In this document: in pieces, positions 1-64,000 of the stretch | Layout of the letters: each line of letters begins with the position of its first letter | How positions within the stretch are numbered: the stretch's first letter is position 1 | Sequence record: PZ540767.1 | Length of the DNA stretch: 64,000 bases | Source of the DNA: a phage | Strand: one strand, 5' to 3' | The notes under the pieces: model-generated | Databases searched by the model: none | What the model saw: the letters and a program-made list of their open reading frames with translations, nothing else | What the model was told of the DNA's origin: nothing | Translations under genes and position numbers: made by a program

Positions 1-185
1 CTATCACCTTCCAGACTTCTGGTAACCGTGTGAAGTTCGAGATCAACAGCCGCAAACCAGGTGAGAACATCGACCGTACTGACCCGTATGGCGAGACTGG
101 CTTCATCTCTATGCGCTGGTTCTATGGCTTCATGGCTCAACGTCCAGAACGCATTGGTCTGATCATGACCACTGCTAAGATGTAA
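1..185 (+). CDS. 3' end of a late structural gene entering from upstream (possibly major capsid protein, by position only)
   Basis: Frame 3 open from window edge to TAA 183-185 (...RWFYGFMAQRPERIGLIMTTAKM*); followed by terminator. Confidence 0.5.
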   Translation, partial: ITFQTSGNRVKFEINSRKPGENIDRTDPYGETGFISMRWFYGFMAQRPERIGLIMTTAKM

Positions 186-222
186 TACTGGTTTATTAAA
201 TCAGTTTGCATTAAGCTTAAAG

Positions 223-248
223 CCGGGGAATTCTCCCCGGTTTTTTAT
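223..248 (+). terminator. Intrinsic terminator
   Basis: ccgggga-attc-tccccgg hairpin (223-240) followed by TTTTTT. Confidence 0.6.
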
Positions 249-268
249 TAATTAAAGGTAGGTAAGAA

Positions 269-811
269 ATGTCACAGTACACTGAACAAGATCGTGAATT
301 ATTGGAAGCTCAAGCTAACCAACTGGGTGTAGATTTCCACCCTAATATCAGCTCTGAAAAACTGGCTGCACGTATTGCAGAAGTTATGGAAGGGCAAGAA
401 CCCCAAGAAAAAGAACGCCCTGTTAAAGGGGAAACCAAAGAACAACGTCGTCAGCGTAAGCATAAAGAAGCTATGGCTCTGGTTCGTTGTCTCATCGTCT
501 GTAATGACCCAAATAAACGTGAGTGGCCTGGTGAATGGTTAGGTGTATCCAATGGTGCTGGCGTCCAAGTTCGTAAATTGGTTCCGTATAACCAACCTGA
601 TAAACCATTCCACTTACCACGTATCATGGTAAACATGCTTCGTGAAAAACAGGTTCAGATCTTTGCTTCTAAACCTGGTAAATATGGCACTACTATTCGA
701 GTGCCTAAATCTATTCCAGCCTATACCATTACTGAGCTGCCTCCACTGACCCAAGCAGAGCTGGATGAATTGGCGCTTAGTCAGCTGCAACGTGGTGCTC
801 TGGACGACTAA
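269..811 (+). CDS. Hypothetical late protein (180 aa)
   Basis: ORF with ATG and upstream aggtaaga RBS; in late + strand operon. Confidence 0.6.
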   Translation: MSQYTEQDRELLEAQANQLGVDFHPNISSEKLAARIAEVMEGQEPQEKERPVKGETKEQRRQRKHKEAMALVRCLIVCNDPNKREWPGEWLGVSNGAGVQVRKLVPYNQPDKPFHLPRIMVNMLREKQVQIFASKPGKYGTTIRVPKSIPAYTITELPPLTQAELDELALSQLQRGALDD

Positions 812-820
812 GGATAAACC

Positions 821-2050
821 ATGGCCGATATCACTATTGATCAAGTAGTAGCTAAAGATCTTCACCTTGAGGATCTGACTACTATTGACCTTCAGGGATC
901 TGGCGTGTGGGATAAGATGCTGCGTAATATGCGTGTTCAACTCAACGATCAGTTTGAGAAGAATCGCATCACTGGCCCTACTTATGGGCAAGTATACGCA
1001 GCTACTTATGAGTCTACTCTTCAAGCTGCTATCACTTTACTTCTGGCTAAAGAACGTCAGGCATTAGAGATTAAGCAGCTTGAATTGCAGAACCAACTCA
1101 CTCAAGCTCAGATTGATCAAATCCATGACCAGATGCAGAAGACGCCTTATGAGATCGAACAGATTAAGGCACAGACAGAGAATATCAAAACTGAGACTGC
1201 ACAGACGCAGTACAATATTGATCATATTCTCCCACTTCAGGCTACTGGTTTAGAACTTGAAAACCAGACTCGTGAGTATAATCTCAACACTGTACTGCCT
1301 ACTCAGGTAGCTCAGACCGAAGCTCAGACTTCACTGACTAAATCTCAGGAAGAACAGATCCGTGCTGAGATGCAGAAAGTACCATATGAGATTGAAGTAC
1401 TTCAGTCCCAGGTGGATGAGTCTAAAATCAAGGTTCTGCAAGAGCAATATAACCTCGATAACCTCATGCCTGCTCAGCTGGGTCAAATCAATGCTCAGAC
1501 TGCTGGTGTGGTTAAAGAGACTGAACTTAAGGACTATCAACTGGTTAATCTGTACCCAGCACAGCTTGCAGGTACATTGGCCCAGACTGAGAATGTCCAA
1601 CAAGATACTGCTCTCAAAGAGTATCAGGTACAGTTCCTCTACCCTGCTCAATTAGCTCAGGCTAATAAGCAGCTTGAGTTAACTGAAGCTCAGATTGCTG
1701 TACAAAATAAGCAACTTGATCTACTTCAGGAACAGGTTAACCAGGCTAAAGCTCAGACTGATTACTATGCTCAGAAGGTTGTTACTGAGAAAGCTCAGAC
1801 TGATGCTACAGTGATTGGGGATGGGTCAGTAATTAATACCCAGGTTCAGCTGATGAATGCGCAGAAGGATGGGTATAAGCGTAATGCTGAACAGCAAGCT
1901 GCTCAGATTATGTCTAATACCTGGAATGTCCGTCGTCAAACTGATGAGGATACTTCTGCAAACAGTACCAACTTACTGGATGATGCTACTGTGGGTAAAA
2001 CCATTCAGACCTTGCTGTCTGGTGTAGGCGTAAATGTTAGCCCGTCCTAA
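821..2050 (+). CDS. Repeat-rich coiled-coil virion protein (409 aa)
   Basis: Seven or more tandem ~25-aa repeats of type Y(N/Q)L(D/N)xL(Y/M)PAQLAQT...; Q/E/A-rich. Confidence 0.65.
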   Translation: MADITIDQVVAKDLHLEDLTTIDLQGSGVWDKMLRNMRVQLNDQFEKNRITGPTYGQVYAATYESTLQAAITLLLAKERQALEIKQLELQNQLTQAQIDQIHDQMQKTPYEIEQIKAQTENIKTETAQTQYNIDHILPLQATGLELENQTREYNLNTVLPTQVAQTEAQTSLTKSQEEQIRAEMQKVPYEIEVLQSQVDESKIKVLQEQYNLDNLMPAQLGQINAQTAGVVKETELKDYQLVNLYPAQLAGTLAQTENVQQDTALKEYQVQFLYPAQLAQANKQLELTEAQIAVQNKQLDLLQEQVNQAKAQTDYYAQKVVTEKAQTDATVIGDGSVINTQVQLMNAQKDGYKRNAEQQAAQIMSNTWNVRRQTDEDTSANSTNLLDDATVGKTIQTLLSGVGVNVSPS

Positions 2051-2069
2051 TCGACTGGTATACTATATA

Positions 2070-2093
2070 GGGAGCCTTGTGCTCCCTTTTTTA
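2070..2093 (+). terminator. Intrinsic terminator/attenuator
   Basis: gggagc-cttgt-gctccc hairpin followed by TTTTTT; precedes RBS gaggt and ATG 2107. Confidence 0.6.
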
Positions 2094-2106
2094 TTATGAG
2101 GTCACC

Positions 2107-4854
2107 ATGGGACTCTTTAGCGGAAAGAAGAAAACGTACCGAGACTTTAGCTACTCTCGCCTAATTGAAGATGATTACCTGCCTGATGTTATGGGTCAGG
2201 CAGTTACTACGTATGTGCTGGATAAAGATAATACCAAATCACTTACTGATCTGATGCTGGAATATGGGTGGTCAGCTAACAATGTTAAGTGGGATGCTGC
2301 ATATCGCTGGGCCAAAAAAGGTAAGTATTTTTATGGCCTCCCTACTACCACTACTGTTACTGCTACTGACTTCACTGGTTCAGAGTCCTTAGAAGATGTT
2401 CTGCAATCACTCACAGGTCGTACAGATCTTACCTATGTATATAGTAAGTTTGTGCCTGGGAATTTCAGGCATGGTATGTGGCAGCAACTGATCTCAACTC
2501 AAAATTATAATGCCACTACTAATATCCTGGGATCTCTGACTTCATCTTTGGGCACTACGTGCTGGCTTCATAATGCTACTAACTATTTAACCAGTGAAAC
2601 CAGGGAAGCTGTAGAAGACACCATGCTGGAGCATTGGGGCTTGTCACCTAAGAGTGGAGCTACCAATATTCGAAGCCAGGATTTGAATGCTGCTGATACT
2701 CCTGATGGGGTTAGTGCCACTGGTTCCAATTATGTCCGTGTGGAGTATGCGTGTAGCTTTGCTGGGGTAGAACGAATTAAGACCGTGGAAACCACTAAGG
2801 TAACCACTACAATTAAAACCCCAGATCCCAATGAGGAAGGTAGCTACACAGAAGAGACTTCATCTACTTCTTCAGATACCACTACTAACACGACTAACTG
2901 GAATGGGGTAACTCTACCTAATAACGTGATCAGTGCAGTGGATGTAGGTACAGGTACTTCAGAGGTTACTGAAAGTGATCCTGTCGATACGCAAACTACA
3001 ACTGATGAAACTACTGGGGTAATTACAGAAGTCGTTACAGAGGTCACCAGAGTTATCACAACAAACACTGTTTCGATCAATGTTATTGCTTACTTCAATA
3101 TGTCGTTTGGGATCTATGACTACAACCCTGATTCTGAAACCATTGACACTACCACTGTGTTGGATGACCGAGATTCTGGGGATTATGATCCTACTGCTCC
3201 TCTGGTTCCAAGTGGGGAAGATACCGATGATTCCCCAGATTACTTCATGGTGTGTTATGAATATACCTCAGGGGGTACTCTCCATATTGGTTACTTTACC
3301 TATCAATATGGGTCTGGGAATTATCCTGCATTGGATGGGATCACAGGTACTGAGGTTGCCGACTTCGGACAACACTTCCCTCGTATGTATTTCCGTCTGG
3401 ATGGTAAACGCCTCATTTCAGATGAGTACTCACAAACTGAAGGCTATAAGACCAGTAAAAAGTTAGGTAATAAGCTGGACTTAGGTTGGTTAGATGTAGG
3501 AGAAGAAATTTATAATAGCTTGAGTTCTTTGGGCAAAATCAGAGATGTAATGATGATTCTTATGGTTCCTGCCAATACTGAAAATGCTATTGAACAGGAA
3601 TATCTCTATAACTATTTTCATACCCTCTGTATGTTACGTCCCCAGTACACTGAAAAAAACTGGACAATCTACTCAACTGAGTCTTCACAATCTGGTTCAG
3701 CTACAGTACCCCCATCAGATCTGGATACTTTTGATATGCGTTTAGGGGCTTTCATGGAGTCCTCTGACACATTTATTGCAACATCAAACCAGATGGACTG
3801 CCTGGGGTATGCTCGTATCACAGGCTCAATAGGTAACATTGGTGCCGTGGCTTCAGGGAGGGGTACAGGTAAGCTTCCCTTTAGATATGAATACAGACAG
3901 GATAATCAGCTTAAATACCGTTATGGTGTGAAAGATGTAGATTATCATTACTACAGAGTTCAGGTATCCAGCACTCAGTATGATGAAGTCAGGGTGTATA
4001 ACCTAAGCCACCAGGTTCGTGTAGGCGGTAAACAGGTTAACCGGAGTGGTTCCAGTGATGAACTCATGGTGCCTTTGGATCATGCTTTCAGAAAGCTGTT
4101 TAGTACTCATGAAAGAGAAACATTATATGCAAGGGCTGCTCAGATTTTAATCTGCACTGAGTATACAGTTAAGACTAAGTGGTATCAGACTAGCATTTTC
4201 AAGGCAATTACCGTTGTAATAGCTGTAGCTGTTTCTTGGTGGACTGGGGGAGCTTCTTTATCCATGATTAGTGTGTTAACTGCTGTAGCAACAACGGCAG
4301 CAACAATGATAGCTTTCTCACTATTGAGTAAGTATGTGTTCAGTAAACTGGGAAGTTGGGCTTCTATTCTGGCTACTGTAGTTGCTGTGGTCGCTGCTGT
4401 TTATGGGGGATATCTTGCTTATACAGGAACTACAGGCCCATATAGTTTAACTGCCCAAAATCTTATGCAGGCATCCAATGTTGCATTTAAAACTGCTGAT
4501 GCTTCCCTAAAAGGACAGCAAATAGCTATGCAGCAAAAGTTTGGATCTCTTCAGAAAGAGTTAGAAGAAAAGCAGGAAGTACTACAGCAAGCTCAAGATG
4601 AGTTAAACCAGGGTTCTAATACTATTTCTGACTGGATATTCCTACAGGCTACAAATGGCTATGTTAACTTAGGTGAAACACCTGATCAGATGATAACCCG
4701 TACTTTGAATACAAATATTGGAACACTGGCTTTACAGCTACCTGACGTATACCTAAGTCAGGCATTGTCTTTACCTTCACCTGTAGAGATCATGCAGTTT
4801 ATGCAACAAAAACTGTATACTGTTCCAGATGACGAACTCAATCCACTTACATGA
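2107..4854 (+). CDS. Large virion protein, Thr-rich with C-terminal transmembrane helices (putative ejection/internal protein)
   Basis: Track ORF 2077-4854 begins with TTG; first ATG at 2107 follows RBS gaggt; Thr-rich low-complexity region; two or more hydrophobic helices near C-terminus followed by coiled coil. Confidence 0.6.
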   Translation: MGLFSGKKKTYRDFSYSRLIEDDYLPDVMGQAVTTYVLDKDNTKSLTDLMLEYGWSANNVKWDAAYRWAKKGKYFYGLPTTTTVTATDFTGSESLEDVLQSLTGRTDLTYVYSKFVPGNFRHGMWQQLISTQNYNATTNILGSLTSSLGTTCWLHNATNYLTSETREAVEDTMLEHWGLSPKSGATNIRSQDLNAADTPDGVSATGSNYVRVEYACSFAGVERIKTVETTKVTTTIKTPDPNEEGSYTEETSSTSSDTTTNTTNWNGVTLPNNVISAVDVGTGTSEVTESDPVDTQTTTDETTGVITEVVTEVTRVITTNTVSINVIAYFNMSFGIYDYNPDSETIDTTTVLDDRDSGDYDPTAPLVPSGEDTDDSPDYFMVCYEYTSGGTLHIGYFTYQYGSGNYPALDGITGTEVADFGQHFPRMYFRLDGKRLISDEYSQTEGYKTSKKLGNKLDLGWLDVGEEIYNSLSSLGKIRDVMMILMVPANTENAIEQEYLYNYFHTLCMLRPQYTEKNWTIYSTESSQSGSATVPPSDLDTFDMRLGAFMESSDTFIATSNQMDCLGYARITGSIGNIGAVASGRGTGKLPFRYEYRQDNQLKYRYGVKDVDYHYYRVQVSSTQYDEVRVYNLSHQVRVGGKQVNRSGSSDELMVPLDHAFRKLFSTHERETLYARAAQILICTEYTVKTKWYQTSIFKAITVVIAVAVSWWTGGASLSMISVLTAVATTAATMIAFSLLSKYVFSKLGSWASILATVVAVVAAVYGGYLAYTGTTGPYSLTAQNLMQASNVAFKTADASLKGQQIAMQQKFGSLQKELEEKQEVLQQAQDELNQGSNTISDWIFLQATNGYVNLGETPDQMITRTLNTNIGTLALQLPDVYLSQALSLPSPVEIMQFMQQKLYTVPDDELNPLT

Positions 4855-4862
4855 GGTGACTA

Positions 4863-5288
4863 ATGGCTGGATTATCGATGTATCCAAGTCTGTGGGATCA
4901 GGGGTCTATGTCCCCATCTCTAGACTCTCTGAGTTCTGGTTTTACCAACTCAGCAAATACTTTTAACAATACGGCCCTTACTGGTTCAGGTGGTTCAGGT
5001 AGTTTCCTGGATAGTATCCTGGGAGGCTCTGGTGAAATGTCTGGTTTGCAGATGGGCCAGCTTGGTCTGGGGGGTGTAACCAGTTTGCTTAATGGTTATC
5101 TTGGTTTCCAGAACCTGGGCCTTGCTAAGAAACAATACCAGTCTCAGCTTGACCAGTTTAATAAGCAGTGGGATGCCAACAAGAAGTTAACCAATGCTTC
5201 TCTGGCAGACCGTCAGGCTGCTCGTGTTGCAAGTAACCCTAATGCATATCAGTCTGTTGATGACTATATGAAAAAATATGGGATCTAA
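4863..5288 (+). CDS. Gly/Ser-rich small virion-module protein (141 aa)
   Basis: ORF, tight spacing in late operon; GSGGSGSF low-complexity stretch. Confidence 0.55.
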   Translation: MAGLSMYPSLWDQGSMSPSLDSLSSGFTNSANTFNNTALTGSGGSGSFLDSILGGSGEMSGLQMGQLGLGGVTSLLNGYLGFQNLGLAKKQYQSQLDQFNKQWDANKKLTNASLADRQAARVASNPNAYQSVDDYMKKYGI

Positions 5289-5291
5289 ACC

Positions 5292-6368
5292 ATGGCTATT
5301 AGACTGCAACAAATTGCTGCACCTAACTTTGCTGGTTCTAACCAATTACTGCTGGCAGCAAACCAGCAGATTGGTAATGCTCTCCAGGGGCTACAAGGCA
5401 CCCTGGGGCAGTATCGTGATGAAGTAGTACGCCGTAATACAGCTCAGGCTGTAGGACTGCTTACTGGGGCTACAGATGCTAATGATCTGGCCCAGCGTCA
5501 ACAGCAAGTAGCACAGTTGGTTCAGCAAGGGGATATTGACCCCACTCGTGTATCTGAAGTGGCAGCAACCATGCCAGATACTTTGTTAGGACGTCAGACT
5601 AATCAGCTAAAGCTGAACCAGATTCAGACTGCACAGCATGATGCACCATTAATGGGTGCTTATATGCAAGCTGTTATGTCTGGGGATCAGAATGCAGCTA
5701 AAGGTATTTTGTCGCAATTCCAGGGGGATGCTTCAGATGCTCTGAAGTTTGCCTCTGATTGGGATATCAAAAACCAGCAGTTGAATCTTCAACGGTCTGA
5801 ACTGGCACAGCGTCAAGCTCAGTTTGCTGCAACTCAGGCAGCAGCTAAGGCAAGAGCCGGGCAGAGTAATGCACTGCTTAAAGCCTTACCTGGTTTGCTT
5901 AACACAGGTAATGATATTCAGGGGAAGGCTGAAGCCAGGGATTTACAGGCTAATGCTCAGGATGCTCAACAACGTGTTGCTATGGATCCTATAAACAACC
6001 CTAAGCTTAATGTTGCTGGGTGGGCTGATGCTAACAGTGATGTTTGGTTTAGGGGCTGGGGAAGACAGGCAGACTCTGACAGAATTTTTAATGCTCTGAA
6101 GGATCAACCAGCTTTTAAAGCACTTAATCCTCAACAGCAGATAAATATCCTAGACGGTGCCCTTGCTAATGAAAACTCCCGCGAAGATAAGGGAAATGTT
6201 TCTACTGTAAATGCTGCTACTAAGTATCTGACTGATGCAACGAAGCGCTTAAATACCCTGAAGATTACTTCACGGCAAGCAGAGGATGCAAAAGATCAGC
6301 AATCTGTTATGCAAGAGCAAAGGGATCGTTTAAATAAGCTGCTTCTGCCCTTACTTTTCCAACAGTAA
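5292..6368 (+). CDS. Gln/Ala-rich coiled-coil protein (358 aa), virion module
   Basis: ORF; stop overlaps start of the giant ORF (ATGA-type coupling geometry). Confidence 0.6.
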   Translation: MAIRLQQIAAPNFAGSNQLLLAANQQIGNALQGLQGTLGQYRDEVVRRNTAQAVGLLTGATDANDLAQRQQQVAQLVQQGDIDPTRVSEVAATMPDTLLGRQTNQLKLNQIQTAQHDAPLMGAYMQAVMSGDQNAAKGILSQFQGDASDALKFASDWDIKNQQLNLQRSELAQRQAQFAATQAAAKARAGQSNALLKALPGLLNTGNDIQGKAEARDLQANAQDAQQRVAMDPINNPKLNVAGWADANSDVWFRGWGRQADSDRIFNALKDQPAFKALNPQQQINILDGALANENSREDKGNVSTVNAATKYLTDATKRLNTLKITSRQAEDAKDQQSVMQEQRDRLNKLLLPLLFQQ

Positions 6369-9300
6369 TGAGGTTACAATCTGGGTACTCCACAATACTA
6401 AGGAATACTCAGATGGCTGGTAACTCATCTCCTCTGGACAAGTTTCTTGTCCCACAACAGGTAACAGGTCAGGAAGCTGCTCAGGCACTTCCTGCACCTA
6501 CCCAACCAACTATCGCCCAGCGTGTGAATGATGCTTCTACTCGTATCCTGAATAACCTCACAGGACAGGGTATGTATCCTACAGAAGAAGGCGAGATTGC
6601 TCGACTCAAACGAATTAATAACGAACAGTCGGCATATGCTAAAGAAGTAGCTGCAAAAGATTCAGATTACGGTTGGTCTTCTACCAACTTCTTAGATCCT
6701 GAAACGTCTTCATTGACTGATCGTACAGCTTCTACCTTTGTTAACTATGGCAAAGCTCTTACTGATGCTGTTAATGGTCTTGCAGGCAAAACAGATAAGA
6801 CTTTCAAAACACTGGGTAATGTGCTGGATCAGGCTTCTATTCCTAACGATGCACTGGATGCTTATCGTCGTGTGCAAGCTGGTAAAGGCACCGAAGCTGA
6901 TAATGCCCTGTTAGATCGTCAGGGTGCCTGGTGGACACAGCCTATTGAAGTAAATCAATATGGTGTACCAGAGATGGGTAACCAGACTCTTCGTCAACGT
7001 CTGGATGCTATCAACGAACGTCAGAAAACCCAAAACCAGAGTAGCTATGACAATCTTGAGAAACTAGCTAACCCTGTTCAAATGCAGCAAGCTGCTGCTG
7101 ATATTGAGAAATCAATTGAAGGTAAATCAGGACTTGATAAATTTGCTGCTGGTTTAGCTGCTATTGCTCGTAACCCTGGTGCTGCTGGTCAGACTATGGT
7201 GGAGTCTGCTCCATACATGGTTGGTGGTATCCCGGGTATGCTTGCTTCCTCTGCTATGCAGGGTGGCTCAGTATTGTCTCAGTATCTGGATACCCAACGT
7301 AAAGCTTCTGATGGTCAGATCCCTACAGCTAAAGATGTAGCTATCGGTACTGGTTTGGGTGTTGTTGATGGTGCTCTGAACTTTGCAGAAAGTATCATTA
7401 ACCGTACTGCTATGCTTCCAGGATCTAAAGTATTACCTGCCGGAGTTGCTGATCGTCTGGTGAACGCAGCACAGCGCATCGCACCACGCAGCTCTACGGC
7501 TGCTGCTGCTCTTGCGCGTGTGACTGCTCCTACCCTTGACCTTGCTAAGAATGCCTTAACTGAAGGTCTGGTATCTGGTGCTCAAAACCAGATTGAGGAG
7601 AACTATGCGAAGGGTAAAAATGAATGGGATACCAAAGGTAATGATGTTGCTTTCTTCCAGGGGATTGCTGCTGCTACTGGTTTTGGTGCTCCTCGTGCTG
7701 CACTTAGTACTGCTGGTGAAGTAGCTAATACTGCTGCTCAGGCTATGCAGAAACGTACTGAAGCACAAGATCCTGTAGGCCAAGCTGCTCGTAATACCAC
7801 CCCAGAAGACTTAATGAATCCACAGTCAGAAGGATATAACCCAGCTGCTGCAATTCGTCGTGCTGGTATGGAGTGGACTCGTAACACTGATGCTACTACT
7901 GATGAACAAAAGGCTGAGATTCAATCTCAGGCTCAGTCAGCTATGGATGCTGCACAGAATGATCACCAGAATAACCTGGATATGATTAACCAGAGGGCTA
8001 CTGCTGAACGTACTCTTGCTGACGCTGGTAAGTTTATTCCTGCTATTCAGGAGAGACTGGATCAACTTAGTAATGATCCTAATGCAGATCCTGATGCTGT
8101 TAATCAGTTACAAACCATTCTGGCTCAACAGACTGAAGCTCGTGATGCTGCACAGCAACAACTGGATGCTATGCCTTCTCAGGAGGAACTGGCACAGTCT
8201 GCTACCCGTTCTGCTGAAGTACTGGATCAGGCTAAGTCTGAGTTTGGTAAGTTCTCGTCAGCTACTGGTATGAATACCAATACAGCTAAACCAGAGAACC
8301 CAACAGCTTCTGACATTATCAGCCACCCAATGTCTTATACCAATGAAGACCTGCAAGAGTTTGTGCGTAATGCTCCTGCTAATGCTACCCCTGCTGAATT
8401 GGGTACGCTTCGTGCATTAGCTGATGCCAAAGTTGCAGAGAATGCTGTTAAGACTGGTTCTAAGGTTAATAGTGAGATCTTCAAATCCACTTCTAATAAC
8501 CTGTCACTGGGTGATTACCAACAGGGTATTAACACTGCTGTACAAGCTGGTGATACTAACCGTATCCAATCCCTGATGACTGGTATCAACAACTTTGAAA
8601 CTTCCCATACTGCTAAAGCAGATATTGCTCAACAGTACCTTAATGAAGCTAAACAGAATGGTAAGTCTTACCAGATCCTGAAAACTTCTAATGGCTGGGA
8701 GTTAAATACTGGCAAACGTCTGGATGCTAAAGCACAGGCTAAGAATGGTGGCTTTACTATCCACAAAGGCTCTACTGGTCTGGTTAACAATATTGTTAAT
8801 GAGGCCAAAGCTATTACAGCCACTCGTCAGTATATGGAAGGCATTGCTACCCCATCTACTAACCAGAATGTGACTGGCTCGACTGAGCAAGTAGCAAGCC
8901 CGGAGGCGCAGCCCGAGGGTGCAGCTACTGTAGCAGGAGAGACAGGAGCACAAGAACAACAAGCACAACCAACAATCAGCCCACTGACCACACGAGATAT
9001 TCGTGCAATGGATCAGGCAACGCTGGAAAAGGTTATGGCTACTACTCAGCAGGCTATGTCTTCTGACACTAATCCTGTACTGGCTCGTAACCTGGATGCA
9101 CTTGACCGTGAGTGGACTCGCCGTGCTGATGTGGCTACTAACCAGAATCGTGGTGTTGATGCTCCTCACCGTAAACTGGATGACTCCTTTAAGCCTAAAG
9201 CTCAGGAGAATGAGATCCAGCGTTCACAGGCTGAGACTACTACTCAAACTGAGCACACCCAGGCTGACATTGACAATGAGTCTACTGGTTCAGAATCTCA

Positions 9301-12300
9301 ACAAACTGCCCCAGTTAACGTAGATGATGTTGTTACCAACACTGATACTTTGACTGAGACTCAACAAGATAATGTAGCTCATGGTGCTCTGAGTATCTTT
9401 GGTAAAGTTGGTGAGTCCCTGAAAGCTCTGCGTGAGAAAGCTTTGGCTGAACCTAAAGGCTTACAGAACCTTGTGCTTACTGGTTTCAACCAGCGAGTTC
9501 GTCCAGGTTTTGGTAGCCCACTGGTAGCAGTGAAAGACTTTATCAATACTCTGAAAACTGCTGTGGATACTGGTAGCTTCACTGAAGTTAACCGTTTCCT
9601 GAAACAGCATATCAGTGAGTCGAAAGCTGAAGGTGCTAAACAGAAAGCTCTGCTGAAACAGTTTGTGGAATTCCATGATCACATCACAGCTAACCTGGAT
9701 AACATCATCCGTACTAAAGCCCCTGAGTATCGTTATCAGGACTTTGCTCAGTTTATCTTGGATGAGAATGGTAACTTTGACTCCAATACTAAAACTGGTA
9801 TTGCAGCAGGTATCTTCTCCTGGCTTGGTGAGAATGGGGATAAGATGTTCCTGAACCAGAGTGAAGTAGCTAAAACTCTGCGTATCAAAGAAGATCAGTT
9901 AACTCCACAAGCCATGTCTCGTATGGCTGATATTGGCTATCGCCAAGACTTGATCATGTCCCAACTTGGTCAACGTATTTATCAGGCTATGGGCTTTGCT
10001 AAACGTGCTGACGTTGATCCTAACCGTGCCAGCAAATTGCAGAATGCTCTGGGTGCTTATGCTCTCCATGCCATGTATTCCAATGGCTATATGGAACAGT
10101 CTTTAATGACTGCTAAAGAGTACTTCGATCTGCAAACCATGGGTCTGGATGAACAATCAGCTAAAGAAGCTGCACAAGCTTTCCAGAATGACTTTGGTGT
10201 TTCCCCTAACGATGCCAAGCACAAGATTGTGTTTAGCCGTCCTGCACGTAACTTTGATGCAGAAGGTAAACCAGTAGCTATTGAAGCTATCTCTGACATT
10301 AAGAATGGAATGAAAGATACCCGTTCTCTCATGTCTAAGCTGTTCGGTTATGATCCTGCTGTACGTGAGGTTCTGACCACTAAGCCTGCTGGTTTCAAAC
10401 AGAAAGTCTTCGGTAAAATGAATCGTGAAGTTCCTTCTGTTTTGGCTGCTCGTATCAGCAAAGCAATGCAATATGACTACACCATTGATCAGGGTGTAGT
10501 GAATGCTATGCGTACTATGTCCACTGTAGATAATGCTGCTCTGCAACATATCTTTGGTGTACGTACTGATGCTGATGTGCCCAATGAAATGGAGATCTTC
10601 AAGAAAGGACGTGAAGCCAAGAATGCTGATATCCAACGTTCTATGGAAATGGGTTTAGACTTTGCTAACCGTAGGGGTACTAACCCATTCTGGATGCCTA
10701 TGGAAGTCTGGACTAACCAACGTATTGGTGATCTGGCTTCAGAGTTCAACCCACAGGGTTCCAAAGTACACCGTGCTATGGGTGGCTTGAGTGCTCACCA
10801 GGTAGAGATTTCTGTAGCCCGTAATGCTCCTGTGCTGGACGCAGATGGTAAGCCTACTCAGTATGGCCTGTTCCTTGTATCCCTGGCTCAGGGTATGGAA
10901 GAAGCTCCTGTAATTGGTGCTGATGGTAAGAAACTGAAGTCTGTTGATAAGCAGACCTATGCTACCTTCTTACCTGCTTTCCAGAATTACCTGCGTAAAC
11001 CAGAGAACATTAAGGCTGTACGTGCTATGCAGAAAGTGATCGCTGGTTCAGCTACTACTGCTGATACCAACGTCATTAAGAATGCTGTGGCTGAGTATGG
11101 TATGAATGGTCAGTCTTTTGCTGCCCTGCATAACCTGGCTCAGTATGCTACTGCTCTGGAATCTGGTAAGTCTTCTGTTAAGCTGCTGGCTCAAATGGAA
11201 TCGGACGGTGTTACTAACGGCCCTATCCTGACTAACATCCTGAATGGCTCTGCTGACTTCGATCTACTGAAGCGTGGTGGTATTTATCGTGAAGGTGACA
11301 ATATTACCAACATGCCTACTTATCGTGAGTTGGGTGGTCAGGATTACTACGAGCTGCTGGGTGATGCTATGCGTCAGCATTGGGCTGATTACAAAACCAA
11401 TGCACCTGCTAGTCAGCAAGGTCAGATTCAGGCTCTGGAATATTTCTCTACTGGTTATGGTGCTCGTTCTAAGGCCAAGACTCTGGCTACCCCATTCAAC
11501 TACTCTGCTGGTATTCCAGCACTGAAAGCTGCTATGGGCCGAGCTACTGTAGAGGATGTTTACTCTAAGATTGGTTCCCTGATCCCACTGGCTAAAAGCA
11601 ATAACAAAGCAGACTTTGCCAAGGCTTATGCTGAGGTGAGTAAAAACCTTTCTGTACTCCTGGGTCAGAAAGTAAATCTGCCACGTACTGCTGATGGTCT
11701 GGTTAAGTTCAGCCTTAACCCGGCTCAAACTAAACGCATCATTGATGTGGATTCTCAGACTCGCGGTGTTGCTACAGAGACTGCTGTTAATGAGGTTGCT
11801 GCTGACTTCATTGCATCTCGTGATGCTAATACCAGTCTGGTTAACACAACCTTTACCCTGGCTAACCTTCGCTACAATGCTGCTAAAGCTGCACTGCTGA
11901 AGAAGCGTATTGCTGAGGGTAAAATCCCTGTGGATGCTAAAGGTGCTCCATTGGAAGGACTCACTCAGGCAGATCTGGATAAGCTATCCCGCATGATTCC
12001 TAACATGCCTTCTGCAACTGGTGTTCTGTCTGAGAATACCAAAGCTTCTGGTTACCCAATGGCTAAGGTGGAGAAAGCTTTTACTGCTAAGTCTCCTGCC
12101 ACCAGCATTGATATCTACTTCAAAGAAGCTGCTAACCCTAAACCAGCAATGGATGCTAATGGGATGCTGCTGAGTCAAGGTCTGGTAGGTGGATACAAAT
12201 CTACCCAGTCTACTGTGACTGAGACTAAGCTGACTAACCCTGGTGTTGCTATGGGTGCTAACGTTACTCAGGGTACTGATGCTGCAATCAGCTCTGATGT

Positions 12301-15300
12301 AATCAGCAAGATCGAAAGCCAGAACGTGCATGATGCTAACATCCTGTCTCCTGACAATGTGCTGAAAGGTGCTCGTATCCAGAACAAAGCTATGTTTGAT
12401 GCTGTGGTTTCTTATCATCCTCAACATCTGGCTGCTTCTGCACTGCTGACTGAAGTTCGTAGTCTGGCTGGTGCTAACCTGTCTACCAACGACAAGGTTG
12501 CAGCGAAGAAAGCTCTGGAAGCCATGAAGACTAAGATCCTGGGTAAAGACTTCAAGGGCAACATGAAAGCTGCTCTGAACACTATCCTTAACCAGGCATA
12601 TGATCGTGACATTAAGAAACTGGAGACTCTCTCTGAAGTCTATGCTGTTAACCAGTATGGTACTGAGGGGGGTGAATACCTGATCACTGATACTGATCGT
12701 AAGAAAATTGGTGATGAGATTGCACGTCTGAAACGTAGTCGTGCTGCTGGCTTACAACGTATCTCTGCTATGTTCTCTAAGGGTAATGCCCCAAAGGCTG
12801 AGGCCAACCAGTATCCTGATAAGATGAGACAATACCTGTATGAGGCTTCGGCCTCTACAGGCTCTGTGTCAGCTTCTGAGGTGATGGCTCGTACCAAAGG
12901 TAAGTTTGCTAACCCAGTATATAACGAACTCCACAATCTCATTTCTGGTTTGATTCCAGCTGATGCTGTGGTGAACGTACTGGATGGGCAGACTATGCCT
13001 AAGAATGTTAAGGGGCAGTCACTGCCCCAGAACCGTGATGCCATTGCATGGTCTTATCAAGATAAAAACACTGCACAGGTTAACCTGTCACTCAGCAAAG
13101 AGGCTTCACCTGAAGTCTTGCTGCATGAACTGACTCACATTGCTCTGGGACGTGCAATTGCTACTGCTGATTCAAATCCAAAAGTAAAAGCTGTACTGGC
13201 CCGTACAGAGAAGCTAATGGGTAGAGTGACCAAGCTGGTTTCAGCTGATCCTCAATTGACTCAGAAGTTTGCCCCTGCTTTGGCTAACGTGGATGAATTT
13301 ATCTCCTGGGGTATGACTAACCCAGAATTCCAACGTTACCTTGATACCATCACTGGTGTGCCTGAAATCTCAGGTCGTAACCGTGGATGGTTGGGTACTG
13401 CCTTTAAACAGTTTGTGGATCAAATGTCAGGCATCTTTGCTGCTGTAACTGGTCGAGCTATTAATGCTCGGGTTACTACTGCTCTGGAAGCTCTGACCTT
13501 CGATACTGCACATCTGGTTCAGGCTATTAATCCTACTGCTATTGAGAGTCCTGTATCTTCTATCAGCCACCCTATGAGCAACACTAACAGTGCTGCTGAT
13601 CAGGTAGCTAAGTTTAGCCATGTGGATATCTTTGATAACCTGGCTTCAACAGGTGGCAAGACTAACTCAGCACAGTTCACAGGTAACCTCCGTAATGTAA
13701 TATCCACTGTGGCGGATCAGCTTTACGGTGCTTTAGGCTCCAGAGTCACCCAGAATGCCAATGAGAATTATACTCCTGGTCAAGTCTGGAATGAGGCTGT
13801 AGCCACTGGGAAAGCCCCTGTCAGCACCGAAGCACTGAGCAATGGGTTTGTACTGACTAATCAGGAAGCCTTTGCTGTGGAGGCCATTGAGGCTGCTGTA
13901 TCTGAATCTCTGGCTTCTGGTTTCACTTCACCAGTTAACCGGGAGATTCGTCGTACTTGGCAAGCTGCTAAACAATCCCTGAAACCAGAAGACTTCCATA
14001 ATGGAAACTGGAATCAGGCAACTCAAGCAGAAAAACGAGCTGCTCAACAGAAATGGAATTATCTGTTTGATGTAACGAATGACTCTGGTGAGTCCCAGCA
14101 TCTGTCTCGTTTCGTTGCTATGGCTATTGGGCATGAAGACACCAGTAACTTACTTGGCTTCCAGATGGAAGATGGTAAGGACTCTGGTAATACTGCCTTT
14201 GAACAGGCTACTGCTTACTTTAACCAGGCTGTTAATACAGTCTCTGGCATGTTGACCAATACCCATCAAGGACAAGCTGCAAATGCTCGTGCTCAAGCAC
14301 TAGCTGAAAAGCTGATCCAGATTGAACTTAAGAACCGTGATACCACCATGAATATTCTTACTGGTGGGATCGACAAAGTAGAGAATGCCTTAGATACGGC
14401 TGCTGCTAAGTCTAAACAGTTCCTGGGTAAAATCGTTAAAGCTACTGGTATTGATCAGTCCTCCAACAATGCTCTGAATGCTATGGGCAAAGTTGCAGGA
14501 TTGGCTGCTCGTGATCAGCTGGGTAGCCTGAAAGAAACTATTAAAGAGTTCCGGGACTTTAATGCCCCTAGTACTCCAGAAGGTTCTCTGGCTTCCATTC
14601 TGACTGAAGCAACGAATGCTGATGATGTTCGTGCTCTGCATGAATCTCTGTTACGTTCTACTAAACGTATTGAACAGGATCGTGCAACCTTAGCTGCTGT
14701 TACTGCTAAGAACTTAAATGAGATGTTTGATAACAATGGTCAAGACCTGACTAAAGAAGATCGTACAGCAATGACTTACTCACTGCTTCGTACTGATCTT
14801 CAGTCTGTGTTGCACATTGAAGGTATGAACCTGAATAACTTACATAAACTGGTTTCTAATACTGGTTATCGTAAGCAGCAGATCAATAACCTTGAGAAAA
14901 CCATTAGCCAGTATGCTAACGGTAATGATAAGATCATTCGTGCCAAGGCTCTGGGATTCTGGATGGCTACTGGCAGAAATACCCTGGGACGTGATTTAGT
15001 TCTGAATGCAAAAGCTATTGCTACCGGAGCTGCTACTCACTATTCCACAGTAGGTATCGAACCGACTCTTGATGAAGTGAACGCCATTGATGCTCTGGCT
15101 TCAATGTACGCTCTAAGCTACACCAAGACCGAAAACCGTGTTCGCACTGCTGCTGTAATGGAACGTGAGCTTGCACGAGGTAAAGACAATGGCATTAAAA
15201 TGCTGATGGCTACTTATGCGAACCTGATTGAGGATTCTGCTAATACGCTGTTTGCTGGTAACCAGTTGTCTCGCATTAAAGGCTATTTGCCTGAAGATAC

Positions 15301-17050
15301 CAATCCTCATCATGACTTACGTGCGGTTGAGTCGGGGAGTGCAGATGAAGCAGCACTGGTGAACATGGGATACCAAAAAGTATCCCCACTGTCCCAGGAC
15401 TCTTTGTCAAAACACTCTGGACGTGTACTGTATGTGACCAAAGAGAATGGGTATCAACGAACCGTCTCTGGTACTTTCAGTTTAACTGGAAGCCAGCGTA
15501 AAGGTTCTTCCCTAAGTGGGGATCGTGCTGTTGCTGATCGTGTTCGAGCTGACGAGTTAGAACAGTTAAGGCAAGCGTCCTATGCAGACGTGCGAGGGCG
15601 TGAAGCACTGTCCCACACTGCCTTTGATCCTACTCAGATCCAGGATAACCATGTAGTGCCTGTATTAAGCACTGATGGTCATATCATGGACTTCCGTTAC
15701 ATGGCTACCCACAATACTCGTGACACGTTCCTTGATCGTAATAATGACTTTGCTGACCTTGTTGGTCGTCTGGCTGGTCAGAATATCGATAAGGGTGATG
15801 CCCCAAGCCAGAATGCTAAGATCCTGGAAGCTCTGCATGAAGACTCTAAGGCTAATATCCTGAAGAATCCTAATGCTTACTTTGAGATTGGGCCTAATGC
15901 ACCTACTGAGCGAGGACGTGAGATCTGGGCAATGATGCCTTATGAAGCACGTACTAAAGCTACTTCTCTGTGGGGTGCTGATCGTATGTATATTCGAAAC
16001 GATCTGGTTAACCTTACTTTTGGCTTCCGTAAGTATTCACTGGCTAACATTTTTGATGTTGATCCAGAACAGCGTAATATTGCTCAGGGTGTTGCTGCTG
16101 GTTTACTTGAAGCTGCTTTTGGTGATAAGGCTAAAGCTTATGTAATTAAGGGTGAGCGTGGCATTCAGGAATTTATGCAGTCCTATAAGGACGTGATCGT
16201 TATTCGTAACCTGAAAACCCAGTTCAGTAATATTATGTCTAATACTGCTCTACTGGCTGCTTATGGCGTTAACCCGGTACGTATGGTTAAAGATATCCGT
16301 ACTGCTCTGGTTGCTGGGATTGACTACCGTAAACAGTACTCGCTGCTACTCAAGTATCAGCAACAGCAACGTGCTGGTATTGGTAACTTTGCTCAGATGG
16401 AGTCCCTGATCAATGAGACGCAGGATCGCTTGAATGCTAACCCTCTGGCTAAGTTTATTCAGGCAGGTATGATGCCTACCATCGTAGAAGACGTTCAGCC
16501 TGATGCTGATGGTTACACTTATGGTTCTAAGATCCGTAAGAAATTTAATGAGGTATCTGCCCATCTGCCAGCTTCTGCTGTAACAGCTGCTCGCTGGGCT
16601 GTGATTGATAAAGGTACTGCACCTCATAAATTCTTAAGTGATGCTGCTCAGTTCAGTGACTTTGCTGCTAAGTATGCTCTGTATAAGCACCTGACAGAAC
16701 ATGCCCGAGATCGCCTGAGTCATACTGAGGCTTTACAACGTGCATCTGATGCTTTTGTTAACTATGACATTCCAGCTACAGCTACTCGCCAATATCTGGA
16801 TGATATGGGGATTACCATGTTTACGAAGTATCGTGTTCGTATCCAACGTGCAATGTTCTACTTGATGGATAAACGTCCAGCATCTGTTATGGCACATATG
16901 GCAATTACAGGGCAGTTTACTCATGCACCTGATGCTATGGAGCCACTGTTTGCACGTAACTTAGGTAACCCATTCACACCTTCAGTATTGCAGGGTGGGA
17001 GTTTGTTGAATGTCCCAATGCCTTGGAACTTATTCAGAATGGCATACTAA
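6368..17050 (+). CDS. Giant virion-associated RNA polymerase (vRNAP-like, 3560 aa)
   Basis: Single uninterrupted 10.7-kb ORF; size class matches N4 vRNAP (~3500 aa); sits at the end of the structural operon; followed by a strong terminator. Confidence 0.8.
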   Translation: MRLQSGYSTILRNTQMAGNSSPLDKFLVPQQVTGQEAAQALPAPTQPTIAQRVNDASTRILNNLTGQGMYPTEEGEIARLKRINNEQSAYAKEVAAKDSDYGWSSTNFLDPETSSLTDRTASTFVNYGKALTDAVNGLAGKTDKTFKTLGNVLDQASIPNDALDAYRRVQAGKGTEADNALLDRQGAWWTQPIEVNQYGVPEMGNQTLRQRLDAINERQKTQNQSSYDNLEKLANPVQMQQAAADIEKSIEGKSGLDKFAAGLAAIARNPGAAGQTMVESAPYMVGGIPGMLASSAMQGGSVLSQYLDTQRKASDGQIPTAKDVAIGTGLGVVDGALNFAESIINRTAMLPGSKVLPAGVADRLVNAAQRIAPRSSTAAAALARVTAPTLDLAKNALTEGLVSGAQNQIEENYAKGKNEWDTKGNDVAFFQGIAAATGFGAPRAALSTAGEVANTAAQAMQKRTEAQDPVGQAARNTTPEDLMNPQSEGYNPAAAIRRAGMEWTRNTDATTDEQKAEIQSQAQSAMDAAQNDHQNNLDMINQRATAERTLADAGKFIPAIQERLDQLSNDPNADPDAVNQLQTILAQQTEARDAAQQQLDAMPSQEELAQSATRSAEVLDQAKSEFGKFSSATGMNTNTAKPENPTASDIISHPMSYTNEDLQEFVRNAPANATPAELGTLRALADAKVAENAVKTGSKVNSEIFKSTSNNLSLGDYQQGINTAVQAGDTNRIQSLMTGINNFETSHTAKADIAQQYLNEAKQNGKSYQILKTSNGWELNTGKRLDAKAQAKNGGFTIHKGSTGLVNNIVNEAKAITATRQYMEGIATPSTNQNVTGSTEQVASPEAQPEGAATVAGETGAQEQQAQPTISPLTTRDIRAMDQATLEKVMATTQQAMSSDTNPVLARNLDALDREWTRRADVATNQNRGVDAPHRKLDDSFKPKAQENEIQRSQAETTTQTEHTQADIDNESTGSESQQTAPVNVDDVVTNTDTLTETQQDNVAHGALSIFGKVGESLKALREKALAEPKGLQNLVLTGFNQRVRPGFGSPLVAVKDFINTLKTAVDTGSFTEVNRFLKQHISESKAEGAKQKALLKQFVEFHDHITANLDNIIRTKAPEYRYQDFAQFILDENGNFDSNTKTGIAAGIFSWLGENGDKMFLNQSEVAKTLRIKEDQLTPQAMSRMADIGYRQDLIMSQLGQRIYQAMGFAKRADVDPNRASKLQNALGAYALHAMYSNGYMEQSLMTAKEYFDLQTMGLDEQSAKEAAQAFQNDFGVSPNDAKHKIVFSRPARNFDAEGKPVAIEAISDIKNGMKDTRSLMSKLFGYDPAVREVLTTKPAGFKQKVFGKMNREVPSVLAARISKAMQYDYTIDQGVVNAMRTMSTVDNAALQHIFGVRTDADVPNEMEIFKKGREAKNADIQRSMEMGLDFANRRGTNPFWMPMEVWTNQRIGDLASEFNPQGSKVHRAMGGLSAHQVEISVARNAPVLDADGKPTQYGLFLVSLAQGMEEAPVIGADGKKLKSVDKQTYATFLPAFQNYLRKPENIKAVRAMQKVIAGSATTADTNVIKNAVAEYGMNGQSFAALHNLAQYATALESGKSSVKLLAQMESDGVTNGPILTNILNGSADFDLLKRGGIYREGDNITNMPTYRELGGQDYYELLGDAMRQHWADYKTNAPASQQGQIQALEYFSTGYGARSKAKTLATPFNYSAGIPALKAAMGRATVEDVYSKIGSLIPLAKSNNKADFAKAYAEVSKNLSVLLGQKVNLPRTADGLVKFSLNPAQTKRIIDVDSQTRGVATETAVNEVAADFIASRDANTSLVNTTFTLANLRYNAAKAALLKKRIAEGKIPVDAKGAPLEGLTQADLDKLSRMIPNMPSATGVLSENTKASGYPMAKVEKAFTAKSPATSIDIYFKEAANPKPAMDANGMLLSQGLVGGYKSTQSTVTETKLTNPGVAMGANVTQGTDAAISSDVISKIESQNVHDANILSPDNVLKGARIQNKAMFDAVVSYHPQHLAASALLTEVRSLAGANLSTNDKVAAKKALEAMKTKILGKDFKGNMKAALNTILNQAYDRDIKKLETLSEVYAVNQYGTEGGEYLITDTDRKKIGDEIARLKRSRAAGLQRISAMFSKGNAPKAEANQYPDKMRQYLYEASASTGSVSASEVMARTKGKFANPVYNELHNLISGLIPADAVVNVLDGQTMPKNVKGQSLPQNRDAIAWSYQDKNTAQVNLSLSKEASPEVLLHELTHIALGRAIATADSNPKVKAVLARTEKLMGRVTKLVSADPQLTQKFAPALANVDEFISWGMTNPEFQRYLDTITGVPEISGRNRGWLGTAFKQFVDQMSGIFAAVTGRAINARVTTALEALTFDTAHLVQAINPTAIESPVSSISHPMSNTNSAADQVAKFSHVDIFDNLASTGGKTNSAQFTGNLRNVISTVADQLYGALGSRVTQNANENYTPGQVWNEAVATGKAPVSTEALSNGFVLTNQEAFAVEAIEAAVSESLASGFTSPVNREIRRTWQAAKQSLKPEDFHNGNWNQATQAEKRAAQQKWNYLFDVTNDSGESQHLSRFVAMAIGHEDTSNLLGFQMEDGKDSGNTAFEQATAYFNQAVNTVSGMLTNTHQGQAANARAQALAEKLIQIELKNRDTTMNILTGGIDKVENALDTAAAKSKQFLGKIVKATGIDQSSNNALNAMGKVAGLAARDQLGSLKETIKEFRDFNAPSTPEGSLASILTEATNADDVRALHESLLRSTKRIEQDRATLAAVTAKNLNEMFDNNGQDLTKEDRTAMTYSLLRTDLQSVLHIEGMNLNNLHKLVSNTGYRKQQINNLEKTISQYANGNDKIIRAKALGFWMATGRNTLGRDLVLNAKAIATGAATHYSTVGIEPTLDEVNAIDALASMYALSYTKTENRVRTAAVMERELARGKDNGIKMLMATYANLIEDSANTLFAGNQLSRIKGYLPEDTNPHHDLRAVESGSADEAALVNMGYQKVSPLSQDSLSKHSGRVLYVTKENGYQRTVSGTFSLTGSQRKGSSLSGDRAVADRVRADELEQLRQASYADVRGREALSHTAFDPTQIQDNHVVPVLSTDGHIMDFRYMATHNTRDTFLDRNNDFADLVGRLAGQNIDKGDAPSQNAKILEALHEDSKANILKNPNAYFEIGPNAPTERGREIWAMMPYEARTKATSLWGADRMYIRNDLVNLTFGFRKYSLANIFDVDPEQRNIAQGVAAGLLEAAFGDKAKAYVIKGERGIQEFMQSYKDVIVIRNLKTQFSNIMSNTALLAAYGVNPVRMVKDIRTALVAGIDYRKQYSLLLKYQQQQRAGIGNFAQMESLINETQDRLNANPLAKFIQAGMMPTIVEDVQPDADGYTYGSKIRKKFNEVSAHLPASAVTAARWAVIDKGTAPHKFLSDAAQFSDFAAKYALYKHLTEHARDRLSHTEALQRASDAFVNYDIPATATRQYLDDMGITMFTKYRVRIQRAMFYLMDKRPASVMAHMAITGQFTHAPDAMEPLFARNLGNPFTPSVLQGGSLLNVPMPWNLFRMAY

Positions 17051-17054
17051 TAAA

Positions 17055-17082
17055 AAGCCCCTCAATGAGGGGCTTCTTTTTG
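17055..17082. terminator. Bidirectional intrinsic terminator at convergence of + and - operons
   Basis: aagcccctc-aat-gaggggctt 9-bp stem, T-tract on + side (ctttttgg) and A/T-rich on - side. Confidence 0.6.
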
Positions 17083-17086
17083 GCTC

Positions 17087-17260
17087 TTATGAGTCACGCT
17101 TTTCCTGGATGACTGCTCCAATGAGGCAAGCAATAAAAATTACAGCCACAAAGAACCAGAAGAAGCTAAGTAACCAGAAAGCTACCTTCATTAAAGCCAG
17201 TACAGCAATGGCTGCAATCACACAGAACAGGCCAATAAAGCCATTAATAACGTGTCTCAT
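17087..17260 (-). CDS. Small hydrophobic membrane protein (57 aa), not in ORF track
   Basis: Hand-translated: MRHVINGFIGLFCVIAAIAVLALMKVAFWLLSFFWFFVAVIFIACLIGAVIQEKRDS*; ATG 17260 with aggtga RBS; two predicted TM segments. Confidence 0.4.
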   Translation of the reverse strand: MRHVINGFIGLFCVIAAIAVLALMKVAFWLLSFFWFFVAVIFIACLIGAVIQEKRDS

Positions 17261-17270
17261 AGATCACCTG

Positions 17271-17975
17271 TTAGTCGAAGTTAGCAAATGGGTCGTCTTC
17301 AGTATCTGCTGGTTTAGCAAAGCCAGCCTCACTGGTTTCAACTACTTTGGTTACCGGAGTATCTGCCTGAGCAAACAGCTCGTCACCTTCAGATGAAGCC
17401 AGCCCAGCGTCTGCGAATGGATCGACTTCTTCTGCTACAGCAGCATCTTTGGCTTCTGGCAGCAGTTCATTTTCAGCACGCAGGTTTGCACCTTCGTCAA
17501 TGTCGAATGGGGCAGCATTGTCTGCATCACTGGTTTCAGCAAAGAGATCTTCTTCACTTTCAGTTTGAGTTTCTGCTTCAGCTTTTACTTCAGCCTGTGC
17601 TGCGGCTTCTTCGGCAGCTTTATCAGCTTCGATTTCAGCTTTAGTACGACGTTTACGACGCTTAGGCTTATCGTCACCAGGTTCGTTACTGGTTTCCTCA
17701 GCTGAATCTTCTTCAGCCTCTTCCTCTTCCACTACTGGAGGCTCTGCGAAGAGTTGTTTAGCAACTTCAGACACAGAACCAGAACTAAGAGGGCCAGTTA
17801 AATCAGCAACAGATTTCAGGCGGAAGTTATCTTCGCCTACAGCTACAGCTGCCACGATCTGACCATCCAGAATACCTACTGTAACATCAGCCCCTTTAGC
17901 TGTAGGTACGAGACTGGAAAACGCATGTTTGGTCACCAGTTCGATCAGATCTTCAGTAGAAAGCAAAATACGCAT
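17271..17975 (-). CDS. Highly acidic protein with repeated D-P-F motifs (234 aa)
   Basis: ATG with aagga RBS; Glu/Asp-rich, KPKRRKRR basic patch; internal 'EEVDPFADAG' and C-terminal 'EDDPFANFD'. Confidence 0.6.
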   Translation of the reverse strand: MRILLSTEDLIELVTKHAFSSLVPTAKGADVTVGILDGQIVAAVAVGEDNFRLKSVADLTGPLSSGSVSEVAKQLFAEPPVVEEEEAEEDSAEETSNEPGDDKPKRRKRRTKAEIEADKAAEEAAAQAEVKAEAETQTESEEDLFAETSDADNAAPFDIDEGANLRAENELLPEAKDAAVAEEVDPFADAGLASSEGDELFAQADTPVTKVVETSEAGFAKPADTEDDPFANFD

Positions 17976-17977
17976 AG

Positions 17978-18541
17978 TTAATCCTTAGTAGCTAACATGG
18001 TTAGCATTTTGAAAGTTTCAGTTTTAATTCCAGCATGTACGGCTGCTACAGCGTCTGCCATGTGCTCTGCTTTACTGGCAATGATCTGGCCATTAAGTTT
18101 GGGCCAGTTAGCATCAGGATATAAACCAGATGCCCAATCAATACCTTGCTGCTTTGTTGCAGAGGATTTACCAGTGATTTCCATTCTGGTTTCAGTAGCA
18201 TTTACACAGATCACAGGTTTAGCACCATGACTGTTTCGTATGGCTGCTATTAACCCAATACAGGCACCTGCACCCAGTGAAGCTCTGGCATTCTGACTGC
18301 CATGAGGAACTTCAATACAGATGGCATCTATGTAAGGCATATAGCTCATTACCTTCTCAAACAGGTATTCAGCTCTGGCTAAGTCCTGAGAAGATTTCCG
18401 TACTTGCTTGGAATTATCTTTGGGTGGTTGGATAACATCCAGCTTGGCAACACTAAGAGATCTGGCTTCAGTGTCATATAACATTGCAGCCAGTCCCCAG
18501 TTACTAAAGCTTGGATCCATCCCCAGCAGTTTGAGTTTCAT
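17978..18541 (-). CDS. RuvC-like Holliday junction resolvase
   Basis: N-terminal 'LGMDPSFSNWG' resembles RuvC-family G(I/L)DPG motif; ~187 aa. Confidence 0.5.
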   Translation of the reverse strand: MKLKLLGMDPSFSNWGLAAMLYDTEARSLSVAKLDVIQPPKDNSKQVRKSSQDLARAEYLFEKVMSYMPYIDAICIEVPHGSQNARASLGAGACIGLIAAIRNSHGAKPVICVNATETRMEITGKSSATKQQGIDWASGLYPDANWPKLNGQIIASKAEHMADAVAAVHAGIKTETFKMLTMLATKD

Positions 18542-18827
18542 TAGGATCCTCTTCCATGGTGAAGGGCAGTTTTAAGAACTGGTTCAGAGCATACTCTACA
18601 CCCAGTTTAAATAAAGCACGTTCACGAGGATCAGTAATCAACTCAGGTTGATCAGCACCATCGAATTGGACGTTAAGATCGATATCGTCCGGGGCTTGAA
18701 TTACAGCCAACAGGTGATGGCCAATGTTACGATGCCAATCTGCTACCAGGAAACCTAACTGAAGGTGGTTCTCTACTGGCAGAATGTTTTCAGGTTGATC
18801 CTGTACTACGGTTGAATCTTGGGTCAT
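18504..18827 (-). CDS. Hypothetical protein (107 aa)
   Basis: ORF with ATG preceded by gaggt RBS; overlaps resolvase start by 38 nt. Confidence 0.45.
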   Translation of the reverse strand: MTQDSTVVQDQPENILPVENHLQLGFLVADWHRNIGHHLLAVIQAPDDIDLNVQFDGADQPELITDPRERALFKLGVEYALNQFLKLPFTMEEDPNETQTAGDGSKL

Positions 18828-18869
18828 GGTAACCTCAGAATAAGCCCCCTGGTTTAGGGGGCTAAGTTA

Positions 18870-19610
18870 TTACATGGTAAATGGATCATCACCAGTGGTG
18901 GCATTGTCAGATCCTGGGTTGAAACCAGCACCTGCAAAGTTACCACCCGGAGCACCAGCGTTACCCTGACCAGTCACTTCTTTGAAGCGATCCCATACCT
19001 GGCCTTTGTTAGCTTCGAGCCACTTATCTTTGAAAGTAGCGACTTCCTGCTTACCACGAATTTCCTGTTCAGTCTTATCGTCTTTACTACGGAAGACTTT
19101 TGCAATGGCATTGATCTCACGAGCTTCATTGATCGGCTCATACTGACCATCATCGTTGCGTTTCTGCTTGTTCTCTTTAATACGCTGGATAGCGAAGGTG
19201 ATCGGTTTACCACACAGATCCACCAGCATAGGAACATCAGTCGGAACTTCGGCTTTCTTCTCGAAGTTATACAGGTTGATGGTTTTGGTTTCTGGTTCCA
19301 GTTTAACCAGAGGCTTACCGCAGGCCAGCAGGCAGATCGAGTTTGCTTTCAGGAAGTTCTTGGTGTACTCGCCTTTATCGTTGACGACTTTACCCTGACC
19401 GTTCATGAACCAGATCTGCTCTTTGTAGATGCCGTGATCATCTTCGAATTCGATGTTCATGGCTTGAGCTTTGGACTTTTCCGACTTGGTGATGTAAGCC
19501 AGTTTGATGATGCCCGGATAGACGTCAGTGTCACGAATGCGCATACCAGTGCCCAGGGTATCTTTCTCTACTGCTTTTTCTGCATCATAGTTAAAATCAA
19601 AATAAGACAT
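18870..19610 (-). CDS. ssb: Single-stranded DNA-binding protein (phage SSB-like)
   Basis: 246 aa with Gly-rich linker (GNAGAPGGNFAGAGFNPG) and acidic tail 'GDDPFTM', reminiscent of SSB C-terminal tails; position in replication/recombination module. Confidence 0.5.
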   Translation of the reverse strand: MSYFDFNYDAEKAVEKDTLGTGMRIRDTDVYPGIIKLAYITKSEKSKAQAMNIEFEDDHGIYKEQIWFMNGQGKVVNDKGEYTKNFLKANSICLLACGKPLVKLEPETKTINLYNFEKKAEVPTDVPMLVDLCGKPITFAIQRIKENKQKRNDDGQYEPINEAREINAIAKVFRSKDDKTEQEIRGKQEVATFKDKWLEANKGQVWDRFKEVTGQGNAGAPGGNFAGAGFNPGSDNATTGDDPFTM

Positions 19611-19611
19611 G

Positions 19612-20142
19612 TTAGTTACCTTTTGTTTCTAGGCCATGGTTCTCATGGAAGCCTAATTCAATTAATTTCTCAGCCCGGCAGATAGCTGCTTCATTGGCTG
19701 TTTTGAAGGTACGTTGCCATACCTTCTTACGGTTCATCGTGATTTCTGCTACATAGCGATCACGACGTTTGCAGTACCAAATACCTTGGTGTCCAGTAAT
19801 GGTATTGCTGATTGCACCCCTGTTTCGCATATTCTGAAGCATCGTAGTGTCCTTCAGATTTACTGCCCTGTTGTCATCACGAATATGGTTATCGTGGTCT
19901 ACGTGCCCTTTAGGCCACTGCCTGTTGTGCATGTAGTAACAGATGATATGCTCTCCATAGGTAGTGCCGAAGATTGTTATATGGCGGTAGCCGCTAGCCT
20001 TGTGGAGACTCCCAGCGCGACTACCGATAACAATTCTCTTATTACAAGACTTGCTAATCCAAGTAAGATGTCCAGTAAGAGCATCATATTTTAGTACCTT
20101 TTCAAGCATTTCAAGGGTGAGATCTTTTTTGGGAATTTTCAT
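19612..20142 (-). CDS. HNH homing endonuclease with AP2-like DNA-binding domain
   Basis: 'HVDHDNHIRDDNRAVNL' HNH motif; C-terminal 'GIWYCKRRDRYVAEITMNRKKVWQRTFKTANEAAICRAEKL' AP2-like; free-standing between ssb and ATPase. Confidence 0.7.
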   Translation of the reverse strand: MKIPKKDLTLEMLEKVLKYDALTGHLTWISKSCNKRIVIGSRAGSLHKASGYRHITIFGTTYGEHIICYYMHNRQWPKGHVDHDNHIRDDNRAVNLKDTTMLQNMRNRGAISNTITGHQGIWYCKRRDRYVAEITMNRKKVWQRTFKTANEAAICRAEKLIELGFHENHGLETKGN

Positions 20143-20870
20143 GCGTAATACTCATGCAAACGGTCTAAGACCAACTGCATGTCATTATCGATGAAGGTTT
20201 CCTTGATATCAAATAAGTCCTCTGGGCCACGTAAACGCTCGTTAATGGTGTTCTTAGTAACCTGGGTCTGGTAAACATGCTTGTACCCGAGCATCTCCTC
20301 GCGCTCGTTAATGTGAAGTAACCCGTTCTGGTATTCTTCCAGATCCGTAAGCTTCACTTTCTTACAGGCAATAACCAGACTGAAGTATGACTCAATGCCC
20401 TGGTTCTTCAGTGCCCCTTTAACAGGTACACAGGTTTCACGAACCATGTCATCGTTAACTTCATCCTTCGTGTGAGCTAAGAAGATCACGTTCTTGGTAG
20501 ACGTGGCTACCAGCACCTGCATCAGGTGTTTGAACTGCTGGGCAAATTGGCCCCATGCAGCTTGGGTATTCGAGCTAGTAAGTACGAGCTGGCTCTCTAC
20601 CATGTCCATGTAGTACGTCAGTGAATCAACTACAATGGTGTGAATATTCGGCTGGGTTTCAGCCCACTGAAACGCTTTAGGGAGGATATCCCAACGTGCA
20701 ATGGTACGTTCCAGGAAACCTGATTTGAACGGCAGCTTTTTACCTGATTCACAGTTAAGGTACAGCACACCTTCCGGGTTCTTCAGGTTCTTCAGTGACC
20801 GTGATTTACCACTTGCTGATTTACCTACAAGCAGTACAAGGTTGTCATTAACGCTGATTTGATCGGACAT
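20139..20870 (-). CDS. RecA-fold P-loop ATPase (Sak4/AAA_24-like recombination ATPase)
   Basis: Walker A 'GKSASGKS', Walker B-like 'IVVDSL'; start set to internal ATG 20870 (MSDQ...). Confidence 0.5.
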   Translation of the reverse strand: MSDQISVNDNLVLLVGKSASGKSRSLKNLKNPEGVLYLNCESGKKLPFKSGFLERTIARWDILPKAFQWAETQPNIHTIVVDSLTYYMDMVESQLVLTSSNTQAAWGQFAQQFKHLMQVLVATSTKNVIFLAHTKDEVNDDMVRETCVPVKGALKNQGIESYFSLVIACKKVKLTDLEEYQNGLLHINEREEMLGYKHVYQTQVTKNTINERLRGPEDLFDIKETFIDNDMQLVLDRLHEYYA

Positions 20871-20939
20871 AATTACCTCTTTTGAAATGCCCCCGAAGGG
20901 GCAAACCCACAAAGGGAACGGAAGTTCCCCAACACACAA

Positions 20940-23099
20940 TTACTTAACTTTCTTGGCAATGGTGAGCATGATGCTGCCATCAATTTCACTCTCGTCCAGC
21001 TTACCGGGAAGCTTGTTGTTCAGTTCCTTCACCTGGCTTCTGATACGATCCAGAGAGAACCCTGCATCTACCAGTACCATGGCATAGTTGAACAGCTGCT
21101 TATTACGGTTACCATCACCAGTGTTGTTAAGTACCCAACGTTCCAGATTATCCAGTTGATGCTGATCAGTAAGCATTTGCTTACGATCCTCGTTCTTACT
21201 GGTTTTAGGAATGAAGGGGAGCACATCGAATAGCTGACCATCCGTATACTCATAATGCCCTTTATGTGTTAACCATTTCTTAGAACGGTGTGAACACTGG
21301 TCATCAGCTTTAAATGGCAAGCCTTCAAGGACGTTGTTATAAAACTCCTTGTAGTCTTTGGCATCCAGCTTCAGCTCATAGTTAATAGGCAAAATGATAC
21401 GGAAACGGTTAGTCTCTTCGGTATGTCGTTTAGTGGTGTAATACAAAGCCCTGTAGTCTTTCAGCAGTAACTTAGCTGTAGACAACTGACAGGTTCCATC
21501 CACATCAATAACCAGAAGGTTAAAGCCAGGAATGGCATTCTCTTCATTACGATAACCGTTCATCACTTTATGGGTCAGCCAGTGAAGATCAGGCTGATTT
21601 ACCAGTCTGTGCAGTTGATCGAATGGTACGTCTTTAGGTACGAAACCAGTGGTTAAATCCTTGCTGTATGACAAGATCATCTCATCAAGGTTAGTTGGTT
21701 TCAGAGATTCACCACTCAGGAATAAGATGCCATCAGTGTAGCTTCGCTTCACAATGATGTTGTTTTTATAACCATAAGCAATAGCCAGGTTAATCATCTC
21801 ATCCTTCTGGTTTTTACCACCACGGAAATAAGGCAGATCCTCATCCATGTCAGCCAAAGTAACGTCTGTGCCTACATCAGCTAAATACTTAGCCAACTTG
21901 GCATAGTTACGTTCAGGCGTAAGCAGCTTGGCAAAAGCTTCACCACATTCTTCAGTAAGCTTAATGGCGTTCTCCAGATGATCCTGAGAAAGCACAGGTG
22001 AACCATCTACGAAAGCATAAGCAGCAGCCAACTTCATGCACTTAAAGTAACGGTTCTCAAGTTCACCCTTTTGGATAGTTTGATACTCGTTTAAGTGTTT
22101 GGATTTGGCTTCGCAGTCCAGACGGTACTGCAAGATGTTACGTAGTACTTCGCGTGGGATAGTGATAGCTTTACGAAGGTTAGAGATATCTGCCAGCTTC
22201 TCCAGCTTCTTACCTAGATCGGTAATGAAGGTATCAGCATTGGCATCAAACATCTGCTTCATAATGTCATCAGCTGTAATCCCTTCTGGTTTCTTAGCTT
22301 TCAGCAGGAAACCAAAGTGACAACGACGTGCATAGCCCATCTCCAGCATGTCATACAGACGACGTTCAGTTACATCCCCATCAAACAGCTTGGTTGGAGT
22401 ACCAAACAACAACATGTTAGTTGGAGTACTACCTACCAGCTTCTCATGGCGAACGTTTTCAGCAGACGATTTGATCAGCTTATCTTTTACTAAACCGAGG
22501 TCATAGAGTTCCAGGAAAGTATCCAGTACCTCAGTCTGACCTACCAGGTTTGCACCGATTTCATCAATCTGCAAGTTAACAGCACCTGCATTACCCATAA
22601 GCAGTTTATGACGCATCTGCTTAACTGCTGGGGTAGTACCAGAGTCAAAGCTAAACAGAAGACTGCCTAAGCTTTCAAACTCTTTACGCACCTTCTCCAG
22701 CTCATCTTCTGGGTCAACCAGATTAGACGCTGTGGATTTACGTTGAGCACGTTTCTGAGCAAGCTCAAACATGTTCTGTTCAGCTACTGTAGGGAAAGTT
22801 ACTTCCAGGAATCGTTCACGGAATCCTGCAAGCAATTCACGTTCGATCAGGCTGGTGGAATAGCCTTTACCAGTACCTGACGGAGACAGGTTCAGAGCGT
22901 AGATATTGATAGGCAGATCGTTACGATCATATCCTTTAATGACTGCTCGCATAGACGAGGCCATTACACCCCAGTAGTAAGCCAGAACTACCCTGAAAAA
23001 GAGTCGTTCTTCGTTAAGGGTTTTAGCATTGAGAAAATCAACGATCTTCTCACTGGTGGGATGATATTTCATCTCACTCACTGGTTTGATGGAGATCAT
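20940..23099 (-). CDS. Large replication protein, putative primase (719 aa)
   Basis: 'LLVIDVDGTC' DxD-type motif and glycine-rich 'SPSGTGKGYS'; position in replication module. Confidence 0.4.
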   Translation of the reverse strand: MISIKPVSEMKYHPTSEKIVDFLNAKTLNEERLFFRVVLAYYWGVMASSMRAVIKGYDRNDLPINIYALNLSPSGTGKGYSTSLIERELLAGFRERFLEVTFPTVAEQNMFELAQKRAQRKSTASNLVDPEDELEKVRKEFESLGSLLFSFDSGTTPAVKQMRHKLLMGNAGAVNLQIDEIGANLVGQTEVLDTFLELYDLGLVKDKLIKSSAENVRHEKLVGSTPTNMLLFGTPTKLFDGDVTERRLYDMLEMGYARRCHFGFLLKAKKPEGITADDIMKQMFDANADTFITDLGKKLEKLADISNLRKAITIPREVLRNILQYRLDCEAKSKHLNEYQTIQKGELENRYFKCMKLAAAYAFVDGSPVLSQDHLENAIKLTEECGEAFAKLLTPERNYAKLAKYLADVGTDVTLADMDEDLPYFRGGKNQKDEMINLAIAYGYKNNIIVKRSYTDGILFLSGESLKPTNLDEMILSYSKDLTTGFVPKDVPFDQLHRLVNQPDLHWLTHKVMNGYRNEENAIPGFNLLVIDVDGTCQLSTAKLLLKDYRALYYTTKRHTEETNRFRIILPINYELKLDAKDYKEFYNNVLEGLPFKADDQCSHRSKKWLTHKGHYEYTDGQLFDVLPFIPKTSKNEDRKQMLTDQHQLDNLERWVLNNTGDGNRNKQLFNYAMVLVDAGFSLDRIRSQVKELNNKLPGKLDESEIDGSIMLTIAKKVK

Positions 23100-23107
23100 A
23101 CTTGTCC

Positions 23108-24082
23108 TTATACTTCGAGATGACCAGAACGAATTAGCTCATCTTTTTGTTTACAGATTGGAAAGGCTGGGCAGTATGCACAAGCTTTAACTTGACCAGG
23201 GTTATGTACGATCATACCCACGTTGCCATCGTCAGCTAGACGCTTATAAGCTTCAGCCTCAGTGTCAAAGTTTTTGGTTGATCGGGTCATGTTTGCCGGG
23301 TTCTTGTAGTACTTCCAGACCGGAGCATCACGCCATAACTCTTCATCGGTACATTCAGGAATGTCTTCGTCTTTGGCCTGTTTATATTTCTCATACAGGG
23401 CAATACGACCTTCAACATACTTCTGAGTTTCTTCCAGAGAGAGCAACTGATAACGCTTGGTTTCAGTCTTTCGCTGTGGGTAGTTAGGGTTAGCTCTGGC
23501 TTGAGCACGTTGCCAGTCAGTAAAGATAAACTGGATAGACATTACATCTTTAGTAATGATATCCGGGTTAAGCCAGCGATAGATACTACCTTGCAGGGCA
23601 TAGTCCAGATCCTTACTACCCTTCATATAGCTGAAGGTTGAGGTGGACTTAAAGTCCTCTAAGGCACCATTACCTACAAAGTCAAACTTACCAGTAACAC
23701 GGTAACCCATGACTTCTTTCTCAGATCGGATTTCCATATACACTGGGATATCCCCAGCCTTCAATTCCCATGGTTTAGGGTTCACCTTAACCTTGGCAAT
23801 CAGATCAGGTGAGTAACCTAGCTTCTCCATAGCTTTAGGGAAGTTTTCCGGTGACCAAGCCAGCTCAATACCCGAGTGAATAGCTGTACCCATACGAGAC
23901 GCTACCAGGTCTTCCAGGTCAGCTGTTTGCAGCTCTGGAGGAACACGGGGAGTCAGTATCAACTGACGAATAGGCTTCAGCAGTTTGGTTGCTGAGAAGG
24001 TTCCAGGGATATAATCGTAATGATCAGTAGCCAGGAACACTGCCATAGATAATGGGATCTTAGTGTTGTTTGTGTAAATCAT
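23108..24082 (-). CDS. PD-(D/E)xK nuclease with C-terminal Cys cluster (Cas4/RecB-like exonuclease)
   Basis: C-terminal 'CAYCPAFPIC' cluster; track start is GTG 24091, first ATG at 24082. Confidence 0.45.
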   Translation of the reverse strand: MIYTNNTKIPLSMAVFLATDHYDYIPGTFSATKLLKPIRQLILTPRVPPELQTADLEDLVASRMGTAIHSGIELAWSPENFPKAMEKLGYSPDLIAKVKVNPKPWELKAGDIPVYMEIRSEKEVMGYRVTGKFDFVGNGALEDFKSTSTFSYMKGSKDLDYALQGSIYRWLNPDIITKDVMSIQFIFTDWQRAQARANPNYPQRKTETKRYQLLSLEETQKYVEGRIALYEKYKQAKDEDIPECTDEELWRDAPVWKYYKNPANMTRSTKNFDTEAEAYKRLADDGNVGMIVHNPGQVKACAYCPAFPICKQKDELIRSGHLEV

Positions 24083-24193
24083 AACAACCACCCAGTAAGG
24101 TTTGTGATCAGTTTAGCTACACCAAAGTACATGAAGAAACCTGCTGTAGCTCCCCAGGCTGCAAATGCTGCAAACACAAAGGTAGACATTAAC

Positions 24194-24661
24194 TTACTTA
24201 GCATTGGCTGATTCCTCGCCCCATAAGGCTGCATATGCTGCCAGATCTTCAAAGTTATCCAGCTTAAATTCACCCTGGTTTGCACGGACAATTTTCAGTA
24301 GGACTTGAATGAGCCACCCATCAGCCGGGGTAAGATCCTTACCACGAATCTTATTGAACAGCTCAATGACCAGTGGAATGGAACGTTCACCTTCTGCATT
24401 ATCATAGGTAACTGCACGATCCTCTAAATGCCCAGCAGCAGCCAGTAGTACCTTGTGGGCACTGACTGTTGTATCTACTGGTTTAGGTTTAAGATCTTCA
24501 AGCTGTGCCTTTAGGTCAGTTATAGCTTGCTCATACTTTTTAACCTGGTTTCCCCAGTAAACTTTTTTATGCTCTGCACAAGACATACCTAAGTAGTTCT
24601 TAGCCTCATGCAGACACTTTTCTGCATAAGCAAGAGAGCGTTTTAATGATCTTTTACTCAT
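24194..24661 (-). CDS. Hypothetical protein (155 aa)
   Basis: Internal ATG 24661 preceded by aaggaaa RBS and a GC hairpin. Confidence 0.5.
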   Translation of the reverse strand: MSKRSLKRSLAYAEKCLHEAKNYLGMSCAEHKKVYWGNQVKKYEQAITDLKAQLEDLKPKPVDTTVSAHKVLLAAAGHLEDRAVTYDNAEGERSIPLVIELFNKIRGKDLTPADGWLIQVLLKIVRANQGEFKLDNFEDLAAYAALWGEESANAK

Positions 24662-24718
24662 TTGGATTTCCTTTGCAAAGAATTCACAGAGTGCCCGGAA
24701 GGGCACCCCACAAAACAC

Positions 24719-26449
24719 TTAAGCCTGACAGCTTAAGCATTCATCCTTAACAACCACACCACTTCGTGAGTAGACGTAGTAAACAGACAGGATTTCTTCA
24801 TCCAGTACACAACGAGTCATCAACTCTGAGATCAGATCTTCTGATCCATCTTCAGGTACGAAGAAGTTCAGGGACTGACCTTGGCAGATATGTTTCTGAC
24901 GTAAGCTGGCACGACGTAACAGGACTCGCTGATCCATTTCAAAGGCAGTCTTAAATACCTGCTTCTCGTGGTCATCAAGCCAGTCAACGTGTTGTACTGA
25001 GCCTACATGGTTAATGATATCGTTGATGGTTTCTGCTGAGTACACTCCACGTTCCTGCATGAGTTTGTAAATCTCAGGCACGATACGACTGAGCTGCCCA
25101 GCAGCAGAGCTGGCTTCAAATACCATTCCAGGATCCGGGAACCAGGATTCAGATACACCACCCATTAACAGGGCTGTGCTCTTGGTAGGTGCAATGGCTG
25201 TACGGTGAGTATTACGTACACCATGACCTTCACACCATTCTGGTTCACCCATGACTTCTGCCATCCACTGAGAAGCTTTGAGGCTTTCATCATGGATATG
25301 CTTGAAGATCTCTTGGTCGATAAATTGAGCTTCCAGTGACTCGTAGGGAATACGCTTCGATTGGAAATAGGTACTGAGTCCCATTACACCTAAGCCAATT
25401 GCTCGGCCTTTGATGGTAAAGTCTCGTACTTTTTCTAAGCCCTCAATACCATCACTAACTTCGATGAACTCTGAGCACAAGCAGTCCAGGAAAATAGTGG
25501 AATAGAATACTGCTTTGCTGGTTTTAATCTTATCCCAGTGAACCAGGTTCAATGAGGACAGAATACAGCTATAGGTCAGATCCTTGGATGAATGCAGCAT
25601 GATTTCGGTACACAGATTGCTTGCCTTAAGCATCAGGTCACGGTCTTTGTACATTGCAGGACGATGGCGGTTAGCCTTGTCTATGAAGTACAGATAACCC
25701 TTACCTGTCAGCATTTTGACATGCACAGCATCTTCGAATCGCTGGTTTGCTTCTGCATCACCAGCTTTCAGTTTCTCAACGAAACTATCTTTAATGATCC
25801 AGCCATAGTTCTTACCATTAGGATCGGTCTTCAGTGAGTTAAGGCACTCATAGAAATCCCCATGCTCGATATCGAGATAGGCACCAACAGAACCACGTCT
25901 GTTACCTCCCTGGCTTACCTTGCTGGTACAAGTGAAGAAGTCATCAATAACTTCCTTAGCACCATTAGCAATGCCACCAGTGCTGATCTTGGCACCACGA
26001 GGTCGGATATCCGAGAAGTCTGCTGAAGTACCAAATCCATATTTGGACAGGATTGCAGTCTCTCGTAAGGCTGAGTAGAAGCCATCAATGCTATCTGCCA
26101 CTACCTGCCCAGAGCAGGACACAGGCATACCACGATCGGTTCCTGTATTAGCCAGTGCTGGTGTAGCGGGTGACAAGATGCCATTCCACATAAGATCGAA
26201 GAATGCTTTTTCAAGTTCACCACGATAAAGCTGTGGTACATGACGTGCCAGAGTGTGTGCAATCTTCTGGTGACGTGCTCTTAATGAGCCTTCACTCTCG
26301 ACGATGTACTTACTCTTGAACATTTGCCATGCTTGAGTTGTATACCAATCAGGGAGTAATCCCTGTGCTTGTAACTTCTTACGCTCGGCACTAAGTGCTT
26401 CGAACTCAGTAGCGACTGAAGTTTCTACTCCTGTAGGTTTAAACGACAT
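24719..26449 (-). CDS. nrdA: Ribonucleotide reductase large subunit-like
   Basis: 'SNLCTEIML' active-site Cys motif; C-terminal CxxC (CLSCQA); adjacent to NrdB-like gene. Confidence 0.55.
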   Translation of the reverse strand: MSFKPTGVETSVATEFEALSAERKKLQAQGLLPDWYTTQAWQMFKSKYIVESEGSLRARHQKIAHTLARHVPQLYRGELEKAFFDLMWNGILSPATPALANTGTDRGMPVSCSGQVVADSIDGFYSALRETAILSKYGFGTSADFSDIRPRGAKISTGGIANGAKEVIDDFFTCTSKVSQGGNRRGSVGAYLDIEHGDFYECLNSLKTDPNGKNYGWIIKDSFVEKLKAGDAEANQRFEDAVHVKMLTGKGYLYFIDKANRHRPAMYKDRDLMLKASNLCTEIMLHSSKDLTYSCILSSLNLVHWDKIKTSKAVFYSTIFLDCLCSEFIEVSDGIEGLEKVRDFTIKGRAIGLGVMGLSTYFQSKRIPYESLEAQFIDQEIFKHIHDESLKASQWMAEVMGEPEWCEGHGVRNTHRTAIAPTKSTALLMGGVSESWFPDPGMVFEASSAAGQLSRIVPEIYKLMQERGVYSAETINDIINHVGSVQHVDWLDDHEKQVFKTAFEMDQRVLLRRASLRQKHICQGQSLNFFVPEDGSEDLISELMTRCVLDEEILSVYYVYSRSGVVVKDECLSCQA

Positions 26450-26451
26450 GC

Positions 26452-27516
26452 TTACTCTCCTGGTTTCAATAAAGCTGACAGATCACGGGCACCAGATAGC
26501 TCAGTAGCTAAGTTCTGGTTAAAGCCTAATTTATGCTTGGCCCAGTTACGGGTGTACTGCAACTGAGTACCAGCAAAGAAATCTGCAAACTTATAGGAAG
26601 ACAAGGAGGTATAGAACCAACTGGAGATAACGCCTGATTCCTGCTCGAACATGTTCGGCATACCCAGACGATTCAGCACCACGTTCACACGATCACGAAT
26701 GAAGTGCTGCATTTCTTCTTTGGTTACTACACGGATGGTTTCAGGAGCCTTGGCAAAGATACGTTCGATCATAGCGAACTCATGATCATGAACATCTTTA
26801 GCCATCTTCCAGATAGCATCAGCTAATGCTTCCTGTTTGGCTTCATCCATATTGCCAGCTTCAATACGTTCCTTTTTACAGGTGTTATGAAGCCAGGCAG
26901 AGAACATGCTGTGATAGTTTTCATCTTTGGCTGAACCGTCGATACCTGCCACAAAATGGGGGATCAACTTAAAGCCAGGACGGCTGAATGATTTGAAGAA
27001 TGCAAATGCTGAGAACAGCATCACACCTTCGAGGAATGCTAACGCTGCTGTAGCTTCCAGAGCATCACCAGAAGACGCTTGTTCGTCGATCCATGCAATA
27101 TGCTTGGACAGGTCTTCGTCACGCTTCCAGGTGGTGTAGAACTCATCTGTAGCCAGATCCAATGACTGATTAATCAGATCATAGAATGGGGCATGAGAGT
27201 TAAGCTCAACCATAGCGAATACAGCACAGGCACGTTGAACGTGAGGACGAGGGAACAGACGCTGGATACGTCCACCCCACATCTCTTCACCACCGATCAT
27301 TAACTCATACTGAGTCAGGACGGTCTGGAGAGTGAGGATACCTTCACGTTCACCTTCAGTTAGTTTGTTGTGGAAGTCACCAACGTCTTCCTCTACACCC
27401 AGTTCTTCAGCAGGCCAGAAGATAGCCATCTGGCTAGTGGCTGCTTCGATAGCTTGGGGGTAGTCGATGACGTAAGACTCTGTTGGAGTCTCAATACGTG
27501 AGAGAGGTTTAGTCAT
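26452..27516 (-). CDS. nrdB: Ribonucleotide reductase small subunit-like
   Basis: 'IFWPAEELGVEED' matches NrdB FWxPEE motif; E..H iron-ligand pairs. Confidence 0.6.
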   Translation of the reverse strand: MTKPLSRIETPTESYVIDYPQAIEAATSQMAIFWPAEELGVEEDVGDFHNKLTEGEREGILTLQTVLTQYELMIGGEEMWGGRIQRLFPRPHVQRACAVFAMVELNSHAPFYDLINQSLDLATDEFYTTWKRDEDLSKHIAWIDEQASSGDALEATAALAFLEGVMLFSAFAFFKSFSRPGFKLIPHFVAGIDGSAKDENYHSMFSAWLHNTCKKERIEAGNMDEAKQEALADAIWKMAKDVHDHEFAMIERIFAKAPETIRVVTKEEMQHFIRDRVNVVLNRLGMPNMFEQESGVISSWFYTSLSSYKFADFFAGTQLQYTRNWAKHKLGFNQNLATELSGARDLSALLKPGE

Positions 27517-27602
27517 AATTTACCCAAAGAATATTGAGTTGGTTGAAAAGGGTAGTGAGCATAACTCACTTCCCCGGATTCTGTAATCTGGTTATTTAAC
27601 CA

Positions 27603-28361
27603 TTATGACTTGGTGAGTGCTGCCCAGCTAACCGGGAACAGAGGTTCCACAATAGCTGCTACAGCATGGGCCAGATCCTGAATTTCCTGCTGTGCATGAG
27701 AATCAGAACGCTTGTTGAAGAAATTAGCAAAGGCCAGCAAGTTACCTGTCCAAATCCAGTTAACCATAGCACCTTGAGGCAGTACGAAACGTGCTTGCTC
27801 AGGGGCAACACCATCTTCAATCATCTTCTCATAAAGAGCTACTGCCTCTTGAGTATGGTAGATGTATTGGCGTTTCCAGTAGTCGTTTGCTTCATGGATA
27901 CCAGCACTACCTTGCTTGATTGAGCCTTCTGGTTTCTGGCGGAATTCAGGGATGAAGATCTCAGGAGTACTGCTGATATAACGACGAGACTCTTCATTCT
28001 CAACCAGTCCCTGCTTATGTTTGAAGCACTGGGTACGGATAGGAATTGGAGCCTTCATACGCAACGTGATTGCAGTATGGGCAAATGGTGTCCAGTGAAC
28101 AGCCTGATGACGGATACGATCATAAAGCCATTCTGCTTCTTCTTTGCCAGAAGTAGAGTAGTTATCTGATCCCTCTTGGATCATGTTGATAATTACAGCT
28201 TTATCTTTACTGGTTACACCATTAGCCAGGAAACGGATAAGACTGGCATCCTGTTCAGGGGTAGTGACCTTTTTCAGTGGGCCAAATGAAATACGAGCTA
28301 CATCTACTACACGTTGATCATCACCCATGTGATCAATGTACTCTGCTACTTGTTGGATCAT
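27603..28361 (-). CDS. thyX: Flavin-dependent thymidylate synthase (ThyX-like)
   Basis: 'EESRRY' and 'RSDSHAQQEIQ' resemble ThyX signature segments. Confidence 0.5.
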   Translation of the reverse strand: MIQQVAEYIDHMGDDQRVVDVARISFGPLKKVTTPEQDASLIRFLANGVTSKDKAVIINMIQEGSDNYSTSGKEEAEWLYDRIRHQAVHWTPFAHTAITLRMKAPIPIRTQCFKHKQGLVENEESRRYISSTPEIFIPEFRQKPEGSIKQGSAGIHEANDYWKRQYIYHTQEAVALYEKMIEDGVAPEQARFVLPQGAMVNWIWTGNLLAFANFFNKRSDSHAQQEIQDLAHAVAAIVEPLFPVSWAALTKS

Positions 28362-28443
28362 TATACTTACCTCAGTAAAGGGCTATGCTGCCCATTGTTT
28401 AAAAAACAGTTATCATGTCTGTATTCATATACAGGAGACTCCC

Positions 28444-29163
28444 ATGAATATTCGAACCACTAAGGTAGATGTGTACCTGGTTAATCCAGATGGATCGCCA
28501 GCTACTAATTTACGTTTTTACGTTAAACCATTGCGAGCAAGCTTCTGGTCAACCTACCCAGGGGTTGCTATAGATGTGGAGCTTTGTGAAACTACGGACA
28601 GTACAGGGCATTGTATTTTAGATCTCGTTGCTCTGCCTTATCCATATGAGCTTACCTATGATGACTCTGATGATTCAATCCCTGGTAGCTTCTTGTTCTA
28701 TGTCCCGGATGTAGACTTCACAGTTAATTTCCAGGATCTGATCGTTACCCGAGCTGATTCTCAGGATAAGTATGTAGATAATGCTCTTAACCAGATTATT
28801 GATGGTGTGGTTAAATCTAAGCATTATAGCGAAGTGGCTCAAGCAGCTTCTGAAGCTGCGAAGCAAGCGGAAGAAGCCATTGAGACACAAGCTCAAGTAC
28901 TCGCACCACAGATTACACAAACTGAACAGATGTTAACAGAAGCTCAAGAGGCTTTGACTGAAGTTCAGCAAGCCAAATCAGACTTTGAAAGTACCAATGC
29001 TTCCATTGTTACTGCTGCGGGTATTATTCAAAACAGTGCTATTACTGGAAAGTTACCTATTGGGGAATACACCCTCTGGGTTGATGCTGATGGATTACTT
29101 CGTATTATCCATGGCAACCCAACAGGGGACAAAGATGGGGTTGTTGTGGGATCTCAATCATAA
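28444..29163 (+). CDS. Tail-fibre-associated protein with coiled coil (240 aa)
   Basis: Internal ATG 28444 after aggag RBS; divergent from thyX; precedes tail fibre gene. Confidence 0.55.
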   Translation: MNIRTTKVDVYLVNPDGSPATNLRFYVKPLRASFWSTYPGVAIDVELCETTDSTGHCILDLVALPYPYELTYDDSDDSIPGSFLFYVPDVDFTVNFQDLIVTRADSQDKYVDNALNQIIDGVVKSKHYSEVAQAASEAAKQAEEAIETQAQVLAPQITQTEQMLTEAQEALTEVQQAKSDFESTNASIVTAAGIIQNSAITGKLPIGEYTLWVDADGLLRIIHGNPTGDKDGVVVGSQS

Positions 29164-29241
29164 CGGGTAATTTCGATAGCCTTATAGTAAGATCTTCCAT
29201 TAAGATTAGGGTAGTGACTTATTTTTGATGGGAGATCTTCT

Positions 29242-31479
29242 ATGTCTTGTAATTGCACCAACAATTGCAATTGTGGTGATCCATGTTCAGATACCCAGAT
29301 TCGTCGCATTGTTGATGATGCTGTAGCAGACCGCGTAGAGGACTTGGAAGGTATTGCTTCTGACGCCCAAGGTTCTGCTACTGCTTCTGCAAACTCTGCA
29401 AACCAATCTGCACAATCTGCTACACAATCACAGCAATTTGCAACCACTGCTGGTAACAATGCCACTTCTGCTGCCCAGTCAGCACAGCAAGCTGCTGTAT
29501 CTGCTACTGCTGCGGCTGAATCCGCGTCAGCAGCTGTTCAGGTTACTACTGGTTTAAAACAAGTAGCTGATGAGCTGACTGCTACTGCTTCTGGTTTATC
29601 TTCTAAGGTTGATCAGGCAAACCAGAATGCTGAATTAGCTGAGACTGCTCGTGATGAGGCTGTTGCTGCTGCTTCCAGTGCTCAAAATAGTGCTGCTACT
29701 TCCACAGCATCTGCCAGTGCTGCTAATGTGGCTGCTTCGGCTGCTGCTTCGTCGTCAGGCACTGCACAAACTGCTGCGGGTCAAGCAGGTGAGTACGCTG
29801 TACAAGCTGCTGAGTTAGTTTCTAATCTTGATACTAAGATTGATACTGCTGTATCTACTGCACTGGATAATGCAACCGAAGATGTAATTAATGCTGCTAC
29901 TGAACAGGCTACTTCAGCTGCAAACTCTGCATCTGCTGCTGCCAGTTCTTTAGAAACTATGTCCAGCACTCTCGCAGCTGCAACTACTAGTGCGGTTGCT
30001 CAAGCTACTGAAGATGCTGAAGCTGCACGAGATGCTGCTGAGTTAGCTCGTGATCAGGCTAATGCAATAGCAACCTCTGTGGGACTGGTGCCTGATGAGG
30101 CTACTGGTTTAGCAAATACCACTGAAGGGCAGTATTTTACTGTAGGTCAGGGTACAGAATCTGATGCTGCAACTATCACCTACCGTAATGTTGGCGGGGT
30201 TGCTGTGCCAGTATTTACTTCTGTGGGTACGGCTGCTTTTACCAAACTGTCTACTAAGTTCTTAAACCTGGTAACCCAGGTAGACTATGGAAATGCTGTT
30301 GCTGGTTTTATCGATGATGCAAACATGTCTCCTCTGTTTATTAATCCAGAAGGGTATGTGATCATTAACAACCTCAATTTCCTTGAGCAAGTGCAAGCTC
30401 TGCTTAATAAAATTGATGCTTTCTATAACTTCTTTAATAGCTATCCATCTGATGAGTATGTCCAGAAGGGTGGCTTTATTGATGATGAAGGCAAACTTCC
30501 CCTGTACTTTGACCAGTATGGGGATGTTTGGTTGGGTGATGGCCCGGTTAACCTCAGCAAATTTGTGCAGGATTACTCAGCACTGGTTACTAAGGTTAAT
30601 GATGCAGTTTATGAGATCAATGGAACAGGTAATATTGTCTGTCATGGTGACTCATTAACTGCTGGTGCAGGTTCTGCTACAGGTCGTGGGTATGTTGAAC
30701 GTTTACGTACTCGTCTTGCCCCACAGGGTATTACTGTAACTAAACGTGCTGTAGGTGGGCAGGGTGCCCAGGCTATCGCTACTCGACAAGGTGGTTATGT
30801 TAACCTGTTAACGCTGGAGAATAACATTCTTCCTGCTGCTGTTCAGCCAGTTAACATTGTATCCAGTTCCCAAAATCCAATCACCAGCCAAGGTGGTGGG
30901 CCTATCTCAGGTATGCTTAATGGTATTCGTGGTACTGTAGCTGCTACTTTCAATGGCACTACCCGCCTTACTTATACCTTTACCCGAGCAGAGGCTGGAA
31001 CTGCTGATGTCTATATTGATCCTGAATCTCCGTTTATCAAAACTGAAGACGGTCATGAATACGATATTGACATTATCTGGCTTGGTCGTAATAACACCTC
31101 AAGCCCTGACTTGGCTCAAATTTGTTTAGATGCTCTGGATGCTTGTGTTAAGCATCTTAAAGCTAAAAATAAACGTTTTGTGGTAATGTCCATCCTCAAT
31201 GGTGCGTACTCCACTGAGTACAAGGGAGGCGAGGTTTACCAGCGTATTATTAATGCAAACAATGCCATTAAGTACAAATACCCTGAGAACTATTTGGAAG
31301 TTCGTGGGCCATTGGTGCGTTCTTATAACCCATCTGTTCCTCAAGATGTGGTTGATTTTAACAATGATATTGTTCCTTCAAGTCTCCGTAATGATGCTAT
31401 CCACTTAAATGACAGTGGGTATGATATCCTTGAAGAACTGGTTTACAACTTTTTGAAAAGTAAAGGATGGGTAGCCTAA
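29242..31479 (+). CDS. Tail fibre/spike with C-terminal SGNH (GDSL) hydrolase domain
   Basis: Cys-rich N-terminus 'CNCTNNCNCGDPC'; long Ala/Ser-rich coiled coil; 'CHGDSLTAGAG' GDSL motif in C-terminal third. Confidence 0.6.
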   Translation: MSCNCTNNCNCGDPCSDTQIRRIVDDAVADRVEDLEGIASDAQGSATASANSANQSAQSATQSQQFATTAGNNATSAAQSAQQAAVSATAAAESASAAVQVTTGLKQVADELTATASGLSSKVDQANQNAELAETARDEAVAAASSAQNSAATSTASASAANVAASAAASSSGTAQTAAGQAGEYAVQAAELVSNLDTKIDTAVSTALDNATEDVINAATEQATSAANSASAAASSLETMSSTLAAATTSAVAQATEDAEAARDAAELARDQANAIATSVGLVPDEATGLANTTEGQYFTVGQGTESDAATITYRNVGGVAVPVFTSVGTAAFTKLSTKFLNLVTQVDYGNAVAGFIDDANMSPLFINPEGYVIINNLNFLEQVQALLNKIDAFYNFFNSYPSDEYVQKGGFIDDEGKLPLYFDQYGDVWLGDGPVNLSKFVQDYSALVTKVNDAVYEINGTGNIVCHGDSLTAGAGSATGRGYVERLRTRLAPQGITVTKRAVGGQGAQAIATRQGGYVNLLTLENNILPAAVQPVNIVSSSQNPITSQGGGPISGMLNGIRGTVAATFNGTTRLTYTFTRAEAGTADVYIDPESPFIKTEDGHEYDIDIIWLGRNNTSSPDLAQICLDALDACVKHLKAKNKRFVVMSILNGAYSTEYKGGEVYQRIINANNAIKYKYPENYLEVRGPLVRSYNPSVPQDVVDFNNDIVPSSLRNDAIHLNDSGYDILEELVYNFLKSKGWVA

Positions 31480-32255
31480 TGGGTAACTTCATTAAAATGG
31501 GCACTACGCTGAGTAATGCCAACCTGACTAAATTAACTGCTGATGCGACCATCGATAACAGCACTGTAATGCTGATTGACTTTGGGCGTAAAACTTCAGT
31601 GCCTAACCAAACAGATCTGGTTAACGGTGATACTGTTGGCAACCTGGTTGAAGGTCAAGCAGGGGGTTCTGTAATTACCGGAACCAAATTCCTCTTCTCT
31701 GCTGCTGGTAAGTACATTACTAAGCAAGAAGGCGATATCTCAACCCGAATCCAGTTGCCTGATGTTTGTAAGGTTAAATCTACTGATCGTAGCTTCCAAT
31801 TTAGCCTGTGGTTTACCCACATTGATAAAACGGATACTCAGGGTAGCCAAGCATTGGGTGGTTATGCATCTAACTCCAGTAACCAGATGCCTTTTGCATT
31901 TTACTGGTATGATGGTCAATACAACTTGGGTTGTGCTGGTTCACGTACTGCATTTGCTACTCCAGCGGCGGGAACAGTACACCAGTTGTCTGTTGCTTGT
32001 GACCTAGATCTGGGTATTCGTAAGTTCTATCACAACAATGAACTGATCCGTACTGAGACTAATATTGGTCTTAGTGAAATGACTCAGCCTGCTGCTGGAT
32101 CTCTGCCTTGGTTGTTCTACCTGGGTGGTGGTTTTAACAGCCGTGGTAACGTTAAGATGCACCGAGCATGGCTTGATATTAACGGTGGTGGTGCTAAGTT
32201 CGATGCAAAAGTAGCTGCGGACTACAACACCAACTACAGCCGATTTGCGGCTTAA
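31479..32255 (+). CDS. Beta-rich protein, possible receptor-binding/lectin-like partner of the tail fibre
   Basis: ATG overlaps upstream stop (TAATG); aagga RBS; Gly/Ser/Thr/Asn-rich. Confidence 0.5.
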   Translation: MGNFIKMGTTLSNANLTKLTADATIDNSTVMLIDFGRKTSVPNQTDLVNGDTVGNLVEGQAGGSVITGTKFLFSAAGKYITKQEGDISTRIQLPDVCKVKSTDRSFQFSLWFTHIDKTDTQGSQALGGYASNSSNQMPFAFYWYDGQYNLGCAGSRTAFATPAAGTVHQLSVACDLDLGIRKFYHNNELIRTETNIGLSEMTQPAAGSLPWLFYLGGGFNSRGNVKMHRAWLDINGGGAKFDAKVAADYNTNYSRFAA

Positions 32256-32272
32256 GTTAGTAACTTAGAACT

Positions 32273-32298
32273 AAGCCCCTTTATTAGGGGCTTTTTTA
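32273..32298 (+). terminator. Intrinsic terminator (partial), before lysis cassette
   Basis: aagcccct-ttatt-aggggctt hairpin followed by TTTT. Confidence 0.55.
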
Positions 32299-32313
32299 TA
32301 TATGAGGTTTATT

Positions 32314-32802
32314 ATGAAAATGTCGAATGAAGGACGCAAAGTAACTAAGTATTTTGAGTCCCTTAAATTACGTGCTTACCCTGATCCTGCTACTGGGGGT
32401 AAACCATGGACTATTGGGTATGGTCATACTGGCCCAGATGTTTATCCTGGTTTGGCAATTTCGCAAACCAGAGCTGAACAGTTGCTTGATGCTGACCTTG
32501 CTAAGGCTGAAGCAGAAGTAAACAAGTATGGGCATAACCTTACCCAAGGTCAGTTCGATTGCCTTGTGGACATGGTATTTAATATGGGATCTGGTTTTAT
32601 CCGGCCTGACAACATCAAGGGTGATTTTGATGACTTTGTTGCATCGGGTAATACTGCTGAGATGCGTAAACGTATTCCTCAATTCCGTATGGCCAACGGT
32701 AAAGTTATGAGAGGTTTAGTACGTCGTCGTGCTGCTAACCTTGCTACATGGGACGGTAAGTCTGGTGATGAAGCAATTAAAATAGGGGTAAATGCTGCAT
32801 GA
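32314..32802 (+). CDS. Endolysin, T4-lysozyme-like (GH24)
   Basis: 'ESLKLRAYPDPATGGKPWTIGYGH' matches the T4 lysozyme E-D-T catalytic region ([21 protein letters not shown]). Confidence 0.8.
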   Translation: MKMSNEGRKVTKYFESLKLRAYPDPATGGKPWTIGYGHTGPDVYPGLAISQTRAEQLLDADLAKAEAEVNKYGHNLTQGQFDCLVDMVFNMGSGFIRPDNIKGDFDDFVASGNTAEMRKRIPQFRMANGKVMRGLVRRRAANLATWDGKSGDEAIKIGVNAA

Positions 32803-33020
32803 AACTTGTAGAAAACTGGAAGTCAGCATGGAAGTGGTATTCTGTGCATATTATGGTAGTGATCGTTGCACTTCCTGAAATCTGGAGTTACTTTCCACAG
32901 GAGTTTAAGGATTCATTACCTCCACATGCTCTTGCTGGATTAACAACTTTCCTGGGTATCTCAGCGATTGTTGCTCGTCTGGTTTCTCAGGAGAAACGTA
33001 ATGATCAAGGATCTAATTAA
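32799..33020 (+). CDS. Putative holin (73 aa)
   Basis: ATG overlaps endolysin stop (ATGA); one or two hydrophobic helices; position between endolysin and spanins. Confidence 0.45.
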   Translation: MKLVENWKSAWKWYSVHIMVVIVALPEIWSYFPQEFKDSLPPHALAGLTTFLGISAIVARLVSQEKRNDQGSN

Positions 33021-33510
33021 ACAGTATGCTGTTTTGTTAGGTTCTGTTCTGGCCCTGGCTTTACTTGCCGGGGCTTGTTACTTAACCTATGTTGTAACAG
33101 ATAACCACTGGTCTGCTAAGTATTCTGGATTAGAACAGAAGTATAGTGATGCTTCTGCCAAAGCTACTCAGGAGGCCAGAGTCAAAGAATGGGAGTACCA
33201 AAACAATGTTGATGCAATCGCACAGCAAGGGGCTAAAGACCTCGCACAAGCTCGCTCTGACGCTGATATTGCCAATGCTTCTGTTAGCAGGTTGCAGCAA
33301 CGGATCAACCGTTTACTTGCCAACACCAGCTCCGAAGATTCCGGCACTACCCAAAGAGGCAAGACAGCCAGAGAAGCCCTCGATCTGCTTGCCAACGTGC
33401 TCGAAAAATCTCTCGAACGAAACAGACAGTTGGCTGACTACGCCGACAAAGCCAGTAGTGCTGGATTCACCTGTGAAAAAGCCTACGACGCCATCCAATC
33501 AGGCAAGTAA
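33001..33510 (+). CDS. i-spanin (Rz-like)
   Basis: Internal ATG 33001 after aggag RBS; N-terminal TM helix then coiled-coil periplasmic domain. Confidence 0.6.
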   Translation: MIKDLIKQYAVLLGSVLALALLAGACYLTYVVTDNHWSAKYSGLEQKYSDASAKATQEARVKEWEYQNNVDAIAQQGAKDLAQARSDADIANASVSRLQQRINRLLANTSSEDSGTTQRGKTAREALDLLANVLEKSLERNRQLADYADKASSAGFTCEKAYDAIQSGK

Positions 33511-33535
33511 TACTAAGTTGGTTTATTTCGTATAA
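33206..33535 (+). CDS. o-spanin (Rz1-like lipoprotein) overlapping i-spanin in +1 frame
   Basis: Signal peptide with lipobox 'LLAGC', Pro-rich mature region; embedded in or overlapping the Rz gene. Confidence 0.55.
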   Translation: MLMQSHSKGLKTSHKLALTLILPMLLLAGCSNGSTVYLPTPAPKIPALPKEARQPEKPSICLPTCSKNLSNETDSWLTTPTKPVVLDSPVKKPTTPSNQASNTKLVYFV

Positions 33536-33586
33536 ACCAGTAGAATGATGTACATTAACTAGACTTTTCATGAAGAGGAAACACCT

Positions 33587-34030
33587 ATGTCTAAAGTCCC
33601 CTCTATCGGTGCTGGTGTTATCACTACCGATGATGTGCTGGCACAAGGCTATGATTTTATCCCCCTGAAAATGGGTGGTATGGCTAAAGTGCCTGCTGAT
33701 GTAGCCGCTGCTCAATCTAAAGACGTCACTGGTGCTGCTTATACTAAACCAGCAGCTCTGAGTCTGACTACTGATCTGACTGCTACTAAATCTGTTGCTG
33801 AAGGTGCTGCCCTGGAACTGAAAGTAGTTCCTGCTGGCGGTGTTGCACCTTACAGCGTTACCTGGTTTAAAGGTGGCTCTGCTATCCAGACTCTGGGTAG
33901 TTCTACCCTTAACCTGGGTGCAGCTACTCTGGATATGGCTGGCTCTTACCATGCTGAAGTCTACGACGCAGCTGGTAAAGAGATTCAGTCTACTACCTGC
34001 GTAGTGACTGTCACTGAAGCTGGTGGTTAA
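33587..34030 (+). CDS. Ig-like (Big-type) domain protein, candidate capsid decoration protein
   Basis: gaggaaa RBS; 'YSVTWFKGGSAIQ...AGSYHAEVYDAAG' Ig-like signature; own terminator downstream. Confidence 0.55.
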   Translation: MSKVPSIGAGVITTDDVLAQGYDFIPLKMGGMAKVPADVAAAQSKDVTGAAYTKPAALSLTTDLTATKSVAEGAALELKVVPAGGVAPYSVTWFKGGSAIQTLGSSTLNLGAATLDMAGSYHAEVYDAAGKEIQSTTCVVTVTEAGG

Positions 34031-34048
34031 TAGCTACCAGCATGAATA

Positions 34049-34073
34049 AGCCCCCATTTGGGGGCTTTTTTAT
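34049..34073 (+). terminator. Intrinsic terminator
   Basis: agccccc-attt-gggggct hairpin followed by TTTTTT. Confidence 0.65.
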
Positions 34074-34254
34074 TACCCTGTTAAACCTAAAAGGTTATCA
34101 GGATCCTTTACCGCCGTATCTTTGATAAAGGCAAAGGGAACGATGATCTTCCCGAAATGGAAGGCATTAGCACTTTCTACAATTTTATTTGCTTTGAAAG
34201 TGAGTGCACCATTATTTCTGAAAAAGATAGTTATCTCAGCTGGAATTTTGTCTG

Positions 34255-34485
34255 TCATAGAGAGGCAATCCTGTGAGTTGCAGCCCTGATACGACTAATA
34301 CGCTTAGTGTGTATTGTCTCATTTCTGTCGTAGCCTCGGGCATTTCTACGAATGGTTTCACACTCTGCCCTATAGGCAGGAGTCTGAGTTTGTTTTTGTA
34401 GGATCTTAGAACATTTAGAGTGAACTCGTTTATTTCGTAAGATCCCACAGATTGGACATACGTTAAATGTTGGACTGAAAATCAT
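34255..34485 (-). CDS. Small basic Cys-containing protein (possible zinc ribbon), coupled to dam
   Basis: ATG overlaps dam stop (ATGA); 'CPICG...HSKC' motif. Confidence 0.35.
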   Translation of the reverse strand: MIFSPTFNVCPICGILRNKRVHSKCSKILQKQTQTPAYRAECETIRRNARGYDRNETIHTKRISRIRAATHRIASL

Positions 34486-35288
34486 GGTTTTAGTACAGCA
34501 ATGATATCTTTGGCTACTTCTCGTGATTCAGCTTTAGCTGAGATGCTACGAGTTGCAGTTAATGGGTGAATGTCAAAACCAGCTTTGGTATAGAGATCAA
34601 CTAAACGTGGAGCACTACTATTTGTAATGACCACTCTTACACCTCTGGCTTTAAGCTCAAGAGCTTTACCTACCAGACGTTTCTGATCTCCCCACTTAAA
34701 GCTGGTGCCACTATAGCTTGTGAACCCCTGATGTTTAGGCATAGGCTCATAAGGTGGATCACAAAATACAACATTACCTTCCTCAGCAGTGTTCATAAAT
34801 AACATGAAGTCTGTATTTGCTACTGTTGGTTTCAAACCAGAATTGATGAAATCTCTGAGTTCCTGTTCAGGGAAGTAAGGTTGTTCTTTCTGGCCCCAAG
34901 GAACATTGAATTCCTTTTTCTTGTTGTAACGACACAGGCCATTAAAGCCAGTACGATTGAGCACCAGGAAGAACACGGCTTTAGACAGGGAATTGAACTT
35001 ACCACTGTTAAAGTTAGCCCTGAGCTGATTGTAGCGAGCTTCTGAGTTACACCACTCATGCAGTTTCTTTGCCTGGTTCAATACATAATCACCATTATGG
35101 ATGAGGGCTAAGTAGAGCTGGCATAGATCAGGATTTACATCATTGATAGCCACCTTATCGAAACCAGCATTCATAAATACTGATCCTGCACCCACAAAAG
35201 GTTCAATGAGACGATTACCAACTAAGAATGGTTGGATTTGAGGAAGCTGGCGATACTTGCCACCTGCCCACTTAAGCCAAGGTTTCAT
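34482..35288 (-). CDS. dam: DNA N6-adenine methyltransferase (Dam-like)
   Basis: 'KWAGGKY' N-terminus, 'EPFVGAGSVF' AdoMet motif, 'FCDPPY' catalytic motif. Confidence 0.8.
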   Translation of the reverse strand: MKPWLKWAGGKYRQLPQIQPFLVGNRLIEPFVGAGSVFMNAGFDKVAINDVNPDLCQLYLALIHNGDYVLNQAKKLHEWCNSEARYNQLRANFNSGKFNSLSKAVFFLVLNRTGFNGLCRYNKKKEFNVPWGQKEQPYFPEQELRDFINSGLKPTVANTDFMLFMNTAEEGNVVFCDPPYEPMPKHQGFTSYSGTSFKWGDQKRLVGKALELKARGVRVVITNSSAPRLVDLYTKAGFDIHPLTATRSISAKAESREVAKDIIAVLKP

Positions 35289-35397
35289 TTGAGCACCAAT
35301 GCTAACAGGTTCATAACGAGTTCATTGGCTTGATAGGCCAAGAACCAGAAGGCACCCAGCAGTATTGCCAGTATGCACCACACTTTTCCGCGAAAGC

Positions 35398-35736
35398 TCA
35401 TAAAATTCCTATCCTCTTTTTGAGTAAAATTTCAGCAGTTAAAGGGACTGATACTTGAACTTTGATGGGTAATACAACATCATCATAGATATCCCAGGCA
35501 TCCCCTTCAGTAAGTGCTATCGTCCCTTCCCCTAACTCATTTAATACAATGACTTGATCATGAGGGCAGTACCAGCTATCACTACGTTCTCGGAACATAA
35601 TTACTGTTTTTTCTACTTCAATGAATTGGTCATTGAATATTGTAAAAGTGTCGTCTACCTCTACTCCTACTTCCCTGTTATTTAGCAGGATGATAATACC
35701 TGTAATAGTAGTTAGATCCATTGCAGTAATCTGCAT
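35398..35736 (-). CDS. Hypothetical protein (112 aa)
   Basis: Track start is TTG; first ATG 35736 follows ggaggg RBS. Confidence 0.45.
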   Translation of the reverse strand: MQITAMDLTTITGIIILLNNREVGVEVDDTFTIFNDQFIEVEKTVIMFRERSDSWYCPHDQVIVLNELGEGTIALTEGDAWDIYDDVVLPIKVQVSVPLTAEILLKKRIGIL

Positions 35737-35748
35737 GATCCCCTCCAA

Positions 35749-35773
35749 TGAAAAAGCCCTCCGAAGAGGGCTT
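35749..35773 (-). terminator. C(UUCG)G tetraloop terminator/attenuator
   Basis: On - strand: 8-bp stem with UUCG loop then UUUU, immediately followed by RBS of next gene. Confidence 0.5.
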
Positions 35774-35777
35774 GAGG

Positions 35778-36101
35778 TTACTTAGGTGAACCTGTGTAGG
35801 ACGTCTTGCCTTCAAACAGCCTTTCTACATACTGGAAGATCTTAATCCCCAGATAGGCAGATGCTGAAGTGAATATGGGTTGCGTAATCCCAGTAGGCAA
35901 CTGACTTGCCACTACAGGGTAGGCATCCCATGCCAAATAGCCTGCGAGTAGAGCTGCTGACATTTCTGTAGCTGCTGCAACGAAGGTTACCTGACCATAG
36001 CGTAGGATTCGTCTCCCAACGGAGATTGCACCACTGACAGTACTAATCAGGAGAGCACCCAGTAGCTGAACATAAAAGTTCTGTTGCTGATCTGGGGTCA
36101 T
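35778..36101 (-). CDS. Membrane protein (107 aa)
   Basis: ATG 36101 after ggag RBS; two or three hydrophobic helices. Confidence 0.45.
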   Translation of the reverse strand: MTPDQQQNFYVQLLGALLISTVSGAISVGRRILRYGQVTFVAAATEMSAALLAGYLAWDAYPVVASQLPTGITQPIFTSASAYLGIKIFQYVERLFEGKTSYTGSPK

Positions 36102-36146
36102 GACACTACTCCAATTCACTTACATGAAATGGATTGTAACGTTAAT

Positions 36147-36521
36147 TTACTTTGAATGCTCAGAATTATCTGACCATAAACTAGCAAATTTAGCGTTGAT
36201 CGCTTTCATGAACCCTTTCTGGTTATGGTTACGAAGACGTAGACGACTAAAGTTAATCTCATGAAGACCTTTAGTAATCCCTTTAAGGTTCTCAACAAAG
36301 ATAGCCTTGTCAGGTTCTTCTTGTACCAATGTGACTTTCTGGTTTAGAAAGTACAACTGACCATTAAGCAACGTCCAGAAACCAGTGCATTGATACACAC
36401 TCTCAGCCACTGGAGCACCCATAATTATCTGGCTTGCCAGTGATGTGATGCTCTCAGGGCATTCAAGGTATAACCCTACCTCTGGTTTAAGGTACTTGAG
36501 TTCAATGTTAAGTTTTACCAT
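36147..36521 (-). CDS. Hypothetical protein (124 aa)
   Basis: ORF with ATG; overlaps upstream gene end by 7 nt. Confidence 0.5.
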   Translation of the reverse strand: MVKLNIELKYLKPEVGLYLECPESITSLASQIIMGAPVAESVYQCTGFWTLLNGQLYFLNQKVTLVQEEPDKAIFVENLKGITKGLHEINFSRLRLRNHNQKGFMKAINAKFASLWSDNSEHSK

Positions 36522-37015
36522 GGATCCTCTACGCTAAACTTGGGCACCAAGATAGCGCTGACGTTAGGCAGGTATTTTCTGACTTTATTAATGACAGATT
36601 TGTCATCATCGATCAGGAAAATTTCTACTTTATCCATCGTAGTCATGGCACCCATGCAAAACATTGGGATCAGTGACAGCAATGCTTCCAGTTTGAAGTT
36701 AGCTGCACTTCCACCCAGATTTTCACTGCGGTTATGGAGTAAGTCGAAGATAAGATTACCTTCTTCTTTGAAACGATCGTTTGTTTCTTTATCCAGAACT
36801 TTGCTACGGTTAGACAGACTAATCAGAACTGAATCCTGATTAATCAGCGATTTAACCATTTCAATACCTTTATGGTTCAAAGGCTCTAAGATCCAGGCTT
36901 TATGCCAATCAAGCCACTCGTGCTGGTTTGATGGGTCTTTGGGGATGTACTGCTTTCGAAACTCACTGTTACCGTTTAGAACTCCGTCCAGGTCACAGAA
37001 GATCAGTCTACGCAT
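36515..37015 (-). CDS. HAD-superfamily phosphatase-like protein
   Basis: N-terminal 'FCDLDGVLNG' (HAD motif I DxDG). Confidence 0.5.
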   Translation of the reverse strand: MRRLIFCDLDGVLNGNSEFRKQYIPKDPSNQHEWLDWHKAWILEPLNHKGIEMVKSLINQDSVLISLSNRSKVLDKETNDRFKEEGNLIFDLLHNRSENLGGSAANFKLEALLSLIPMFCMGAMTTMDKVEIFLIDDDKSVINKVRKYLPNVSAILVPKFSVEDPW

Positions 37016-39632
37016 GTGATGCCTCTTTTTGTTTTAGCTTATCCAGTGCTTTAGCCACAAAGGGCTTTATATCATCTTCTGCGAGGTTGTTAGGCAGAGT
37101 GATAGCATTGGCCCAGTTGGGATAATACAAGTCCAGTTCAGCTGGCAGAGGGATTCGTGGATCAGCAATTTCAGGTAAACCTTTCCATGCCATACACTCG
37201 ATCAAGTTGTCATTAACAAACTTGATTACCCTTACGTTGTTACGCATCAGCACATAGATAGCATCATGAATCAGAGCCACAGGCAGAATGTCATAACGAA
37301 ACTCTGAAGCCCACACACGCTCCATGAACTCATTAGCAGCACGGTTGGTTAACAGACCATAAGACTGACCTGAGATAGCATTGCCTAATGTACGTCCCTC
37401 AGCTTCAGCTTCACGTAGCGTCTTGGTGGTATCCAGGATCGAACGTGCAAGGAGCGGGGTACGAATACGCAGCCCAAAGGCAGCAGTGGCATAGCCGTCA
37501 TTACAGGCTTGTCTGATGCGTTCTTTAACCCATTCACCCGATACAGCATAGAGTGCATGGAAACTGGCTTCAGTTTCTTTGGCTTCCTCTTCAGAGAAAC
37601 CACAGTTCTTAACCAGGGTAATCCAGGTGCCTTGATACTGAAGTGCAAAGCTTGGTGCTTTAGACTTATTACGTAGCGGGTAGTATGGGTGATCCTTTTC
37701 AGCTATCTGGTTTACAGAAGCTGGATCATTAATGTCGATATCCGGCATTAACTTGGCACCCCAATAGCCCACAGCACGTAACGAGTGACCGTCGAAGCCA
37801 TCCGTGAACACTTTGACCTTGTTAGGATCTTGTGTTAACAGTGCATTGATACGATCTTCCAGAGCATTAAAGTCTGCTCCACCGAATACCCAACCATCGG
37901 GTGCAGCAAAGCATTTCTTGATGAGTTTACCGAAGGTACTCCCAGAAGGTAGCTGCTGTAGGTTTGGATCCGATGAGCTTAATCGCCCTGATACTGTACC
38001 ACCCAGGTTGAAGTTACCATGAAGGTAAGATCTTCCATTACCTTTGTTGAAGGCATTTTTAAAGGTGGGTATAAAACTGGTGAGGATCTTCTCACCGTCT
38101 CCAAACTCACGAAGAGTTTTGAGTACTATCTTTCCACTTTCAGTAGCATGGTTTTCCAGCTTCTTAAGTGTTGCACCAGCCGTAGATGGCTGCTTGGTTT
38201 TGGTTCTGTCCAGCACAGGAAGTTTCATCACTTCATAAAGTAAAGTGATCAGATGGTTGCCACTATTAGGGTTAAACTTAAGGTGACTGAAAGCACTGAG
38301 AGGGTACTGTTTAGTCTTCAGAGTGGCATTCTTAGCTTCCATTGCTCTGGTTTGAATAAGCAATTCTGCTTTCTGAACCAGGGGGTGTGCATACAAAGTT
38401 TTAAGACTTCGATCATGCAATTCCTGTAATTGCTTCTCTGCCTTATCCACCATAGCGGGGATCATAGGCATACCAGTAAGTTCAATCTGGGTGATTGTCT
38501 TCTGGCTTGGCATCATCAGGTATTTATACAGCTCAAGCTGCATATCACGAACCATAACAGGGTAATACTTGTTATAGACGTACCAGGTAGACATGGTATC
38601 GATGATGTTATAGCGGAGCAGTTCAGGCAGGGGGATCACCAGGATATTGGTAATATCAGACATAGCCCAGTTACCTGCAAATTCATGAGCAAGCTGTTTC
38701 AAGCTCAGTTCATTTTTTGCAGTATTGTTCAGTGCGAGATAAGCAATGATGCGAGTATCATCACAATCTCGATAGAGACAATCCAGGCCACGCAGTAAAC
38801 CTTCATTATCCAGGGGATCTTTCATCCAGAGGTTATAGATCAGGACTTTGGTATCAAAGTTAGCCCTGTGGAATTTCAGGTTACCCTTATATTCCTCAAA
38901 GAACTTACGCAGCTTAATACGAAAGCCTTCGTTAAACCAACGGTAGTTTTCCCCTTCACTTACTGCAAGGTCACAGGTAAATGCTATACCGCCTGTATTA
39001 TCAGGGCTGAAAGCAATAGTACCAATGCCAGCAGTAAAGATATCAAGACTGAAAGTTTCGATATCACAGGTCAGCTTAGGGTAAGACATTAACTTGGCAA
39101 ATGCCTCGTCAATTTCCTTTTCAGTCTGGGGATACAAAGCCCATTTCAGGATATCAGCACCCAAAGCTTTATAGCTGTTGGTTACCTTACCTGCTAAGGC
39201 TTGCACAGACATTTCCAGTTTATCTGCCTGGTTTGGGTTATAGAGTAGAGCCTGATAGTTAATACCTACCAGTATTTCAATATCCTCGTACCCCGGTATT
39301 GAACAGGGAGTGCCATAACCGATCATTGCATCGATCTTGGCATTCTTAACCAGACACTTAAAGTAAGTGGAGTCAGCACAGTAAATGTACTTAACACCCA
39401 TCTTCTTAAGCTGAGGGAGAATTTTAGCCAGATAATCCTTACAGAACTTGGCTGGAGCTTTACCATTGGATTCATACTCTAGCGAAAACGCCAGAATGTT
39501 CTCTTTGGCATAGCCAGCTTCGACTAAAGGATTAACGTAGTGACGCTCAATCTGATCCTGATAGAAAGCAGACTCTTTGATGAGTATTGCTGTCTCGAAT
39601 TCAGGTTTATGAGCGAACATGATATGACGCAT
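37008..39632 (-). CDS. DNA polymerase, family A
   Basis: 874 aa; exonuclease-like 'CDIETFSLD', polymerase region with 'LIHDAIYV'; N4 gp39-like position. Confidence 0.8.
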   Translation of the reverse strand: MRHIMFAHKPEFETAILIKESAFYQDQIERHYVNPLVEAGYAKENILAFSLEYESNGKAPAKFCKDYLAKILPQLKKMGVKYIYCADSTYFKCLVKNAKIDAMIGYGTPCSIPGYEDIEILVGINYQALLYNPNQADKLEMSVQALAGKVTNSYKALGADILKWALYPQTEKEIDEAFAKLMSYPKLTCDIETFSLDIFTAGIGTIAFSPDNTGGIAFTCDLAVSEGENYRWFNEGFRIKLRKFFEEYKGNLKFHRANFDTKVLIYNLWMKDPLDNEGLLRGLDCLYRDCDDTRIIAYLALNNTAKNELSLKQLAHEFAGNWAMSDITNILVIPLPELLRYNIIDTMSTWYVYNKYYPVMVRDMQLELYKYLMMPSQKTITQIELTGMPMIPAMVDKAEKQLQELHDRSLKTLYAHPLVQKAELLIQTRAMEAKNATLKTKQYPLSAFSHLKFNPNSGNHLITLLYEVMKLPVLDRTKTKQPSTAGATLKKLENHATESGKIVLKTLREFGDGEKILTSFIPTFKNAFNKGNGRSYLHGNFNLGGTVSGRLSSSDPNLQQLPSGSTFGKLIKKCFAAPDGWVFGGADFNALEDRINALLTQDPNKVKVFTDGFDGHSLRAVGYWGAKLMPDIDINDPASVNQIAEKDHPYYPLRNKSKAPSFALQYQGTWITLVKNCGFSEEEAKETEASFHALYAVSGEWVKERIRQACNDGYATAAFGLRIRTPLLARSILDTTKTLREAEAEGRTLGNAISGQSYGLLTNRAANEFMERVWASEFRYDILPVALIHDAIYVLMRNNVRVIKFVNDNLIECMAWKGLPEIADPRIPLPAELDLYYPNWANAITLPNNLAEDDIKPFVAKALDKLKQKEASHA

Positions 39633-39649
39633 AGCCTACCTCTCTAGTG

Positions 39650-39679
39650 GCATACGAAAGAAAAGGGGCCGAAGCCCCT
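39650..39679 (-). terminator. C(UUCG)G tetraloop terminator/attenuator upstream of DNA polymerase
   Basis: On - strand: aggggc-uucg-gcccct followed by UUUUCUUUC, then RBS and ATG 39632. Confidence 0.5.
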
Positions 39680-39684
39680 CGGTA

Positions 39685-41562
39685 CTACTTAAGCCAGGTT
39701 TTCAGTTCATCACTGACTTTCGGATCAAGTCCGAATGCTTTTGGCCCTTTCTTACGAGAGGACATGAAGAACTGGAGTTCCCCTGCTGCATCTTTGGTGT
39801 CAGCACGGTTACCTTTGGCTTTAGTCTCTTTGAAGACACGATACAGCTCTTGTGCCTGCTCTTTGACTGTCATAGCCTTACCTTCTGGTTTAGCTGGAGA
39901 TTCAGCTTTTGTTTCAGGAGTAGTGACTTTGATATCACTGGCTTCACGAATGGACAGGATCAGCTCTGCATCTTCATCAGAGATGCCCAGTTTAGCCCAG
40001 CCTTTCTTAGCTTTCTGTTTGGCAGAGATTAATTCCTCTGCAAACTTCTGGGCAGTAGCCAGATCTTCAGCCAGATAAGCAGCTTCAAATTGCTCCCAAA
40101 GGAGGTCAATTTTAGTCTTCTTGATTTCAGGGGCAATAACTGGGGCAGGTTCTTTCAGATCAGCAGCCAACACTGGCGATACTTTTTCAGTAGGTGCTGC
40201 TTCTGACAGATCAGATTGTTCCAGTGTTTCCTTAACCAGATCTACTTTTACTTCTTCAGCTTTTGCTGTTTCAGTATTTTCGACCTTGGTATAGGTTACA
40301 TTGCTGCCATTGTGACCACCCACTTCAACCAGTTCAGTAATGCCCACATGAGCACCACGCAGAACTTTGTTCAGCAGCTCTTTACCCTCTGGGATAGAAG
40401 AAATAGAGCCACCACTGTTAACGTGGTTACGCAGCGATTCAGGCAGTACAGCAAGGATGTGGTAACCACATACACGCATTTTAGTGCGGCTGTATTCTGG
40501 TACAGCAAAGACGTCTTCAGGACGTACTTTAGCCATCACAGTGACGTTACCAGGGAAGCTGCTGAGATAGCCCAGGGAAGCTACATGGAGGCCATTAGAG
40601 CAGTCCTGACGGCGGTTAGGATCTACCAGACCTGGTTTCATGAAGACATAGGAACCCACATTCTGTTTGATGTTCCCGGAATGAACATCCACGAAAGTTC
40701 CATGCTTCTCTTTGAGACGTTTGTAGATAACGATACAGCCGTCATCTGCAATAGGAAGATCACCATGTTCGATGAACTTCATCAGGTCTTCAGCAGAGTG
40801 ACCACGATCTTTCAGAACAGGTTCCAGACGGTTCAGGAAGTTTACGAAGCCACGGAAATCCTTCAGCTTACTTGCTGCTTTCATCTGAGATGATAGCTTG
40901 TGAGCATGAGGAATCACACTACCTGTCTTGGTGTTGACTGCCACAATGGTATCAGGATCTTCATCCGTGATAGGTTTGTGGAAATCAGGATCATCAACAG
41001 TACTACCTTTGCCTGCAAGCTCGCGCATACGGGCTGTAGCCAGATCGATTTTCTGATCATTGGTGAGTTCTGCTGGTTTGGTTACCTCATTTGCAGGGGC
41101 TTCAACTACTTCTTTCAATGCTTCTAGGGCTTCTTCTGCTTCTACTGCCGCAGATGGAGCTTCCAAAGCATAAGTGAGGTCATCAGCTTCCTCTACATCC
41201 AGAATGGTCTGGCCTGGCTTGATACCCAGTTCCAGTGGCGAGATGTGAGCAACACTCTCATCCACCTTTTCAGGGGATTCAGTGTCGATGAACTTTTTGA
41301 CGAAACTTTTGGCAACACGGAAGAACTTGATAAGTCCCCCAGTGCCTTCTTCAGTTTCTTTGAACTCATTGCGTACCTTGATAGGTTCTGCAATGTCTAC
41401 AACCGCAGAGCCATCCACAGGGATGTACTTTTTGGCTGTTTCGACGATGTTCGGCAAACGAGGATCACCCTGTGCAATGGTCACAGTACTGCCATCCTCT
41501 AAATAGAGGACAGCATTCTGAGCATCGACAGAGATTCCTACGATGGTCACTAGTTTTTTCAT
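39685..41562 (-). CDS. rIIB: rIIB-like protein (by position downstream of rIIA-like gene), 625 aa
   Basis: Start overlaps rIIA-like stop; acidic/Lys-rich C-terminal half; no catalytic motif recognised. Confidence 0.4.
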   Translation of the reverse strand: MKKLVTIVGISVDAQNAVLYLEDGSTVTIAQGDPRLPNIVETAKKYIPVDGSAVVDIAEPIKVRNEFKETEEGTGGLIKFFRVAKSFVKKFIDTESPEKVDESVAHISPLELGIKPGQTILDVEEADDLTYALEAPSAAVEAEEALEALKEVVEAPANEVTKPAELTNDQKIDLATARMRELAGKGSTVDDPDFHKPITDEDPDTIVAVNTKTGSVIPHAHKLSSQMKAASKLKDFRGFVNFLNRLEPVLKDRGHSAEDLMKFIEHGDLPIADDGCIVIYKRLKEKHGTFVDVHSGNIKQNVGSYVFMKPGLVDPNRRQDCSNGLHVASLGYLSSFPGNVTVMAKVRPEDVFAVPEYSRTKMRVCGYHILAVLPESLRNHVNSGGSISSIPEGKELLNKVLRGAHVGITELVEVGGHNGSNVTYTKVENTETAKAEEVKVDLVKETLEQSDLSEAAPTEKVSPVLAADLKEPAPVIAPEIKKTKIDLLWEQFEAAYLAEDLATAQKFAEELISAKQKAKKGWAKLGISDEDAELILSIREASDIKVTTPETKAESPAKPEGKAMTVKEQAQELYRVFKETKAKGNRADTKDAAGELQFFMSSRKKGPKAFGLDPKVSDELKTWLK

Positions 41563-44036
41563 GGTTTAGTTCCGTTTTTGAGTGCACTTAAAACGATGGT
41601 TTTCAGAGCAGAAGCTCGCTCTGGGTATTGAATGAGCCACTGAAGGACACTTCCGTCACCATGCCCAAGGGCACGTAACATAGGGTCTTTACGCAGCACT
41701 TTCAATTTCTTGATAAAGGGTAACTCTTCCAGCCTACCCCGCATGATGGTTTGGATAGGATCCCAGTTTTCATCTGCGTTGAGTTTCTCATACTCTTCTG
41801 GAGTATAAGCATAGACAGCCACCACAGACGGAGTAAGAGTGAGAATACGCTCAAAGTAAGGATCATACCGTAGTTTCTCTAAACCAGGCAGTTTAATGCC
41901 GAGTTTAGTACACAGCTTGATATCCTGAGATGAGATACGATGCTGAGTAGCCAAGGCTTTCTGGCGTTCTTTGGTAACATACTTTGCAAATGCTTTACTC
42001 AATACCACTTGTTTAACACGCGGTATAAAATAGGCATCTACATCGATAGCACCACGGTTCTCAGCCATACGGCGTTCGATACCATTACGAACAACTACCC
42101 CATCAAACAAGTCCTCTGGTGTAGCATCCTTCAGATGAATAAAGCTTCCCAGCATACCCCCATGGATATCATCAATAGAGATGAAATACTTAGGGTTTTG
42201 GTTCACCTGGGTTGGCTCTTTACAGGCAGTAATTTCACCTTTAAGTTTCCAGTTACCGTTTTTCAGATAAGCAGAGACAGTACCCAGATTATTGCCTGGT
42301 TTTTCAGCTTTAATCTTGGCTTTTTTCTCACGCTTTTCCTTTGCTTCAAGGATTTCTTGATAGGCAGGATCCCATTCTACACCTGGGGTTAGATCCACTA
42401 CAGTAAACCCAAGCTTTTCCAGTTTTGCTGTGACAGCAGCAATCTCAGGAGCTTTAGCTCGTGGATCCACTTTCAGTGCCCATGCAGCATTGGAAGTTCC
42501 CTGAACATAACCCTTATATGCTGACTTACTCGCAGCAATACCTTTCAAACGGGAAGTAAGAAACACTACCTGGTTTTCAAGGTAAGTTACGATTTGAGTT
42601 CCTGAGAATGGAATACGACGCATAAAGCCATCGCTATAGACATTACGGCCCCACCAGGTATTTTCCTGGGTACTAAAGCGTAAACTCTTAACCGAGATAA
42701 AATCAGCCCCAGCAATACCTCGCATAATACGTTTGATAGTATGTTTGCGAAGGAATGCATAGATAGCTTCACGGGTTCTGTGAGTGCCATATGTGGTAGC
42801 TTTACGTAAATCCCACAGAGCCTGGTTAGCATATAGCCATTCTGGATTAGTAAACTGGTATAACTTTTTGAAGCCAACATGTTCGGCTTCTTTGAGTTCT
42901 TTCCAGTACTTCATACGAATAGAGGATCCCAGGTTACTACCAAGATAGCGTTTAACTACGTTAGGTTGGATTTCCTCCAGAATGTTGGCAGTACTGCCAA
43001 TAGCAGGTTGTCCCTTATAAAACTTACCTTCACGCATACGCTTGCAAGTAGCAGCAATAGAAGAAGGAATCTGAGCAATGATATCCTTTTCCATGGTTGC
43101 AACTAATTGCACACAGAGATCGGTAAGACCATCTTCAGTCAGTTTCTGACTGGAGAGGGCTTCACGAGCTGGGGTTAATGCCAGAGTATCAGGGGCTGCT
43201 TGAACCAGCAGACGTTGAATACCAACGATCTCCATAAACTCTGAGAGCATTCCAGTGGCTTTGCTGGTGGCTTCTGTAAACAGCATTGGGTAGATGACAG
43301 CACCATAACGCACAAAGATTCTGTGGTTACCCATGTACTTGTTGTACCAGACTTCATCATCTGTATTCCATGAACCAGGCTCCTGGGACATACCCAGTTT
43401 AGCCATAGGCTCAAATTCGCCACCCATCCAACTGAGTTCTGCATTCATTTCACCATGCATAACCAGATACTTCAGGTAGGTATGAGCTGTCTGGGCCTGA
43501 TCCAGGGTTAAACGAAAGCTGACAGTTAAACCAGAGCGGGTAGTAGGGACGCTAACCATAGGTGTAATACCTGGTTTGCCCCGGTTCTCTACTACTGAAC
43601 GAGCCATGTTATAGACTGTCTTCGTTCCGTTGTGCTCAGAAGTCACACGGAAGGCATCCACAAGTGCCCATGGAGCTTTACTACCCAAACCAAAGCCACC
43701 GGTAGTCTTACTGTCGTTACGCTTGGTGGAAGCACCATAGGTGCCATAGATTTGGGCGATCTTCTCCGGGGGAATACCCAGACCGTTATCCTGAATGATC
43801 AGTTCACCATCAGTGGTGATGGAGATCTTCAGGGGTTGATCGGTAGTACCAGCTTCGATATTAGCATCCCATGCATTACACAGTGGCTCACGAATAGCTG
43901 CCAGCAGCTGGTTTGAATACAGGTTAGATGACAGCATCATCAGAAATGCAGCATCCTCTACCATAGATACAGCGAGAGTTTCCCCAGCACCCAGAGAGGC
44001 AGAGGTCGATTTGTTTTGCATATCCGCAACTTGCAT
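41559..44036 (-). CDS. rIIA: rIIA-like protein with N-terminal GHKL (Bergerat-fold) ATPase domain
   Basis: 'EPLCNAWDA' (N-box), 'DNGLGIP' (G1), 'GGFGLGSK' (G2) in the first 130 aa; 825 aa. Confidence 0.6.
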   Translation of the reverse strand: MQVADMQNKSTSASLGAGETLAVSMVEDAAFLMMLSSNLYSNQLLAAIREPLCNAWDANIEAGTTDQPLKISITTDGELIIQDNGLGIPPEKIAQIYGTYGASTKRNDSKTTGGFGLGSKAPWALVDAFRVTSEHNGTKTVYNMARSVVENRGKPGITPMVSVPTTRSGLTVSFRLTLDQAQTAHTYLKYLVMHGEMNAELSWMGGEFEPMAKLGMSQEPGSWNTDDEVWYNKYMGNHRIFVRYGAVIYPMLFTEATSKATGMLSEFMEIVGIQRLLVQAAPDTLALTPAREALSSQKLTEDGLTDLCVQLVATMEKDIIAQIPSSIAATCKRMREGKFYKGQPAIGSTANILEEIQPNVVKRYLGSNLGSSIRMKYWKELKEAEHVGFKKLYQFTNPEWLYANQALWDLRKATTYGTHRTREAIYAFLRKHTIKRIMRGIAGADFISVKSLRFSTQENTWWGRNVYSDGFMRRIPFSGTQIVTYLENQVVFLTSRLKGIAASKSAYKGYVQGTSNAAWALKVDPRAKAPEIAAVTAKLEKLGFTVVDLTPGVEWDPAYQEILEAKEKREKKAKIKAEKPGNNLGTVSAYLKNGNWKLKGEITACKEPTQVNQNPKYFISIDDIHGGMLGSFIHLKDATPEDLFDGVVVRNGIERRMAENRGAIDVDAYFIPRVKQVVLSKAFAKYVTKERQKALATQHRISSQDIKLCTKLGIKLPGLEKLRYDPYFERILTLTPSVVAVYAYTPEEYEKLNADENWDPIQTIMRGRLEELPFIKKLKVLRKDPMLRALGHGDGSVLQWLIQYPERASALKTIVLSALKNGTKP

Positions 44037-44242
44037 TTGAATATCCTCAAGTAAGATTTACTAAGACTTTTAATAAGAAAAAGCCAGAATAAATCTGGCT
44101 TATTTGTTAGGCAGCTTGATTTAAGGCTTCAATACCTTGTGGTGTGAGGTGCCAGCCATACATCTGATTAAACTTGATAAGGCCAGCTTTAGCTAAAGCA
44201 GTCCCTGTACGGTTTTTATTAGAACGAGGGGCAGTACCAGAC

Positions 44243-44611
44243 TTAGCCATCTTGAGGAAGACGACTTGTTGCTTCGAGAGCGGCATTTCTTTTCCTTTCA
44301 AAACGTAGGTTTTTGAGTCCTCCCGGATAGCTATCAGCTATACGTCTGGCAAGACGATGGGAGATATTAAAGTGAGCTTCGGCCTGTTCCAGCGTGTGAT
44401 CAAAGAGATAATCCAGGATTTTAATTCTGGTTTCATCTCTGATCTCTTTACGCAATTCAGAAAGTCCAAGCACCCTGATTGCAGAGTCTATTGAGTTAAT
44501 AGATCTCCCCAAACAGACAGCAAGTCTTTTAATGGGCATACCTCGTAGGTAGTTATCAATCAGGAAGCTTTTTTCTTCTTTAGTCCATGGCCTCCTAATT
44601 GATGAGGCCAT
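44243..44611 (-). CDS. Putative HTH DNA-binding protein (122 aa)
   Basis: 'IKRLAVCLGRSINSIDSAIRVLGL' helix-turn-helix-like. Confidence 0.4.
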   Translation of the reverse strand: MASSIRRPWTKEEKSFLIDNYLRGMPIKRLAVCLGRSINSIDSAIRVLGLSELRKEIRDETRIKILDYLFDHTLEQAEAHFNISHRLARRIADSYPGGLKNLRFERKRNAALEATSRLPQDG

Positions 44612-44976
44612 TAGTCAGGCTCTTTAGGCAACTTGCTTGCCATAGCTTGCAGGGTGAATACAGCCATATCAGATGCCTGATCATCGCTGATTTCAGCTAA
44701 ATCAAAGTCCCAGGATTCATCCCACTCTTCAGCGATTCGTTGAACTTCACCTAGACCGGCATTCACCATGTCTTTGGTAGGCTCTATCCAGAGCTTTTCC
44801 AACTGTTCAATACGATCCAGCAAGACTGTGATCATTGCTGGTGAAGTGAGTTCACGCCATTGACTGATAGCTGTAACACGCTCATCCAGTTTCATGGTTT
44901 GAGTACTCAATGCCTGTTCAGCTACTGGAAGCAGCTTACGAAGGTCATGCATAACATCTTTGACTACTGGTTTCAT
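44611..44976 (-). CDS. Hypothetical acidic protein (121 aa)
   Basis: ORF with ATG; start/stop overlaps with neighbours. Confidence 0.45.
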   Translation of the reverse strand: MKPVVKDVMHDLRKLLPVAEQALSTQTMKLDERVTAISQWRELTSPAMITVLLDRIEQLEKLWIEPTKDMVNAGLGEVQRIAEEWDESWDFDLAEISDDQASDMAVFTLQAMASKLPKEPD

Positions 44977-45494
44977 ATGATTGATCCTTTGTTAACCCCA
45001 ATGCTTTCCATCGTTTTACGACGTTTAAACATTGAGATTGCTTTTGCATGTTCTTTACGGAATTCTACGATTTGCTCTGAAGATACCGAAGTGGGTTCAT
45101 CATGAGCTTTTAATCCTATTGACCTGATAGTTTCATGCATAGCTTCAGGCAGAAGGACAAAAAAGTCAGATAGACTGCCACTATTAGCTACGAGATCCCT
45201 CAGAAGGTATTCGTAGTAATTACCCTCAAGTTCTTCCATTTGACGTAACTGGTCATACCGTTCGTCAAAGGCTTCACATAATGAAGGGTGTAGTTGAACT
45301 ACAGGGGCATCCTCTATTACGTAAGTTGGGTGATGCTCCCCATTTCTGGTGAAATACTTAGAACCTGTTAAAGCTGTGTGTTTAGGCACTATCTCTTCGA
45401 ACACCCAAACTTTAAAGTCTGTTTTGGCTTTATCAAACATAGCCTGTTTGAAACACCGACAAAAAAGATCCATTTCAGTGGTCTTAATTATCAT
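44973..45494 (-). CDS. Hypothetical protein (173 aa)
   Basis: Track start is TTG; first ATG 45494 after ggggga RBS; stop overlaps next gene. Confidence 0.45.
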   Translation of the reverse strand: MIIKTTEMDLFCRCFKQAMFDKAKTDFKVWVFEEIVPKHTALTGSKYFTRNGEHHPTYVIEDAPVVQLHPSLCEAFDERYDQLRQMEELEGNYYEYLLRDLVANSGSLSDFFVLLPEAMHETIRSIGLKAHDEPTSVSSEQIVEFRKEHAKAISMFKRRKTMESIGVNKGSII

Positions 45495-46888
45495 GGTATA
45501 TCCCCCGTAAGTACTACCTGCAAACGAGCACGAGAAATAGCTACGTAGAGCAGGCGACGAAGCTGATCGATATCCCGGCAACGATTGAGGTCACCCAAGT
45601 CCACATAGACACGACGGAAGGTGGAACCTTGTGCTTTATGGATAGTGCATCCGAACACTGGACGTAGATCGATCCAGGTACTTTTAACCTTATCCAAGGC
45701 ATTTTTGATTGCGGTGAACTCTTCTGGGTTTTCTGCGAAAACCATTCCCTGAAGCTTCTTGGAGTAACGTCTTAACAGCTTATCTTTGGCCTTTTTATCA
45801 TTAGGCATAAAATAAGCTTGAACTTTCTCACCTGATTTAAAATCCTTTGAACCTTTACGGTTACGGTCGGTATAAACCCAGTGCCCTTCTTCCCCCAACT
45901 GTTTACCTCGTTCTAAACCAGTAAGGTAAACGAGACGGTCTGTGCCAATAGCAGGTAGGACATTCTTAATGCCCCCTACATAGCTGTTACAGATCGCATA
46001 GTCACCTTCTCTGAGCGTCTGAGAGCCAGTAACCTGAGAATAAATCTTATGGTTTACTTCGTTCACACGCTTGTTGGTAAAGGCCAGGAATTTGCTGGTG
46101 GAGTATTCCCATTCATCACGGGACATATCCCTGATCATCCCTGCTTCGAACTTACTACGTTCTACCCAGATGATGTTCTTACCGTCCACATTACATGGAG
46201 GAGTAGGGCCACCTTCAAGCACCCATTGACGAAGACGCTTAGATAACGCCTGTACAGGGTTATCGTCAGACTGTCTCATGATCTGGGTTAACTCGACCAT
46301 GGGGAAGCGTCCTTCTTCGAATACAGGCAAGTCACCTTCAGCAGTCTTACATTGGGCTTTGTCACCCATGAAGATTACTTTGGTGCCTTTACCCAGCTTC
46401 ATATAGATATGCTCTAACAAGGTCATATCGATGTAGCTGGCTTCATCAACAAAGACGAAGGTATTCCACAGCAATTCATCTGGTTTATGGGATACGAGAA
46501 CATCCTTATAAGTCTTAGGATCTTCTTCCATACCCAACCGAAGCAAGCTATGGATCGTCTTTGCAGTACAACCCATAGCATGTTCGAAGGCTTCAGCAGC
46601 CTTATTGGTGGTAGCTGTGAATTCGACGCGGGGATTACGCTGTACTTTAATCCCCAGTGCTTCCATCGTCTTTTGTACTTTTTCCAGATGTTCAAGCACA
46701 TACTTAATGACGGTGGTTTTCCCTGTACCAGCAGCACCAGATAAGACCATTACCTGATTACTGTTGAATATCATGGGATCTTCATCCCCCTTAAAGCGGG
46801 GGACATAGATATCATGAGGTTGATGTTTGTTAAGCAGAAAGTCCGTGATGAACTCACAGGCTTTCTGTTGACCTTGGGATAGCTGCAT
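45491..46888 (-). CDS. SF1 DNA helicase (Dda/RecD-like)
   Basis: Walker A 'GAAGTGKTT', 'VFVDEASY' Walker B, C-terminal 'TIHKAQGSTF' motif. Confidence 0.8.
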   Translation of the reverse strand: MQLSQGQQKACEFITDFLLNKHQPHDIYVPRFKGDEDPMIFNSNQVMVLSGAAGTGKTTVIKYVLEHLEKVQKTMEALGIKVQRNPRVEFTATTNKAAEAFEHAMGCTAKTIHSLLRLGMEEDPKTYKDVLVSHKPDELLWNTFVFVDEASYIDMTLLEHIYMKLGKGTKVIFMGDKAQCKTAEGDLPVFEEGRFPMVELTQIMRQSDDNPVQALSKRLRQWVLEGGPTPPCNVDGKNIIWVERSKFEAGMIRDMSRDEWEYSTSKFLAFTNKRVNEVNHKIYSQVTGSQTLREGDYAICNSYVGGIKNVLPAIGTDRLVYLTGLERGKQLGEEGHWVYTDRNRKGSKDFKSGEKVQAYFMPNDKKAKDKLLRRYSKKLQGMVFAENPEEFTAIKNALDKVKSTWIDLRPVFGCTIHKAQGSTFRRVYVDLGDLNRCRDIDQLRRLLYVAISRARLQVVLTGDIP

Positions 46889-46912
46889 AAATGCTCCTGG
46901 TTAAGGGGGCTT

Positions 46913-48094
46913 CTATACAAGCCCTTCCATTGTAAAGTGAACCACTTTGCCAAATTTTGGTACAAAGTTGGGGTTATCATAAACGAACCAGATTACAGGA
47001 CGTTTAGGATCTACCAGATTGTGCTGGCTGAGGTAACCATCAGTCAGGATAAACATCCCCAGTGATGCTTTATCACGGGCGAAGTCTTCGATGGTACTGT
47101 CGATGCAAGTACCGCCACCACCACTGAATTTAACATTGAGCAGATCACGTACTGTACATATACGAGAGATATCCTTGATATCAGTATCAAACTGATACAG
47201 CTTTATCTCGTCTGGTTTAAACAGTTTCAGTACCTGATAAACACCACCTAAGAAGATGGTGAACTCTTTCTTGCCAATGGAACCAGATACGTCAATAGCC
47301 CATGAAATACGTCCCAGGGACTTACCACGGCGTTCTGGAGCAGTGATATCGTGTACCAGCATACGACGACGAAGACGTGACCATGTACGGCCAGGCTTAC
47401 GTGTGACCTTCTCACAGAAGATCTTCAGATAGTGCTGCCAAGGAATTGGAGGATTCAGGAGATCCTCAATACGGCGAGCCATATCCTTAGTACCACGCCC
47501 AAACTGTTTACCAGTCTGGTTTGCCTCAGCCATTTCAGCTGCCATGTTAGCACCCAGTAAGATGCTATCAATTTGCTGCTTCTGGCTATCCTGTTCTTCT
47601 TGGGTCAGGGACTGTTTATTGAAATCAGGCATAGGGTTTTTACCCTTGTGAGTGCCTGGTTTCTTAGCCTCTTCCTGTTGAAGAATCCGGTATACCTGCA
47701 TGGTGGTCATACCATCAAAGCGGGAGTCTACCAATACCTTAATAGTTGTAGGCATTGGCATTCCAGACTTTTTCAATTCCAGGTTGATTACATAGTCACC
47801 AGCCTGGTTCCACAGATCTTCATCCAGATCGGCAGGGAAAGTAGTGCAGTGTTCATGCACAATATGCCCAACTTCATGAGCCACCACAAAAGGGTGTTCA
47901 GCAGGTTTGAGCATCTCCATGAATTTCTGGTTGTAATACACGGTTAAAGAATCCGTGTAAGCAGAATCACAAGGGTGCCCAGCGGGCACTTCCTTATGTT
48001 TTAATCTGAGGATCATTGAAGCCCAGAACACATACTTCTCATCCAAAGCCAGGGTAGTAAAGGCTTTGTCGAGGATCTTCTCAAGTGGTGACAT
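46913..48094 (-). CDS. vWA-domain protein with N-terminal HExxH metallopeptidase-like domain
   Basis: 'HEVGHIVHEH' zinc-binding-like motif; 'IDVSGSIG' MIDAS motif. Confidence 0.6.
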   Translation of the reverse strand: MSPLEKILDKAFTTLALDEKYVFWASMILRLKHKEVPAGHPCDSAYTDSLTVYYNQKFMEMLKPAEHPFVVAHEVGHIVHEHCTTFPADLDEDLWNQAGDYVINLELKKSGMPMPTTIKVLVDSRFDGMTTMQVYRILQQEEAKKPGTHKGKNPMPDFNKQSLTQEEQDSQKQQIDSILLGANMAAEMAEANQTGKQFGRGTKDMARRIEDLLNPPIPWQHYLKIFCEKVTRKPGRTWSRLRRRMLVHDITAPERRGKSLGRISWAIDVSGSIGKKEFTIFLGGVYQVLKLFKPDEIKLYQFDTDIKDISRICTVRDLLNVKFSGGGGTCIDSTIEDFARDKASLGMFILTDGYLSQHNLVDPKRPVIWFVYDNPNFVPKFGKVVHFTMEGLV

Positions 48095-48103
48095 TGTAAT
48101 TCC

Positions 48104-49156
48104 TTAGAAAAGTTCGTCAGCGTGGCGAGTACACCAGTTGCTTACCTCAGCATTACTGCCGAGTTTAGGGTTACGTGCAATGATGCTGCGCATTGAGATT
48201 ACCTGGTAGGACGCTGGCATACGCTCAATGAAGGTCATTGCTTTAGCAATGTTATCTTCAGCTACACCACGAGCCAGTACACCAGTCAGCGCATACATCC
48301 AGGATGGTTCATTAGTAGGGATACGAGCACCTTCAGGATCTTTGAGGATCTGTTCCATAGTTACTACTTTAGAGAAGTAGGTAACGAAGGTACGGAAGCT
48401 ACGTCCAGTGGCTACACCTACAGTGCCGTCGATCATCGGTTCCCAGCCTTCAATAGATTCCAGCGGGGTGATGAGCTTGGACAGCATAGACCAGGTACGA
48501 GCACACGCATGGGTATACTCGTTGGCATCCGGGTTGAATTTGTTGAATGCATCTGGCTCGTAGTTGAGGAATGCCACAATACGAGGATCCAGAGTTGCAG
48601 TGAACAGTTTCAGCCAGTACTTCAGGTTTTCTTTGATGGTCAGGTTGACCACACGAGAACCCAGAGCAGTACCCAGAGAGGATGCAATTGCACCATCATC
48701 TTCACGGTTACCAGCAGCCATGATCCACATACGTTTGTGTACGTGTTTCTGGCCTACTTTCTTGTCCAGAATGAACTTGTAGCTTGCAGCTTTGGTGTCG
48801 TCAGCAGCAGAGGTCAGTTCGTCCAGCAGTACCAGGAAACCAGCGTACTGCTTGCCAGTTTTAGGGTTAACCGGGATAGGATCACCTTCCAGCGGGATTT
48901 CATCCAGAGGGATGTATTTACCCTTGGTTTTGTCATCGTTGAAGCCCAGTACGCCATTCATGTCTACTGGTTCCATACCAGCCAAACGCAGGTCGATCAG
49001 CAGCAGGTTGTAAGTATCAGCTACTTCCTGCGCAATAGAGGATTTACCGAAGCCAGGAGCACCATACAGCATTGGTACAAGACCCTGCTTCATGATGTGG
49101 GCTACGGTAGTAGCAGCTTTGGAAATGTCGAGCGGAGTTGTCAGAGTCGTTGCCAT
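48104..49156 (-). CDS. MoxR-like AAA+ ATPase
   Basis: Walker A 'GAPGFGKSS', Walker B 'LVLLDELT'; adjacent to vWA gene. Confidence 0.6.
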   Translation of the reverse strand: MATTLTTPLDISKAATTVAHIMKQGLVPMLYGAPGFGKSSIAQEVADTYNLLLIDLRLAGMEPVDMNGVLGFNDDKTKGKYIPLDEIPLEGDPIPVNPKTGKQYAGFLVLLDELTSAADDTKAASYKFILDKKVGQKHVHKRMWIMAAGNREDDGAIASSLGTALGSRVVNLTIKENLKYWLKLFTATLDPRIVAFLNYEPDAFNKFNPDANEYTHACARTWSMLSKLITPLESIEGWEPMIDGTVGVATGRSFRTFVTYFSKVVTMEQILKDPEGARIPTNEPSWMYALTGVLARGVAEDNIAKAMTFIERMPASYQVISMRSIIARNPKLGSNAEVSNWCTRHADELF

Positions 49157-49157
49157 G

Positions 49158-49397
49158 TTAGATAGTCTCTACTTTAGATGCGGTGAATTTAATACGGTCG
49201 CCTAAGCTACCGTCTTTATTGATCATATAACCAATACCCTTACCACCTTGGGCAAGGATCTTGTTTGATACAGCAGACATTACTTCAGCAGTAATGACTT
49301 GAGGATCCATGATAGGCACACCATCAAGGATCACTTGAACAGTAATTTCTGGGGTAGTGTCGGTAGTGACACCGATTGCTAATGCAACATCGAACAT
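49158..49397 (-). CDS. Hypothetical protein (79 aa)
   Basis: ORF with ATG, tightly packed upstream of MoxR-like gene. Confidence 0.45.
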   Translation of the reverse strand: MFDVALAIGVTTDTTPEITVQVILDGVPIMDPQVITAEVMSAVSNKILAQGGKGIGYMINKDGSLGDRIKFTASKVETI

Positions 49398-49406
49398 GTG
49401 AATTCC

Positions 49407-50090
49407 TTAGCAGGAGCAGGAGAAGAAGTTAGGTTTCTCAACATTAGTGAGATCACGATTAAGCAATACAGACATTGCTTCCCAAAATTCAGCAGAAGGT
49501 CGTTCACCTTCCATAGAGGAACCACCCACCAGGTAGTTATATCCGTTAGGATCCTCAATGGCTTCTAACCCCTGATCAAAAAGTTGTTCAGCAGTTATGT
49601 CACCCTCATAGTCTGAGAGTTCTTCAGCATAGTTTTCCATGAACTCCCATGCTTTACCTAACTCAGTACCGATAGCTACATGGGTTTTACGTTCAGCATC
49701 ATTGAGATCATCCCATGCTTTGGATACTGCTACTTCATGGCTGGTTTCACGAGAATCAGGAAAATCAGGATGTTCCCAGACGTGGCGAAGGGAAGTGATC
49801 ATACGTGGGGCCATGACGAACCAAAACGCTTCCCCTGGTAATGGGCCTTTAGGAAGGAATGGGTCAACAATACCGTGATACGGTACAATTTTACCATCCC
49901 ATTCAATACCAGTGGCATATGCATGACCGTCAATAATGCCAATACGCTGACCTGGGTATAGGCCAGCACTTGCTGCTATTACTGGCTCAACACCCAAGTG
50001 AATAGCATCACGTTTTTCATCGTGTTGATGGATCATGCCCAGAGTTTCCAGAGCATCAGTATGGGGAGTACGTTTGTCATTATGGGACAT
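49407..50090 (-). CDS. Hypothetical protein (227 aa)
   Basis: ORF with ATG; no recognised motif. Confidence 0.5.
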   Translation of the reverse strand: MSHNDKRTPHTDALETLGMIHQHDEKRDAIHLGVEPVIAASAGLYPGQRIGIIDGHAYATGIEWDGKIVPYHGIVDPFLPKGPLPGEAFWFVMAPRMITSLRHVWEHPDFPDSRETSHEVAVSKAWDDLNDAERKTHVAIGTELGKAWEFMENYAEELSDYEGDITAEQLFDQGLEAIEDPNGYNYLVGGSSMEGERPSAEFWEAMSVLLNRDLTNVEKPNFFSCSC

Positions 50091-50114
50091 GATTAATTCC
50101 TTAATAGGTTGAAG

Positions 50115-50300
50115 TTACTTAATAGGTTTAAACGCATTAGCAGGTAATTTTTTAGCTCCTGCTACAGCATTCTGAATTGCTTTGATTCTCCCAAATAGGG
50201 TGTCAGGTTCACCTGGATAGGATCGGGCAAATTCAAAGCCAGAATGTTCAAGTTGCCCCTCTTTGGTAACAACCATGTATCCGAATTTAGTTACGATCAT
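50115..50300 (-). CDS. Small protein (61 aa)
   Basis: ATG preceded by strong ggagga RBS. Confidence 0.45.
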   Translation of the reverse strand: MIVTKFGYMVVTKEGQLEHSGFEFARSYPGEPDTLFGRIKAIQNAVAGAKKLPANAFKPIK

Positions 50301-50384
50301 TAATCCTCCAGATTTTCTGAATAATTAGGGAATAGTGTGAATAACTTTCACAAACCTGGCTTACATGAAACCAGGTTTAGGAAG

Positions 50385-51221
50385 TTACTTAACAGGGACG
50401 AAAGGTACAGAAGCACCTGGCACCATAGTGGTAGGCATTACACCGTTCCACTTAGCAATGGCATCCAGTTGAATTACGTTCGGGTTAGCAGCGAGTGCTT
50501 CACCACGCAATTTGATAGCATCAGCTTCACCTTGGGCACGGATACGTGCAGAGTCGGATTCACCACGAGCTTTCGCACGTTCTTTCTCCGCTTCAGCTTC
50601 AGATTGTTTGATCTCTTGTTCACGCTGCAATGTAACCTGGTTTGCAGTTACTTTGGCGTTAATGGAAGCAATGACGGTTGGTGGGTATTCAGGCTTGCCC
50701 ACATAGGACAGACTGATCACCTCAATACCAACTGGGGTCATTTCAGCCTGGATCATACTGAGTGCTTGGGTCAAGAGATCAGATTTACCACCATCAATGA
50801 ACTTGTCAGTAGTCATACGTGAGGCCAGACGGTTCAGGCTGTCAGCAATCTTCTGTTGCAGATCGCTGTCGGTGATTTCATCCACACCTTTACGATAGGT
50901 CTGGAAGACTGTCGCTACTTTAGTCGGGTTGACTTTATAAGCCACACCGATGTGATAGCCGATGGTTGTACCGTCAGACATTTGGAACGTAAAGATCCCG
51001 TCGTAGGTTTTCATCTGCTTGAAGGTCGGGAACGTGTACAGGTCTTCGTTCCAGCCGATCCAGTAACGGCCTACACCTTTCACTTGCTGTTCAACACCCT
51101 TCTCGTCACCGAGACGGTTAACGATAATACCCACGTTACCTGGTTCGACACGCTCATAGCAGCCTGTCAGCGAGGTCATTGCAACGACTGCCAGAATGCA
51201 GCCCATGATAAATTTACGCAT
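50385..51221 (-). CDS. SPFH/band-7 (stomatin/prohibitin-like) lipoprotein
   Basis: Start at internal ATG 51221: signal peptide with 'LTGC' lipobox; SPFH-like core and Ala/Glu-rich coiled coil (QREQEIKQSEAEAEKERAKA...). Confidence 0.6.
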   Translation of the reverse strand: MRKFIMGCILAVVAMTSLTGCYERVEPGNVGIIVNRLGDEKGVEQQVKGVGRYWIGWNEDLYTFPTFKQMKTYDGIFTFQMSDGTTIGYHIGVAYKVNPTKVATVFQTYRKGVDEITDSDLQQKIADSLNRLASRMTTDKFIDGGKSDLLTQALSMIQAEMTPVGIEVISLSYVGKPEYPPTVIASINAKVTANQVTLQREQEIKQSEAEAEKERAKARGESDSARIRAQGEADAIKLRGEALAANPNVIQLDAIAKWNGVMPTTMVPGASVPFVPVK

Positions 51222-51417
51222 GTTTGATCTTCTTTTTGATTTGACGATAAACGAAAGTGACCACCAGAGCAGGCCACACCAGAGCACCAGCAATGCCGAT
51301 GAACACGAGGATGGTATCTTTAGCTGATACCAATGAAGGCAATATGCCTCCATACAGGACACCTGACAGGAGTAAGATCACTACTCCATACAGGTAGAGT
51401 TTCAGATATTTATTCAT
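51214..51417 (-). CDS. Small two-TM membrane protein, partner of SPFH protein
   Basis: 67 aa, two hydrophobic helices, KKKIKHA tail; stop overlaps SPFH start. Confidence 0.45.
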   Translation of the reverse strand: MNKYLKLYLYGVVILLLSGVLYGGILPSLVSAKDTILVFIGIAGALVWPALVVTFVYRQIKKKIKHA

Positions 51418-51736
51418 CTGTTTTGCGATTCCTTAAACCAGGGATTGTGTAGGCTTTGGAGATATACTCCCCAATATAGAAATACTCATGAATTTCACTT
51501 TCAATCATTCGTACTTCAGAGCCTGCATCAGTCAGTACGGTGTAACAGGGTTCTGGCTTAAAGTCGGCAATGCTCATTGTGGATCCGATTTTGGTAATGA
51601 AAGCATTACCTAACCGACGTCCATCTTTTGTGCATAGCTGACGATGTAATTCCAGAGTCCCGGACGGATCGTAACGTTCAGCCCAGTCAGGCAGGACTTC
51701 ACGTTTAAACTGTTCGTCATACTCTTCGTCTGTCAT
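51410..51736 (-). CDS. Hypothetical protein (108 aa)
   Basis: ORF with ATG; stop overlaps next start. Confidence 0.45.
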   Translation of the reverse strand: MTDEEYDEQFKREVLPDWAERYDPSGTLELHRQLCTKDGRRLGNAFITKIGSTMSIADFKPEPCYTVLTDAGSEVRMIESEIHEYFYIGEYISKAYTIPGLRNRKTDE

Positions 51737-52098
51737 GAAGCCTCCTTTAAAGCTTTGTCACGACGCTTACAGTTTTCTTTCTGGCTTACCATTTCCAGAT
51801 GTGCAGGGTTACAGCACAAGCGATTACGACACTTATGGTCTATCTGCTTCTTGGATGGGATATAGCCATAGAAGTGGGTATATACAACGAGGTGAGTAGC
51901 TACAGTCTGGCTATTGAGACTCATACGCCCATAGCCTCCACCACGTCCAGTCCCTGAATCAGGGCCAGTCCATATGAAGCAAGGGCTAGGTAAGCCTTCA
52001 AGTTTAAAGCCCAGATCTCTGATATCTACTCGTTCGAATACACGCTGGAGTATTTCTTCCCTACGATTGGGAAGTTCCTCCAGTATCTTGTCGAGCAT
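51733..52098 (-). CDS. HNH endonuclease
   Basis: 'QIDHKCRNRLCCNPAHLEMVSQKEN' HNH/zinc motif. Confidence 0.65.
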   Translation of the reverse strand: MLDKILEELPNRREEILQRVFERVDIRDLGFKLEGLPSPCFIWTGPDSGTGRGGGYGRMSLNSQTVATHLVVYTHFYGYIPSKKQIDHKCRNRLCCNPAHLEMVSQKENCKRRDKALKEAS

Positions 52099-52232
52099 TG
52101 AGCATCTCTTTGATCAGGGTATTGTGGTAGCACATGACAGCAGCATGTACATCGTTAGGGGAACAACCATACAGACTGGCTTTAGCACGATTCATTGCAT
52201 CGTCCAGACTGTCGGCTGTAGGGTAGAGGCTA

Positions 52233-52775
52233 TTAACTACTGGCTTCATCTTTTCCATAATAGCGTTTTTGCAGTTCGTTCATCCCTACCTGAAGCAAAT
52301 ACATCAGATCTTCATCTTCCAGGTGTTGGACGTAGGTTAATGGGTTAATGGAATCGACTACTTCTTTAGCCTTTTCCAGTGATTTTTTAGCAGCCAGAAT
52401 GGCAGCAGTATCCTGAGCTACTTTCAGATACTCCGTAGGAGTCAGCTTAGGCTTTGCTGGTTTAACTTCTGGGTTACCCCAGGCATTTTCACCAGAAGCC
52501 ATAAGAGCATGGATACGTTCTTCCAGCTTGCCATAGTCCATAGGAGGCACTTGAGGGTACTGCCAGGCACGAGAAGCCAGAATTGCAGGGTTATGGGACA
52601 ACTGACGTTTAGTAGGTGACAGATGCAGGGCAGCATCAAATTCACCATTCTGGTTTGCAGCACGGAGAATGCCCCGTACAGTTTCCAGTTTAACCCCAGA
52701 TACTGTAGAGATCTGGTGGATACAGTAGCCTTCACGAGCCATAGCCAGAAGTGCAGCAGATTTGATAGCTGTCAT
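52233..52775 (-). CDS. Hypothetical protein (180 aa), possible N-terminal HTH
   Basis: ORF with ATG; N-terminal 'CIHQISTVSGVKLETVRGILRAA' HTH-like. Confidence 0.45.
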   Translation of the reverse strand: MTAIKSAALLAMAREGYCIHQISTVSGVKLETVRGILRAANQNGEFDAALHLSPTKRQLSHNPAILASRAWQYPQVPPMDYGKLEERIHALMASGENAWGNPEVKPAKPKLTPTEYLKVAQDTAAILAAKKSLEKAKEVVDSINPLTYVQHLEDEDLMYLLQVGMNELQKRYYGKDEASS

Positions 52776-52962
52776 TTGGATTCCTTATTTTCTAACTTTT
52801 TCAATAAGCACTCAGCATCATTAATGTCGAGTACTGCGTTTTTTACTTTATTAGACAAGTGAGCTAATTCCCTATTGGGAGGGTTAAACTCACATGCCTT
52901 TTGAAGAAGTTCATCTTTGTAAGTAGTGAGTAGCTTCTTCATCAGAGTAATTTCTGACTTTT

Positions 52963-53625
52963 TCAAAAAGTCCCCCACACTTTAGGGTTGATCAAATACT
53001 GTTCCCAGACCTTATCGAAATAGCAATTGTCTGGGGCATTTTTGAACATAGGAGCAATGTCGCTGTCTTTTAAGCCAGCAAGACCACACCCCACACGAGT
53101 GACCATGAAGTTCAGTTCACCATGTTCCCGTGCATAAGCCAGGAAGGTATCCACATACTCATGGATCACTTGACCACGTAGGGTGCGTAAGCCAGGAGAC
53201 TTAGTGGGCAGAGCGTAGCTATTGCCATAGTGACCATGACCTTTACCCAGTACAGCACCATAGAGCTGTAGGGCTGTTTTAGCAGCACCAGCACCGTGGA
53301 TACCTGCTTCATTGGACCCGAATACGAATACCATTGGTTTGCCTTCAAGGCAGCGTTGAATAGTCACTTCGACTGTCTCCATTGGAAGAGTTTCACGGTG
53401 AGGTTTACTTCGGTACACCTCAATACCATCTTCCCAGTGCATACCCCATTTACCTTGTCGCCATAGAGTTAATGCCTGTGAAGCATTCCGTTTAGCTAAT
53501 AACAGGCGAGGTGATCCTCTGAACCCTGGTTCATGCTTGGTATAAGAATTACTCTGGCTTATGGATCGGCATTCAGGAAGGTAGGCATGGGTTTCAGGAT
53601 CACGATTGATCCACCATGTCTTCAT
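52963..53625 (-). CDS. Hypothetical protein with Gly-rich motif (220 aa)
   Basis: 'VFVFGSNEAGIHGAGAAKTALQLYGAVLGKGHG' looks like a conserved nucleotide-binding-type loop; family not recognised. Confidence 0.5.
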   Translation of the reverse strand: MKTWWINRDPETHAYLPECRSISQSNSYTKHEPGFRGSPRLLLAKRNASQALTLWRQGKWGMHWEDGIEVYRSKPHRETLPMETVEVTIQRCLEGKPMVFVFGSNEAGIHGAGAAKTALQLYGAVLGKGHGHYGNSYALPTKSPGLRTLRGQVIHEYVDTFLAYAREHGELNFMVTRVGCGLAGLKDSDIAPMFKNAPDNCYFDKVWEQYLINPKVWGTF

Positions 53626-53908
53626 TACTGGATTCCTTATTATTTAGGGAATGTAAATAACCCTATCGTGTATGACATTGCACTTTGAAGCCCTACAACA
53701 TAGGGTACTTCCCAGTGTAAGAAGGTGAACACCAGGTAACTAATGAAGATTGAAGCACCATTAATTAGTACAGAGATCATCACTAGTTTCCTTATTCAGG
53801 TTGTATTGATTGATGAACTCACGACGAAGTTCTTGCAGACGAGCTACCTCAGCCTCTGCTTTGTCGATAGCTTCGTCGAAGTCTTTCATCGTTTCATTGA
53901 TTTTGTCT

Positions 53909-54157
53909 TTATCCATTGTACATACAGCTCCAGACAAGGGCACAGATGAACGCTGAGATTCCCCAGAACCCGTGCCACATTTGTTGACGGTGAAGTTTTG
54001 CCTCATAACCACAGAGACGTAAGTGAGCTTTGACTGTCTGGGTAGCTTCGTACTCATACTCAGCTTTCTCCAGTTCAGCTTTTGAGATCCTTACCAGGTG
54101 TGTCCACCAGATAAAGTTGATGCAGCAAATGGCTAAAGCAATTAATACGTAGATCAT
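53909..54157 (-). CDS. Small membrane protein (82 aa)
   Basis: ATG; N- and C-terminal hydrophobic helices with central coiled coil. Confidence 0.4.
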   Translation of the reverse strand: MIYVLIALAICCINFIWWTHLVRISKAELEKAEYEYEATQTVKAHLRLCGYEAKLHRQQMWHGFWGISAFICALVWSCMYNG

Positions 54158-54412
54158 AGGAGCCTCTTTAGGATATAGGTTAAGACTGTCTTAAACCCCG
54201 TTAGCCTATAGGTTACTTTAGTCAAAATGGGGATTTTTGGTAAATTTAGAATATAGGTTGAAAGCGTACTAGTAGTACTAAGAAGTACTACCAGAACACT
54301 CTGAACTACTAAAAATGAGGGGAGACTAGCTCCCCTGCCAAAGGCATAGATAAGAATTAAGTGATGGTAATGAGTCGAGCGACTCACAGAAGTGACCGGA
54401 GGTCACAAAGGC

Positions 54413-54697
54413 TTAAGCCCACTTCAGCATATACTTGTGGAAGTTGTCAGCAGTAATGCCACACAAGATGATATGTGCTGTACCTACTCCTCCTTTCTGC
54501 TTACCGAGAAACTCAATACCTTTTGAGACATCAGTTATGGCTTGAACACCACTGGCATCGACTGTGCCTTTGGTTGGGTAATACATGAGTTTACCAGCCC
54601 AAAATACTGATTTAACTGCTACATGCCCTTGAGTAGGCACTTCTGCTGTAAAACCAGGGAATTTATTGATGAAATCTGCTGCTTCAGATGCGTTCAT
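54413..54697 (-). CDS. Hypothetical protein (94 aa)
   Basis: ATG after agagga RBS. Confidence 0.45.
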   Translation of the reverse strand: MNASEAADFINKFPGFTAEVPTQGHVAVKSVFWAGKLMYYPTKGTVDASGVQAITDVSKGIEFLGKQKGGVGTAHIILCGITADNFHKYMLKWA

Positions 54698-54748
54698 AAG
54701 ATCCTCTTTACCGTTGATGGAAACACTCGCAAAGATGCCCGGAGGGCA

Positions 54749-55156
54749 TCAACGCTTAGTATTATCGCTATATATTTTATTGAAGAAGTTAAAAGCATCA
54801 GCGATATCAGATGTACTTTTAGGTTCCTGAATAGACCGATCATAGATAAATTGTTTAGGGTTGTTTATTTCCTGTCTTCTGAGCACTTCCTCTAGCATCT
54901 TACGTTGAAAATCTTTCATAGAGTTGTACACAGGTTGCTCCTCATTGCCTGGTTTCCAGTAGATCCAGCCTAATGGGGCAGACTCTAAGTCCATTTCAAT
55001 TCCTGGGATGGAATTTTTATGAATGACTTCAAATTGCCCTTCTACTGCTGCTATGACAGTAACTGGTTTCAGCTCCAGTTCTTGTATGCCTATGGCATTA
55101 GCTGTTTTGATTCTCTTAACAGTGCCCCTTGGCACCATGTATTTTATTGTGTCCAT
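54749..55156 (-). CDS. Paralogue 3 of 'KxIKTxxAIG' family (135 aa)
   Basis: N-terminal 'GTVKRIKTANAIGIQELELKP'; first ATG 55156. Confidence 0.5.
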   Translation of the reverse strand: MDTIKYMVPRGTVKRIKTANAIGIQELELKPVTVIAAVEGQFEVIHKNSIPGIEMDLESAPLGWIYWKPGNEEQPVYNSMKDFQRKMLEEVLRRQEINNPKQFIYDRSIQEPKSTSDIADAFNFFNKIYSDNTKR

Positions 55157-55392
55157 ATTGCAGTCCACTTTTTAAAGATAGTTGGCACATCAGATACTAG
55201 TTCAACCCTTGTCATGGTTTGCCAGACTTGGATCCCTTTGGGTAAATCAGCTTTGAAATAGAGTCCCATTTTACAGTTAGAAGGTACTTCAATTTCTGTT
55301 CTGGTTAACCCTATAGCTTTGCTGGTTTTGATCAGTTTAAACAGGGATTCCGGGAATAAAGCTTGGGTATCACCTACCCCTGTTATGGCCAT
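55144..55392 (-). CDS. Paralogue 2 of 'KLIKTxxAIGL' family (82 aa)
   Basis: 'LFKLIKTSKAIGLTRTEIEVP'. Confidence 0.5.
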   Translation of the reverse strand: MAITGVGDTQALFPESLFKLIKTSKAIGLTRTEIEVPSNCKMGLYFKADLPKGIQVWQTMTRVELVSDVPTIFKKWTAIWTQ

Positions 55393-55604
55393 TTAGCCTC
55401 CCATATGATCATGTTAGTTTTCATGCTCCTGTGAGCACTACAATGGGTTCCTGGGGGTACACCTTGAGGTACTGTAGGATTCGTTGGATCATCATAGGGA
55501 ATTTCCAATCGTGCTTCTTTAAGCCCAATAGCTGCTCTGGTTTTGATTAACTTAACCAGCTCTAGTGGTACATACCGCGCATTGGGGGTGTTGAAATTAG
55601 CCAT
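55383..55604 (-). CDS. Paralogue 1 of 'KLIKTxxAIGL' family (73 aa)
   Basis: 'LVKLIKTRAAIGLKEARLEIP'; ATG 55604 after gagga RBS. Confidence 0.5.
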   Translation of the reverse strand: MANFNTPNARYVPLELVKLIKTRAAIGLKEARLEIPYDDPTNPTVPQGVPPGTHCSAHRSMKTNMIIWEAKWP

Positions 55605-55610
55605 AGTATT

Positions 55611-55642
55611 CCTCAAAAAATAAACCTACCCCGAAGGGTAGG
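55611..55642 (-). terminator. C(UUCG)G tetraloop intrinsic terminator after RNAP II genes
   Basis: On - strand: 7-bp stem cctaccc/gggtagg with UUCG loop followed by UUUAUUUUUU. Confidence 0.6.
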
Positions 55643-55649
55643 TGTTTGG

Positions 55650-56924
55650 TTAGCTTAATGCATAGTTGGAACCACGGATTTTATCTCCGAGGTTGTTAGA
55701 CAGTTTGGTATATACCCCATCAGTGCTTCCATACAGCTGGTTCATCAGGGATTGCAGAATGGTGCTATCAGCGAATTCTGCCAGCATCTCTTTGTACCAG
55801 TACCGTACTTCATTACAGTTGTTTGGATGGGAACCAAAGGCATCGTGAACAGTAGCCACAGGGAATGGTTTGTAGGTCAGCATGAAGTTAACTTTACGCA
55901 TTACATCACGAGCTAAGTCGATAGGTAACTGCATGTAGTTGCTCCAGTTGATATCGTTGAGAATAACCATAGAAGACTGCTTATTCTCATTCCACAGACG
56001 GATACGACGTACCATATCACCAGTAGCTTCTTCAGCCTGCATACCCATGCTATTAGCCAGCAGACGTGCTTCCAGCATCTTCTGCACCTCTGCTACCAGT
56101 TCTGGATCGTAGTTGCACAGACGCTCCAGCTCACGCAGCAGATAGGCATCACAGCAGTGAATGGTATTGGCTACGTTAGCTCGGCCTTTCTCTGTACCCC
56201 GGTTCTCTTTGTATTCCATGGTGAAAGTAGCGTGATCAAGCTCATCTACTTCAATTCTGGTTTCCAGAGTTTCCATGACTTTCATCTTAGCGATGAAGCC
56301 ATCAGGCAGCTCCAGAACGTGTTCCAGAGCATACGGACGCCAGGAACCCAGGAGTTCATCCATGAGGTTGAACGCACCAGGAGCGATGATGTGGGCTGCT
56401 TCGTAGAAGTAGTCCAGCATCTCGCCCTCACCGAATACCTTCTTAGGCACAGCCTTAGAACCGTAACCAGAGGTCATTACAGCTTGTTTGATATGGCTAC
56501 GAGGTACTTGGATACTATCCAGACCTTTACGCTTCAGAACGCCATTCATGGCGTCTGTAGTGTTGCTGTAGGCATCCATACGCTTCTCTGGGTCAATACA
56601 ACCAGTGTTGTATGCACCTCTCTCACAGCCTGTGAGGGCACTCATAATCTGAATTCCAGAGCAGCAACCATCCCAGTAGGTGATGTTGCCTACAGCTTCC
56701 CCACGCTGTACACGACGTAAAGTCATAACAGCTTTGTGGTACAGCTCAGGGGTTTCAGCATCTTGAACCTTAGATTCCAGATCCTTGATGTTGTCGTATA
56801 CCCACTGAATACGTTCTTCGAACAGTTTCTTGTCCAGACCGTAATAGTTGGCTACGTCGATGCACATGTATTCCCAACCAGACATATATTTGAAGTTTGG
56901 GCCATAAGCGGTGTTGATTACCAT
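55650..56924 (-). CDS. Phage RNA polymerase II, large (catalytic) subunit; T7-like single-subunit RNAP C-terminal half
   Basis: 'DGCCSGIQIMSALTG' (T7 RNAP motif A-like DGSCSGIQ) and 'VHDAFGSHP' (motif C-like HDSFG). Confidence 0.85.
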   Translation of the reverse strand: MVINTAYGPNFKYMSGWEYMCIDVANYYGLDKKLFEERIQWVYDNIKDLESKVQDAETPELYHKAVMTLRRVQRGEAVGNITYWDGCCSGIQIMSALTGCERGAYNTGCIDPEKRMDAYSNTTDAMNGVLKRKGLDSIQVPRSHIKQAVMTSGYGSKAVPKKVFGEGEMLDYFYEAAHIIAPGAFNLMDELLGSWRPYALEHVLELPDGFIAKMKVMETLETRIEVDELDHATFTMEYKENRGTEKGRANVANTIHCCDAYLLRELERLCNYDPELVAEVQKMLEARLLANSMGMQAEEATGDMVRRIRLWNENKQSSMVILNDINWSNYMQLPIDLARDVMRKVNFMLTYKPFPVATVHDAFGSHPNNCNEVRYWYKEMLAEFADSTILQSLMNQLYGSTDGVYTKLSNNLGDKIRGSNYALS

Positions 56925-56941
56925 TAGTTAAGTCTCTCTAT

Positions 56942-57949
56942 TTAAAGTTTAAATTCATCAGGCACACCAGTTACTTGCTCTTTATTGGCAAAGTTTAAAC
57001 TGGCTTTCTTGAAGGGAGTGCCTTGAAGGTTGATGTGATAACCCTGGGTATACAGACGTCCACGTTTGTCAGGTTTATTGCCAAAGTAGAACTTATTACC
57101 CTGGTTTACCATCAGGCTATAGAAGTAGTACGACTGACGTTTGTAACGCATCCAGTTGTCTTTCTGTTTACGTACCAGATCAGCCTTCTCCCACGGTGTG
57201 AGAGGTTTCTTACGGTGTTTCTGGAGCTTCTCTTCATCGATCTCATTGAGATCAAATGTAGGTTCTTCTTCGTAGTTACAGAGGAATTCTACGTCCAGAG
57301 AGTAAGGCACAGCATTACGGCTGTTGATTACATCCAGACAGATATCCTCATTATGGTGATTGAATGATCCCCCTAGAATAAGGCTATCAGATGAATAAGT
57401 AAGGTAAGGAGTATCCATGTTATGGGTAAGCTTCTTGGGTGGGCAAACCAGTGGTGGTAGATAACACGAACGCTCAATGAATTGAGCCAACTGGTCAGGC
57501 AACCCAATATTGCTAACGATATACAGAGATGCTTTAGGATGAGGCTTGTTAATGTCATATACATCAGTATCCGTAAGGACAGCAACGATTTCAGCCATAG
57601 TCTGAATGCTGTCACGTTTATCATCGAAACCCAGTCTGGAAGCCAGCTGGCCTACTACGTTGACCATTGGAGTAGGTTCAGGGAAATACATAATTCCCAC
57701 GAACACTTCTTTCACAATAGCTTCCAGATCAAGGGATTTGAGGTGGTTAAGGCGTACAGCTTTAGAGTCGTAATACTCACCCTCAAGCCACTGGTTTAAC
57801 AGAGATACACCCTGTTCTACCTTGTCTAACAGGTTGCAATCAGGGTCTTCAAACAGCTCTTTACGGATATAACCATCAATATGTTTCCTGTTGAACTGAC
57901 GTTCATTGATGGCCTGAAGTTCCTCAACTGGTAACCATTTATGCTGCAT
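56942..57949 (-). CDS. Phage RNA polymerase II, small subunit (N-terminal half of split T7-like RNAP)
   Basis: Immediately upstream of catalytic subunit in same orientation; 335 aa; N4 gp15/gp16-like split arrangement. Confidence 0.65.
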   Translation of the reverse strand: MQHKWLPVEELQAINERQFNRKHIDGYIRKELFEDPDCNLLDKVEQGVSLLNQWLEGEYYDSKAVRLNHLKSLDLEAIVKEVFVGIMYFPEPTPMVNVVGQLASRLGFDDKRDSIQTMAEIVAVLTDTDVYDINKPHPKASLYIVSNIGLPDQLAQFIERSCYLPPLVCPPKKLTHNMDTPYLTYSSDSLILGGSFNHHNEDICLDVINSRNAVPYSLDVEFLCNYEEEPTFDLNEIDEEKLQKHRKKPLTPWEKADLVRKQKDNWMRYKRQSYYFYSLMVNQGNKFYFGNKPDKRGRLYTQGYHINLQGTPFKKASLNFANKEQVTGVPDEFKL

Positions 57950-58251
57950 TAGTTAGTTCCTCGTATTACTCGTAATTGCCATTCACAGCCAGGTTCATTG
58001 ATCCTGTTAGCTATTATTCTTGGTTTAGAACTGGCTATTCCTTCAGGGAAGTAACCAGTATTAATCATGTACTCACTGTTGGTTTTATATTTACCCAACA
58101 CCCCTGGAAGCCTGAGTAAAGGTTCCTCAATGCCCAGCATATATTGGGTACGTAGCTGTTTAATCCATGACTCTTCAAGGACGATATAAACATGTCCATC
58201 AAAGCCAGCAGTAATGCTCTTGCCTACAAGGGCTTCCCATGAATCATTCAA
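57949..58251 (-). CDS. Hypothetical early protein (100 aa), TTG start
   Basis: No in-frame ATG near 5' end; gggag RBS 8 nt upstream of TTG. Confidence 0.4.
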   Translation of the reverse strand: MNDSWEALVGKSITAGFDGHVYIVLEESWIKQLRTQYMLGIEEPLLRLPGVLGKYKTNSEYMINTGYFPEGIASSKPRIIANRINEPGCEWQLRVIRGTN

Positions 58252-58594
58252 GATAGAACTCCCATACGTCTTTGTTGATGTACTTGGCAGATACCCAGAT
58301 ACTCTGGTTTATTAGCACATTGGGCATTGGGTATTTAGGTAGCTGCTCACCATTACAGGTGATCATCTTGTTCAGTCTAAATTCCTTTAATCCCAGTGCT
58401 TTACGCATGAGTATCTGCTTAACCAGAGTCTTAGTGATAAGTACACAGAGACTGCTATTACTGCCTTTGCTGGCAATATGGGTAGAGGTATCAGTATCCT
58501 GAAACTCTTTAATACTCCAACGATATCTGGAGCCTCGTCTACGTGATTTAGCTTCATTACCCCAACGATCATTCCAGTTCTTTTCTTTAGCCAT
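58244..58594 (-). CDS. Hypothetical early basic protein (116 aa)
   Basis: ATG after gagga RBS. Confidence 0.45.
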   Translation of the reverse strand: MAKEKNWNDRWGNEAKSRRRGSRYRWSIKEFQDTDTSTHIASKGSNSSLCVLITKTLVKQILMRKALGLKEFRLNKMITCNGEQLPKYPMPNVLINQSIWVSAKYINKDVWEFYLE

Positions 58595-58640
58595 GGTATA
58601 TCCTCAATTAAATAGCCCAGCACTAGGCTGGGCATATGAA

Positions 58641-58931
58641 TTACAGTTCGAAGTTTTCGAGTGCCTTGGCATCACCGAAGGTGACTGACAGACGCTCTCC
58701 CAGAGCCTCTACGCCGTGCTCACGAATGAAGGCCAGTACTGCACCTTCAACCGGGTGATCTTCACGCAGAGCGATGCCACGGCCACCCTGACCCAGGCGA
58801 CGAACCTGACCGTCACGGCCTTTGACGCCGATGTTCAGATAGCCACCAATGTTACGCTCAACAGGAGCAGCAGCATTGTTAGCAGAGGAATTGGAAGTGT
58901 TGTTTGCAGCAGTGTTTTTCTGATAAGCCAT
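58641..58931 (-). CDS. Early protein (96 aa), first gene after a hairpin promoter; possible RNAP II cofactor by position only
   Basis: ATG 58931 (MAYQKN...) after gaggt RBS; Asn/Ala-rich N-terminus, Gly/Arg-rich core. Confidence 0.45.
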   Translation of the reverse strand: MAYQKNTAANNTSNSSANNAAAPVERNIGGYLNIGVKGRDGQVRRLGQGGRGIALREDHPVEGAVLAFIREHGVEALGERLSVTFGDAKALENFEL

Positions 58932-58992
58932 GATAAATACCTCGATAGTTAATATGAAATGAAGAACGAACAGGCAGGATTGCCTTTGCATT

Positions 58993-59011
58993 CATTGCCC
59001 TGTGGGCAATG
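58993..59011 (-). promoter_or_regulatory. Hairpin promoter candidate (N4 vRNAP-type), instance 1
   Basis: + strand gcaTTCATTgccc-TGT-gggcaatg: 8-bp stem, 3-nt loop; ~60 nt upstream of ATG 58931. Confidence 0.5.
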
Positions 59012-59014
59012 TTT

Positions 59015-59275
59015 TTACAGAAGAAAGATGGACGAGATAACATCTTCATAGGCAGCATGTTCTGCCGGATCAGAGATAATGAGAGCCTGATATTCATGAA
59101 GAGTATCAATACAGTCTTCAGTGAGGATTTCAGCTACTACATTGAGTGCTTCAGCCTCACCCACATTTGCACACAAATGGCTTACAGCACGGGTGAATAG
59201 CTTCAAAGCTAACTCATCCATACCACCTTCATAAGCCAGTTGGCATTGTTCCAGAGTAATATTTACATCGATCAT
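59015..59275 (-). CDS. Small strongly acidic early protein (86 aa)
   Basis: ATG; 16 Asp+Glu versus 2 Lys+Arg. Confidence 0.45.
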   Translation of the reverse strand: MIDVNITLEQCQLAYEGGMDELALKLFTRAVSHLCANVGEAEALNVVAEILTEDCIDTLHEYQALIISDPAEHAAYEDVISSIFLL

Positions 59276-59565
59276 GAGAATGAGATCCGTTGTTCAAGGA
59301 TAACTGGGACTCCAATGGCTACTTTAGCCATCAGAGCTTTAATTTCACGCATATCTACTTTGATAGTGAAGTTCTTTTTATAAAAACCATCTAGCGAAGC
59401 TGGGAAGTCTACCACTGCAATACGTGGAAACTTCTCCAGTGCTACATTGAATTTGGTAATAGTGATAGTGGCATTAATGCCAATGTTGAAGTCACTATAA
59501 TAAGATATAGTACCTTCACCCAGCATCTTAGAATGCCAGTTAAATACTTGGTTAGAATTGGTCAT
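59272..59565 (-). CDS. Hypothetical early protein (97 aa)
   Basis: ATG after ggaga RBS. Confidence 0.4.
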   Translation of the reverse strand: MTNSNQVFNWHSKMLGEGTISYYSDFNIGINATITITKFNVALEKFPRIAVVDFPASLDGFYKKNFTIKVDMREIKALMAKVAIGVPVILEQRISFS

Positions 59566-59806
59566 CGTCTAGTTTCTCCAGACACAGATACTGACCTTTG
59601 CTCATAATTGCATAGTCAATACCATTAAGAGTTAGATAGTCTTCAGTCCCCAGATTTCTGCTACCATCACGCATCTTGTTCTGTAGTCTTATGTCCTCTG
59701 GTTTAATACCAATGGCTAGTTTAGTTTGAATAGTTTTAGCTTCAGCTTCATCTACCCTAACCATCAATGAGGGATGAATATCCCCAAATACAGCATAGTA
59801 GCTCAT
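59552..59806 (-). CDS. Hypothetical early protein (84 aa)
   Basis: ATG; acidic. Confidence 0.4.
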   Translation of the reverse strand: MSYYAVFGDIHPSLMVRVDEAEAKTIQTKLAIGIKPEDIRLQNKMRDGSRNLGTEDYLTLNGIDYAIMSKGQYLCLEKLDDDQF

Positions 59807-59939
59807 GTTACCCCCATACTGATATTAACCAGTCATACTCCTCCTGGGTTAATACAGGTTTATATTGCTCAATTACATTGAGTGCATTATTGAAGTTCTC
59901 ATTGCAGAAGAATGAGATGATTGCAAAGTATTTCATTGG

Positions 59940-60278
59940 TTATACCTTGGGTAAGTTTTGGATGCTTCCAGCATTACTTGACCAACGCCCACTAACTACG
60001 CCATGGAGCCTCTCTTTAGGTACATACTTCTTAAATTCCCACATACCATTTTTATTAAGGAATACATCAAATCCCATAAACATTTCATCAGCATGACCAC
60101 GATTGGTAGAAGTATGTTTTTGGTTTTTACGTTTAATACGAGAACCATCAATACAGTACCCATCAAGGGTACAGCCAATGGCTAAAGCCATCTTTACTTT
60201 CTTGAGCCATGCATCAGTAACACGGATATGAATACACTTTTGCATAGCAGGTGCATAGACATAGATTATTTTACTCAT
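59940..60278 (-). CDS. Hypothetical early protein (112 aa)
   Basis: ATG; downstream of hairpin promoter instance 2. Confidence 0.45.
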   Translation of the reverse strand: MSKIIYVYAPAMQKCIHIRVTDAWLKKVKMALAIGCTLDGYCIDGSRIKRKNQKHTSTNRGHADEMFMGFDVFLNKNGMWEFKKYVPKERLHGVVSGRWSSNAGSIQNLPKV

Positions 60279-60344
60279 AGTAATCTTCCCATAATAAATA
60301 GAGGATTAAGATAAAACCAGATATGTAAGCAAGCAATAACATAT

Positions 60345-60566
60345 TCATTTATTGTCCTGTGGACAATATACCTCCCAATCTGTCCATTTTTGAGCTAGGA
60401 AGCCTTCTACAGTATCTGTGATAGTATGGCCATCAAGAAATCTTACAAGTATTATACTATCCTGGGACAATGTTATATAAGAACCACTATCCCATACTGA
60501 TCTTTTTATCTTAGCCCCTAGTTTCAGCATTAATAATGCTTCTTTAGCAGTCATATAATGTACCAT
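60345..60566 (-). CDS. DUF2829/Tad2-like small protein, copy 1
   Basis: N-terminus 'MTAKEALLMLKLGAKIKRSVW'. Confidence 0.5.
   Translation of the reverse strand: MVHYMTAKEALLMLKLGAKIKRSVWDSGSYITLSQDSIILVRFLDGHTITDTVEGFLAQKWTDWEVYCPQDNK
60350..60368 (-). promoter_or_regulatory. Hairpin promoter candidate, instance 2
   Basis: + strand ataTTCATTtattgtcc-TGT-ggacaata; overlaps 3' end of the preceding small ORF; ~75 nt upstream of ATG 60278. Confidence 0.5.
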
Positions 60567-60742
60567 TCATGTGATTCATCGAAGAATGAACAGAATTCAG
60601 ATACTTTAATAAGCCCAGGTGGGATAGTGTTATCACAACATACATTATCCCCTTTGATATAATAAAAGAGTTCTGGTTTCATCCAGTCAGCTCTGATCTT
60701 ACATCCGATCTTCATTGCTAACAGGGCTTCCTGAGTCGTCAT
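60551..60742 (-). CDS. DUF2829/Tad2-like small protein, copy 2
   Basis: Start at internal ATG 60742: 'MTTQEALLAMKIGCKIRADW'. Confidence 0.5.
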   Translation of the reverse strand: MTTQEALLAMKIGCKIRADWMKPELFYYIKGDNVCCDNTIPPGLIKVSEFCSFFDESHEWYII

Positions 60743-60938
60743 ATAATTTCCACTCCATATCTGCATATTCTTCAGTAAACTTATTAACAGCACAGGCTAG
60801 ACTGACAAAGTTTAATGGTTTATGTACATAGCAAATACAGTTGCCTTGTAAATCATAATAGTTAGTATAATCAGTCCAGGTAGCAGGAATAACCTTGCAA
60901 CCTATTTTCATTGCAAGCAATGCTTCAGCTGTTGTCAT
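60699..60938 (-). CDS. DUF2829/Tad2-like small protein, copy 3
   Basis: 'MTTAEALLAMKIGCKVIPATW'. Confidence 0.5.
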   Translation of the reverse strand: MTTAEALLAMKIGCKVIPATWTDYTNYYDLQGNCICYVHKPLNFVSLACAVNKFTEEYADMEWKLYDDSGSPVSNEDRM

Positions 60939-61128
60939 TGAATAACTCCCAATTATCTACGTCACCATAACAAGGTATATAGTCTTCAAGTACCAAATGG
61001 GGAGTACCATCTTCATTAACTGTTATATCATCTATAGGATCATATTGTACCCAATCACCTGGTGCCCATGTTTCCCTTCGTACTTTGCATCCTAGTTTAA
61101 GAGCTAGTACTGCTTCTTTGGTTTTCAT
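60925..61128 (-). CDS. DUF2829/Tad2-like small protein, copy 4
   Basis: Start at internal ATG 61128: 'MKTKEAVLALKLGCKVRRETW'. Confidence 0.5.
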   Translation of the reverse strand: MKTKEAVLALKLGCKVRRETWAPGDWVQYDPIDDITVNEDGTPHLVLEDYIPCYGDVDNWELFNDNS

Positions 61129-61174
61129 CCCCTGTCTCCAGTAGACCGATTCACAAGAGTGTTCGGAGAACACG

Positions 61175-61204
61175 TTAATAAACTAAGCCCTCCAGTGAGG
61201 GCTT
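61175..61204 (-). terminator. Hairpin, terminator-like, upstream of the paralogue array
   Basis: aagccctc-cagt-gagggctt 8-bp stem; U/A-rich downstream on - strand. Confidence 0.4.
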
Positions 61205-61208
61205 TTGT

Positions 61209-61481
61209 TTAATATGAATATTCAATACGTTTCCAGTGCTCAAGGTTGAGTACACCACCATCTTTGATATGTTTGAGCATAGTAAGCAGTAAAACATACA
61301 GCTTATCTTTCTCACCTTTAATCTCTGATTTAACGTGATAGAACTCTTCACCCATGATGGTTATTTCAATACGATTGACATACCACTGCTGACCTAAATG
61401 ATCTTGAATCAGTCTACGAGTGATATGAGGATATGATGCTTCTTTGACAGCTTTACGATGCAGCTCTAATTCAAGATCCAT
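61209..61481 (-). CDS. Hypothetical early protein (90 aa)
   Basis: ORF with ATG. Confidence 0.45.
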   Translation of the reverse strand: MDLELELHRKAVKEASYPHITRRLIQDHLGQQWYVNRIEITIMGEEFYHVKSEIKGEKDKLYVLLLTMLKHIKDGGVLNLEHWKRIEYSY

Positions 61482-61670
61482 AGTTATAGTCCTACATTTA
61501 CCCAGCCTACACTGGGTATAAGAATTGAACGGATATTTAATGTTTTCAGAGAGCGTATGAAGTAATGGTTATCCCTCAACTTATACGTCTCATAGATATG
61601 AAAGTTCATGATATTTCTAACACGTGCAGCAAAGTGATCATACCCTTTACCTTTCTTAATCATAAATACC

Positions 61671-61922
61671 TCAATTGTAGTTTTCGTACATGTCGTAGCA
61701 CACTTTGAAGTGTTTACGAGCTTTACGTATTTGCTTACGAGTAGGCTTAGTTACAAACGTATAATAACGTTCGTAGGGCAGACCATAGTTATGATTAGTT
61801 ACCGATTGTTGACTGAATACCAGTTGCCAGAAACTTGGCACTGATTCAATGATGCCATTACCAATACTAAACTTGTATGCGGATACAAATACAACATCGG
61901 TATAGATTGTAGTAGTGCTCAT
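61671..61922 (-). CDS. Early protein, paralogue A of 'TKPTxKQ(I/V)R' pair (83 aa)
   Basis: 'YTFVTKPTRKQIRKARKH'. Confidence 0.45.
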   Translation of the reverse strand: MSTTTIYTDVVFVSAYKFSIGNGIIESVPSFWQLVFSQQSVTNHNYGLPYERYYTFVTKPTRKQIRKARKHFKVCYDMYENYN

Positions 61923-61935
61923 AATTACCTCTGGT

Positions 61936-62127
61936 TTAATGTACTGGGATTACTAAAGTATTATGACCAGCAAAGCTGACTTTATTACTATCTTTGATGA
62001 GCACACAGTTATGGTTATCACCATCTTCTGTGGCTTTCTGCCATACATTACGGTCACCATATGCCCATGTCTGAGCAAACATGAACTGAGCACCATCTTC
62101 TAATTCATGGAATTTAATTACTTGCAT
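61936..62127 (-). CDS. Hypothetical early protein (63 aa)
   Basis: ATG after agagga RBS. Confidence 0.4.
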   Translation of the reverse strand: MQVIKFHELEDGAQFMFAQTWAYGDRNVWQKATEDGDNHNCVLIKDSNKVSFAGHNTLVIPVH

Positions 62128-62192
62128 GATTTAATCCTCTAATTCAGCATATTGATTAATAGCCCTGGTTTCACAGGGCTTATTAAATAGGG

Positions 62193-62477
62193 TTAGAACC
62201 AATGTGGGTAATCAGCCATGAACTGGGCTAATTCACGCTCATGCTCACTGATAGCTGTACGCTTACAACGACGTACTTGCTTAGCTGTAGGCTTGGCTGT
62301 AAATGCATACTGGTGCATTGATGAGGACATGGGATTGTTATCCACTACCAATTCAACAGCTACACACCATTGAGCAGGTTGAACCATATCATCAGGGAAA
62401 CCGCTACGTTTAGTGATTTCGTTAACTGCACAAGGGTCAGCAGGTAAGAACATTACGGAGGTTTTAATAACACGCAT
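62193..62477 (-). CDS. Early protein, paralogue B of 'TKPTxKQ(I/V)R' pair (94 aa)
   Basis: 'YAFTAKPTAKQVRRCKRT'. Confidence 0.45.
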   Translation of the reverse strand: MRVIKTSVMFLPADPCAVNEITKRSGFPDDMVQPAQWCVAVELVVDNNPMSSSMHQYAFTAKPTAKQVRRCKRTAISEHERELAQFMADYPHWF

Positions 62478-62529
62478 AGTTAATACTCCAATAGGTTATA
62501 TACCCTGGCTTACACCAGGGCTTGAGTGA

Positions 62530-62745
62530 TTAGAATGGGCAACCAGTTTCAGCTTCGAGCTTGTCCATGAAGTAGCCTTCATTGTGCAAGCGAGCGTGCA
62601 GCTCTACATGACTTTGCATACGATAGTTATCGAGTAATGACAGGAAGTCTGCATACTCGGTATCAGTTGCCCTACGAGCATTACTCATGTCTACAGGCTT
62701 AGTGCTAAAGCAATTCTCAATCATACGAATGTCAGAAGTACGCAT
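62530..62745 (-). CDS. Hypothetical early protein (71 aa)
   Basis: ATG after ggag RBS; ~40 nt downstream of hairpin promoter instance 3. Confidence 0.45.
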   Translation of the reverse strand: MRTSDIRMIENCFSTKPVDMSNARRATDTEYADFLSLLDNYRMQSHVELHARLHNEGYFMDKLEAETGCPF

Positions 62746-62782
62746 AGGTATATCTCCAATAGATTAAGTGGACACTTCTATT

Positions 62783-62800
62783 CATTGCCTGTAGGCAATG
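62783..62800 (-). promoter_or_regulatory. Hairpin promoter candidate, instance 3
   Basis: + strand cttctaTTCATTgcc-TGTA-ggcaatg; 7-bp stem. Confidence 0.5.
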
Positions 62801-62930
62801 CATGGTCGTAGTACTGTCGCTGTCGCTTCGTACTACTCCCTGTGTAATACCAGTGTTCATTAGAATGGCTTACAGAGACTGTGACTATTAGTTATTATTT
62901 TAAAGGCAACCCGTTAGGGTTGCCTCTATT

Positions 62931-63152
62931 TCAAAACGGAATCTCATCACTGAATCCTGACAGATTCACTGGATAAAACTCATGCCAGTAATAAGACTGA
63001 TCATGAGCCTCAATGGACTCTGCACGGATTTCCTTATACATACCACTGTTACGAACTTCTTGCAGGGCAGCTTCCGCTTCCTCAAGAGTTCCAAAGGTAT
63101 CTACAAAGGTATCTGCATAGAGATCCCCAGGTACAACAGTAAGTAAGAACAT
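62931..63152 (-). CDS. Acidic early protein with SSB-tail-like C-terminus (73 aa)
   Basis: ATG after ggaga RBS; ends '...NLSGFSDEIPF'; first gene after hairpin promoter instance 4. Confidence 0.5.
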   Translation of the reverse strand: MFLLTVVPGDLYADTFVDTFGTLEEAEAALQEVRNSGMYKEIRAESIEAHDQSYYWHEFYPVNLSGFSDEIPF

Positions 63153-63203
63153 AATATGTTCTCCAAATCAATGATAGGACACCATGTCCTATCTCTTCTA
63201 TTC

Positions 63204-63220
63204 ATTCTCCTGTGGAGAAT
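63204..63220 (-). promoter_or_regulatory. Hairpin promoter candidate, instance 4
   Basis: + strand cttctaTTCATTctcc-TGT-ggagaat; 7-bp stem, 3-nt loop; ~52 nt upstream of ATG 63152. Confidence 0.5.
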
Positions 63221-63769
63221 ACCACTGATGCTTAAGTGCAAGAGAACTACGTAGTAGTTCTCCTTGCATACTTCCACTGAAGGTATAGGTACACTTTGTG
63301 TGTAAGATATAGGTTGGTTTAGGTATGAGGTAGGTGGATGATAGGATATAGGGTGAGTATAGAAACATTACCAAAGTAGTAATTTGACACTCAATTCCCA
63401 TCATTTCCTATATAAGTTAACTGGTCACGGTACTGAGTGATTAGGTTATCGGAGTACACCGTTAGGGTGTACGGAGATAACTGGTGATTCTACATAGAAT
63501 AGATCTATAGCTATGTGATGACTGAGGGTGGGTTAGTGAGGGATTGTGTTAAGGGATTGAGTGAGATAGTAACACTGTGTCAAGTGGTTTGTCTTATATC
63601 ATTTTGTTATAAGCATATTCAGAATTGATATATAGATTAATCTGGACTGGTTTATCAGTAACTTACTGTATACAGGAAGTAGTACAGAGTTAGACTGACA
63701 TACGCCAGAGAGTAAGTTTGCCACAAGTTTTGAAACGGAGTAGCGCACCTGTACTGTCATGTAGCACAG

Positions 63770-63801
63770 TGTGTATTGTGTATGATGTGTATTGTGTATG
63801 A
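63770..63801. repeat. Perfect 16-bp tandem duplication (tgtgtattgtgtatga x2)
   Basis: Read directly: 63770-63785 identical to 63786-63801, in non-coding C-poor region. Confidence 0.8.
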
Positions 63802-63840
63802 GTCGAAGACACCGCAACACCGAAGCGAAGCGAGTGTGTA

Positions 63841-63871
63841 AGGTAATTAAATAGCTCACCCGAAGGTGAGC
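63841..63871 (-). terminator. C(UUCG)G tetraloop terminator after the partial gene at window end
   Basis: On - strand: gctcacc-uucg-ggtgagc followed by UAUUUAAUU. Confidence 0.5.
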
Positions 63872-63878
63872 ATATTTA

Positions 63879-64000
63879 TTACTTATCATCATCATCCAGT
63901 GATACACCAAGTGCAGCCAGCTGATTCTCCAGCTGCTTCTTGGTGCTGATGTATTCAGCTTTATCCTTCAGCTCTACCATCTCACTGAAGCGCTTGGCTT
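63879..64000 (-). CDS. 3' end of a minus-strand gene entering from beyond the window
   Basis: Hand-translated open frame ...AKRFSEMVELKDKAEYISTKKQLENQLAALGVSLDDDDK*, stop at 63879-63881. Confidence 0.45.
   Translation of the reverse strand, partial: AKRFSEMVELKDKAEYISTKKQLENQLAALGVSLDDDDK

Follow-up and report, generated by a model that had tools for sequence, protein, structure and literature searches.

The early region of a Klebsiella phage was found to carry a tandem array of four small, overlapping genes (c1 to c4), the products of which belong to the PF11195 superfamily and have a Tad2-type fold. The four genes are true, anciently diverged paralogues under purifying selection. Judged from structure models, their products represent a minimal version of the Tad2 fold of about 60 residues. 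We regard them as putative small-molecule sponges with a re-built pocket, a role that we ranked first with a probability of about 0.4.

Genomic setting and paralogy of the array

The window, which is the whole 64-kb stretch of DNA that was analysed, derives from a Klebsiella N4-like podophage of the genus Efbeekayvirus (Schitoviridae). Its closest relative is phage P19-618 (92.9% identity); FBKp27 and others showed about 85% identity to the window. The array is housed in the early region, where a series of small ORFs precedes the RNAPII subunit genes on the same strand (Table 1). An earlier note on this DNA had described four consecutive, overlapping minus-strand ORFs among the early genes. 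The ORFs were confirmed exactly, at the positions and lengths listed in Table 1, and their location ahead of the co-oriented RNAPII genes and behind a terminator and a hairpin with a GGA loop supports the assignment to the early genes.

Table 1. Features of the window discussed in the text
Feature	Position	Strand	Basis or remark
Virion RNA polymerase, 3,560 aa	6368..17050		
Two N4-type RNAPII subunit genes	55650..57949	minus	Pfam RNA_pol (large subunit); annotation in relatives
c4, short-form Tad2-like, 69 aa	60345..60554	minus	last array gene; HMM match, present in 10 relatives
c3, short-form Tad2-like, 63 aa	60551..60742	minus	sub-threshold PF11195, PHROG 3474, BLASTP to c1
c2, short-form Tad2-like, 79 aa	60699..60938	minus	AlphaFold2 fold, BLASTP to c3
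c1, short-form Tad2-like, 67 aa	60925..61128	minus	first array gene; passes Pfam PF11195
Candidate N4-type vRNAP early promoter hairpin GTGTTC-TCC-GAACAC	61159..61173	minus	6-bp stem, 3-nt loop
Terminator-like hairpin AAGCCCTC-ACTG-GAGGGCTT with T-rich tail	61185..61204	minus	terminator scan; closes upstream early unit

In every Efbeekayvirus genome the array is preceded by a cassette of terminator, hairpin and a conserved leader with a Shine-Dalgarno sequence. The terminator hairpin was kept at the same position, with at most small changes, in 10/10 genomes. The second hairpin is the only exact match to GTGTTC-TCC-GAACAC in the window. It was identical in nine of the ten related genomes, GADU21 having one stem mismatch, and always precedes the first array gene by 31–33 nt, irrespective of the paralogue in that place. 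As a criterion for vRNAP promoters we used a stem of 5–7 bp, a 3-nt loop and a central G on the template strand. The promoter hairpin of N4 vRNAP has -10G, -11G and -12A in the loop, plus -9C (PMC4496689), and the template-strand loop of the hairpin in front of the array reads 5'-GGA-3', with a C at -9. Based on this match of loop and -9C, we infer that the hairpin is a putative vRNAP early promoter.

Neither a canonical Tad2 nor extra array copies were found in the rest of the window or in the part of the closest relative's genome (12.8 kb) left uncovered by the window, and no other six-frame segment of the window matched the array family. A downstream ORF of 112 aa (60278..59940), containing the motif-like 'KKVKMALAIGCTLDG', was considered as a family member and rejected (E 2.2 over 11 residues, not significant).

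Neighbouring array genes overlap by 14 nt (c1/c2), 44 nt (c2/c3) and 4 nt (c3/c4), the last overlap being ATGA. All four products start with M-(K/T)-(T/A)-x-E-A-(L/V)-L-x-(L/M)-K-(L/I)-G-(C/A)-K-(V/I). The common N-terminal motif had been pointed out before, and alignment, BLASTP and HMM comparison place it far beyond chance. Overall identity between the copies is 27–32%, with M1, E5, A6, L8, K11, G13, K15, W21 and W60 invariant in all four; the first of the two Trp residues lies at about position 21 (W20 in c3), the second near the C-terminus. BLASTP between pairs of copies gave E values of 1e-5 to 4e-11, the lowest for c2 against c3; c3 aligned to c1 over residues 1–60 (E 5e-9). An HMM built from c1 orthologues alone retrieved c3 (E 2e-11), c4 (2e-8) and c2 (2e-8), and residues 1–63 of c4 aligned at E 7e-11 to an HMM built without c4-type sequences.

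Comparison of the first 16 codons between paralogues showed saturated synonymous sites (pS 0.63–1.15) and a pN of 0.12–0.32, indicating that the N-terminal motif is kept by selection at the protein level and does not reflect a recent DNA duplication. Against the orthologues of nine related phages, dN/dS was 0.05–0.63 across all four copies (c2, 0.12–0.52; c3, 0.05–0.30; c4, 0.06–0.56). These values bear on the reading that the ORFs are no functional genes but arose by chance or are left over from duplications that decay in a non-coding leader. Such a reading could appeal to the FBKp27 record, which omits the orthologues of c3 and c4 and sets predicted 'promoters' there, and to the frameshift in c1 of GADU21. 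It is contradicted by a dN/dS well below 1 for all four copies, by a protein motif that is kept where synonymous sites are saturated, by confident fold predictions for c1 and c2 (see below) and by hundreds of homologues in phage contigs of about 76 kb. We consider it the least probable of all readings and largely excluded.

The C-terminal 14 residues of c2 (YDDSGSPVSNEDRM) are an out-of-frame reading of the conserved N-terminus of c3, and this tail (residues 66–79) is disordered in the AlphaFold2 model. In the relatives, tails like that of c2 recur where the next gene starts with MTTQEA and not where it starts with MTTAEA, since in the latter case GCTGAA supplies a TGA stop.

Superfamily membership and predicted fold

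A profile search of each copy against PF11195 ('Tad2-like'), proposed earlier as a check of the family assignment, succeeded for c1 (27.8 bits, gathering threshold 25) and not for the other copies: c4 (22.2 bits) and c3 (14.3 bits) stayed below the threshold and c2 gave no match to Pfam. The PF11195 matches spanned only profile positions 1 to 32–50 of 73. In addition, c3 matched PHROG 3474 (E 4e-5). NCBIfam contained no model for the family, and SPO1 Tad2 itself had no match there. Tad2 was not found when c1 was searched by sequence against PDB chains, and a profile of the four copies reached Tad2 chains merely at E about 1.2, over the N-terminal 24–34 residues. To establish the link to Tad2, profile-profile and fold comparison were needed.

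The family alignment consisted of 119 sequences, i.e. the four copies and 115 homologues, all from phage contigs of about 76 kb. As a canonical counterpart, 99 Tad2 homologues were gathered around SPO1 gp34.65. Hhalign matched the family profile to this set with a probability of 95.6% (E 1.3e-8, 39 columns). An exhaustive search of 1.8 billion representatives with the family profile yielded 131 proteins at E <= 1e-3, and PF11195 was carried by 110 of the 125 remote relatives outside the phage clade that were scanned.

The AlphaFold2 model of c1 (pLDDT 94.9, pTM 0.81) has the element order a1, b1, b2, b3, b4, a2, b5. This corresponds to the fold of Tad2, in which an N-terminal helix is followed by an antiparallel sheet of five strands, the last of them preceded by a short helix; the solved structures 8SME, 9EIB and 8KBI served as reference. 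In a Foldseek search of the PDB with c1, the top 23 matches were all Tad2 (TM 0.57–0.66), followed by noise, and comprised structures of SPO1 Tad2, ModTad2, HgmTad2/AcrIIA7 and SptTad2. The model of c2 (pLDDT 89.3) has the topology of c1, and its top 16 Foldseek matches were all Tad2. The DUF2829/Tad2 signature recognised in the earlier note was thus confirmed by the Pfam match of c1, the hhalign result, the PF11195 domains of the remote relatives and two models that match only Tad2. Both a profile match and a fold shared by c1 and c2, the absence of which had been named as evidence to the contrary, were found.

The ligand pocket and the short-form branch

Canonical Tad2 proteins (PF11195, formerly DUF2829: SPO1 gp34.65, Myroides ModTad2, HgmTad2/AcrIIA7 and SptTad2) are 80–105 aa long and encoded by one gene, whereas the array copies measure 63–69 aa (79 with the disordered overlap tail) and occur as 3–7 diverged tandem copies. 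SPO1 Tad2 binds its ligand through W25, N26, W73 and D79, with contributions of T78, S76, H71, D67, I63 and T65; the equivalents in the HgmTad2 pocket are W21/N22/G23 and W87/S90/T92/D93. Among the 99 canonical homologues, W25, N26, S76, T78, D79 and W85 were each conserved in 99/99 and W73 in 98/99. Of these residues, the array copies keep only W25 and W85. In the profile alignment, W21 of c1 corresponds to W25 of SPO1 Tad2, and W60 corresponds to W85 in the final 'DWxIV' strand, not to W73. N26 aligns to a gap in the array family, and nothing equivalent to the motif W73-x-x-S76-x-T78-D79 was found in c1 to c4. The array copies thus differ from canonical Tad2 in having neither N26 nor the W73-x-x-S-x-T-D motif, by which gcADPR and His-ADPR are bound. 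Directly behind the conserved Trp, the four copies have A, T, M or D. This residue even differs among orthologues, c1 having A or N and c4 having D, N or G, which argues that this position is without the constraint seen in true Tad2.

A second difference concerns the insertion after beta2, which comprises 24 residues in SPO1 Tad2 and 35–41 residues in HgmTad2 and SptTad2 and forms the pocket at the A-C interface. In HgmTad2 and ModTad2 this beta2-beta3 insertion builds a second pocket, for cyclic dinucleotides or cUMP. In the model of c1, beta2 (27–30) and beta3 (35–37) are joined by a turn of 4 residues and the insertion is absent. Against SPO1 Tad2, the global profile alignment opens 19 gap columns in c1, and the array proteins are 20–26 residues shorter than this protein of 89 aa. 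By alignment and model, therefore, the array copies are not canonical Tad2 proteins, both the gcADPR pocket and the beta2-beta3 insertion having been lost. It is unlikely that a ligand is bound in the way SPO1 Tad2 binds 3'cADPR.

The array could still encode ordinary Tad2 proteins, acting as sponges against type I Thoeris (3'cADPR) in the manner of SPO1 Tad2; c1 does pass the Pfam Tad2-like threshold and the fold matches. Since the ligand-contacting residues N26, W73, S76, T78 and D79 are absent from all four copies, and the proteins are shorter by the length given above and have no insertion, we regard type I Thoeris sponging of the canonical kind as highly improbable and largely excluded.

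The copies align cleanly with a group of roughly 60–70 aa proteins with the consensus MxxxEAxxALxxGKKVRxxxW....YiY....DWEIYeE, which we refer to as the short-form branch. WNG and W..S.TD were both absent in 121 of 126 short-form representatives. The length, the conserved positions and the missing pocket motifs agree between this branch and c1 to c4, so that on sequence criteria the four proteins can be placed in a widespread short-form branch of PF11195. Differences were also observed: elsewhere in the branch two such domains often occur in one chain (41/126 representatives), whereas the Klebsiella array has separate overlapping genes, up to seven in number, and the signature of the Klebsiella-phage clade is G-C-K, compared with G-K-K in the wider branch. 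In a few proteins (P0149, P0158 and P0163) the short domain is fused to a canonical Tad2 domain.

A functional study of the short-form branch was not found in the literature. Among the 18 Tad2 homologues assayed by Hadary et al. 2025, no. 80 (73 aa) scored higher with the short-form HMM (22 bits) than with the canonical HMM (16 bits). This protein inhibited 0/7 Thoeris, CBASS or Pycsar systems (Hadary et al. 2025). In the same study, no. 79, which has a non-canonical pocket (WSK, PWKETMIE), inhibited type I and type IV Thoeris, showing that divergence of the pocket alone does not exclude sponge activity. No. 79 keeps the beta2-beta3 insertion and the equivalent of W73. Overall, the Tad2 family has evolved at least 5 ligand classes with two pockets (Hadary et al. 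2025; Li et al.). The interpretation of the locus as an anti-Thoeris sponge array in the earlier note was not borne out in this form, as the copies match Tad2 in the N-terminal helix and core fold but have no gcADPR pocket, and as the short-form-like no. 80 was inactive.

Turnover among relatives and possible roles of the array

Ten Efbeekayvirus genomes were compared, in which the copy number of the array varied from 3 to 7. Phage pKP-BM327-1.1 has 3 copies and is without c3. The window and P19-618 have 4 copies each; FBKp27, Tribble and K17alpha62 have 5 each; and GADU21 has 6, one of which (c1) is frameshifted. A possible diverged first gene is present in addition to 5 copies in HS106 (c2 absent), to 5 copies in P184 (type B absent) and to 6 copies in pKP-BM327-1.2. 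In these three phages the first array gene is a 71-aa ORF ('MKTYTLEEARLM...') that fails at E 1e-3 and may be a very diverged array member. The gene order is fixed across the relatives ([g] [A] [B] c1 c2 c3 c4) and c4 was present in 10/10, while individual paralogue types are dispensable.

Alleles are mosaic; relative to P184, c3 is 100% identical and c1 45%. Variation in the array proteins is concentrated at residues about 18–58, both ends being conserved. A distant syntenic N4-like contig (L012) has its own 3–5 overlapping copies at the same position. We read the turnover of copy number and mosaic alleles, together with the separate copies of this contig, as the signature of an arms race. 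One of the copies on L012 has the same overlap-tail, and a Sequestin-family gene is located 3.3 kb away. Single-protein scans of viral contigs found no arrays in other phage groups. Tblastn of GenBank phages returned one Efbeekayvirus record with P0130 and nothing with P0137.

The variable copy sets are relevant to a reading in which all four proteins are required to build a single hetero-oligomer, for instance a heterotetramer resembling the dimer of dimers of Tad2, with binding sites at mixed interfaces that no copy would have by itself. Co-expression at a fixed ratio is favoured by the overlap and probable translational coupling of the genes, and helix a1, the tetramerisation element of Tad2, is the most conserved part of the copies; the two diverged domains per chain in 41/126 representatives provide a 'Rosetta-stone' hint that unlike domains pair. 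An obligate complex is made improbable by the sets of 3 to 7 copies, in some of which c2, c3 or the A or B types are missing, and by the independent shuffling of alleles among relatives.

A further reading takes the minimal Tad2 fold as a protein-binding scaffold, each paralogue inhibiting or redirecting a host protein instead of trapping a small molecule. Candidate targets would be a defence effector or sensor, or a protein hit during host takeover, such as a polymerase, a nuclease or a protease. Here the dispensability of single paralogues (c2 in HS106, c3 in pKP-BM327-1.1) fits well, as does the contiguous, surface-forming variable stretch at residues ~18–58 between conserved ends. Early regions of N4-like phages are rich in small host-takeover proteins, the copies have lost the canonical pocket for small molecules, and the only short-form homologue that has been assayed was without anti-signalling activity. 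Because of the last two points we placed this reading closely behind the sponge, although we still consider it rather unlikely: no PF11195 member is known to act on a protein, an earlier claim of Cas9 inhibition by AcrIIA7 (HgmTad2) was not reproduced, the invariant Trp is the residue that stacks on the ligand in Tad2, and a common pathway with canonical Tad2 is suggested by the domain fusions.

For the putative sponge function that we ranked first, it is envisaged that the four genes are co-transcribed from the putative vRNAP hairpin promoter, so that the proteins would be made in the first minutes of infection. Tad2 is a homotetramer (dimer of dimers) with pockets at the protomer interfaces and helix a1 as the tetramerisation element. 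In the array family this helix is the best-conserved part, which is compatible with a tetramer, and the proteins may assemble through it into small oligomers as Tad2 does. They would then act as stoichiometric binders neutralising host factors. The likeliest targets would be small immune-signalling molecules, bound in a pocket formed by Trp21 and the paralogue-specific central region, and the different copies might supply different or redundant specificities.

The sponge was ranked first for four reasons: all characterised relatives are sponges; the Trp that stacks on the ligand in SPO1 Tad2 (W25) is kept without exception in the array, as W21; some short-form proteins also carry a canonical Tad2 domain; and many anti-signalling genes, among them Tad2, have been documented in N4-like phages. 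The two conserved Trp residues, W21 and W60, could however be conserved for purely structural reasons. Also against a sponge, residues conserved in 98–99 of 99 canonical proteins (N26, W73, S76, T78 and D79) are, in our alignments, absent in all four copies; furthermore, the position behind the Trp is freely variable, the copies have no insertion to form a second pocket, and no. 80 failed to inhibit any of seven systems.

As a last point against a sponge, the published anti-signalling hotspot of N4-like phages is a different locus. It is reported to contain homologues of Tad2, Tad3, Acb4 and Sequestin and is flanked by the genes for vRNAP and the primase-polymerase (Fedorova et al. 2026, bioRxiv 10.64898/2026.06.04.730250). 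Hotspot and array occur in the same phage family and are both small, rapidly exchanged gene clusters. The hotspot locus corresponds to about 17.0–20.9 kb in the window, however, while the array, at 60.3–61.1 kb, belongs to the early genes that precede those for RNAPII. No sponge domain was found at the hotspot-equivalent 17.0–20.9 kb.

As a more speculative proposal, which we hold to be improbable, the short-form domain might be a modular, fast-evolving cassette, combined from separate paralogues in the Klebsiella phage and from fused pairs of domains elsewhere into homo- and hetero-oligomers with new pockets at their mixed interfaces, making the array a combinatorial library of sponges. If true, such a library would capture signals that no known sponge binds, possibly from undiscovered defence systems.

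Among the few sponge families of phages, Tad2 has already served as a discovery tool for immune signals, e.g. His-ADPR. The array reveals a large minimal branch of Tad2 without the known pockets, which in one lineage of therapeutic-candidate Klebsiella phages has grown into an early-gene array of variable copy number. If the proteins bind signals, the ligand range of sponges would be wider and the proteins might be used as bait for novel signalling molecules; if they bind proteins, this would be the first reuse of the Tad2 fold for another purpose. The array proteins may also contribute to differences in host range between otherwise near-identical phages.

A description of the array was not found in the literature on Tad2 and Schitoviridae, 'Tad2-like', DUF2829 or Efbeekayvirus. 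All GenBank orthologues are either designated 'hypothetical protein', left without annotation or given a wrong name. The FBKp27 record has no annotation for the counterparts of c3 and c4 and marks predicted 'promoters' at their positions, and in GADU21 one array copy is labelled 'ATP-dependent DNA helicase'.

Overlap tails and the downstream neighbour of the array

Several proteins of the array of overlapping short-form Tad2-like genes (four in the window, c1-c4) end in C-terminal tails (YDDSGSPVSNEDRM, ENQGSNTSPKDRV, NEHKGSISPDGTRAEGT) that are the conserved N-terminus of the next copy read out-of-frame. Tail length differs among the array proteins because the fourth codon pair of the next gene does or does not create a TGA; MTTAEA makes this stop, MTTQEA does not. 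In the predicted model the overlap tail is disordered. The 112-aa ORF following the array contains a stretch, KKVKMALAIGCTLDG, resembling the helix motif of the array, and was rejected as an array relative since the similarity was not significant (E 2.2). Searches of Pfam and PHROG with this ORF gave no match. Coordinates of the main features are listed in the table.

Coordinates of features within and around the array, elsewhere in the window, and in the more distant syntenic N4-like contig L012
Feature	Position	Strand	Detail
Overlap-tail sites	c2/c3 overlap, window 60699-60742; also L012 4179-4231		
112-aa ORF	window 59940-60278	-	directly downstream of array
116-aa ORF	window 58641-58991	-	PHROG 6271 match, E 2.2e-9
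DUF7279 ORF pair	window 61671-61922 and 62193-62477	both -	83 aa and 94 aa
Perfect hairpin, 9-bp stem, 3-nt loop	window 63173-63193	-	GATAGGACA-TGG-TGTCCTATC
Perfect hairpin, 9-bp stem, 3-nt loop	window 63242-63262	-	GAGAACTAC-TAC-GTAGTTCTC
Long imperfect palindrome	window 63445-63481	-	GTTATCTCCGTACACC-ctaac-GGTGTACTCCGATAAC
Hotspot-equivalent position	window 17050-20940	-	flanked by vRNAP and primase-polymerase
68-aa Sequestin-family gene (PF21825)	L012 452-658	-	Logan ERR12726561 contig

Hairpins, palindrome and a second paralogue pair

The long imperfect palindrome lies within an ORF-poor stretch (~63400-63880) and contains twice the CTCCG core of the array's hairpin, the candidate early promoter upstream of c1. 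This palindrome may represent a further early promoter, an origin or an end-related element. Both perfect hairpins are located upstream of a 73-aa ORF (63152..62931) and may act as promoters or as terminators. The early region around the array also holds a second pair of paralogues, which match Pfam DUF7279 (PF23945; E 5e-13 and 3.6e-12 for the shorter and the longer ORF, respectively) and PHROGs 12748/2375, and have a TKPTxKQxRxxxK motif in common.

Candidate anti-defence genes

Sequestin (PF21825) is a known gcADPR sponge family. A member is encoded in L012, at a distance of 3.3 kb from the short-form Tad2-like array which that phage itself carries; the window yielded no Sequestin-family homologue. 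The published anti-signalling hotspot of N4-like phages is situated between the vRNAP (virion RNA polymerase) and primase-polymerase genes (bioRxiv 10.64898/2026.06.04.730250). The equivalent position in the window contains ORFs of 57, 234, 187, 107 and 246 aa, and also encodes an HNH endonuclease and an AAA_24 (RecA-like) protein. A Pfam scan of the 234-, 187- and 246-aa ORFs gave no match, and the uncharacterised ORFs at this position are candidate anti-defence genes.

Annotation in public records

The public records of the relatives FBKp27 (MW394388) and GADU21 (ON004963) have annotation problems at the array. In the former, the c3 and c4 orthologues (region 3448-3896 of locus L001) are without annotation and are overlain by four 'promoter' features. 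In the latter, a frameshift splits the c1 copy (region 2490-2890 of locus L006) and an adjoining array gene is labelled 'ATP-dependent DNA helicase'. Annotations also conflict for the 116-aa ORF: its PHROG carries the label 'toxin', as does the orthologue in Tribble, another relative carrying the array, whereas the GADU21 orthologue is annotated 'ssDNA binding RNA polymerase cofactor'. This ORF is possibly the equivalent of N4 gp2.

What the first reader, a model, noticed from the sequence alone, without database searches (positions are those of the whole stretch)
61671..62477. Paralogous pair of early proteins sharing a basic 'TKPTxKQ(I/V)R' segment
61671-61922 and 62193-62477 share '(Y)(T/A)F(V/T)(T/A)KPT(R/A)KQ(I/V)R(K/R)...' near the C-terminus while the rest has diverged. 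This is a second example of a duplicated and diversified small early gene family in this region.
Basis: seen in the sequence. Interest (0 to 1): 0.4.

Follow-up and report, generated by a model that had tools for sequence, protein, structure and literature searches.

The report
Two divergent TifA-family anti-toxin genes
The two small early genes are real but distant relatives, both members of the known TifA family of phage RNA-binding proteins (phage T4 TifA disarms the bacterial ToxN suicide RNase), and the shared 'KPTxKQ(I/V)R' segment is that family's RNA-binding motif.

Summary
ORFs 61671-61922(-) (A, 83 aa) and 62193-62477(-) (B, 94 aa) share YxFxxKPTxKQ(I/V)R. Their alignment beats all 5000 shuffles (z 7.8).

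Both pass Pfam's threshold for DUF7279. That unlabelled family contains phage T4 gp61.4, which is TifA, the ToxN inhibitory factor (eLife 2022, NAR 2023). The shared motif is TifA's Pro-Thr helix cap plus basic cluster. Mutating it in the RB69 protein abolishes RNA binding and ToxN inhibition.

AlphaFold2 models (pLDDT about 87) share the published core of a small N-terminal beta-sheet (three long strands in B, five in A) packed on a basic C-terminal helix, with variable loops.

The window is an N4-like Klebsiella phage of the Efbeekayvirus type. The genes lie in its early region.

"Duplicated in situ" is not supported:
- A and B are 24% identical.
- Each scores at least as well against T4 TifA as against the other.
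- Each has 51-67% orthologues in other phage genera.
- Close relatives carry none, A only or B only.

B's orthologue, TifA of Pectobacterium phage CB4 (67% identity), was already tested. It failed to neutralise any ToxN or TenpN tried, so the targets of A and B are unknown.

Verdict: two new members of a known family, of modest interest.

The parts
61671..61922 (-). Gene A, 83 aa. TifA-family (Pfam DUF7279) protein of the 'A clade'. Its orthologues are in P19-618, Enterobacter SABI and SonariX, Pectobacterium Horatius and Possum, and Klebsiella 05F01.
   Evidence: ORF. PF23945 at 49.2 bits against a cut-off of 24.5. PHROGs 2375, 12748, 7840 and 8921. AF2 model with pLDDT 86.8, five strands plus helix 62-81. 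Orthologue distribution.
62193..62477 (-). Gene B, 94 aa. TifA-family (Pfam DUF7279) protein of the 'B clade'. It is the orthologue (67% identity) of the published TifA of Pectobacterium phage vB_PatP_CB4.
   Evidence: ORF. PF23945 at 46.5 bits. phrog_12748 at E = 2e-24. AF2 model with pLDDT 86.5: strand 2-11, low-confidence insert 12-35, strands 36-45 and 53-59, helix 65-89. 67% identity to CB4. CB4 TifA sequence from Table S2 of PMC10853763.
61713..61757 (-). Motif of A, residues 56-70 (FVTKPTRKQIRKARK). It comprises the end of the last strand, the Pro-Thr helix cap and the basic N-terminal turns of the C-terminal helix. This is the inferred RNA-binding site.
   Evidence: Motif position. Secondary structure. 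F, P and Q invariant and K, T, K at least 90% conserved in the 29-sequence family alignment; F, K, P, K and Q invariant in the 25-sequence A/B alignment. Function of the equivalent residues in RB69 and T4 TifA (PMC10853763).
62259..62303 (-). Motif of B, residues 59-73 (FTAKPTAKQVRRCKR). Same element as in A. Ala65 replaces the first basic residue after the PT cap.
   Evidence: and PMC10853763.
62783..62800 (-). Context, inferred only. Hairpin CATTGCC-TACA-GGCAATG upstream of the 71-aa gene 62530-62745. It resembles the annotated N4-type early promoter 1 that directly precedes the B orthologue in phage CB3. It is the likely start of the early transcript that carries B and A.
   Evidence: Sequence. 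DNA fold of -7.1 kcal/mol, z = -2.2. CB3 annotation and sequence, including the shared CACTTAAyCTATTGGAG leader. No transcript data exist.
62472..62498 (-). Context. Leader and ribosome-binding segment (TAACCTATTGGAGTATTAACTATGCGT) in front of B. It is repeated at 81% identity in front of the 71-aa gene (62740-62766) and in front of CB3 tifA. It is a plausible recombination joint for cassette exchange (inference).
   Evidence: Direct repeat D3. Sequences.

Best explanation
A and B are two divergent members of the TifA family, which Pfam lists unlabelled as DUF7279. TifA proteins are small phage early proteins built from a small N-terminal beta-sheet packed on a basic C-terminal helix. The shared 'KPTxKQ(I/V)R' segment is the family's Pro-Thr helix cap followed by solvent-exposed Lys/Arg residues. 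In T4 and RB69 TifA this element binds RNA and is required to neutralise the abortive-infection endoribonuclease ToxN, by trapping it on abundant RNA such as 16S rRNA.

By homology, I infer three things. Both window proteins bind RNA through this helix. Each uses its own clade-specific loops to capture a host RNA-directed defence toxin early in infection. The two therefore give the phage two different specificities. The clade-specific loops are 'HNYGLPYER' plus a beta-hairpin in A, and 'NNPMSSSMHQ' plus a 24-residue disordered insert in B.

The two genes were brought together by exchange of small accessory cassettes in the early region, not by local duplication.

Shown: homology, family membership, motif, predicted fold, genomic position and patchy distribution. 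Inferred: RNA binding (about 0.75), an anti-toxin or anti-defence role (about 0.55), and ToxN itself as a target (about 0.2).
For: Family membership:
- Both proteins pass the Pfam gathering cut-off for PF23945.
- T4 gp61.4 scores 72.7 bits on the same model.
- T4 gp61.4 is found at E = 5e-12 by a profile built only from the window proteins and their metagenomic relatives.
- T4 61.4 was renamed tifA and shown to inhibit ToxN (PMC9391042).

Mechanism of the motif:
- P53A/T54A and K55A/R56A/R59A abolish RNA co-purification in RB69 TifA and its rescue of ToxN toxicity. The same substitutions in T4 TifA abolish ToxN co-immunoprecipitation (PMC10853763).
- These positions align with P60 T61 R62 K63 R66 of A and P63 T64 A65 K66 R69 of B.

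Fold:
[quoted passage not shown] B has three long strands as published; A has five.

Literature recognition:
- B is 67% identical to TifA_vB_PatP_CB4, which the authors themselves list as a tifA homologue.

Loops:
- The loops are conserved within each clade but differ between clades, as the paper describes for the specificity loop.

Context:
- The genes are in the early region, next to a Tad2-like anti-Thoeris array.
- T4 tifA lies in the dmd-tifA-adfA 'anti-TA island'.
- The CB3 orthologue is the first gene after an annotated N4-type early promoter.

Mosaic origin.
Against: No experiment was done on A or B.

The closest tested relative of B is CB4 TifA. It was well expressed but neutralised none of the ToxN homologues tried (E. 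coli, P. atrosepticum, K. pneumoniae, S. sonnei, V. kanaloae, Serratia), nor E. coli TenpN. So the anti-ToxN function does not transfer automatically, and any defence target is hypothetical.

B has Ala at the position of RB69 K55.

A and B are only about 26-27% identical to T4 TifA over 37-42 residues.

Early timing is inferred from gene position only.

Confidence: 0.6

Rival explanations
1. A and B are general RNA-binding early proteins with no defence target. They might coat or protect early phage transcripts, or bind 16S rRNA or ribosomes to bias translation. On this view the T-even TifA-ToxN interaction is a lineage-specific add-on.
Against: The genes are dispensable accessories: 0, 1 or 2 copies occur among near-identical phages. 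That pattern fits host-strain-specific counter-defence better than a core RNA-handling role. The clade-specific loops are strongly conserved within clades, which suggests specific protein partners. The genes sit in anti-defence-rich neighbourhoods.
Confidence: 0.2
2. One reading: a recent local tandem duplication in this phage lineage, followed by rapid divergence everywhere except a constrained basic segment.
For: The two homologous genes are 270 bp apart on the same strand, separated by one 63-aa gene. Several TifA-family copies also occur in the same region of other genomes: three in E. coli phage KKP 3715 and two in T4-like UPEC07. T4 is known to amplify tifA segmentally under selection.
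Against: A and B are 24% identical and are not each other's best non-self hits. Each has 51-67% orthologues in other genera and families. Close relatives have A only, B only or neither, and no database phage has both. There is no DNA-level trace beyond 39 nt at the motif.
Confidence: 0.1
3. Chance resemblance of two unrelated basic peptides, or non-coding ORFs.
For: The proteins are short and the similarity is concentrated in about 15 residues. The N-terminal halves alone are not significant.
Against: None of 5000 shuffles reaches the score. Both pass a curated Pfam threshold. Both have conserved full-length orthologues in many phages. Both give confident AF2 models with the same core.
Confidence: 0.01

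Closest known systems
TifA (ToxN inhibitory factor A, gp61.4) of phages T4, T2, T6 and RB69
   Same: Same Pfam family, PF23945. Same size class (68-85 aa against 83 and 94 aa). Same predicted architecture of a small beta-sheet plus a basic C-terminal helix with variable loops. Same Pro-Thr cap followed by basic residues, which is required for RNA binding and ToxN inhibition. Both are early genes in accessory, anti-defence-rich regions.
   Different: Only about 26-27% identity over 37-42 residues. The loops differ: A has an extra beta-hairpin, and B has a 24-residue disordered insert and a longer helix ending in DYPHWF. The phage family differs (Schitoviridae against Straboviridae). The dmd-tifA operon context was not looked for here. 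The target is untested.
TifA homologue of Pectobacterium phage vB_PatP_CB4 (N4-like, Cbunavirus), tested in Guegler et al. 2023
   Same: It is the orthologue of B, with 67% identity over the full length. It has the same position near the start of the early region, directly after an N4-type hairpin promoter in the sister phage CB3.
   Different: It is from a different genus and host. Its phage carries only this B-type copy, with no A-type. It was inactive against all ToxN and TenpN toxins tested.
Dmd (T4 gp61.5) and AdfA (T4 gp61.2): small phage-encoded anti-TA proteins
   Same: The concept is the same: small early accessory proteins that act as surrogate antitoxins, clustered in an 'anti-TA island' with tifA.
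   Different: I found no sequence relationship. Dmd binds RnlA/LsoA directly and needs no RNA.
Double-stranded-RNA-binding domains and ribosome hibernation factors (fold resemblance only)

Membership tests
TifA family (Pfam PF23945 / DUF7279) | Significant match to the family profile that contains the experimentally characterised T4 TifA (gp61.4). | tested here: met
   A scores 49.2 bits and B 46.5 bits against a cut-off of 24.5. T4 TifA scores 72.7 bits on the same model. In the reverse direction, a profile built from A, B and their relatives finds T4 gp61.4 at E = 5e-12.
TifA family (Pfam PF23945 / DUF7279) | Conserved Pro-Thr capping the C-terminal helix, immediately followed by a cluster of basic residues (RB69 P53 T54 K55 R56 R59). 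| tested here: met
   A has K59 P60 T61 R62 K63 Q64 I65 R66 K67. B has K62 P63 T64 A65 K66 Q67 V68 R69 R70, so one basic position is Ala. P and Q are invariant, and K, T and K are at least 90% conserved across 29 family members.
TifA family (Pfam PF23945 / DUF7279) | [quoted passage not shown] | tested here: met
   B has strands 2-11, 36-45 and 53-59, helix 65-89, and a low-pLDDT insert at 12-35. A has the same core plus a beta-hairpin at 16-28. Published description. The models were not superposed on a TifA model, because none was available to the tools.
TifA family (Pfam PF23945 / DUF7279) | Early expression. | tested here: inconclusive
   Position only. The genes are on the same strand, upstream of the RNAPII-like genes, in the N4-type early region. 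The orthologue CB3_002 follows an annotated early promoter. A promoter-like hairpin lies at 62783-62800. There are no transcript data.
TifA family (Pfam PF23945 / DUF7279) | RNA binding through the basic helix. | not testable with these tools
   Inferred from conservation of the residues whose mutation abolishes RNA binding in RB69 TifA.
TifA as a functional class (inhibitor of the type III toxin ToxN) | Neutralises ToxN toxicity or restores plating on toxIN+ cells. | not testable with these tools
   Literature only. The closest tested relative of B, CB4 TifA at 67% identity, did not neutralise ToxN from six species including K. pneumoniae, nor TenpN. No A-clade protein has been tested.
dsRBD (double-stranded RNA-binding domain) | alpha-beta-beta-beta-alpha fold with a significant sequence or structure match. 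| tested here: not met
Known anti-phage defence proteins (PADLOC) | Match to a defence-system profile. | tested here: not met
   No hit at E up to 10.

The most novel reading that the evidence does not exclude
The two N4-like TifA clades do not target ToxN. Each uses the conserved RNA-binding helix as a common 'glue' and its clade-specific loops to trap a different RNA-directed defence effector of Enterobacterales that has not yet been identified. Candidates include other type III or RNase toxins. The A+B pair, and the three copies in Gamaleyavirus (one membrane-anchored, one zinc-ribbon-fused), would then be a modular multi-specificity counter-defence battery. TifA would be a general scaffold for RNA-dependent inhibition of immune nucleases, and these proteins could serve as baits to find new defence systems.
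Probability: 0.3. Interest if true: 0.55.

Novelty: new member of a known kind. Interest (0 to 1): 0.3.

Why it matters
The result turns two 'hypothetical proteins' of a therapeutic-type Klebsiella N4-like phage into candidates with a concrete, testable mechanism: RNA-dependent trapping of a host toxin.

It links the unlabelled Pfam family DUF7279 and PHROGs 2375, 12748, 7840 and 8921 to the characterised protein TifA.

It shows that TifA homologues are shuffled as single-gene cassettes among unrelated virulent enterobacterial phages. These include Schitoviridae, Tevenvirinae, Ounavirinae, Stephanstirmvirinae and a 249-kb phage (SonariX). Several divergent copies often occur in one genome.

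The only tested N4-like member does not inhibit ToxN. These clades therefore mark an open question: what do non-T-even TifAs target? Host-range differences among otherwise near-identical Klebsiella phages that carry 0, 1 or 2 copies could be exploited to answer it.

Tried and rejected
Searches that gave nothing useful:
- Profile search of PDB sequences: no hit at E up to 10.
- PADLOC: no hit.
- Full-text search for 'DUF7279': no papers.
- A broad search on N4-like early genes and host takeover: nothing relevant.
- Foldseek against BFVD returned only uncharacterised family members.
- The afdb50 library was unavailable.

Negative results on distribution:
- Phage N4 itself has no family member in its first 9 kb.
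- The 124-126-aa genes that occupy the A or B slots in P19-618, BM327-1.1 and Horatius are not family members.
- tblastn with P0035 found nothing in the phage collection.
- The exact A protein is not on record in the contig index.

Artefacts and corrections:
- In the exhaustive search, P0034 (836 aa) is an artefact of PYTFVTPPT-type repeats. P0026 (2371 aa, no scored stretch) is presumed to be one too.
- I first recalled tifA as T4 61.2. The papers show it is 61.4, and 61.2 is adfA.
- The GC hairpins flanking B are not followed by T-runs and were not called as terminators. Their role is left open.

Full report
**What is there.** The window is an N4-like podophage.
- It encodes a 3560-aa virion RNA polymerase ORF at 6368-17050 and RNAPII-like genes at 55650-57949.
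- Its nearest DNA relatives are about 76-kb Klebsiella phages of the genus Efbeekayvirus, family Schitoviridae.
A is 61671-61922 (83 aa) and B is 62193-62477 (94 aa). A 63-aa gene (61936-62127) lies between them.
- They lie in a run of small same-strand genes about 4 kb upstream of the RNAPII genes. This is the position of the N4 early region.

**Is the similarity real?** Yes.
- BLASTP of A against B gives E = 8e-6 with 24% identity over 70 residues.
- The local alignment score is 54, against 22.8 +/- 4.0 in 5000 shuffles. No shuffle reached it.
- The signal sits mostly in YxFxxKPTxKQ(I/V)R. The N-terminal halves alone are not significant.
- Alignment with 23 relatives shows columns invariant across both subfamilies: T8, W32, F56, K59, P60, K63, Q64 and Y79.
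- Both proteins independently exceed the curated threshold of Pfam PF23945 (DUF7279), at 49.2 and 46.5 bits against 24.5. They also share PHROGs 2375, 12748, 7840 and 8921.
- A profile search of all six frames finds only these two copies in the window.

**Structure.**
- AlphaFold2 gives confident models, with pLDDT of 86.8 for A and 86.5 for B.
- A has strands 7-13, 16-20, 24-28, 31-38 and 50-56, followed by helix 62-81.
- B has strand 2-11, a low-confidence insert at 12-35, strands 36-45 and 53-59, and helix 65-89.
- The common core is a small beta-sheet backed by one C-terminal helix. The KPT segment is the loop and N-cap of that helix, and the following Lys/Arg residues occupy its first turns.
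- Sequence search of the PDB gave nothing.
- Foldseek against viral models returned only uncharacterised relatives from phages Possum, EcS1, VR25 and PM2.

**Identification.**
- An exhaustive profile search of 1.84 billion representative proteins found only 21 clusters at E of 0.001 or better. Apart from two long hits (one shown, one presumed, to be repeat artefacts), all are small proteins with W...F..KPTxKQ.
- tblastn with one distant member hit 49 phage genomes. These include Schitoviridae, FelixO1-like Ounavirinae and T4-like phages.
- In the T4-like phage UPEC07 the hit lies immediately after dmd. That position corresponds to T4 gene 61.4.
- T4 gp61.4 matches the profile built from the window proteins' relatives at E = 5e-12. 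It scores 72.7 bits on PF23945.
- The literature shows that 61.4 was renamed tifA. T4 escapes the type III toxin-antitoxin defence toxIN by amplifying dmd-tifA, and TifA inhibits and co-precipitates ToxN (PMC9391042).
- The follow-up paper (PMC10853763) describes the AlphaFold model of TifA. It has a three-stranded N-terminal sheet packed on a C-terminal helix with a low-confidence loop. [quoted passage not shown]
- In that paper, TifA binds RNA with a KD of 0.36-2.3 uM. P53A/T54A or K55A/R56A/R59A abolish RNA binding and toxin rescue in RB69 TifA, and ToxN co-immunoprecipitation in T4 TifA. TifA is proposed to trap ToxN on 16S rRNA.
The alignment places RB69 P53-T54-K55-R56-R59 on A P60-T61-R62-K63-R66 and on B P63-T64-A65-K66-R69.

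**A direct literature link for B.**
- Supplementary Table S2 of PMC10853763 lists 'tifA from Pectobacterium phage vB_PatP_CB4', an N4-like Cbunavirus. It is 67% identical to B over the full length.
- That protein was shown to be well expressed. It neutralised none of the ToxN homologues tested (E. coli, P. atrosepticum, K. pneumoniae, S. sonnei, V. kanaloae, Serratia), nor TenpN. Only the T2, T4, T6 and RB69 proteins were active.
- Family membership of B and A is therefore secure, but an anti-ToxN function cannot simply be transferred.
- The authors note that the loop containing residue 41 is conserved only within close relatives and probably sets toxin specificity.
- The same pattern holds here. 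'HNYGLPYER' is conserved in the A clade and 'NNPMSxSxHQ' in the B clade, and the two are unrelated to each other.

**Evolutionary reading.** The interpretation 'duplicated and diversified in this region' is not supported.
- By BLAST score A and B (26.6 bits) are no closer to each other than to T4 TifA (28.1 and 28.9 bits). A scores higher with TifA homologues of T4-like, Gamaleyavirus and FelixO1-like phages, at 32-37 bits.
- A-type genes occur in P19-618, Enterobacter SABI and SonariX (249 kb), Pectobacterium Arno152, Horatius and Possum, and Klebsiella 05F01 (147 kb, Stephanstirmvirinae).
- B-type genes occur in BM327-1.1, HS106, Pectobacterium CB1, CB3, CB4 and Nepra, and E. coli KKP 3715 and PD205.
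- No record is in both lists.
- Among Efbeekayvirus genomes whose flanks are at least 90% identical, FBKp27, BM327-1.2 and P184 have no member. P19-618 has only A. BM327-1.1 and a Logan contig with an identical B have only B.
- The alternative occupants of the slots, 124-126-aa genes, are unrelated.
- At DNA level only 39 nt at the motif are similar, at 74%.
- A conserved leader, TTAAyCTATTGGAG...ATGCGT, precedes B, the neighbouring 71-aa gene and CB3 tifA. It is a plausible joint for cassette exchange, but this is inference.
- Multi-copy states recur elsewhere. E. coli Gamaleyavirus KKP 3715 has three DUF7279 genes, and T4-like UPEC07 has two.

**Most likely mechanism.**
- Shown: homology to TifA, conservation of the residues that make TifA bind RNA, the same predicted core architecture, early-region location, and an accessory, mobile distribution restricted to phages of Enterobacterales.
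- Inferred: A and B are made early. They bind abundant cellular RNA through the basic helix. Through their clade-specific loops they capture and inactivate an RNA-directed host toxin or defence effector, each with a different specificity.
- I put RNA binding at about 0.75, a counter-defence role at about 0.55, and ToxN itself as a target at about 0.2, because of the negative CB4 result.
- The main rival is a general RNA-binding role without a defence target. It is compatible with the inactivity of non-T-even homologues. It fits poorly with the 0/1/2-copy variation among near-identical phages and with the clade-conserved loops.

**Novelty and interest.** The family, its motif and its mechanism are published, and the B clade is explicitly listed as a tifA homologue. 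What is new is modest:
- the A clade in N4-like phages;
- the co-occurrence of two clades in one early region;
- the equation DUF7279 = TifA;
- the mosaic presence and absence.

The open question, what non-T-even TifAs target, is real but is not created by this finding.

Noticed in passing
window 60345-61173 (-): Four tandem, partly overlapping small genes of 73-82 aa share the N-terminus M(T/K)T.EA(L/V)LA(M/L)K(I/L)GCK. One passes the Pfam Tad2-like (Thoeris anti-defence 2) threshold (60925-61173, 26.9 bits). Another is just below it (60345-60566, 21.9 bits).
   Followed up: partly
window 62783-62800 (-), with leader repeats at 62740-62766 and 62472-62498: A hairpin, CATTGCC-TACA-GGCAATG, lies upstream of the 71-aa gene. 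It is followed by CACTTAATCTATTGGAG. It closely resembles the annotated N4-type early promoter 1 plus leader of Pectobacterium phage CB3 (L004 957-1010). The leader is repeated at 81% identity directly upstream of gene B.
   Followed up: partly
window 62502-62521 and 62156-62186 (-): Two related GC-rich hairpins (GCCCTGG...CCAGGG and AGCCCTG...CAGGGCT) bracket gene B. Neither has a following T-run, and neither was called as an intrinsic terminator. DNA fold z-scores are -2.8 and -3.9. They could be cassette boundaries, vRNAP signals or RNA-stability elements.
   Followed up: partly
L005 (Escherichia phage KKP 3715) 547-909, 991-1269, 1930-2244; protein P0031: Three DUF7279/TifA-family genes lie in the first 2.3 kb of a Gamaleyavirus early region, flanking the N4 gp2 homologue (here split into two ORFs). 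The first has an N-terminal hydrophobic, transmembrane-like segment. The third has a C-terminal CYECGK...NYAHTNC zinc-ribbon-like module. The same module is N-terminal in metagenomic member P0031.
   Followed up: partly
L012 (Escherichia phage UPEC07) 2953-3192 and 4345-4566: This T4-like phage carries two TifA-family genes. One is JS98-type at the 61.4 position after dmd. The other is a vB_EcoM_005-type copy 1.2 kb downstream. They are deposited as 'DNA polymerase' and 'nucleotidyltransferase', which are evident misannotations.
   Followed up: partly
L013 (Citrobacter phage Moogle) 3001-3222: A FelixO1-like TifA-family gene (gp4) sits next to nicotinamide phosphoribosyltransferase and ribose-phosphate pyrophosphokinase, which are NAD-salvage genes, and next to rIIA. 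This is another accessory neighbourhood of counter-defence type.
   Followed up: no
Pfam PF23945 (DUF7279); PHROGs 2375, 12748, 7840, 8921: These database families are labelled 'unknown function', although they contain the experimentally characterised T4 TifA (72.7 bits on PF23945). No paper in the library mentions DUF7279.
   Followed up: yes
window 61936-62127 (-) and 62530-62745 (-): The 63-aa gene between A and B (phrog_23646, E = 3e-10) and the 71-aa gene upstream of B (phrog_20790, E = 1e-42) are conserved hypothetical early genes. They are retained in relatives that lack A and/or B, so they form the stable frame into which the TifA cassettes are inserted.
   Followed up: no
proteins P0026 (2371 aa) and P0034 (836 aa): These are spurious hits of the family profile in the exhaustive search. 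P0034 was retrieved and is a long repeat protein with ...PYTFVTPPT... repeats that mimic the YTFVTKPT motif. P0026 was not inspected. It is very long and had no scored stretch, so it is presumed to be the same kind of artefact.
   Followed up: yes

What the first reader, a model, noticed from the sequence alone, without database searches (positions are those of the whole stretch)
62931..63152. Early acidic protein ending in an SSB C-terminal tail mimic (…SDEIPF)
The first ORF downstream of hairpin promoter 4 encodes a 73-aa acidic protein whose last residues are 'FSDEIPF'. E. coli SSB ends in 'DFDDDIPF', the amphipathic tip that recruits at least a dozen genome-maintenance proteins (ExoI, RecQ, PriA, Ung, Pol III chi among them). 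A phage early protein carrying this tip could act as a decoy or adaptor that competes for host SSB partners. I do not recall this being described for N4-like phages.
Basis: partly seen in the sequence, partly recalled or inferred. Interest (0 to 1): 0.7.

Follow-up and report, generated by a model that had tools for sequence, protein, structure and literature searches.

The report
Phage mini-protein carrying an SSB tip
A rare early gene of a Klebsiella N4-like phage, with its own promoter and terminator, encodes a tiny acidic protein ending in FSDEIPF, the docking tip that single-strand-DNA-binding proteins use to recruit replication and repair enzymes, so it probably blocks or hijacks those enzymes, though this is untested.

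Summary
Window 62931..63152 (minus strand) encodes a 73-aa protein (14 D/E, 3 K/R, pI 4.1) ending FSDEIPF. E. coli SSB ends FDDDIPF, checked against PDB 1eqq.

The tail looks like a genuine SSB tip:
- It is invariant in all 8 metagenomic homologues, with 0 nonsynonymous and 2 synonymous changes, next to a hypervariable 8-residue linker.
- F-x-D-E-I-P-F-stop closes more than 100 real ORFs in viral contigs. These include OB-fold SSBs, N4-type SSBs, Gp2.5-like proteins, a Cas4-like exonuclease and helicases.

The body is not an SSB. AlphaFold predicts a small, strongly acidic β-β-α-β domain followed by about 20 disordered residues. It has no relatives among 1.84 billion representative proteins.

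The gene lies in a ~447-bp cassette (hairpin promoter, 5' stem-loop, Shine-Dalgarno site, ORF, terminator-like hairpin). The cassette is missing from phage P19-618, and the gene from all 50,697 GenBank phage records searched.

Best reading: an immediate-early accessory protein whose tip occupies SSB-tip pockets of host genome-maintenance proteins, acting as a decoy or inhibitor. Rivals are an adaptor role, a phage-encoded tip reader, and regulation of early transcription. Binding and target are untested. I found no description of such a protein in the literature searched. I rate it a new variant of a known kind, of moderate to high interest.

The parts
62855..63301 (.). About 447-bp cassette, present in the window and replaced by about 28 nt in Klebsiella phage P19-618. 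It holds the promoter hairpin, 5' stem-loop, Shine-Dalgarno site, ORF and terminator-like hairpin.
   Evidence: Pairwise alignment with PQ133600.1. The flanks are more than 90% identical. The gene is absent from all 50,697 GenBank phage records by tblastn.
63204..63220 (-). Hairpin of the N4 virion-RNA-polymerase promoter type: 7-bp stem, 3-nt loop ACA (TGT on the template strand, central G), followed by GAATAGAAG.
   Evidence: The stem is replaced by GGCC/GGCC in L005, L008 and L009 with the loop kept. A sister hairpin in FBKp27 reads ATTACCC-ACA-GGGTAAT. N4 promoter features come from PMC4496689.
63173..63193 (-). Stem-loop in the 5' untranslated region (9 bp, 3-nt loop), between the promoter hairpin and the ribosome-binding site.
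   Evidence: It is largely maintained in the homologous loci: the L005 and L007 changes keep pairing as G:U wobbles, while L008 and L009 have a mismatch at the second pair from the base. Its role, possibly mRNA stabilisation, is inferred.
63161..63164 (-). Shine-Dalgarno GGAG, 8 nt upstream of the ATG.
   Evidence: Read directly from the sequence. Invariant in five loci.
62931..63152 (-). 73-aa ORF including the stop codon. It is the first gene of the early region.
   Evidence: Eight homologues at 67-95% identity. dN/dS 0.26-0.77. Always the first early gene in L003-L009, while the second gene differs.
63003..63152 (-). Residues 1-50: predicted folded β-β-α-β domain, strongly acidic.
   Evidence: AlphaFold2 with pLDDT about 85 over residues 1-50; strands 2-8, 16-20 and 42-49, helix 23-36. 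No Pfam, PHROG or PDB sequence match. No significant fold match.
62979..63002 (-). Residues 51-58, DQSYYWHE: invariant aromatic-rich stretch at the start of the disordered region. Candidate second contact motif.
   Evidence: Invariant in 9 sequences, with synonymous changes at D51 and H57. The function is inferred.
62955..62978 (-). Residues 59-66: hypervariable linker.
   Evidence: Seven of eight positions vary among six loci. pLDDT below 50.
62934..62954 (-). Residues 67-73, FSDEIPF: SSB-type C-terminal tip.
   Evidence: 0 nonsynonymous and 2 synonymous changes. Invariant in all homologues. Identical heptapeptide on OB-fold SSB L087, N4-type SSB L030, SSB L039 and Cas4-like exonuclease L028. 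E. coli SSB ends FDDDIPF.
62905..62924 (-). Terminator-like hairpin GGCAACCC-TAAC-GGGTTGCC followed by TTTAAAATAA, starting 6 nt after the stop codon.
   Evidence: I2. Kept in homologous loci with a wobble-compatible change. It falls below the T-run threshold of the terminator scan.
62780..62803 (-). Sister hairpin ATTGCC-TACA-GGCAAT followed by GAATAGAAG, upstream of the next ORF (62530..62745).
60350..60368 (-). Sister hairpin TATTGTCC-ACA-GGACAATA followed by AATGAAT.
58993..59011 (-). Sister hairpin CATTGCCC-ACA-GGGCAATG followed by AATGCAA.

Best explanation
The gene is a self-contained, immediate-early accessory cassette of a Klebsiella N4-like phage (Schitoviridae, near Efbeekayvirus). 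Its product is a stand-alone SSB tip. A small acidic β-β-α-β domain, unlikely to bind DNA, carries about 20 disordered residues ending in FSDEIPF.

Proposed mechanism (inferred): the protein is made first after injection. Its C-terminal Phe, free carboxylate, Pro and Ile insert into the pocket that host SSB-interacting proteins use to bind the host SSB tip (…DFDDDIPF). Candidate targets are Pol III chi, PriA, RecQ, RecJ, ExoI, RecG, RNase HI, Ung and others. Occupying the pocket competes with SSB and uncouples one or more of these enzymes from SSB-coated DNA. The invariant DQSYYWHE segment, eight residues upstream, may add a second contact that gives affinity and specificity for one target. 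The outcome would be host-replication shut-off or protection of phage DNA and early transcription bubbles.

Shown here: the ORF, the cassette, tail conservation, the tail's membership of the SSB-tip class, and the body's non-SSB character. Inferred: expression timing, binding, target and effect.
For: - The tail matches the host tip at 5 of 7 positions plus D-to-E.
- The tail is invariant in 8 homologues, with 0 nonsynonymous and 2 synonymous changes. The neighbouring residues 59-66 are hypervariable. P(last 7 columns all invariant) = 0.002.
Thirty are OB-fold SSBs. Others are N4-type SSB, Gp2.5-like, Cas4-like exonuclease and helicase. The tail is therefore a genuine, modular tip.
- The architecture of folded domain, disordered variable linker and tip parallels SSB.
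- The body has a net charge of -9 over 63 residues, the most acidic of all tip-bearing proteins examined, and is unrelated to any of them. ssDNA binding is therefore unlikely.
- It occupies the first-gene position behind a hairpin of the N4 early-promoter type, with compensatory stem changes across phages (PMC4496689).
- The phage's own SSB lacks a terminal-Phe tip (…GDDPFTM), so this is the only host-type tip in the window.
- Small molecules that block SSB-tip interactions rapidly stop DNA replication and recombination and kill bacteria (PMC3594151). This shows that competition at this interface is effective.
- The gene is gained and lost as a cassette, and its downstream neighbour varies. 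This is typical of autonomous host-directed accessory genes.
Against: - There is no binding, expression or phenotype data.
- The family is shallow: one 50%-identity cluster at 67-95% identity. The DNA around the tail is nearly identical between loci, so part of the invariance may reflect recent ancestry.
- From general knowledge, SSB-tip affinities for partners are weak (micromolar) and SSB presents four tips per tetramer. A monomeric decoy would need high abundance or an extra contact.
- Position -6 is Ser rather than Asp.
- Host SSB is required for N4-type early transcription (PMC4496689), so interference with SSB functions could be self-harming.
- The gene is absent from all 16 close GenBank relatives, so it is dispensable.
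- Tips on phage exonucleases and helicases suggest that tips can also serve phage-internal assemblies.
Confidence: 0.4

Rival explanations
1. Adaptor rather than decoy. The acidic N-terminal domain, or the DQSYYWHE segment, binds a phage component or a DNA-bound protein. The tip then recruits a host SSB-interacting enzyme to the phage. This would supply the host-type tip that the phage's own SSB lacks.
For: The phage's N4-type SSB ends …GDDPFTM, and its relatives end …EDPFKMM, …DNLFM or …SLFS, so the Phe is never terminal. Some members of the same PHROG do end …PDFSDEIPF (L030). There are two separately conserved segments, DQSYYWHE and FSDEIPF, which suits a bridging function.
Against: It is an accessory gene absent from most relatives, which share the same SSB type. 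It sits in the first early slot, before replication genes are expressed. No partner has been identified.
Confidence: 0.2
2. The tip is read by a phage-encoded protein, for example the Sak4-like annealing protein, the exonuclease, or the DNA polymerase. On this view the protein is a small subunit or regulator of the phage's own replication-recombination machinery.
For: Phage HK620 Sak4 needs the last six residues of its cognate SSB (PMC5928155). The window encodes a Sak4-like protein at 20139..20939, close to its SSB gene. In other phages, tips sit on Cas4-like exonucleases and helicases, which suggests phage-internal tip-mediated assemblies.
Against: The gene sits in the early region, far from the replication module. 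It is gained and lost independently of that module. Most relatives replicate without it.
Confidence: 0.12
3. Regulator of the phage's own early transcription. N4-type virion RNA polymerase depends on host SSB. A free tip could compete with the SSB tail at the polymerase or transcription bubble and tune or shut off early transcription.
For: Host SSB is required for N4 early promoter activation and transcript displacement (PMC4496689). From memory, not verified here because the paper is not held: Davydova and Rothman-Denes 2003 mapped a determinant of template recycling to C-terminal residues of E. coli SSB. The gene is the first one transcribed.
Against: The review states that no direct interaction between E. 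coli SSB and the virion polymerase could be detected with purified proteins. A core regulatory role is hard to reconcile with absence from nearly all relatives.
Confidence: 0.08
4. The tail is not used as an SSB tip. The protein would act through its folded domain, like many small phage proteins of unknown function. The resemblance would then be a retained fragment or convergence with another C-terminal function.
For: There is no functional data. The homologue set is shallow. Many tiny uncharacterised phage proteins share the same generic fold. Another early protein in the window ends DDDQF, but that tail is not conserved, which shows that acidic-aromatic ends can arise without constraint.
Against: The tail has 0 nonsynonymous against 2 synonymous changes, next to a hypervariable linker. 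The exact heptapeptide is shared with genuine SSBs. The chance expectation in the window is below 1e-3.
Confidence: 0.2

Closest known systems
Bacterial SSB C-terminal tip (SSB-Ct; E. coli …MDFDDDIPF)
   Same: Extreme C-terminal position, terminal Phe, Pro at -2, Ile at -3, acidic residues at -4 and -5, Phe at -7. It is preceded by a disordered, poorly conserved linker.
   Different: The tip is attached to a 50-residue acidic β-β-α-β domain rather than an OB-fold tetramer. ssDNA binding is not expected. Position -6 is Ser, not Asp.
Phage SSB-type and DNA-metabolism proteins ending F-x-D-E-I-P-F (OB-fold SSBs, N4-type SSB phrog_743, Gp2.5-like phrog_112, SSB phrog_9002, Cas4-domain exonuclease phrog_1990, helicase phrog_16)
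   Same: The tail is identical or nearly identical, including exact FSDEIPF. The tip is used modularly on unrelated domains.
   Different: Those bodies are DNA-binding or DNA-processing proteins and are mostly basic or neutral. This body is the most acidic of the set, is unrelated to them, and sits in the immediate-early accessory region rather than a replication module.
T7 gp2.5 and gp4 acidic C-terminal tails ending in Phe (from memory, not checked here)
   Same: Precedent for two different phage proteins sharing an SSB-type acidic tail with a terminal Phe and competing for one binding site.
   Different: The T7 tails bind the phage's own polymerase. The sequence type differs (no IPF), and both T7 proteins bind DNA.
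N4 gp8, an early inhibitor of host DNA replication that targets the clamp loader (Yano and Rothman-Denes 2011, listed in PMC4496689; details from memory)
   Same: A small early protein of an N4-type phage directed at the host replication machinery. Pol III chi, an SSB-tip reader, is part of the same clamp-loader complex.
   Different: No sequence relationship. The target and mechanism of the 73-aa protein are unknown.
Synthetic small-molecule inhibitors of SSB-protein interactions (PMC3594151)
   Same: The same proposed point of attack: the SSB-tip pocket of partner proteins. Blocking it stops replication and recombination.
   Different: Those are chemical compounds. This would be a natural protein competitor.
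Small acidic phage inhibitor proteins (T7 Gp2; phi29 and VMY22 p56)
   Same: Similar size and acidity, and a three-strand-plus-helix topology. These are the top but non-significant Foldseek hits.
   Different: E-values of 1 or higher and TM-scores of 0.35-0.48, so there is no evidence of homology. None carries an SSB tip.

Membership tests
SSB-Ct tip motif class | Motif at the extreme C-terminus with a terminal Phe (free carboxylate) | tested here: met
   The ORF ends …IPF followed by TGA. The same holds in all 8 homologues.
SSB-Ct tip motif class | Pro at -2 and Ile/Leu at -3 | tested here: met
   I71-P72-F73, identical to E. coli SSB I-P-F.
SSB-Ct tip motif class | Run of acidic residues just upstream (D-D-D in E. 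coli) | tested here: met
   D69-E70 are acidic and S68 replaces the third Asp. The D-E variant with any residue at -6 is the form found on 118 viral ORF ends, including 30 OB-fold SSBs.
SSB-Ct tip motif class | Tip tethered by a flexible, poorly conserved linker | tested here: met
   pLDDT below 50 for residues 54-70. Residues 59-66 are hypervariable. This rests on prediction, not measurement.
SSB-Ct tip motif class | Binds the hydrophobic pocket and basic rim of SSB-interacting proteins | not testable with these tools
   Co-folding with host proteins was not possible with the tools here. Binding assays are needed.
SSB protein family (OB-fold ssDNA-binding proteins) | OB-fold ssDNA-binding domain | tested here: not met
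   No Pfam, PHROG or PDB sequence hit. AlphaFold gives a β-β-α-β fold. The tail-less domain finds nothing among 118 tip-bearing proteins, all E > 1. Net charge is -11.
N4-type virion-RNA-polymerase hairpin promoter | Short inverted repeat (5-7 bp stem) with a 3-nt loop, central purine on the template strand, and a C:G closing pair | tested here: met
   63204-63220 has a 7-bp stem. The template-strand loop is 5'-TGT-3' with a central G, and the closing pair is C:G. Criteria are from PMC4496689. The loop sequence differs from N4's GGA.
N4-type virion-RNA-polymerase hairpin promoter | Several copies with shared flanks at the early end of the genome on the early strand, with stem identity free but pairing kept | tested here: met
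   Four copies on the minus strand between 58993 and 63220, each 35-70 nt upstream of an ORF. Stems are ATTCTCC, ATTGCC, ATTGTCC, ATTGCCC, ATTACCC and GGCC, each with a matching partner arm.
N4-type virion-RNA-polymerase hairpin promoter | Transcription initiates about 11 nt downstream of the loop centre, by the virion polymerase | not testable with these tools
   Needs 5'-end mapping early in infection.
Moron-like autonomous accessory cassette | Own promoter and terminator flanking a single ORF, with presence/absence polymorphism between close relatives | tested here: met
   About 447 bp is present here and absent in P19-618, with conserved flanks. The gene is absent from all GenBank phage records searched. 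The family has 8 clusters, against 227 for a core early gene.
T7 Gp2 / p56-type small acidic inhibitor folds | Significant structural similarity | tested here: inconclusive

The most novel reading that the evidence does not exclude
This is a natural, phage-encoded competitive inhibitor of the bacterial SSB interaction hub. A stand-alone SSB tip would be combined with a second invariant contact motif (DQSYYWHE), giving tight and specific binding to one host SSB-interacting enzyme. That enzyme would be disabled within the first minutes of infection. Candidate targets are Pol III chi or PriA (to stop host replication), or ExoI, RecJ, RecQ or RNase HI (to protect injected DNA and the RNA:DNA-prone early transcription bubbles). 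Together with the many tip-bearing small proteins seen in other viral contigs, it would define an undescribed class of viral short-linear-motif mimics aimed at the SSB interactome.
Probability: 0.3. Interest if true: 0.8.

Novelty: new variant of a known kind. Interest (0 to 1): 0.6.

Why it matters
The SSB tip is the docking point for at least 17 genome-maintenance proteins (PMC7145534 abstract). It is also a pursued antibacterial target, because blocking it chemically stops replication and kills cells (PMC3594151). A natural phage protein that exploits this interface would show which SSB partner matters most to a phage. It would also give a ready-made peptide or protein scaffold for inhibitor design, and add motif mimicry of the SSB hub to the known host-takeover strategies. 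N4-type early transcription itself depends on host SSB, so the protein could also expose an unknown control point in that unusual transcription system. The side observation that SSB tips are modular tags on phage exonucleases, helicases and mini-proteins deserves a systematic survey.

Tried and rejected
- **Family assignment of the 73-aa protein.** No hits in Pfam or PHROGs, and one weak, non-significant PADLOC hit (Cas10_Id, E = 0.007). No PDB sequence hit even at E ≤ 10. tblastn against 50,697 phage records and 72,556 plasmids found nothing. A profile search of 1.84 billion representatives found only the protein's own cluster.
- **Is the body a mini-SSB?** Rejected on acidity and lack of any similarity to 118 tip-bearing proteins.
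- **Did the tail and terminator come from an SSB gene's 3' end?** No DNA-level donor was found in phages.
- **Are other acidic-Phe tails in the window also tips?** The 84-aa DDDQF tail is variable across 120 homologues. The 71-aa ETGCPF tail is not acidic-IPF. Neither was pursued as an SSB tip.
- **Possible remote homologue.** An 84-aa viral protein ending ESFVDEIPF (L047) gave hhalign probability 20% and P = 0.0011, partly driven by the tail. This is inconclusive.
- **Literature.** Searches for a described natural SSB-tip mimic or decoy (terms SSB-Ct, mimic, DDDIPF, acidic tip, DEIPF) found none. One broad search was uninformative. The 2003 PNAS paper on the E. coli SSB C-terminus and the virion polymerase is not held.
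- **Clamp-binding motif reading of the tail.** Rejected by eye, because there is no Q-L-x-L-F pattern.

Full report
**Observation.** The ORF lies on the minus strand at 62931..63152. It has an ATG start and encodes 73 aa ending …NLSGFSDEIPF. It carries 14 D/E against 3 K/R and has a pI of 4.07. A GGAG Shine-Dalgarno site lies 8 nt upstream of the ATG. E. coli SSB, as deposited in PDB 1eqq/4mz9, ends …PPMDFDDDIPF. A second enterobacterial SSB, 7f2n, has the same end. The phage tail F-S-D-E-I-P-F therefore equals F-D-D-D-I-P-F at five of seven positions, with one conservative D-to-E change. From the window's own amino-acid frequencies, 6e-4 of its 964 stop-to-stop segments would be expected to end [DE][DE]IPF. 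This is the only segment ending IPF.

**Identity of the phage.** The window is about 92% identical over conserved genes to Klebsiella N4-like phages of the Schitoviridae: FBKp27 (Efbeekayvirus), GADU21, P184 and P19-618. It encodes a 3560-aa virion RNA polymerase on the + strand, and the early and middle genes are on the minus strand. The finding therefore sits at the start of the early region, read on the minus strand.

**The gene is a cassette.** Compared with phage P19-618, the window carries about 447 extra bases (62855-63301) between flanks that are more than 90% identical. In the direction of transcription the insert contains:
- a hairpin ATTCTCC-ACA-GGAGAAT followed by GAATAGAAG (63204-63220);
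- a 9-bp stem-loop (63173-63193);
- the Shine-Dalgarno site and the ORF;
- a GC-rich hairpin GGCAACCC-TAAC-GGGTTGCC followed by TTTAAAATAA, starting six bases after the stop codon.

**The promoter hairpin.** It is one of four of the same design on the minus strand: 58993-59011, 60350-60368, 62780-62803 and 63204-63220. Each lies 35-70 nt upstream of an ORF. Across phages the stems differ but always pair: ATTCTCC/GGAGAAT, GGCC/GGCC, ATTACCC/GGGTAAT, ATTGCC/GGCAAT. The ACA loop is kept throughout. On the template strand the loop reads TGT with a central purine and a C:G closing pair. This matches the N4 virion-polymerase promoter architecture described in PMC4496689: a short hairpin, a 3-nt loop, a central -11 purine, and variable stem bases that need only pair. 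The 'early, own promoter' reading is well supported structurally but has not been measured.

**Reality of the ORF and distribution.**
- Eight metagenomic clusters at 67-95% identity encode the same 73-aa protein; one is an internally deleted 57-aa form.
- Pairwise dN/dS is 0.26-0.77.
- In every locus recovered, the gene is the first gene of the early region, while the second gene differs: 71, 75, 144 or 101 aa.
- The gene is absent from 50,697 GenBank phage records and 72,556 plasmids.
- A profile search of 1.84 billion representative proteins found only its own cluster.
- A core early protein of the same phages has 227 clusters, against 8 for this one.

It is a rare accessory gene in a hypervariable first-gene slot. 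In FBKp27 that slot holds a 47-aa hydrophobic ORF.

**Anatomy of the protein.** AlphaFold2, run on the 9-sequence alignment, gives a confident small domain with pLDDT about 85. It has strands at residues 2-8, 16-20 and 42-49 and a helix at 23-36. Residues 54-70 have pLDDT below 50. The codon table over six loci shows three zones after the domain:
- DQSYYWHE (residues 51-58) is invariant.
- Residues 59-66 are hypervariable.
- FSDEIPF (residues 67-73) is invariant, with 0 nonsynonymous and 2 synonymous changes.

Given 32 invariant columns out of 73, the chance that the last seven are all invariant is 0.002. The caveat is that the family is shallow and the DNA around the tail is nearly identical between loci.

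**Is the tail a genuine SSB tip?** I scanned IMG/VR for F-x-D-E-I-P-F-stop.
- All 118 matches read closed an in-frame ORF, 116 of them of at least 53 aa.
- Thirty were recognisable OB-fold SSBs by phmmer against E. coli SSB residues 1-115.
- The rest included a small SSB family (phrog_18154), Gp2.5-like proteins (phrog_112), N4-type SSBs (phrog_743), another SSB family (phrog_9002), a Cas4-domain exonuclease (phrog_1990) and SF2 helicases (phrog_16).
- The exact heptapeptide FSDEIPF ends an OB-fold SSB (L087), an N4-type SSB (L030), an SSB of phrog_9002 (L039) and the exonuclease (L028).

The tail therefore belongs to a real, modular tip class that is common in phages.

**The body is not an SSB.** It has no Pfam, PHROG or PDB sequence match. 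Its fold is not an OB fold. Without the tail it matches none of the 118 tip-bearing proteins, all at E > 1. It is also the most acidic of them: -14 charges per 100 residues, against -9 for the next.

**The phage's own SSB.** The N4-type SSB at 18870..19610 (phrog_743) ends …TTGDDPFTM. Its relatives end …EDPFKMM, …DNLFM or …SLFS. The Phe is never terminal, so this family uses a different C-terminal motif. According to PMC4496689, C-terminal residues of N4 SSB are needed to activate late transcription through the host RNA polymerase β' subunit. The 73-aa protein is thus the only host-type tip encoded in the window.

**Mechanism.** The best-supported reading is that the tip docks into the SSB-Ct pocket of one or more SSB-interacting proteins. 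A small, acidic protein that probably does not bind DNA and is made first would then act as a competitor (decoy or inhibitor) of host SSB-partner contacts. The invariant DQSYYWHE segment could supply extra affinity and specificity. Plausibility comes from the finding that small molecules blocking this interface rapidly stop replication and recombination (PMC3594151). By analogy, from memory, N4 gp8 is an early inhibitor that targets the clamp loader. All of this is inference, because no binding was or could be tested here.

**Rival readings.**
- An adaptor that supplies a host-type tip to a phage complex.
- A phage-encoded tip reader. The window has a Sak4-like gene, and HK620 Sak4 reads its SSB's last six residues (PMC5928155).
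- Modulation of the SSB-dependent early transcription of N4-type phages. This rests partly on my recollection of Davydova and Rothman-Denes 2003, which I could not retrieve.
- A tail that is not used as an SSB tip.

**A negative control.** The 84-aa core early protein at 59552..59806 ends DDDQF here. Its 120 listed homologues end LDNDYF, ADDPLF, ADDLFI or otherwise, and some lack a terminal Phe. An acidic-aromatic end is therefore not automatically constrained in this genome, which makes the strict invariance of FSDEIPF more meaningful.

**Novelty.** Literature searches with SSB-Ct, mimic, DDDIPF, acidic tip and DEIPF found no description of a natural non-SSB tip-bearing decoy. However, SSB tips themselves, tail sharing between phage replication proteins (T7 gp2.5 and gp4, from memory), viral motif mimicry and small early host-takeover proteins are all known. 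I therefore rate this a new variant of a known kind, not categorically new. Interest is moderate to high because it gives a sharply testable hypothesis at an interface already pursued as a drug target.

Noticed in passing
window 60345..61173 (minus strand): Four tandem small paralogues (73, 80, 79 and 82 aa) share an EALLAMKIGCKV-type motif. The one at 60925..61173 passes the Pfam cut-off for the Tad2-like domain (Thoeris anti-defence 2; 26.9 bits against a cut-off of 25). The one at 60345..60566 is sub-threshold. This suggests the early region is an anti-defence and host-takeover island.
   Followed up: partly
IMG/VR loci L010-L129 (for example L012, L028, L044, L115, L046, L030): SSB-type tips F-x-D-E-I-P-F end many non-OB-fold phage proteins, including a Cas4-domain exonuclease, SF2 helicases, Gp2.5-like proteins and N4-type SSBs. 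About 30 of the ORFs are mini-proteins of 53-96 aa. The tip appears to be a modular docking tag, and I did not find a survey of this.
   Followed up: partly
L047 906..1160 and 2006..2242: One high-GC viral contig has two small tip-bearing ORFs close together: 84 aa ending …ESFVDEIPF and 78 aa ending …SEFNDEIPL. The 84-aa protein aligns weakly with the 73-aa family (hhalign P = 0.0011, probability 20%), partly through the tail.
   Followed up: partly
window 59552..59806 (minus strand): An 84-aa core early protein (227 clusters) ends LEKLDDDQF here, but the tail varies widely among homologues (LDNDYF, ADDPLF, ADDLFI, truncated forms). It is not a conserved tip.
   Followed up: yes
window 18870..19610 (minus strand) and proteins P0009-P0026: The phage's N4-type SSB family keeps a distinct C-terminal motif, D-D-P-F-x-M(M), D-N-L-F-M or S-L-F-S, in which the Phe is never the last residue. 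Other members of the same PHROG (L030) carry a canonical …DFSDEIPF end.
   Followed up: partly
window ~63290-63310; L001 ~3345-3372; L005 ~470-492: A roughly 20-nt segment (GTGATTTGTACCTATAACG) at the upstream junction of the cassette is in the opposite orientation in P19-618 compared with L005, L008 and L009. It may be a footprint of the recombination that gains or loses the cassette.
   Followed up: no
window 63242-63262: An extra perfect hairpin (9-bp stem, 3-nt loop; GAGAACTAC-GTA-GTAGTTCTC as read on the + strand) lies in a 60-nt extension upstream of the promoter hairpin. It is present only in the window and L007, and absent in L005, L008 and L009.
   Followed up: no
window 63451-63474; L005 ~270-292: A conserved hairpin lies in the non-coding region upstream of the early genes. 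It reads GTACACC…GGTGTAC here and GTGCTCC…GGGGCAC in relatives, with compensatory changes. Its function is unknown.
   Followed up: no
window 19612..20142 (minus strand): An HNH endonuclease ORF (phrog_99) sits between the Sak4-like annealing-protein gene (20139..20939) and the SSB gene.
   Followed up: no
window 62530..62745 (minus strand): The second early ORF (71 aa, phrog_20790) ends …EAETGCPF, also with a C-terminal Pro-Phe, and has its own hairpin promoter. This slot holds unrelated genes in sister phages.
   Followed up: partly
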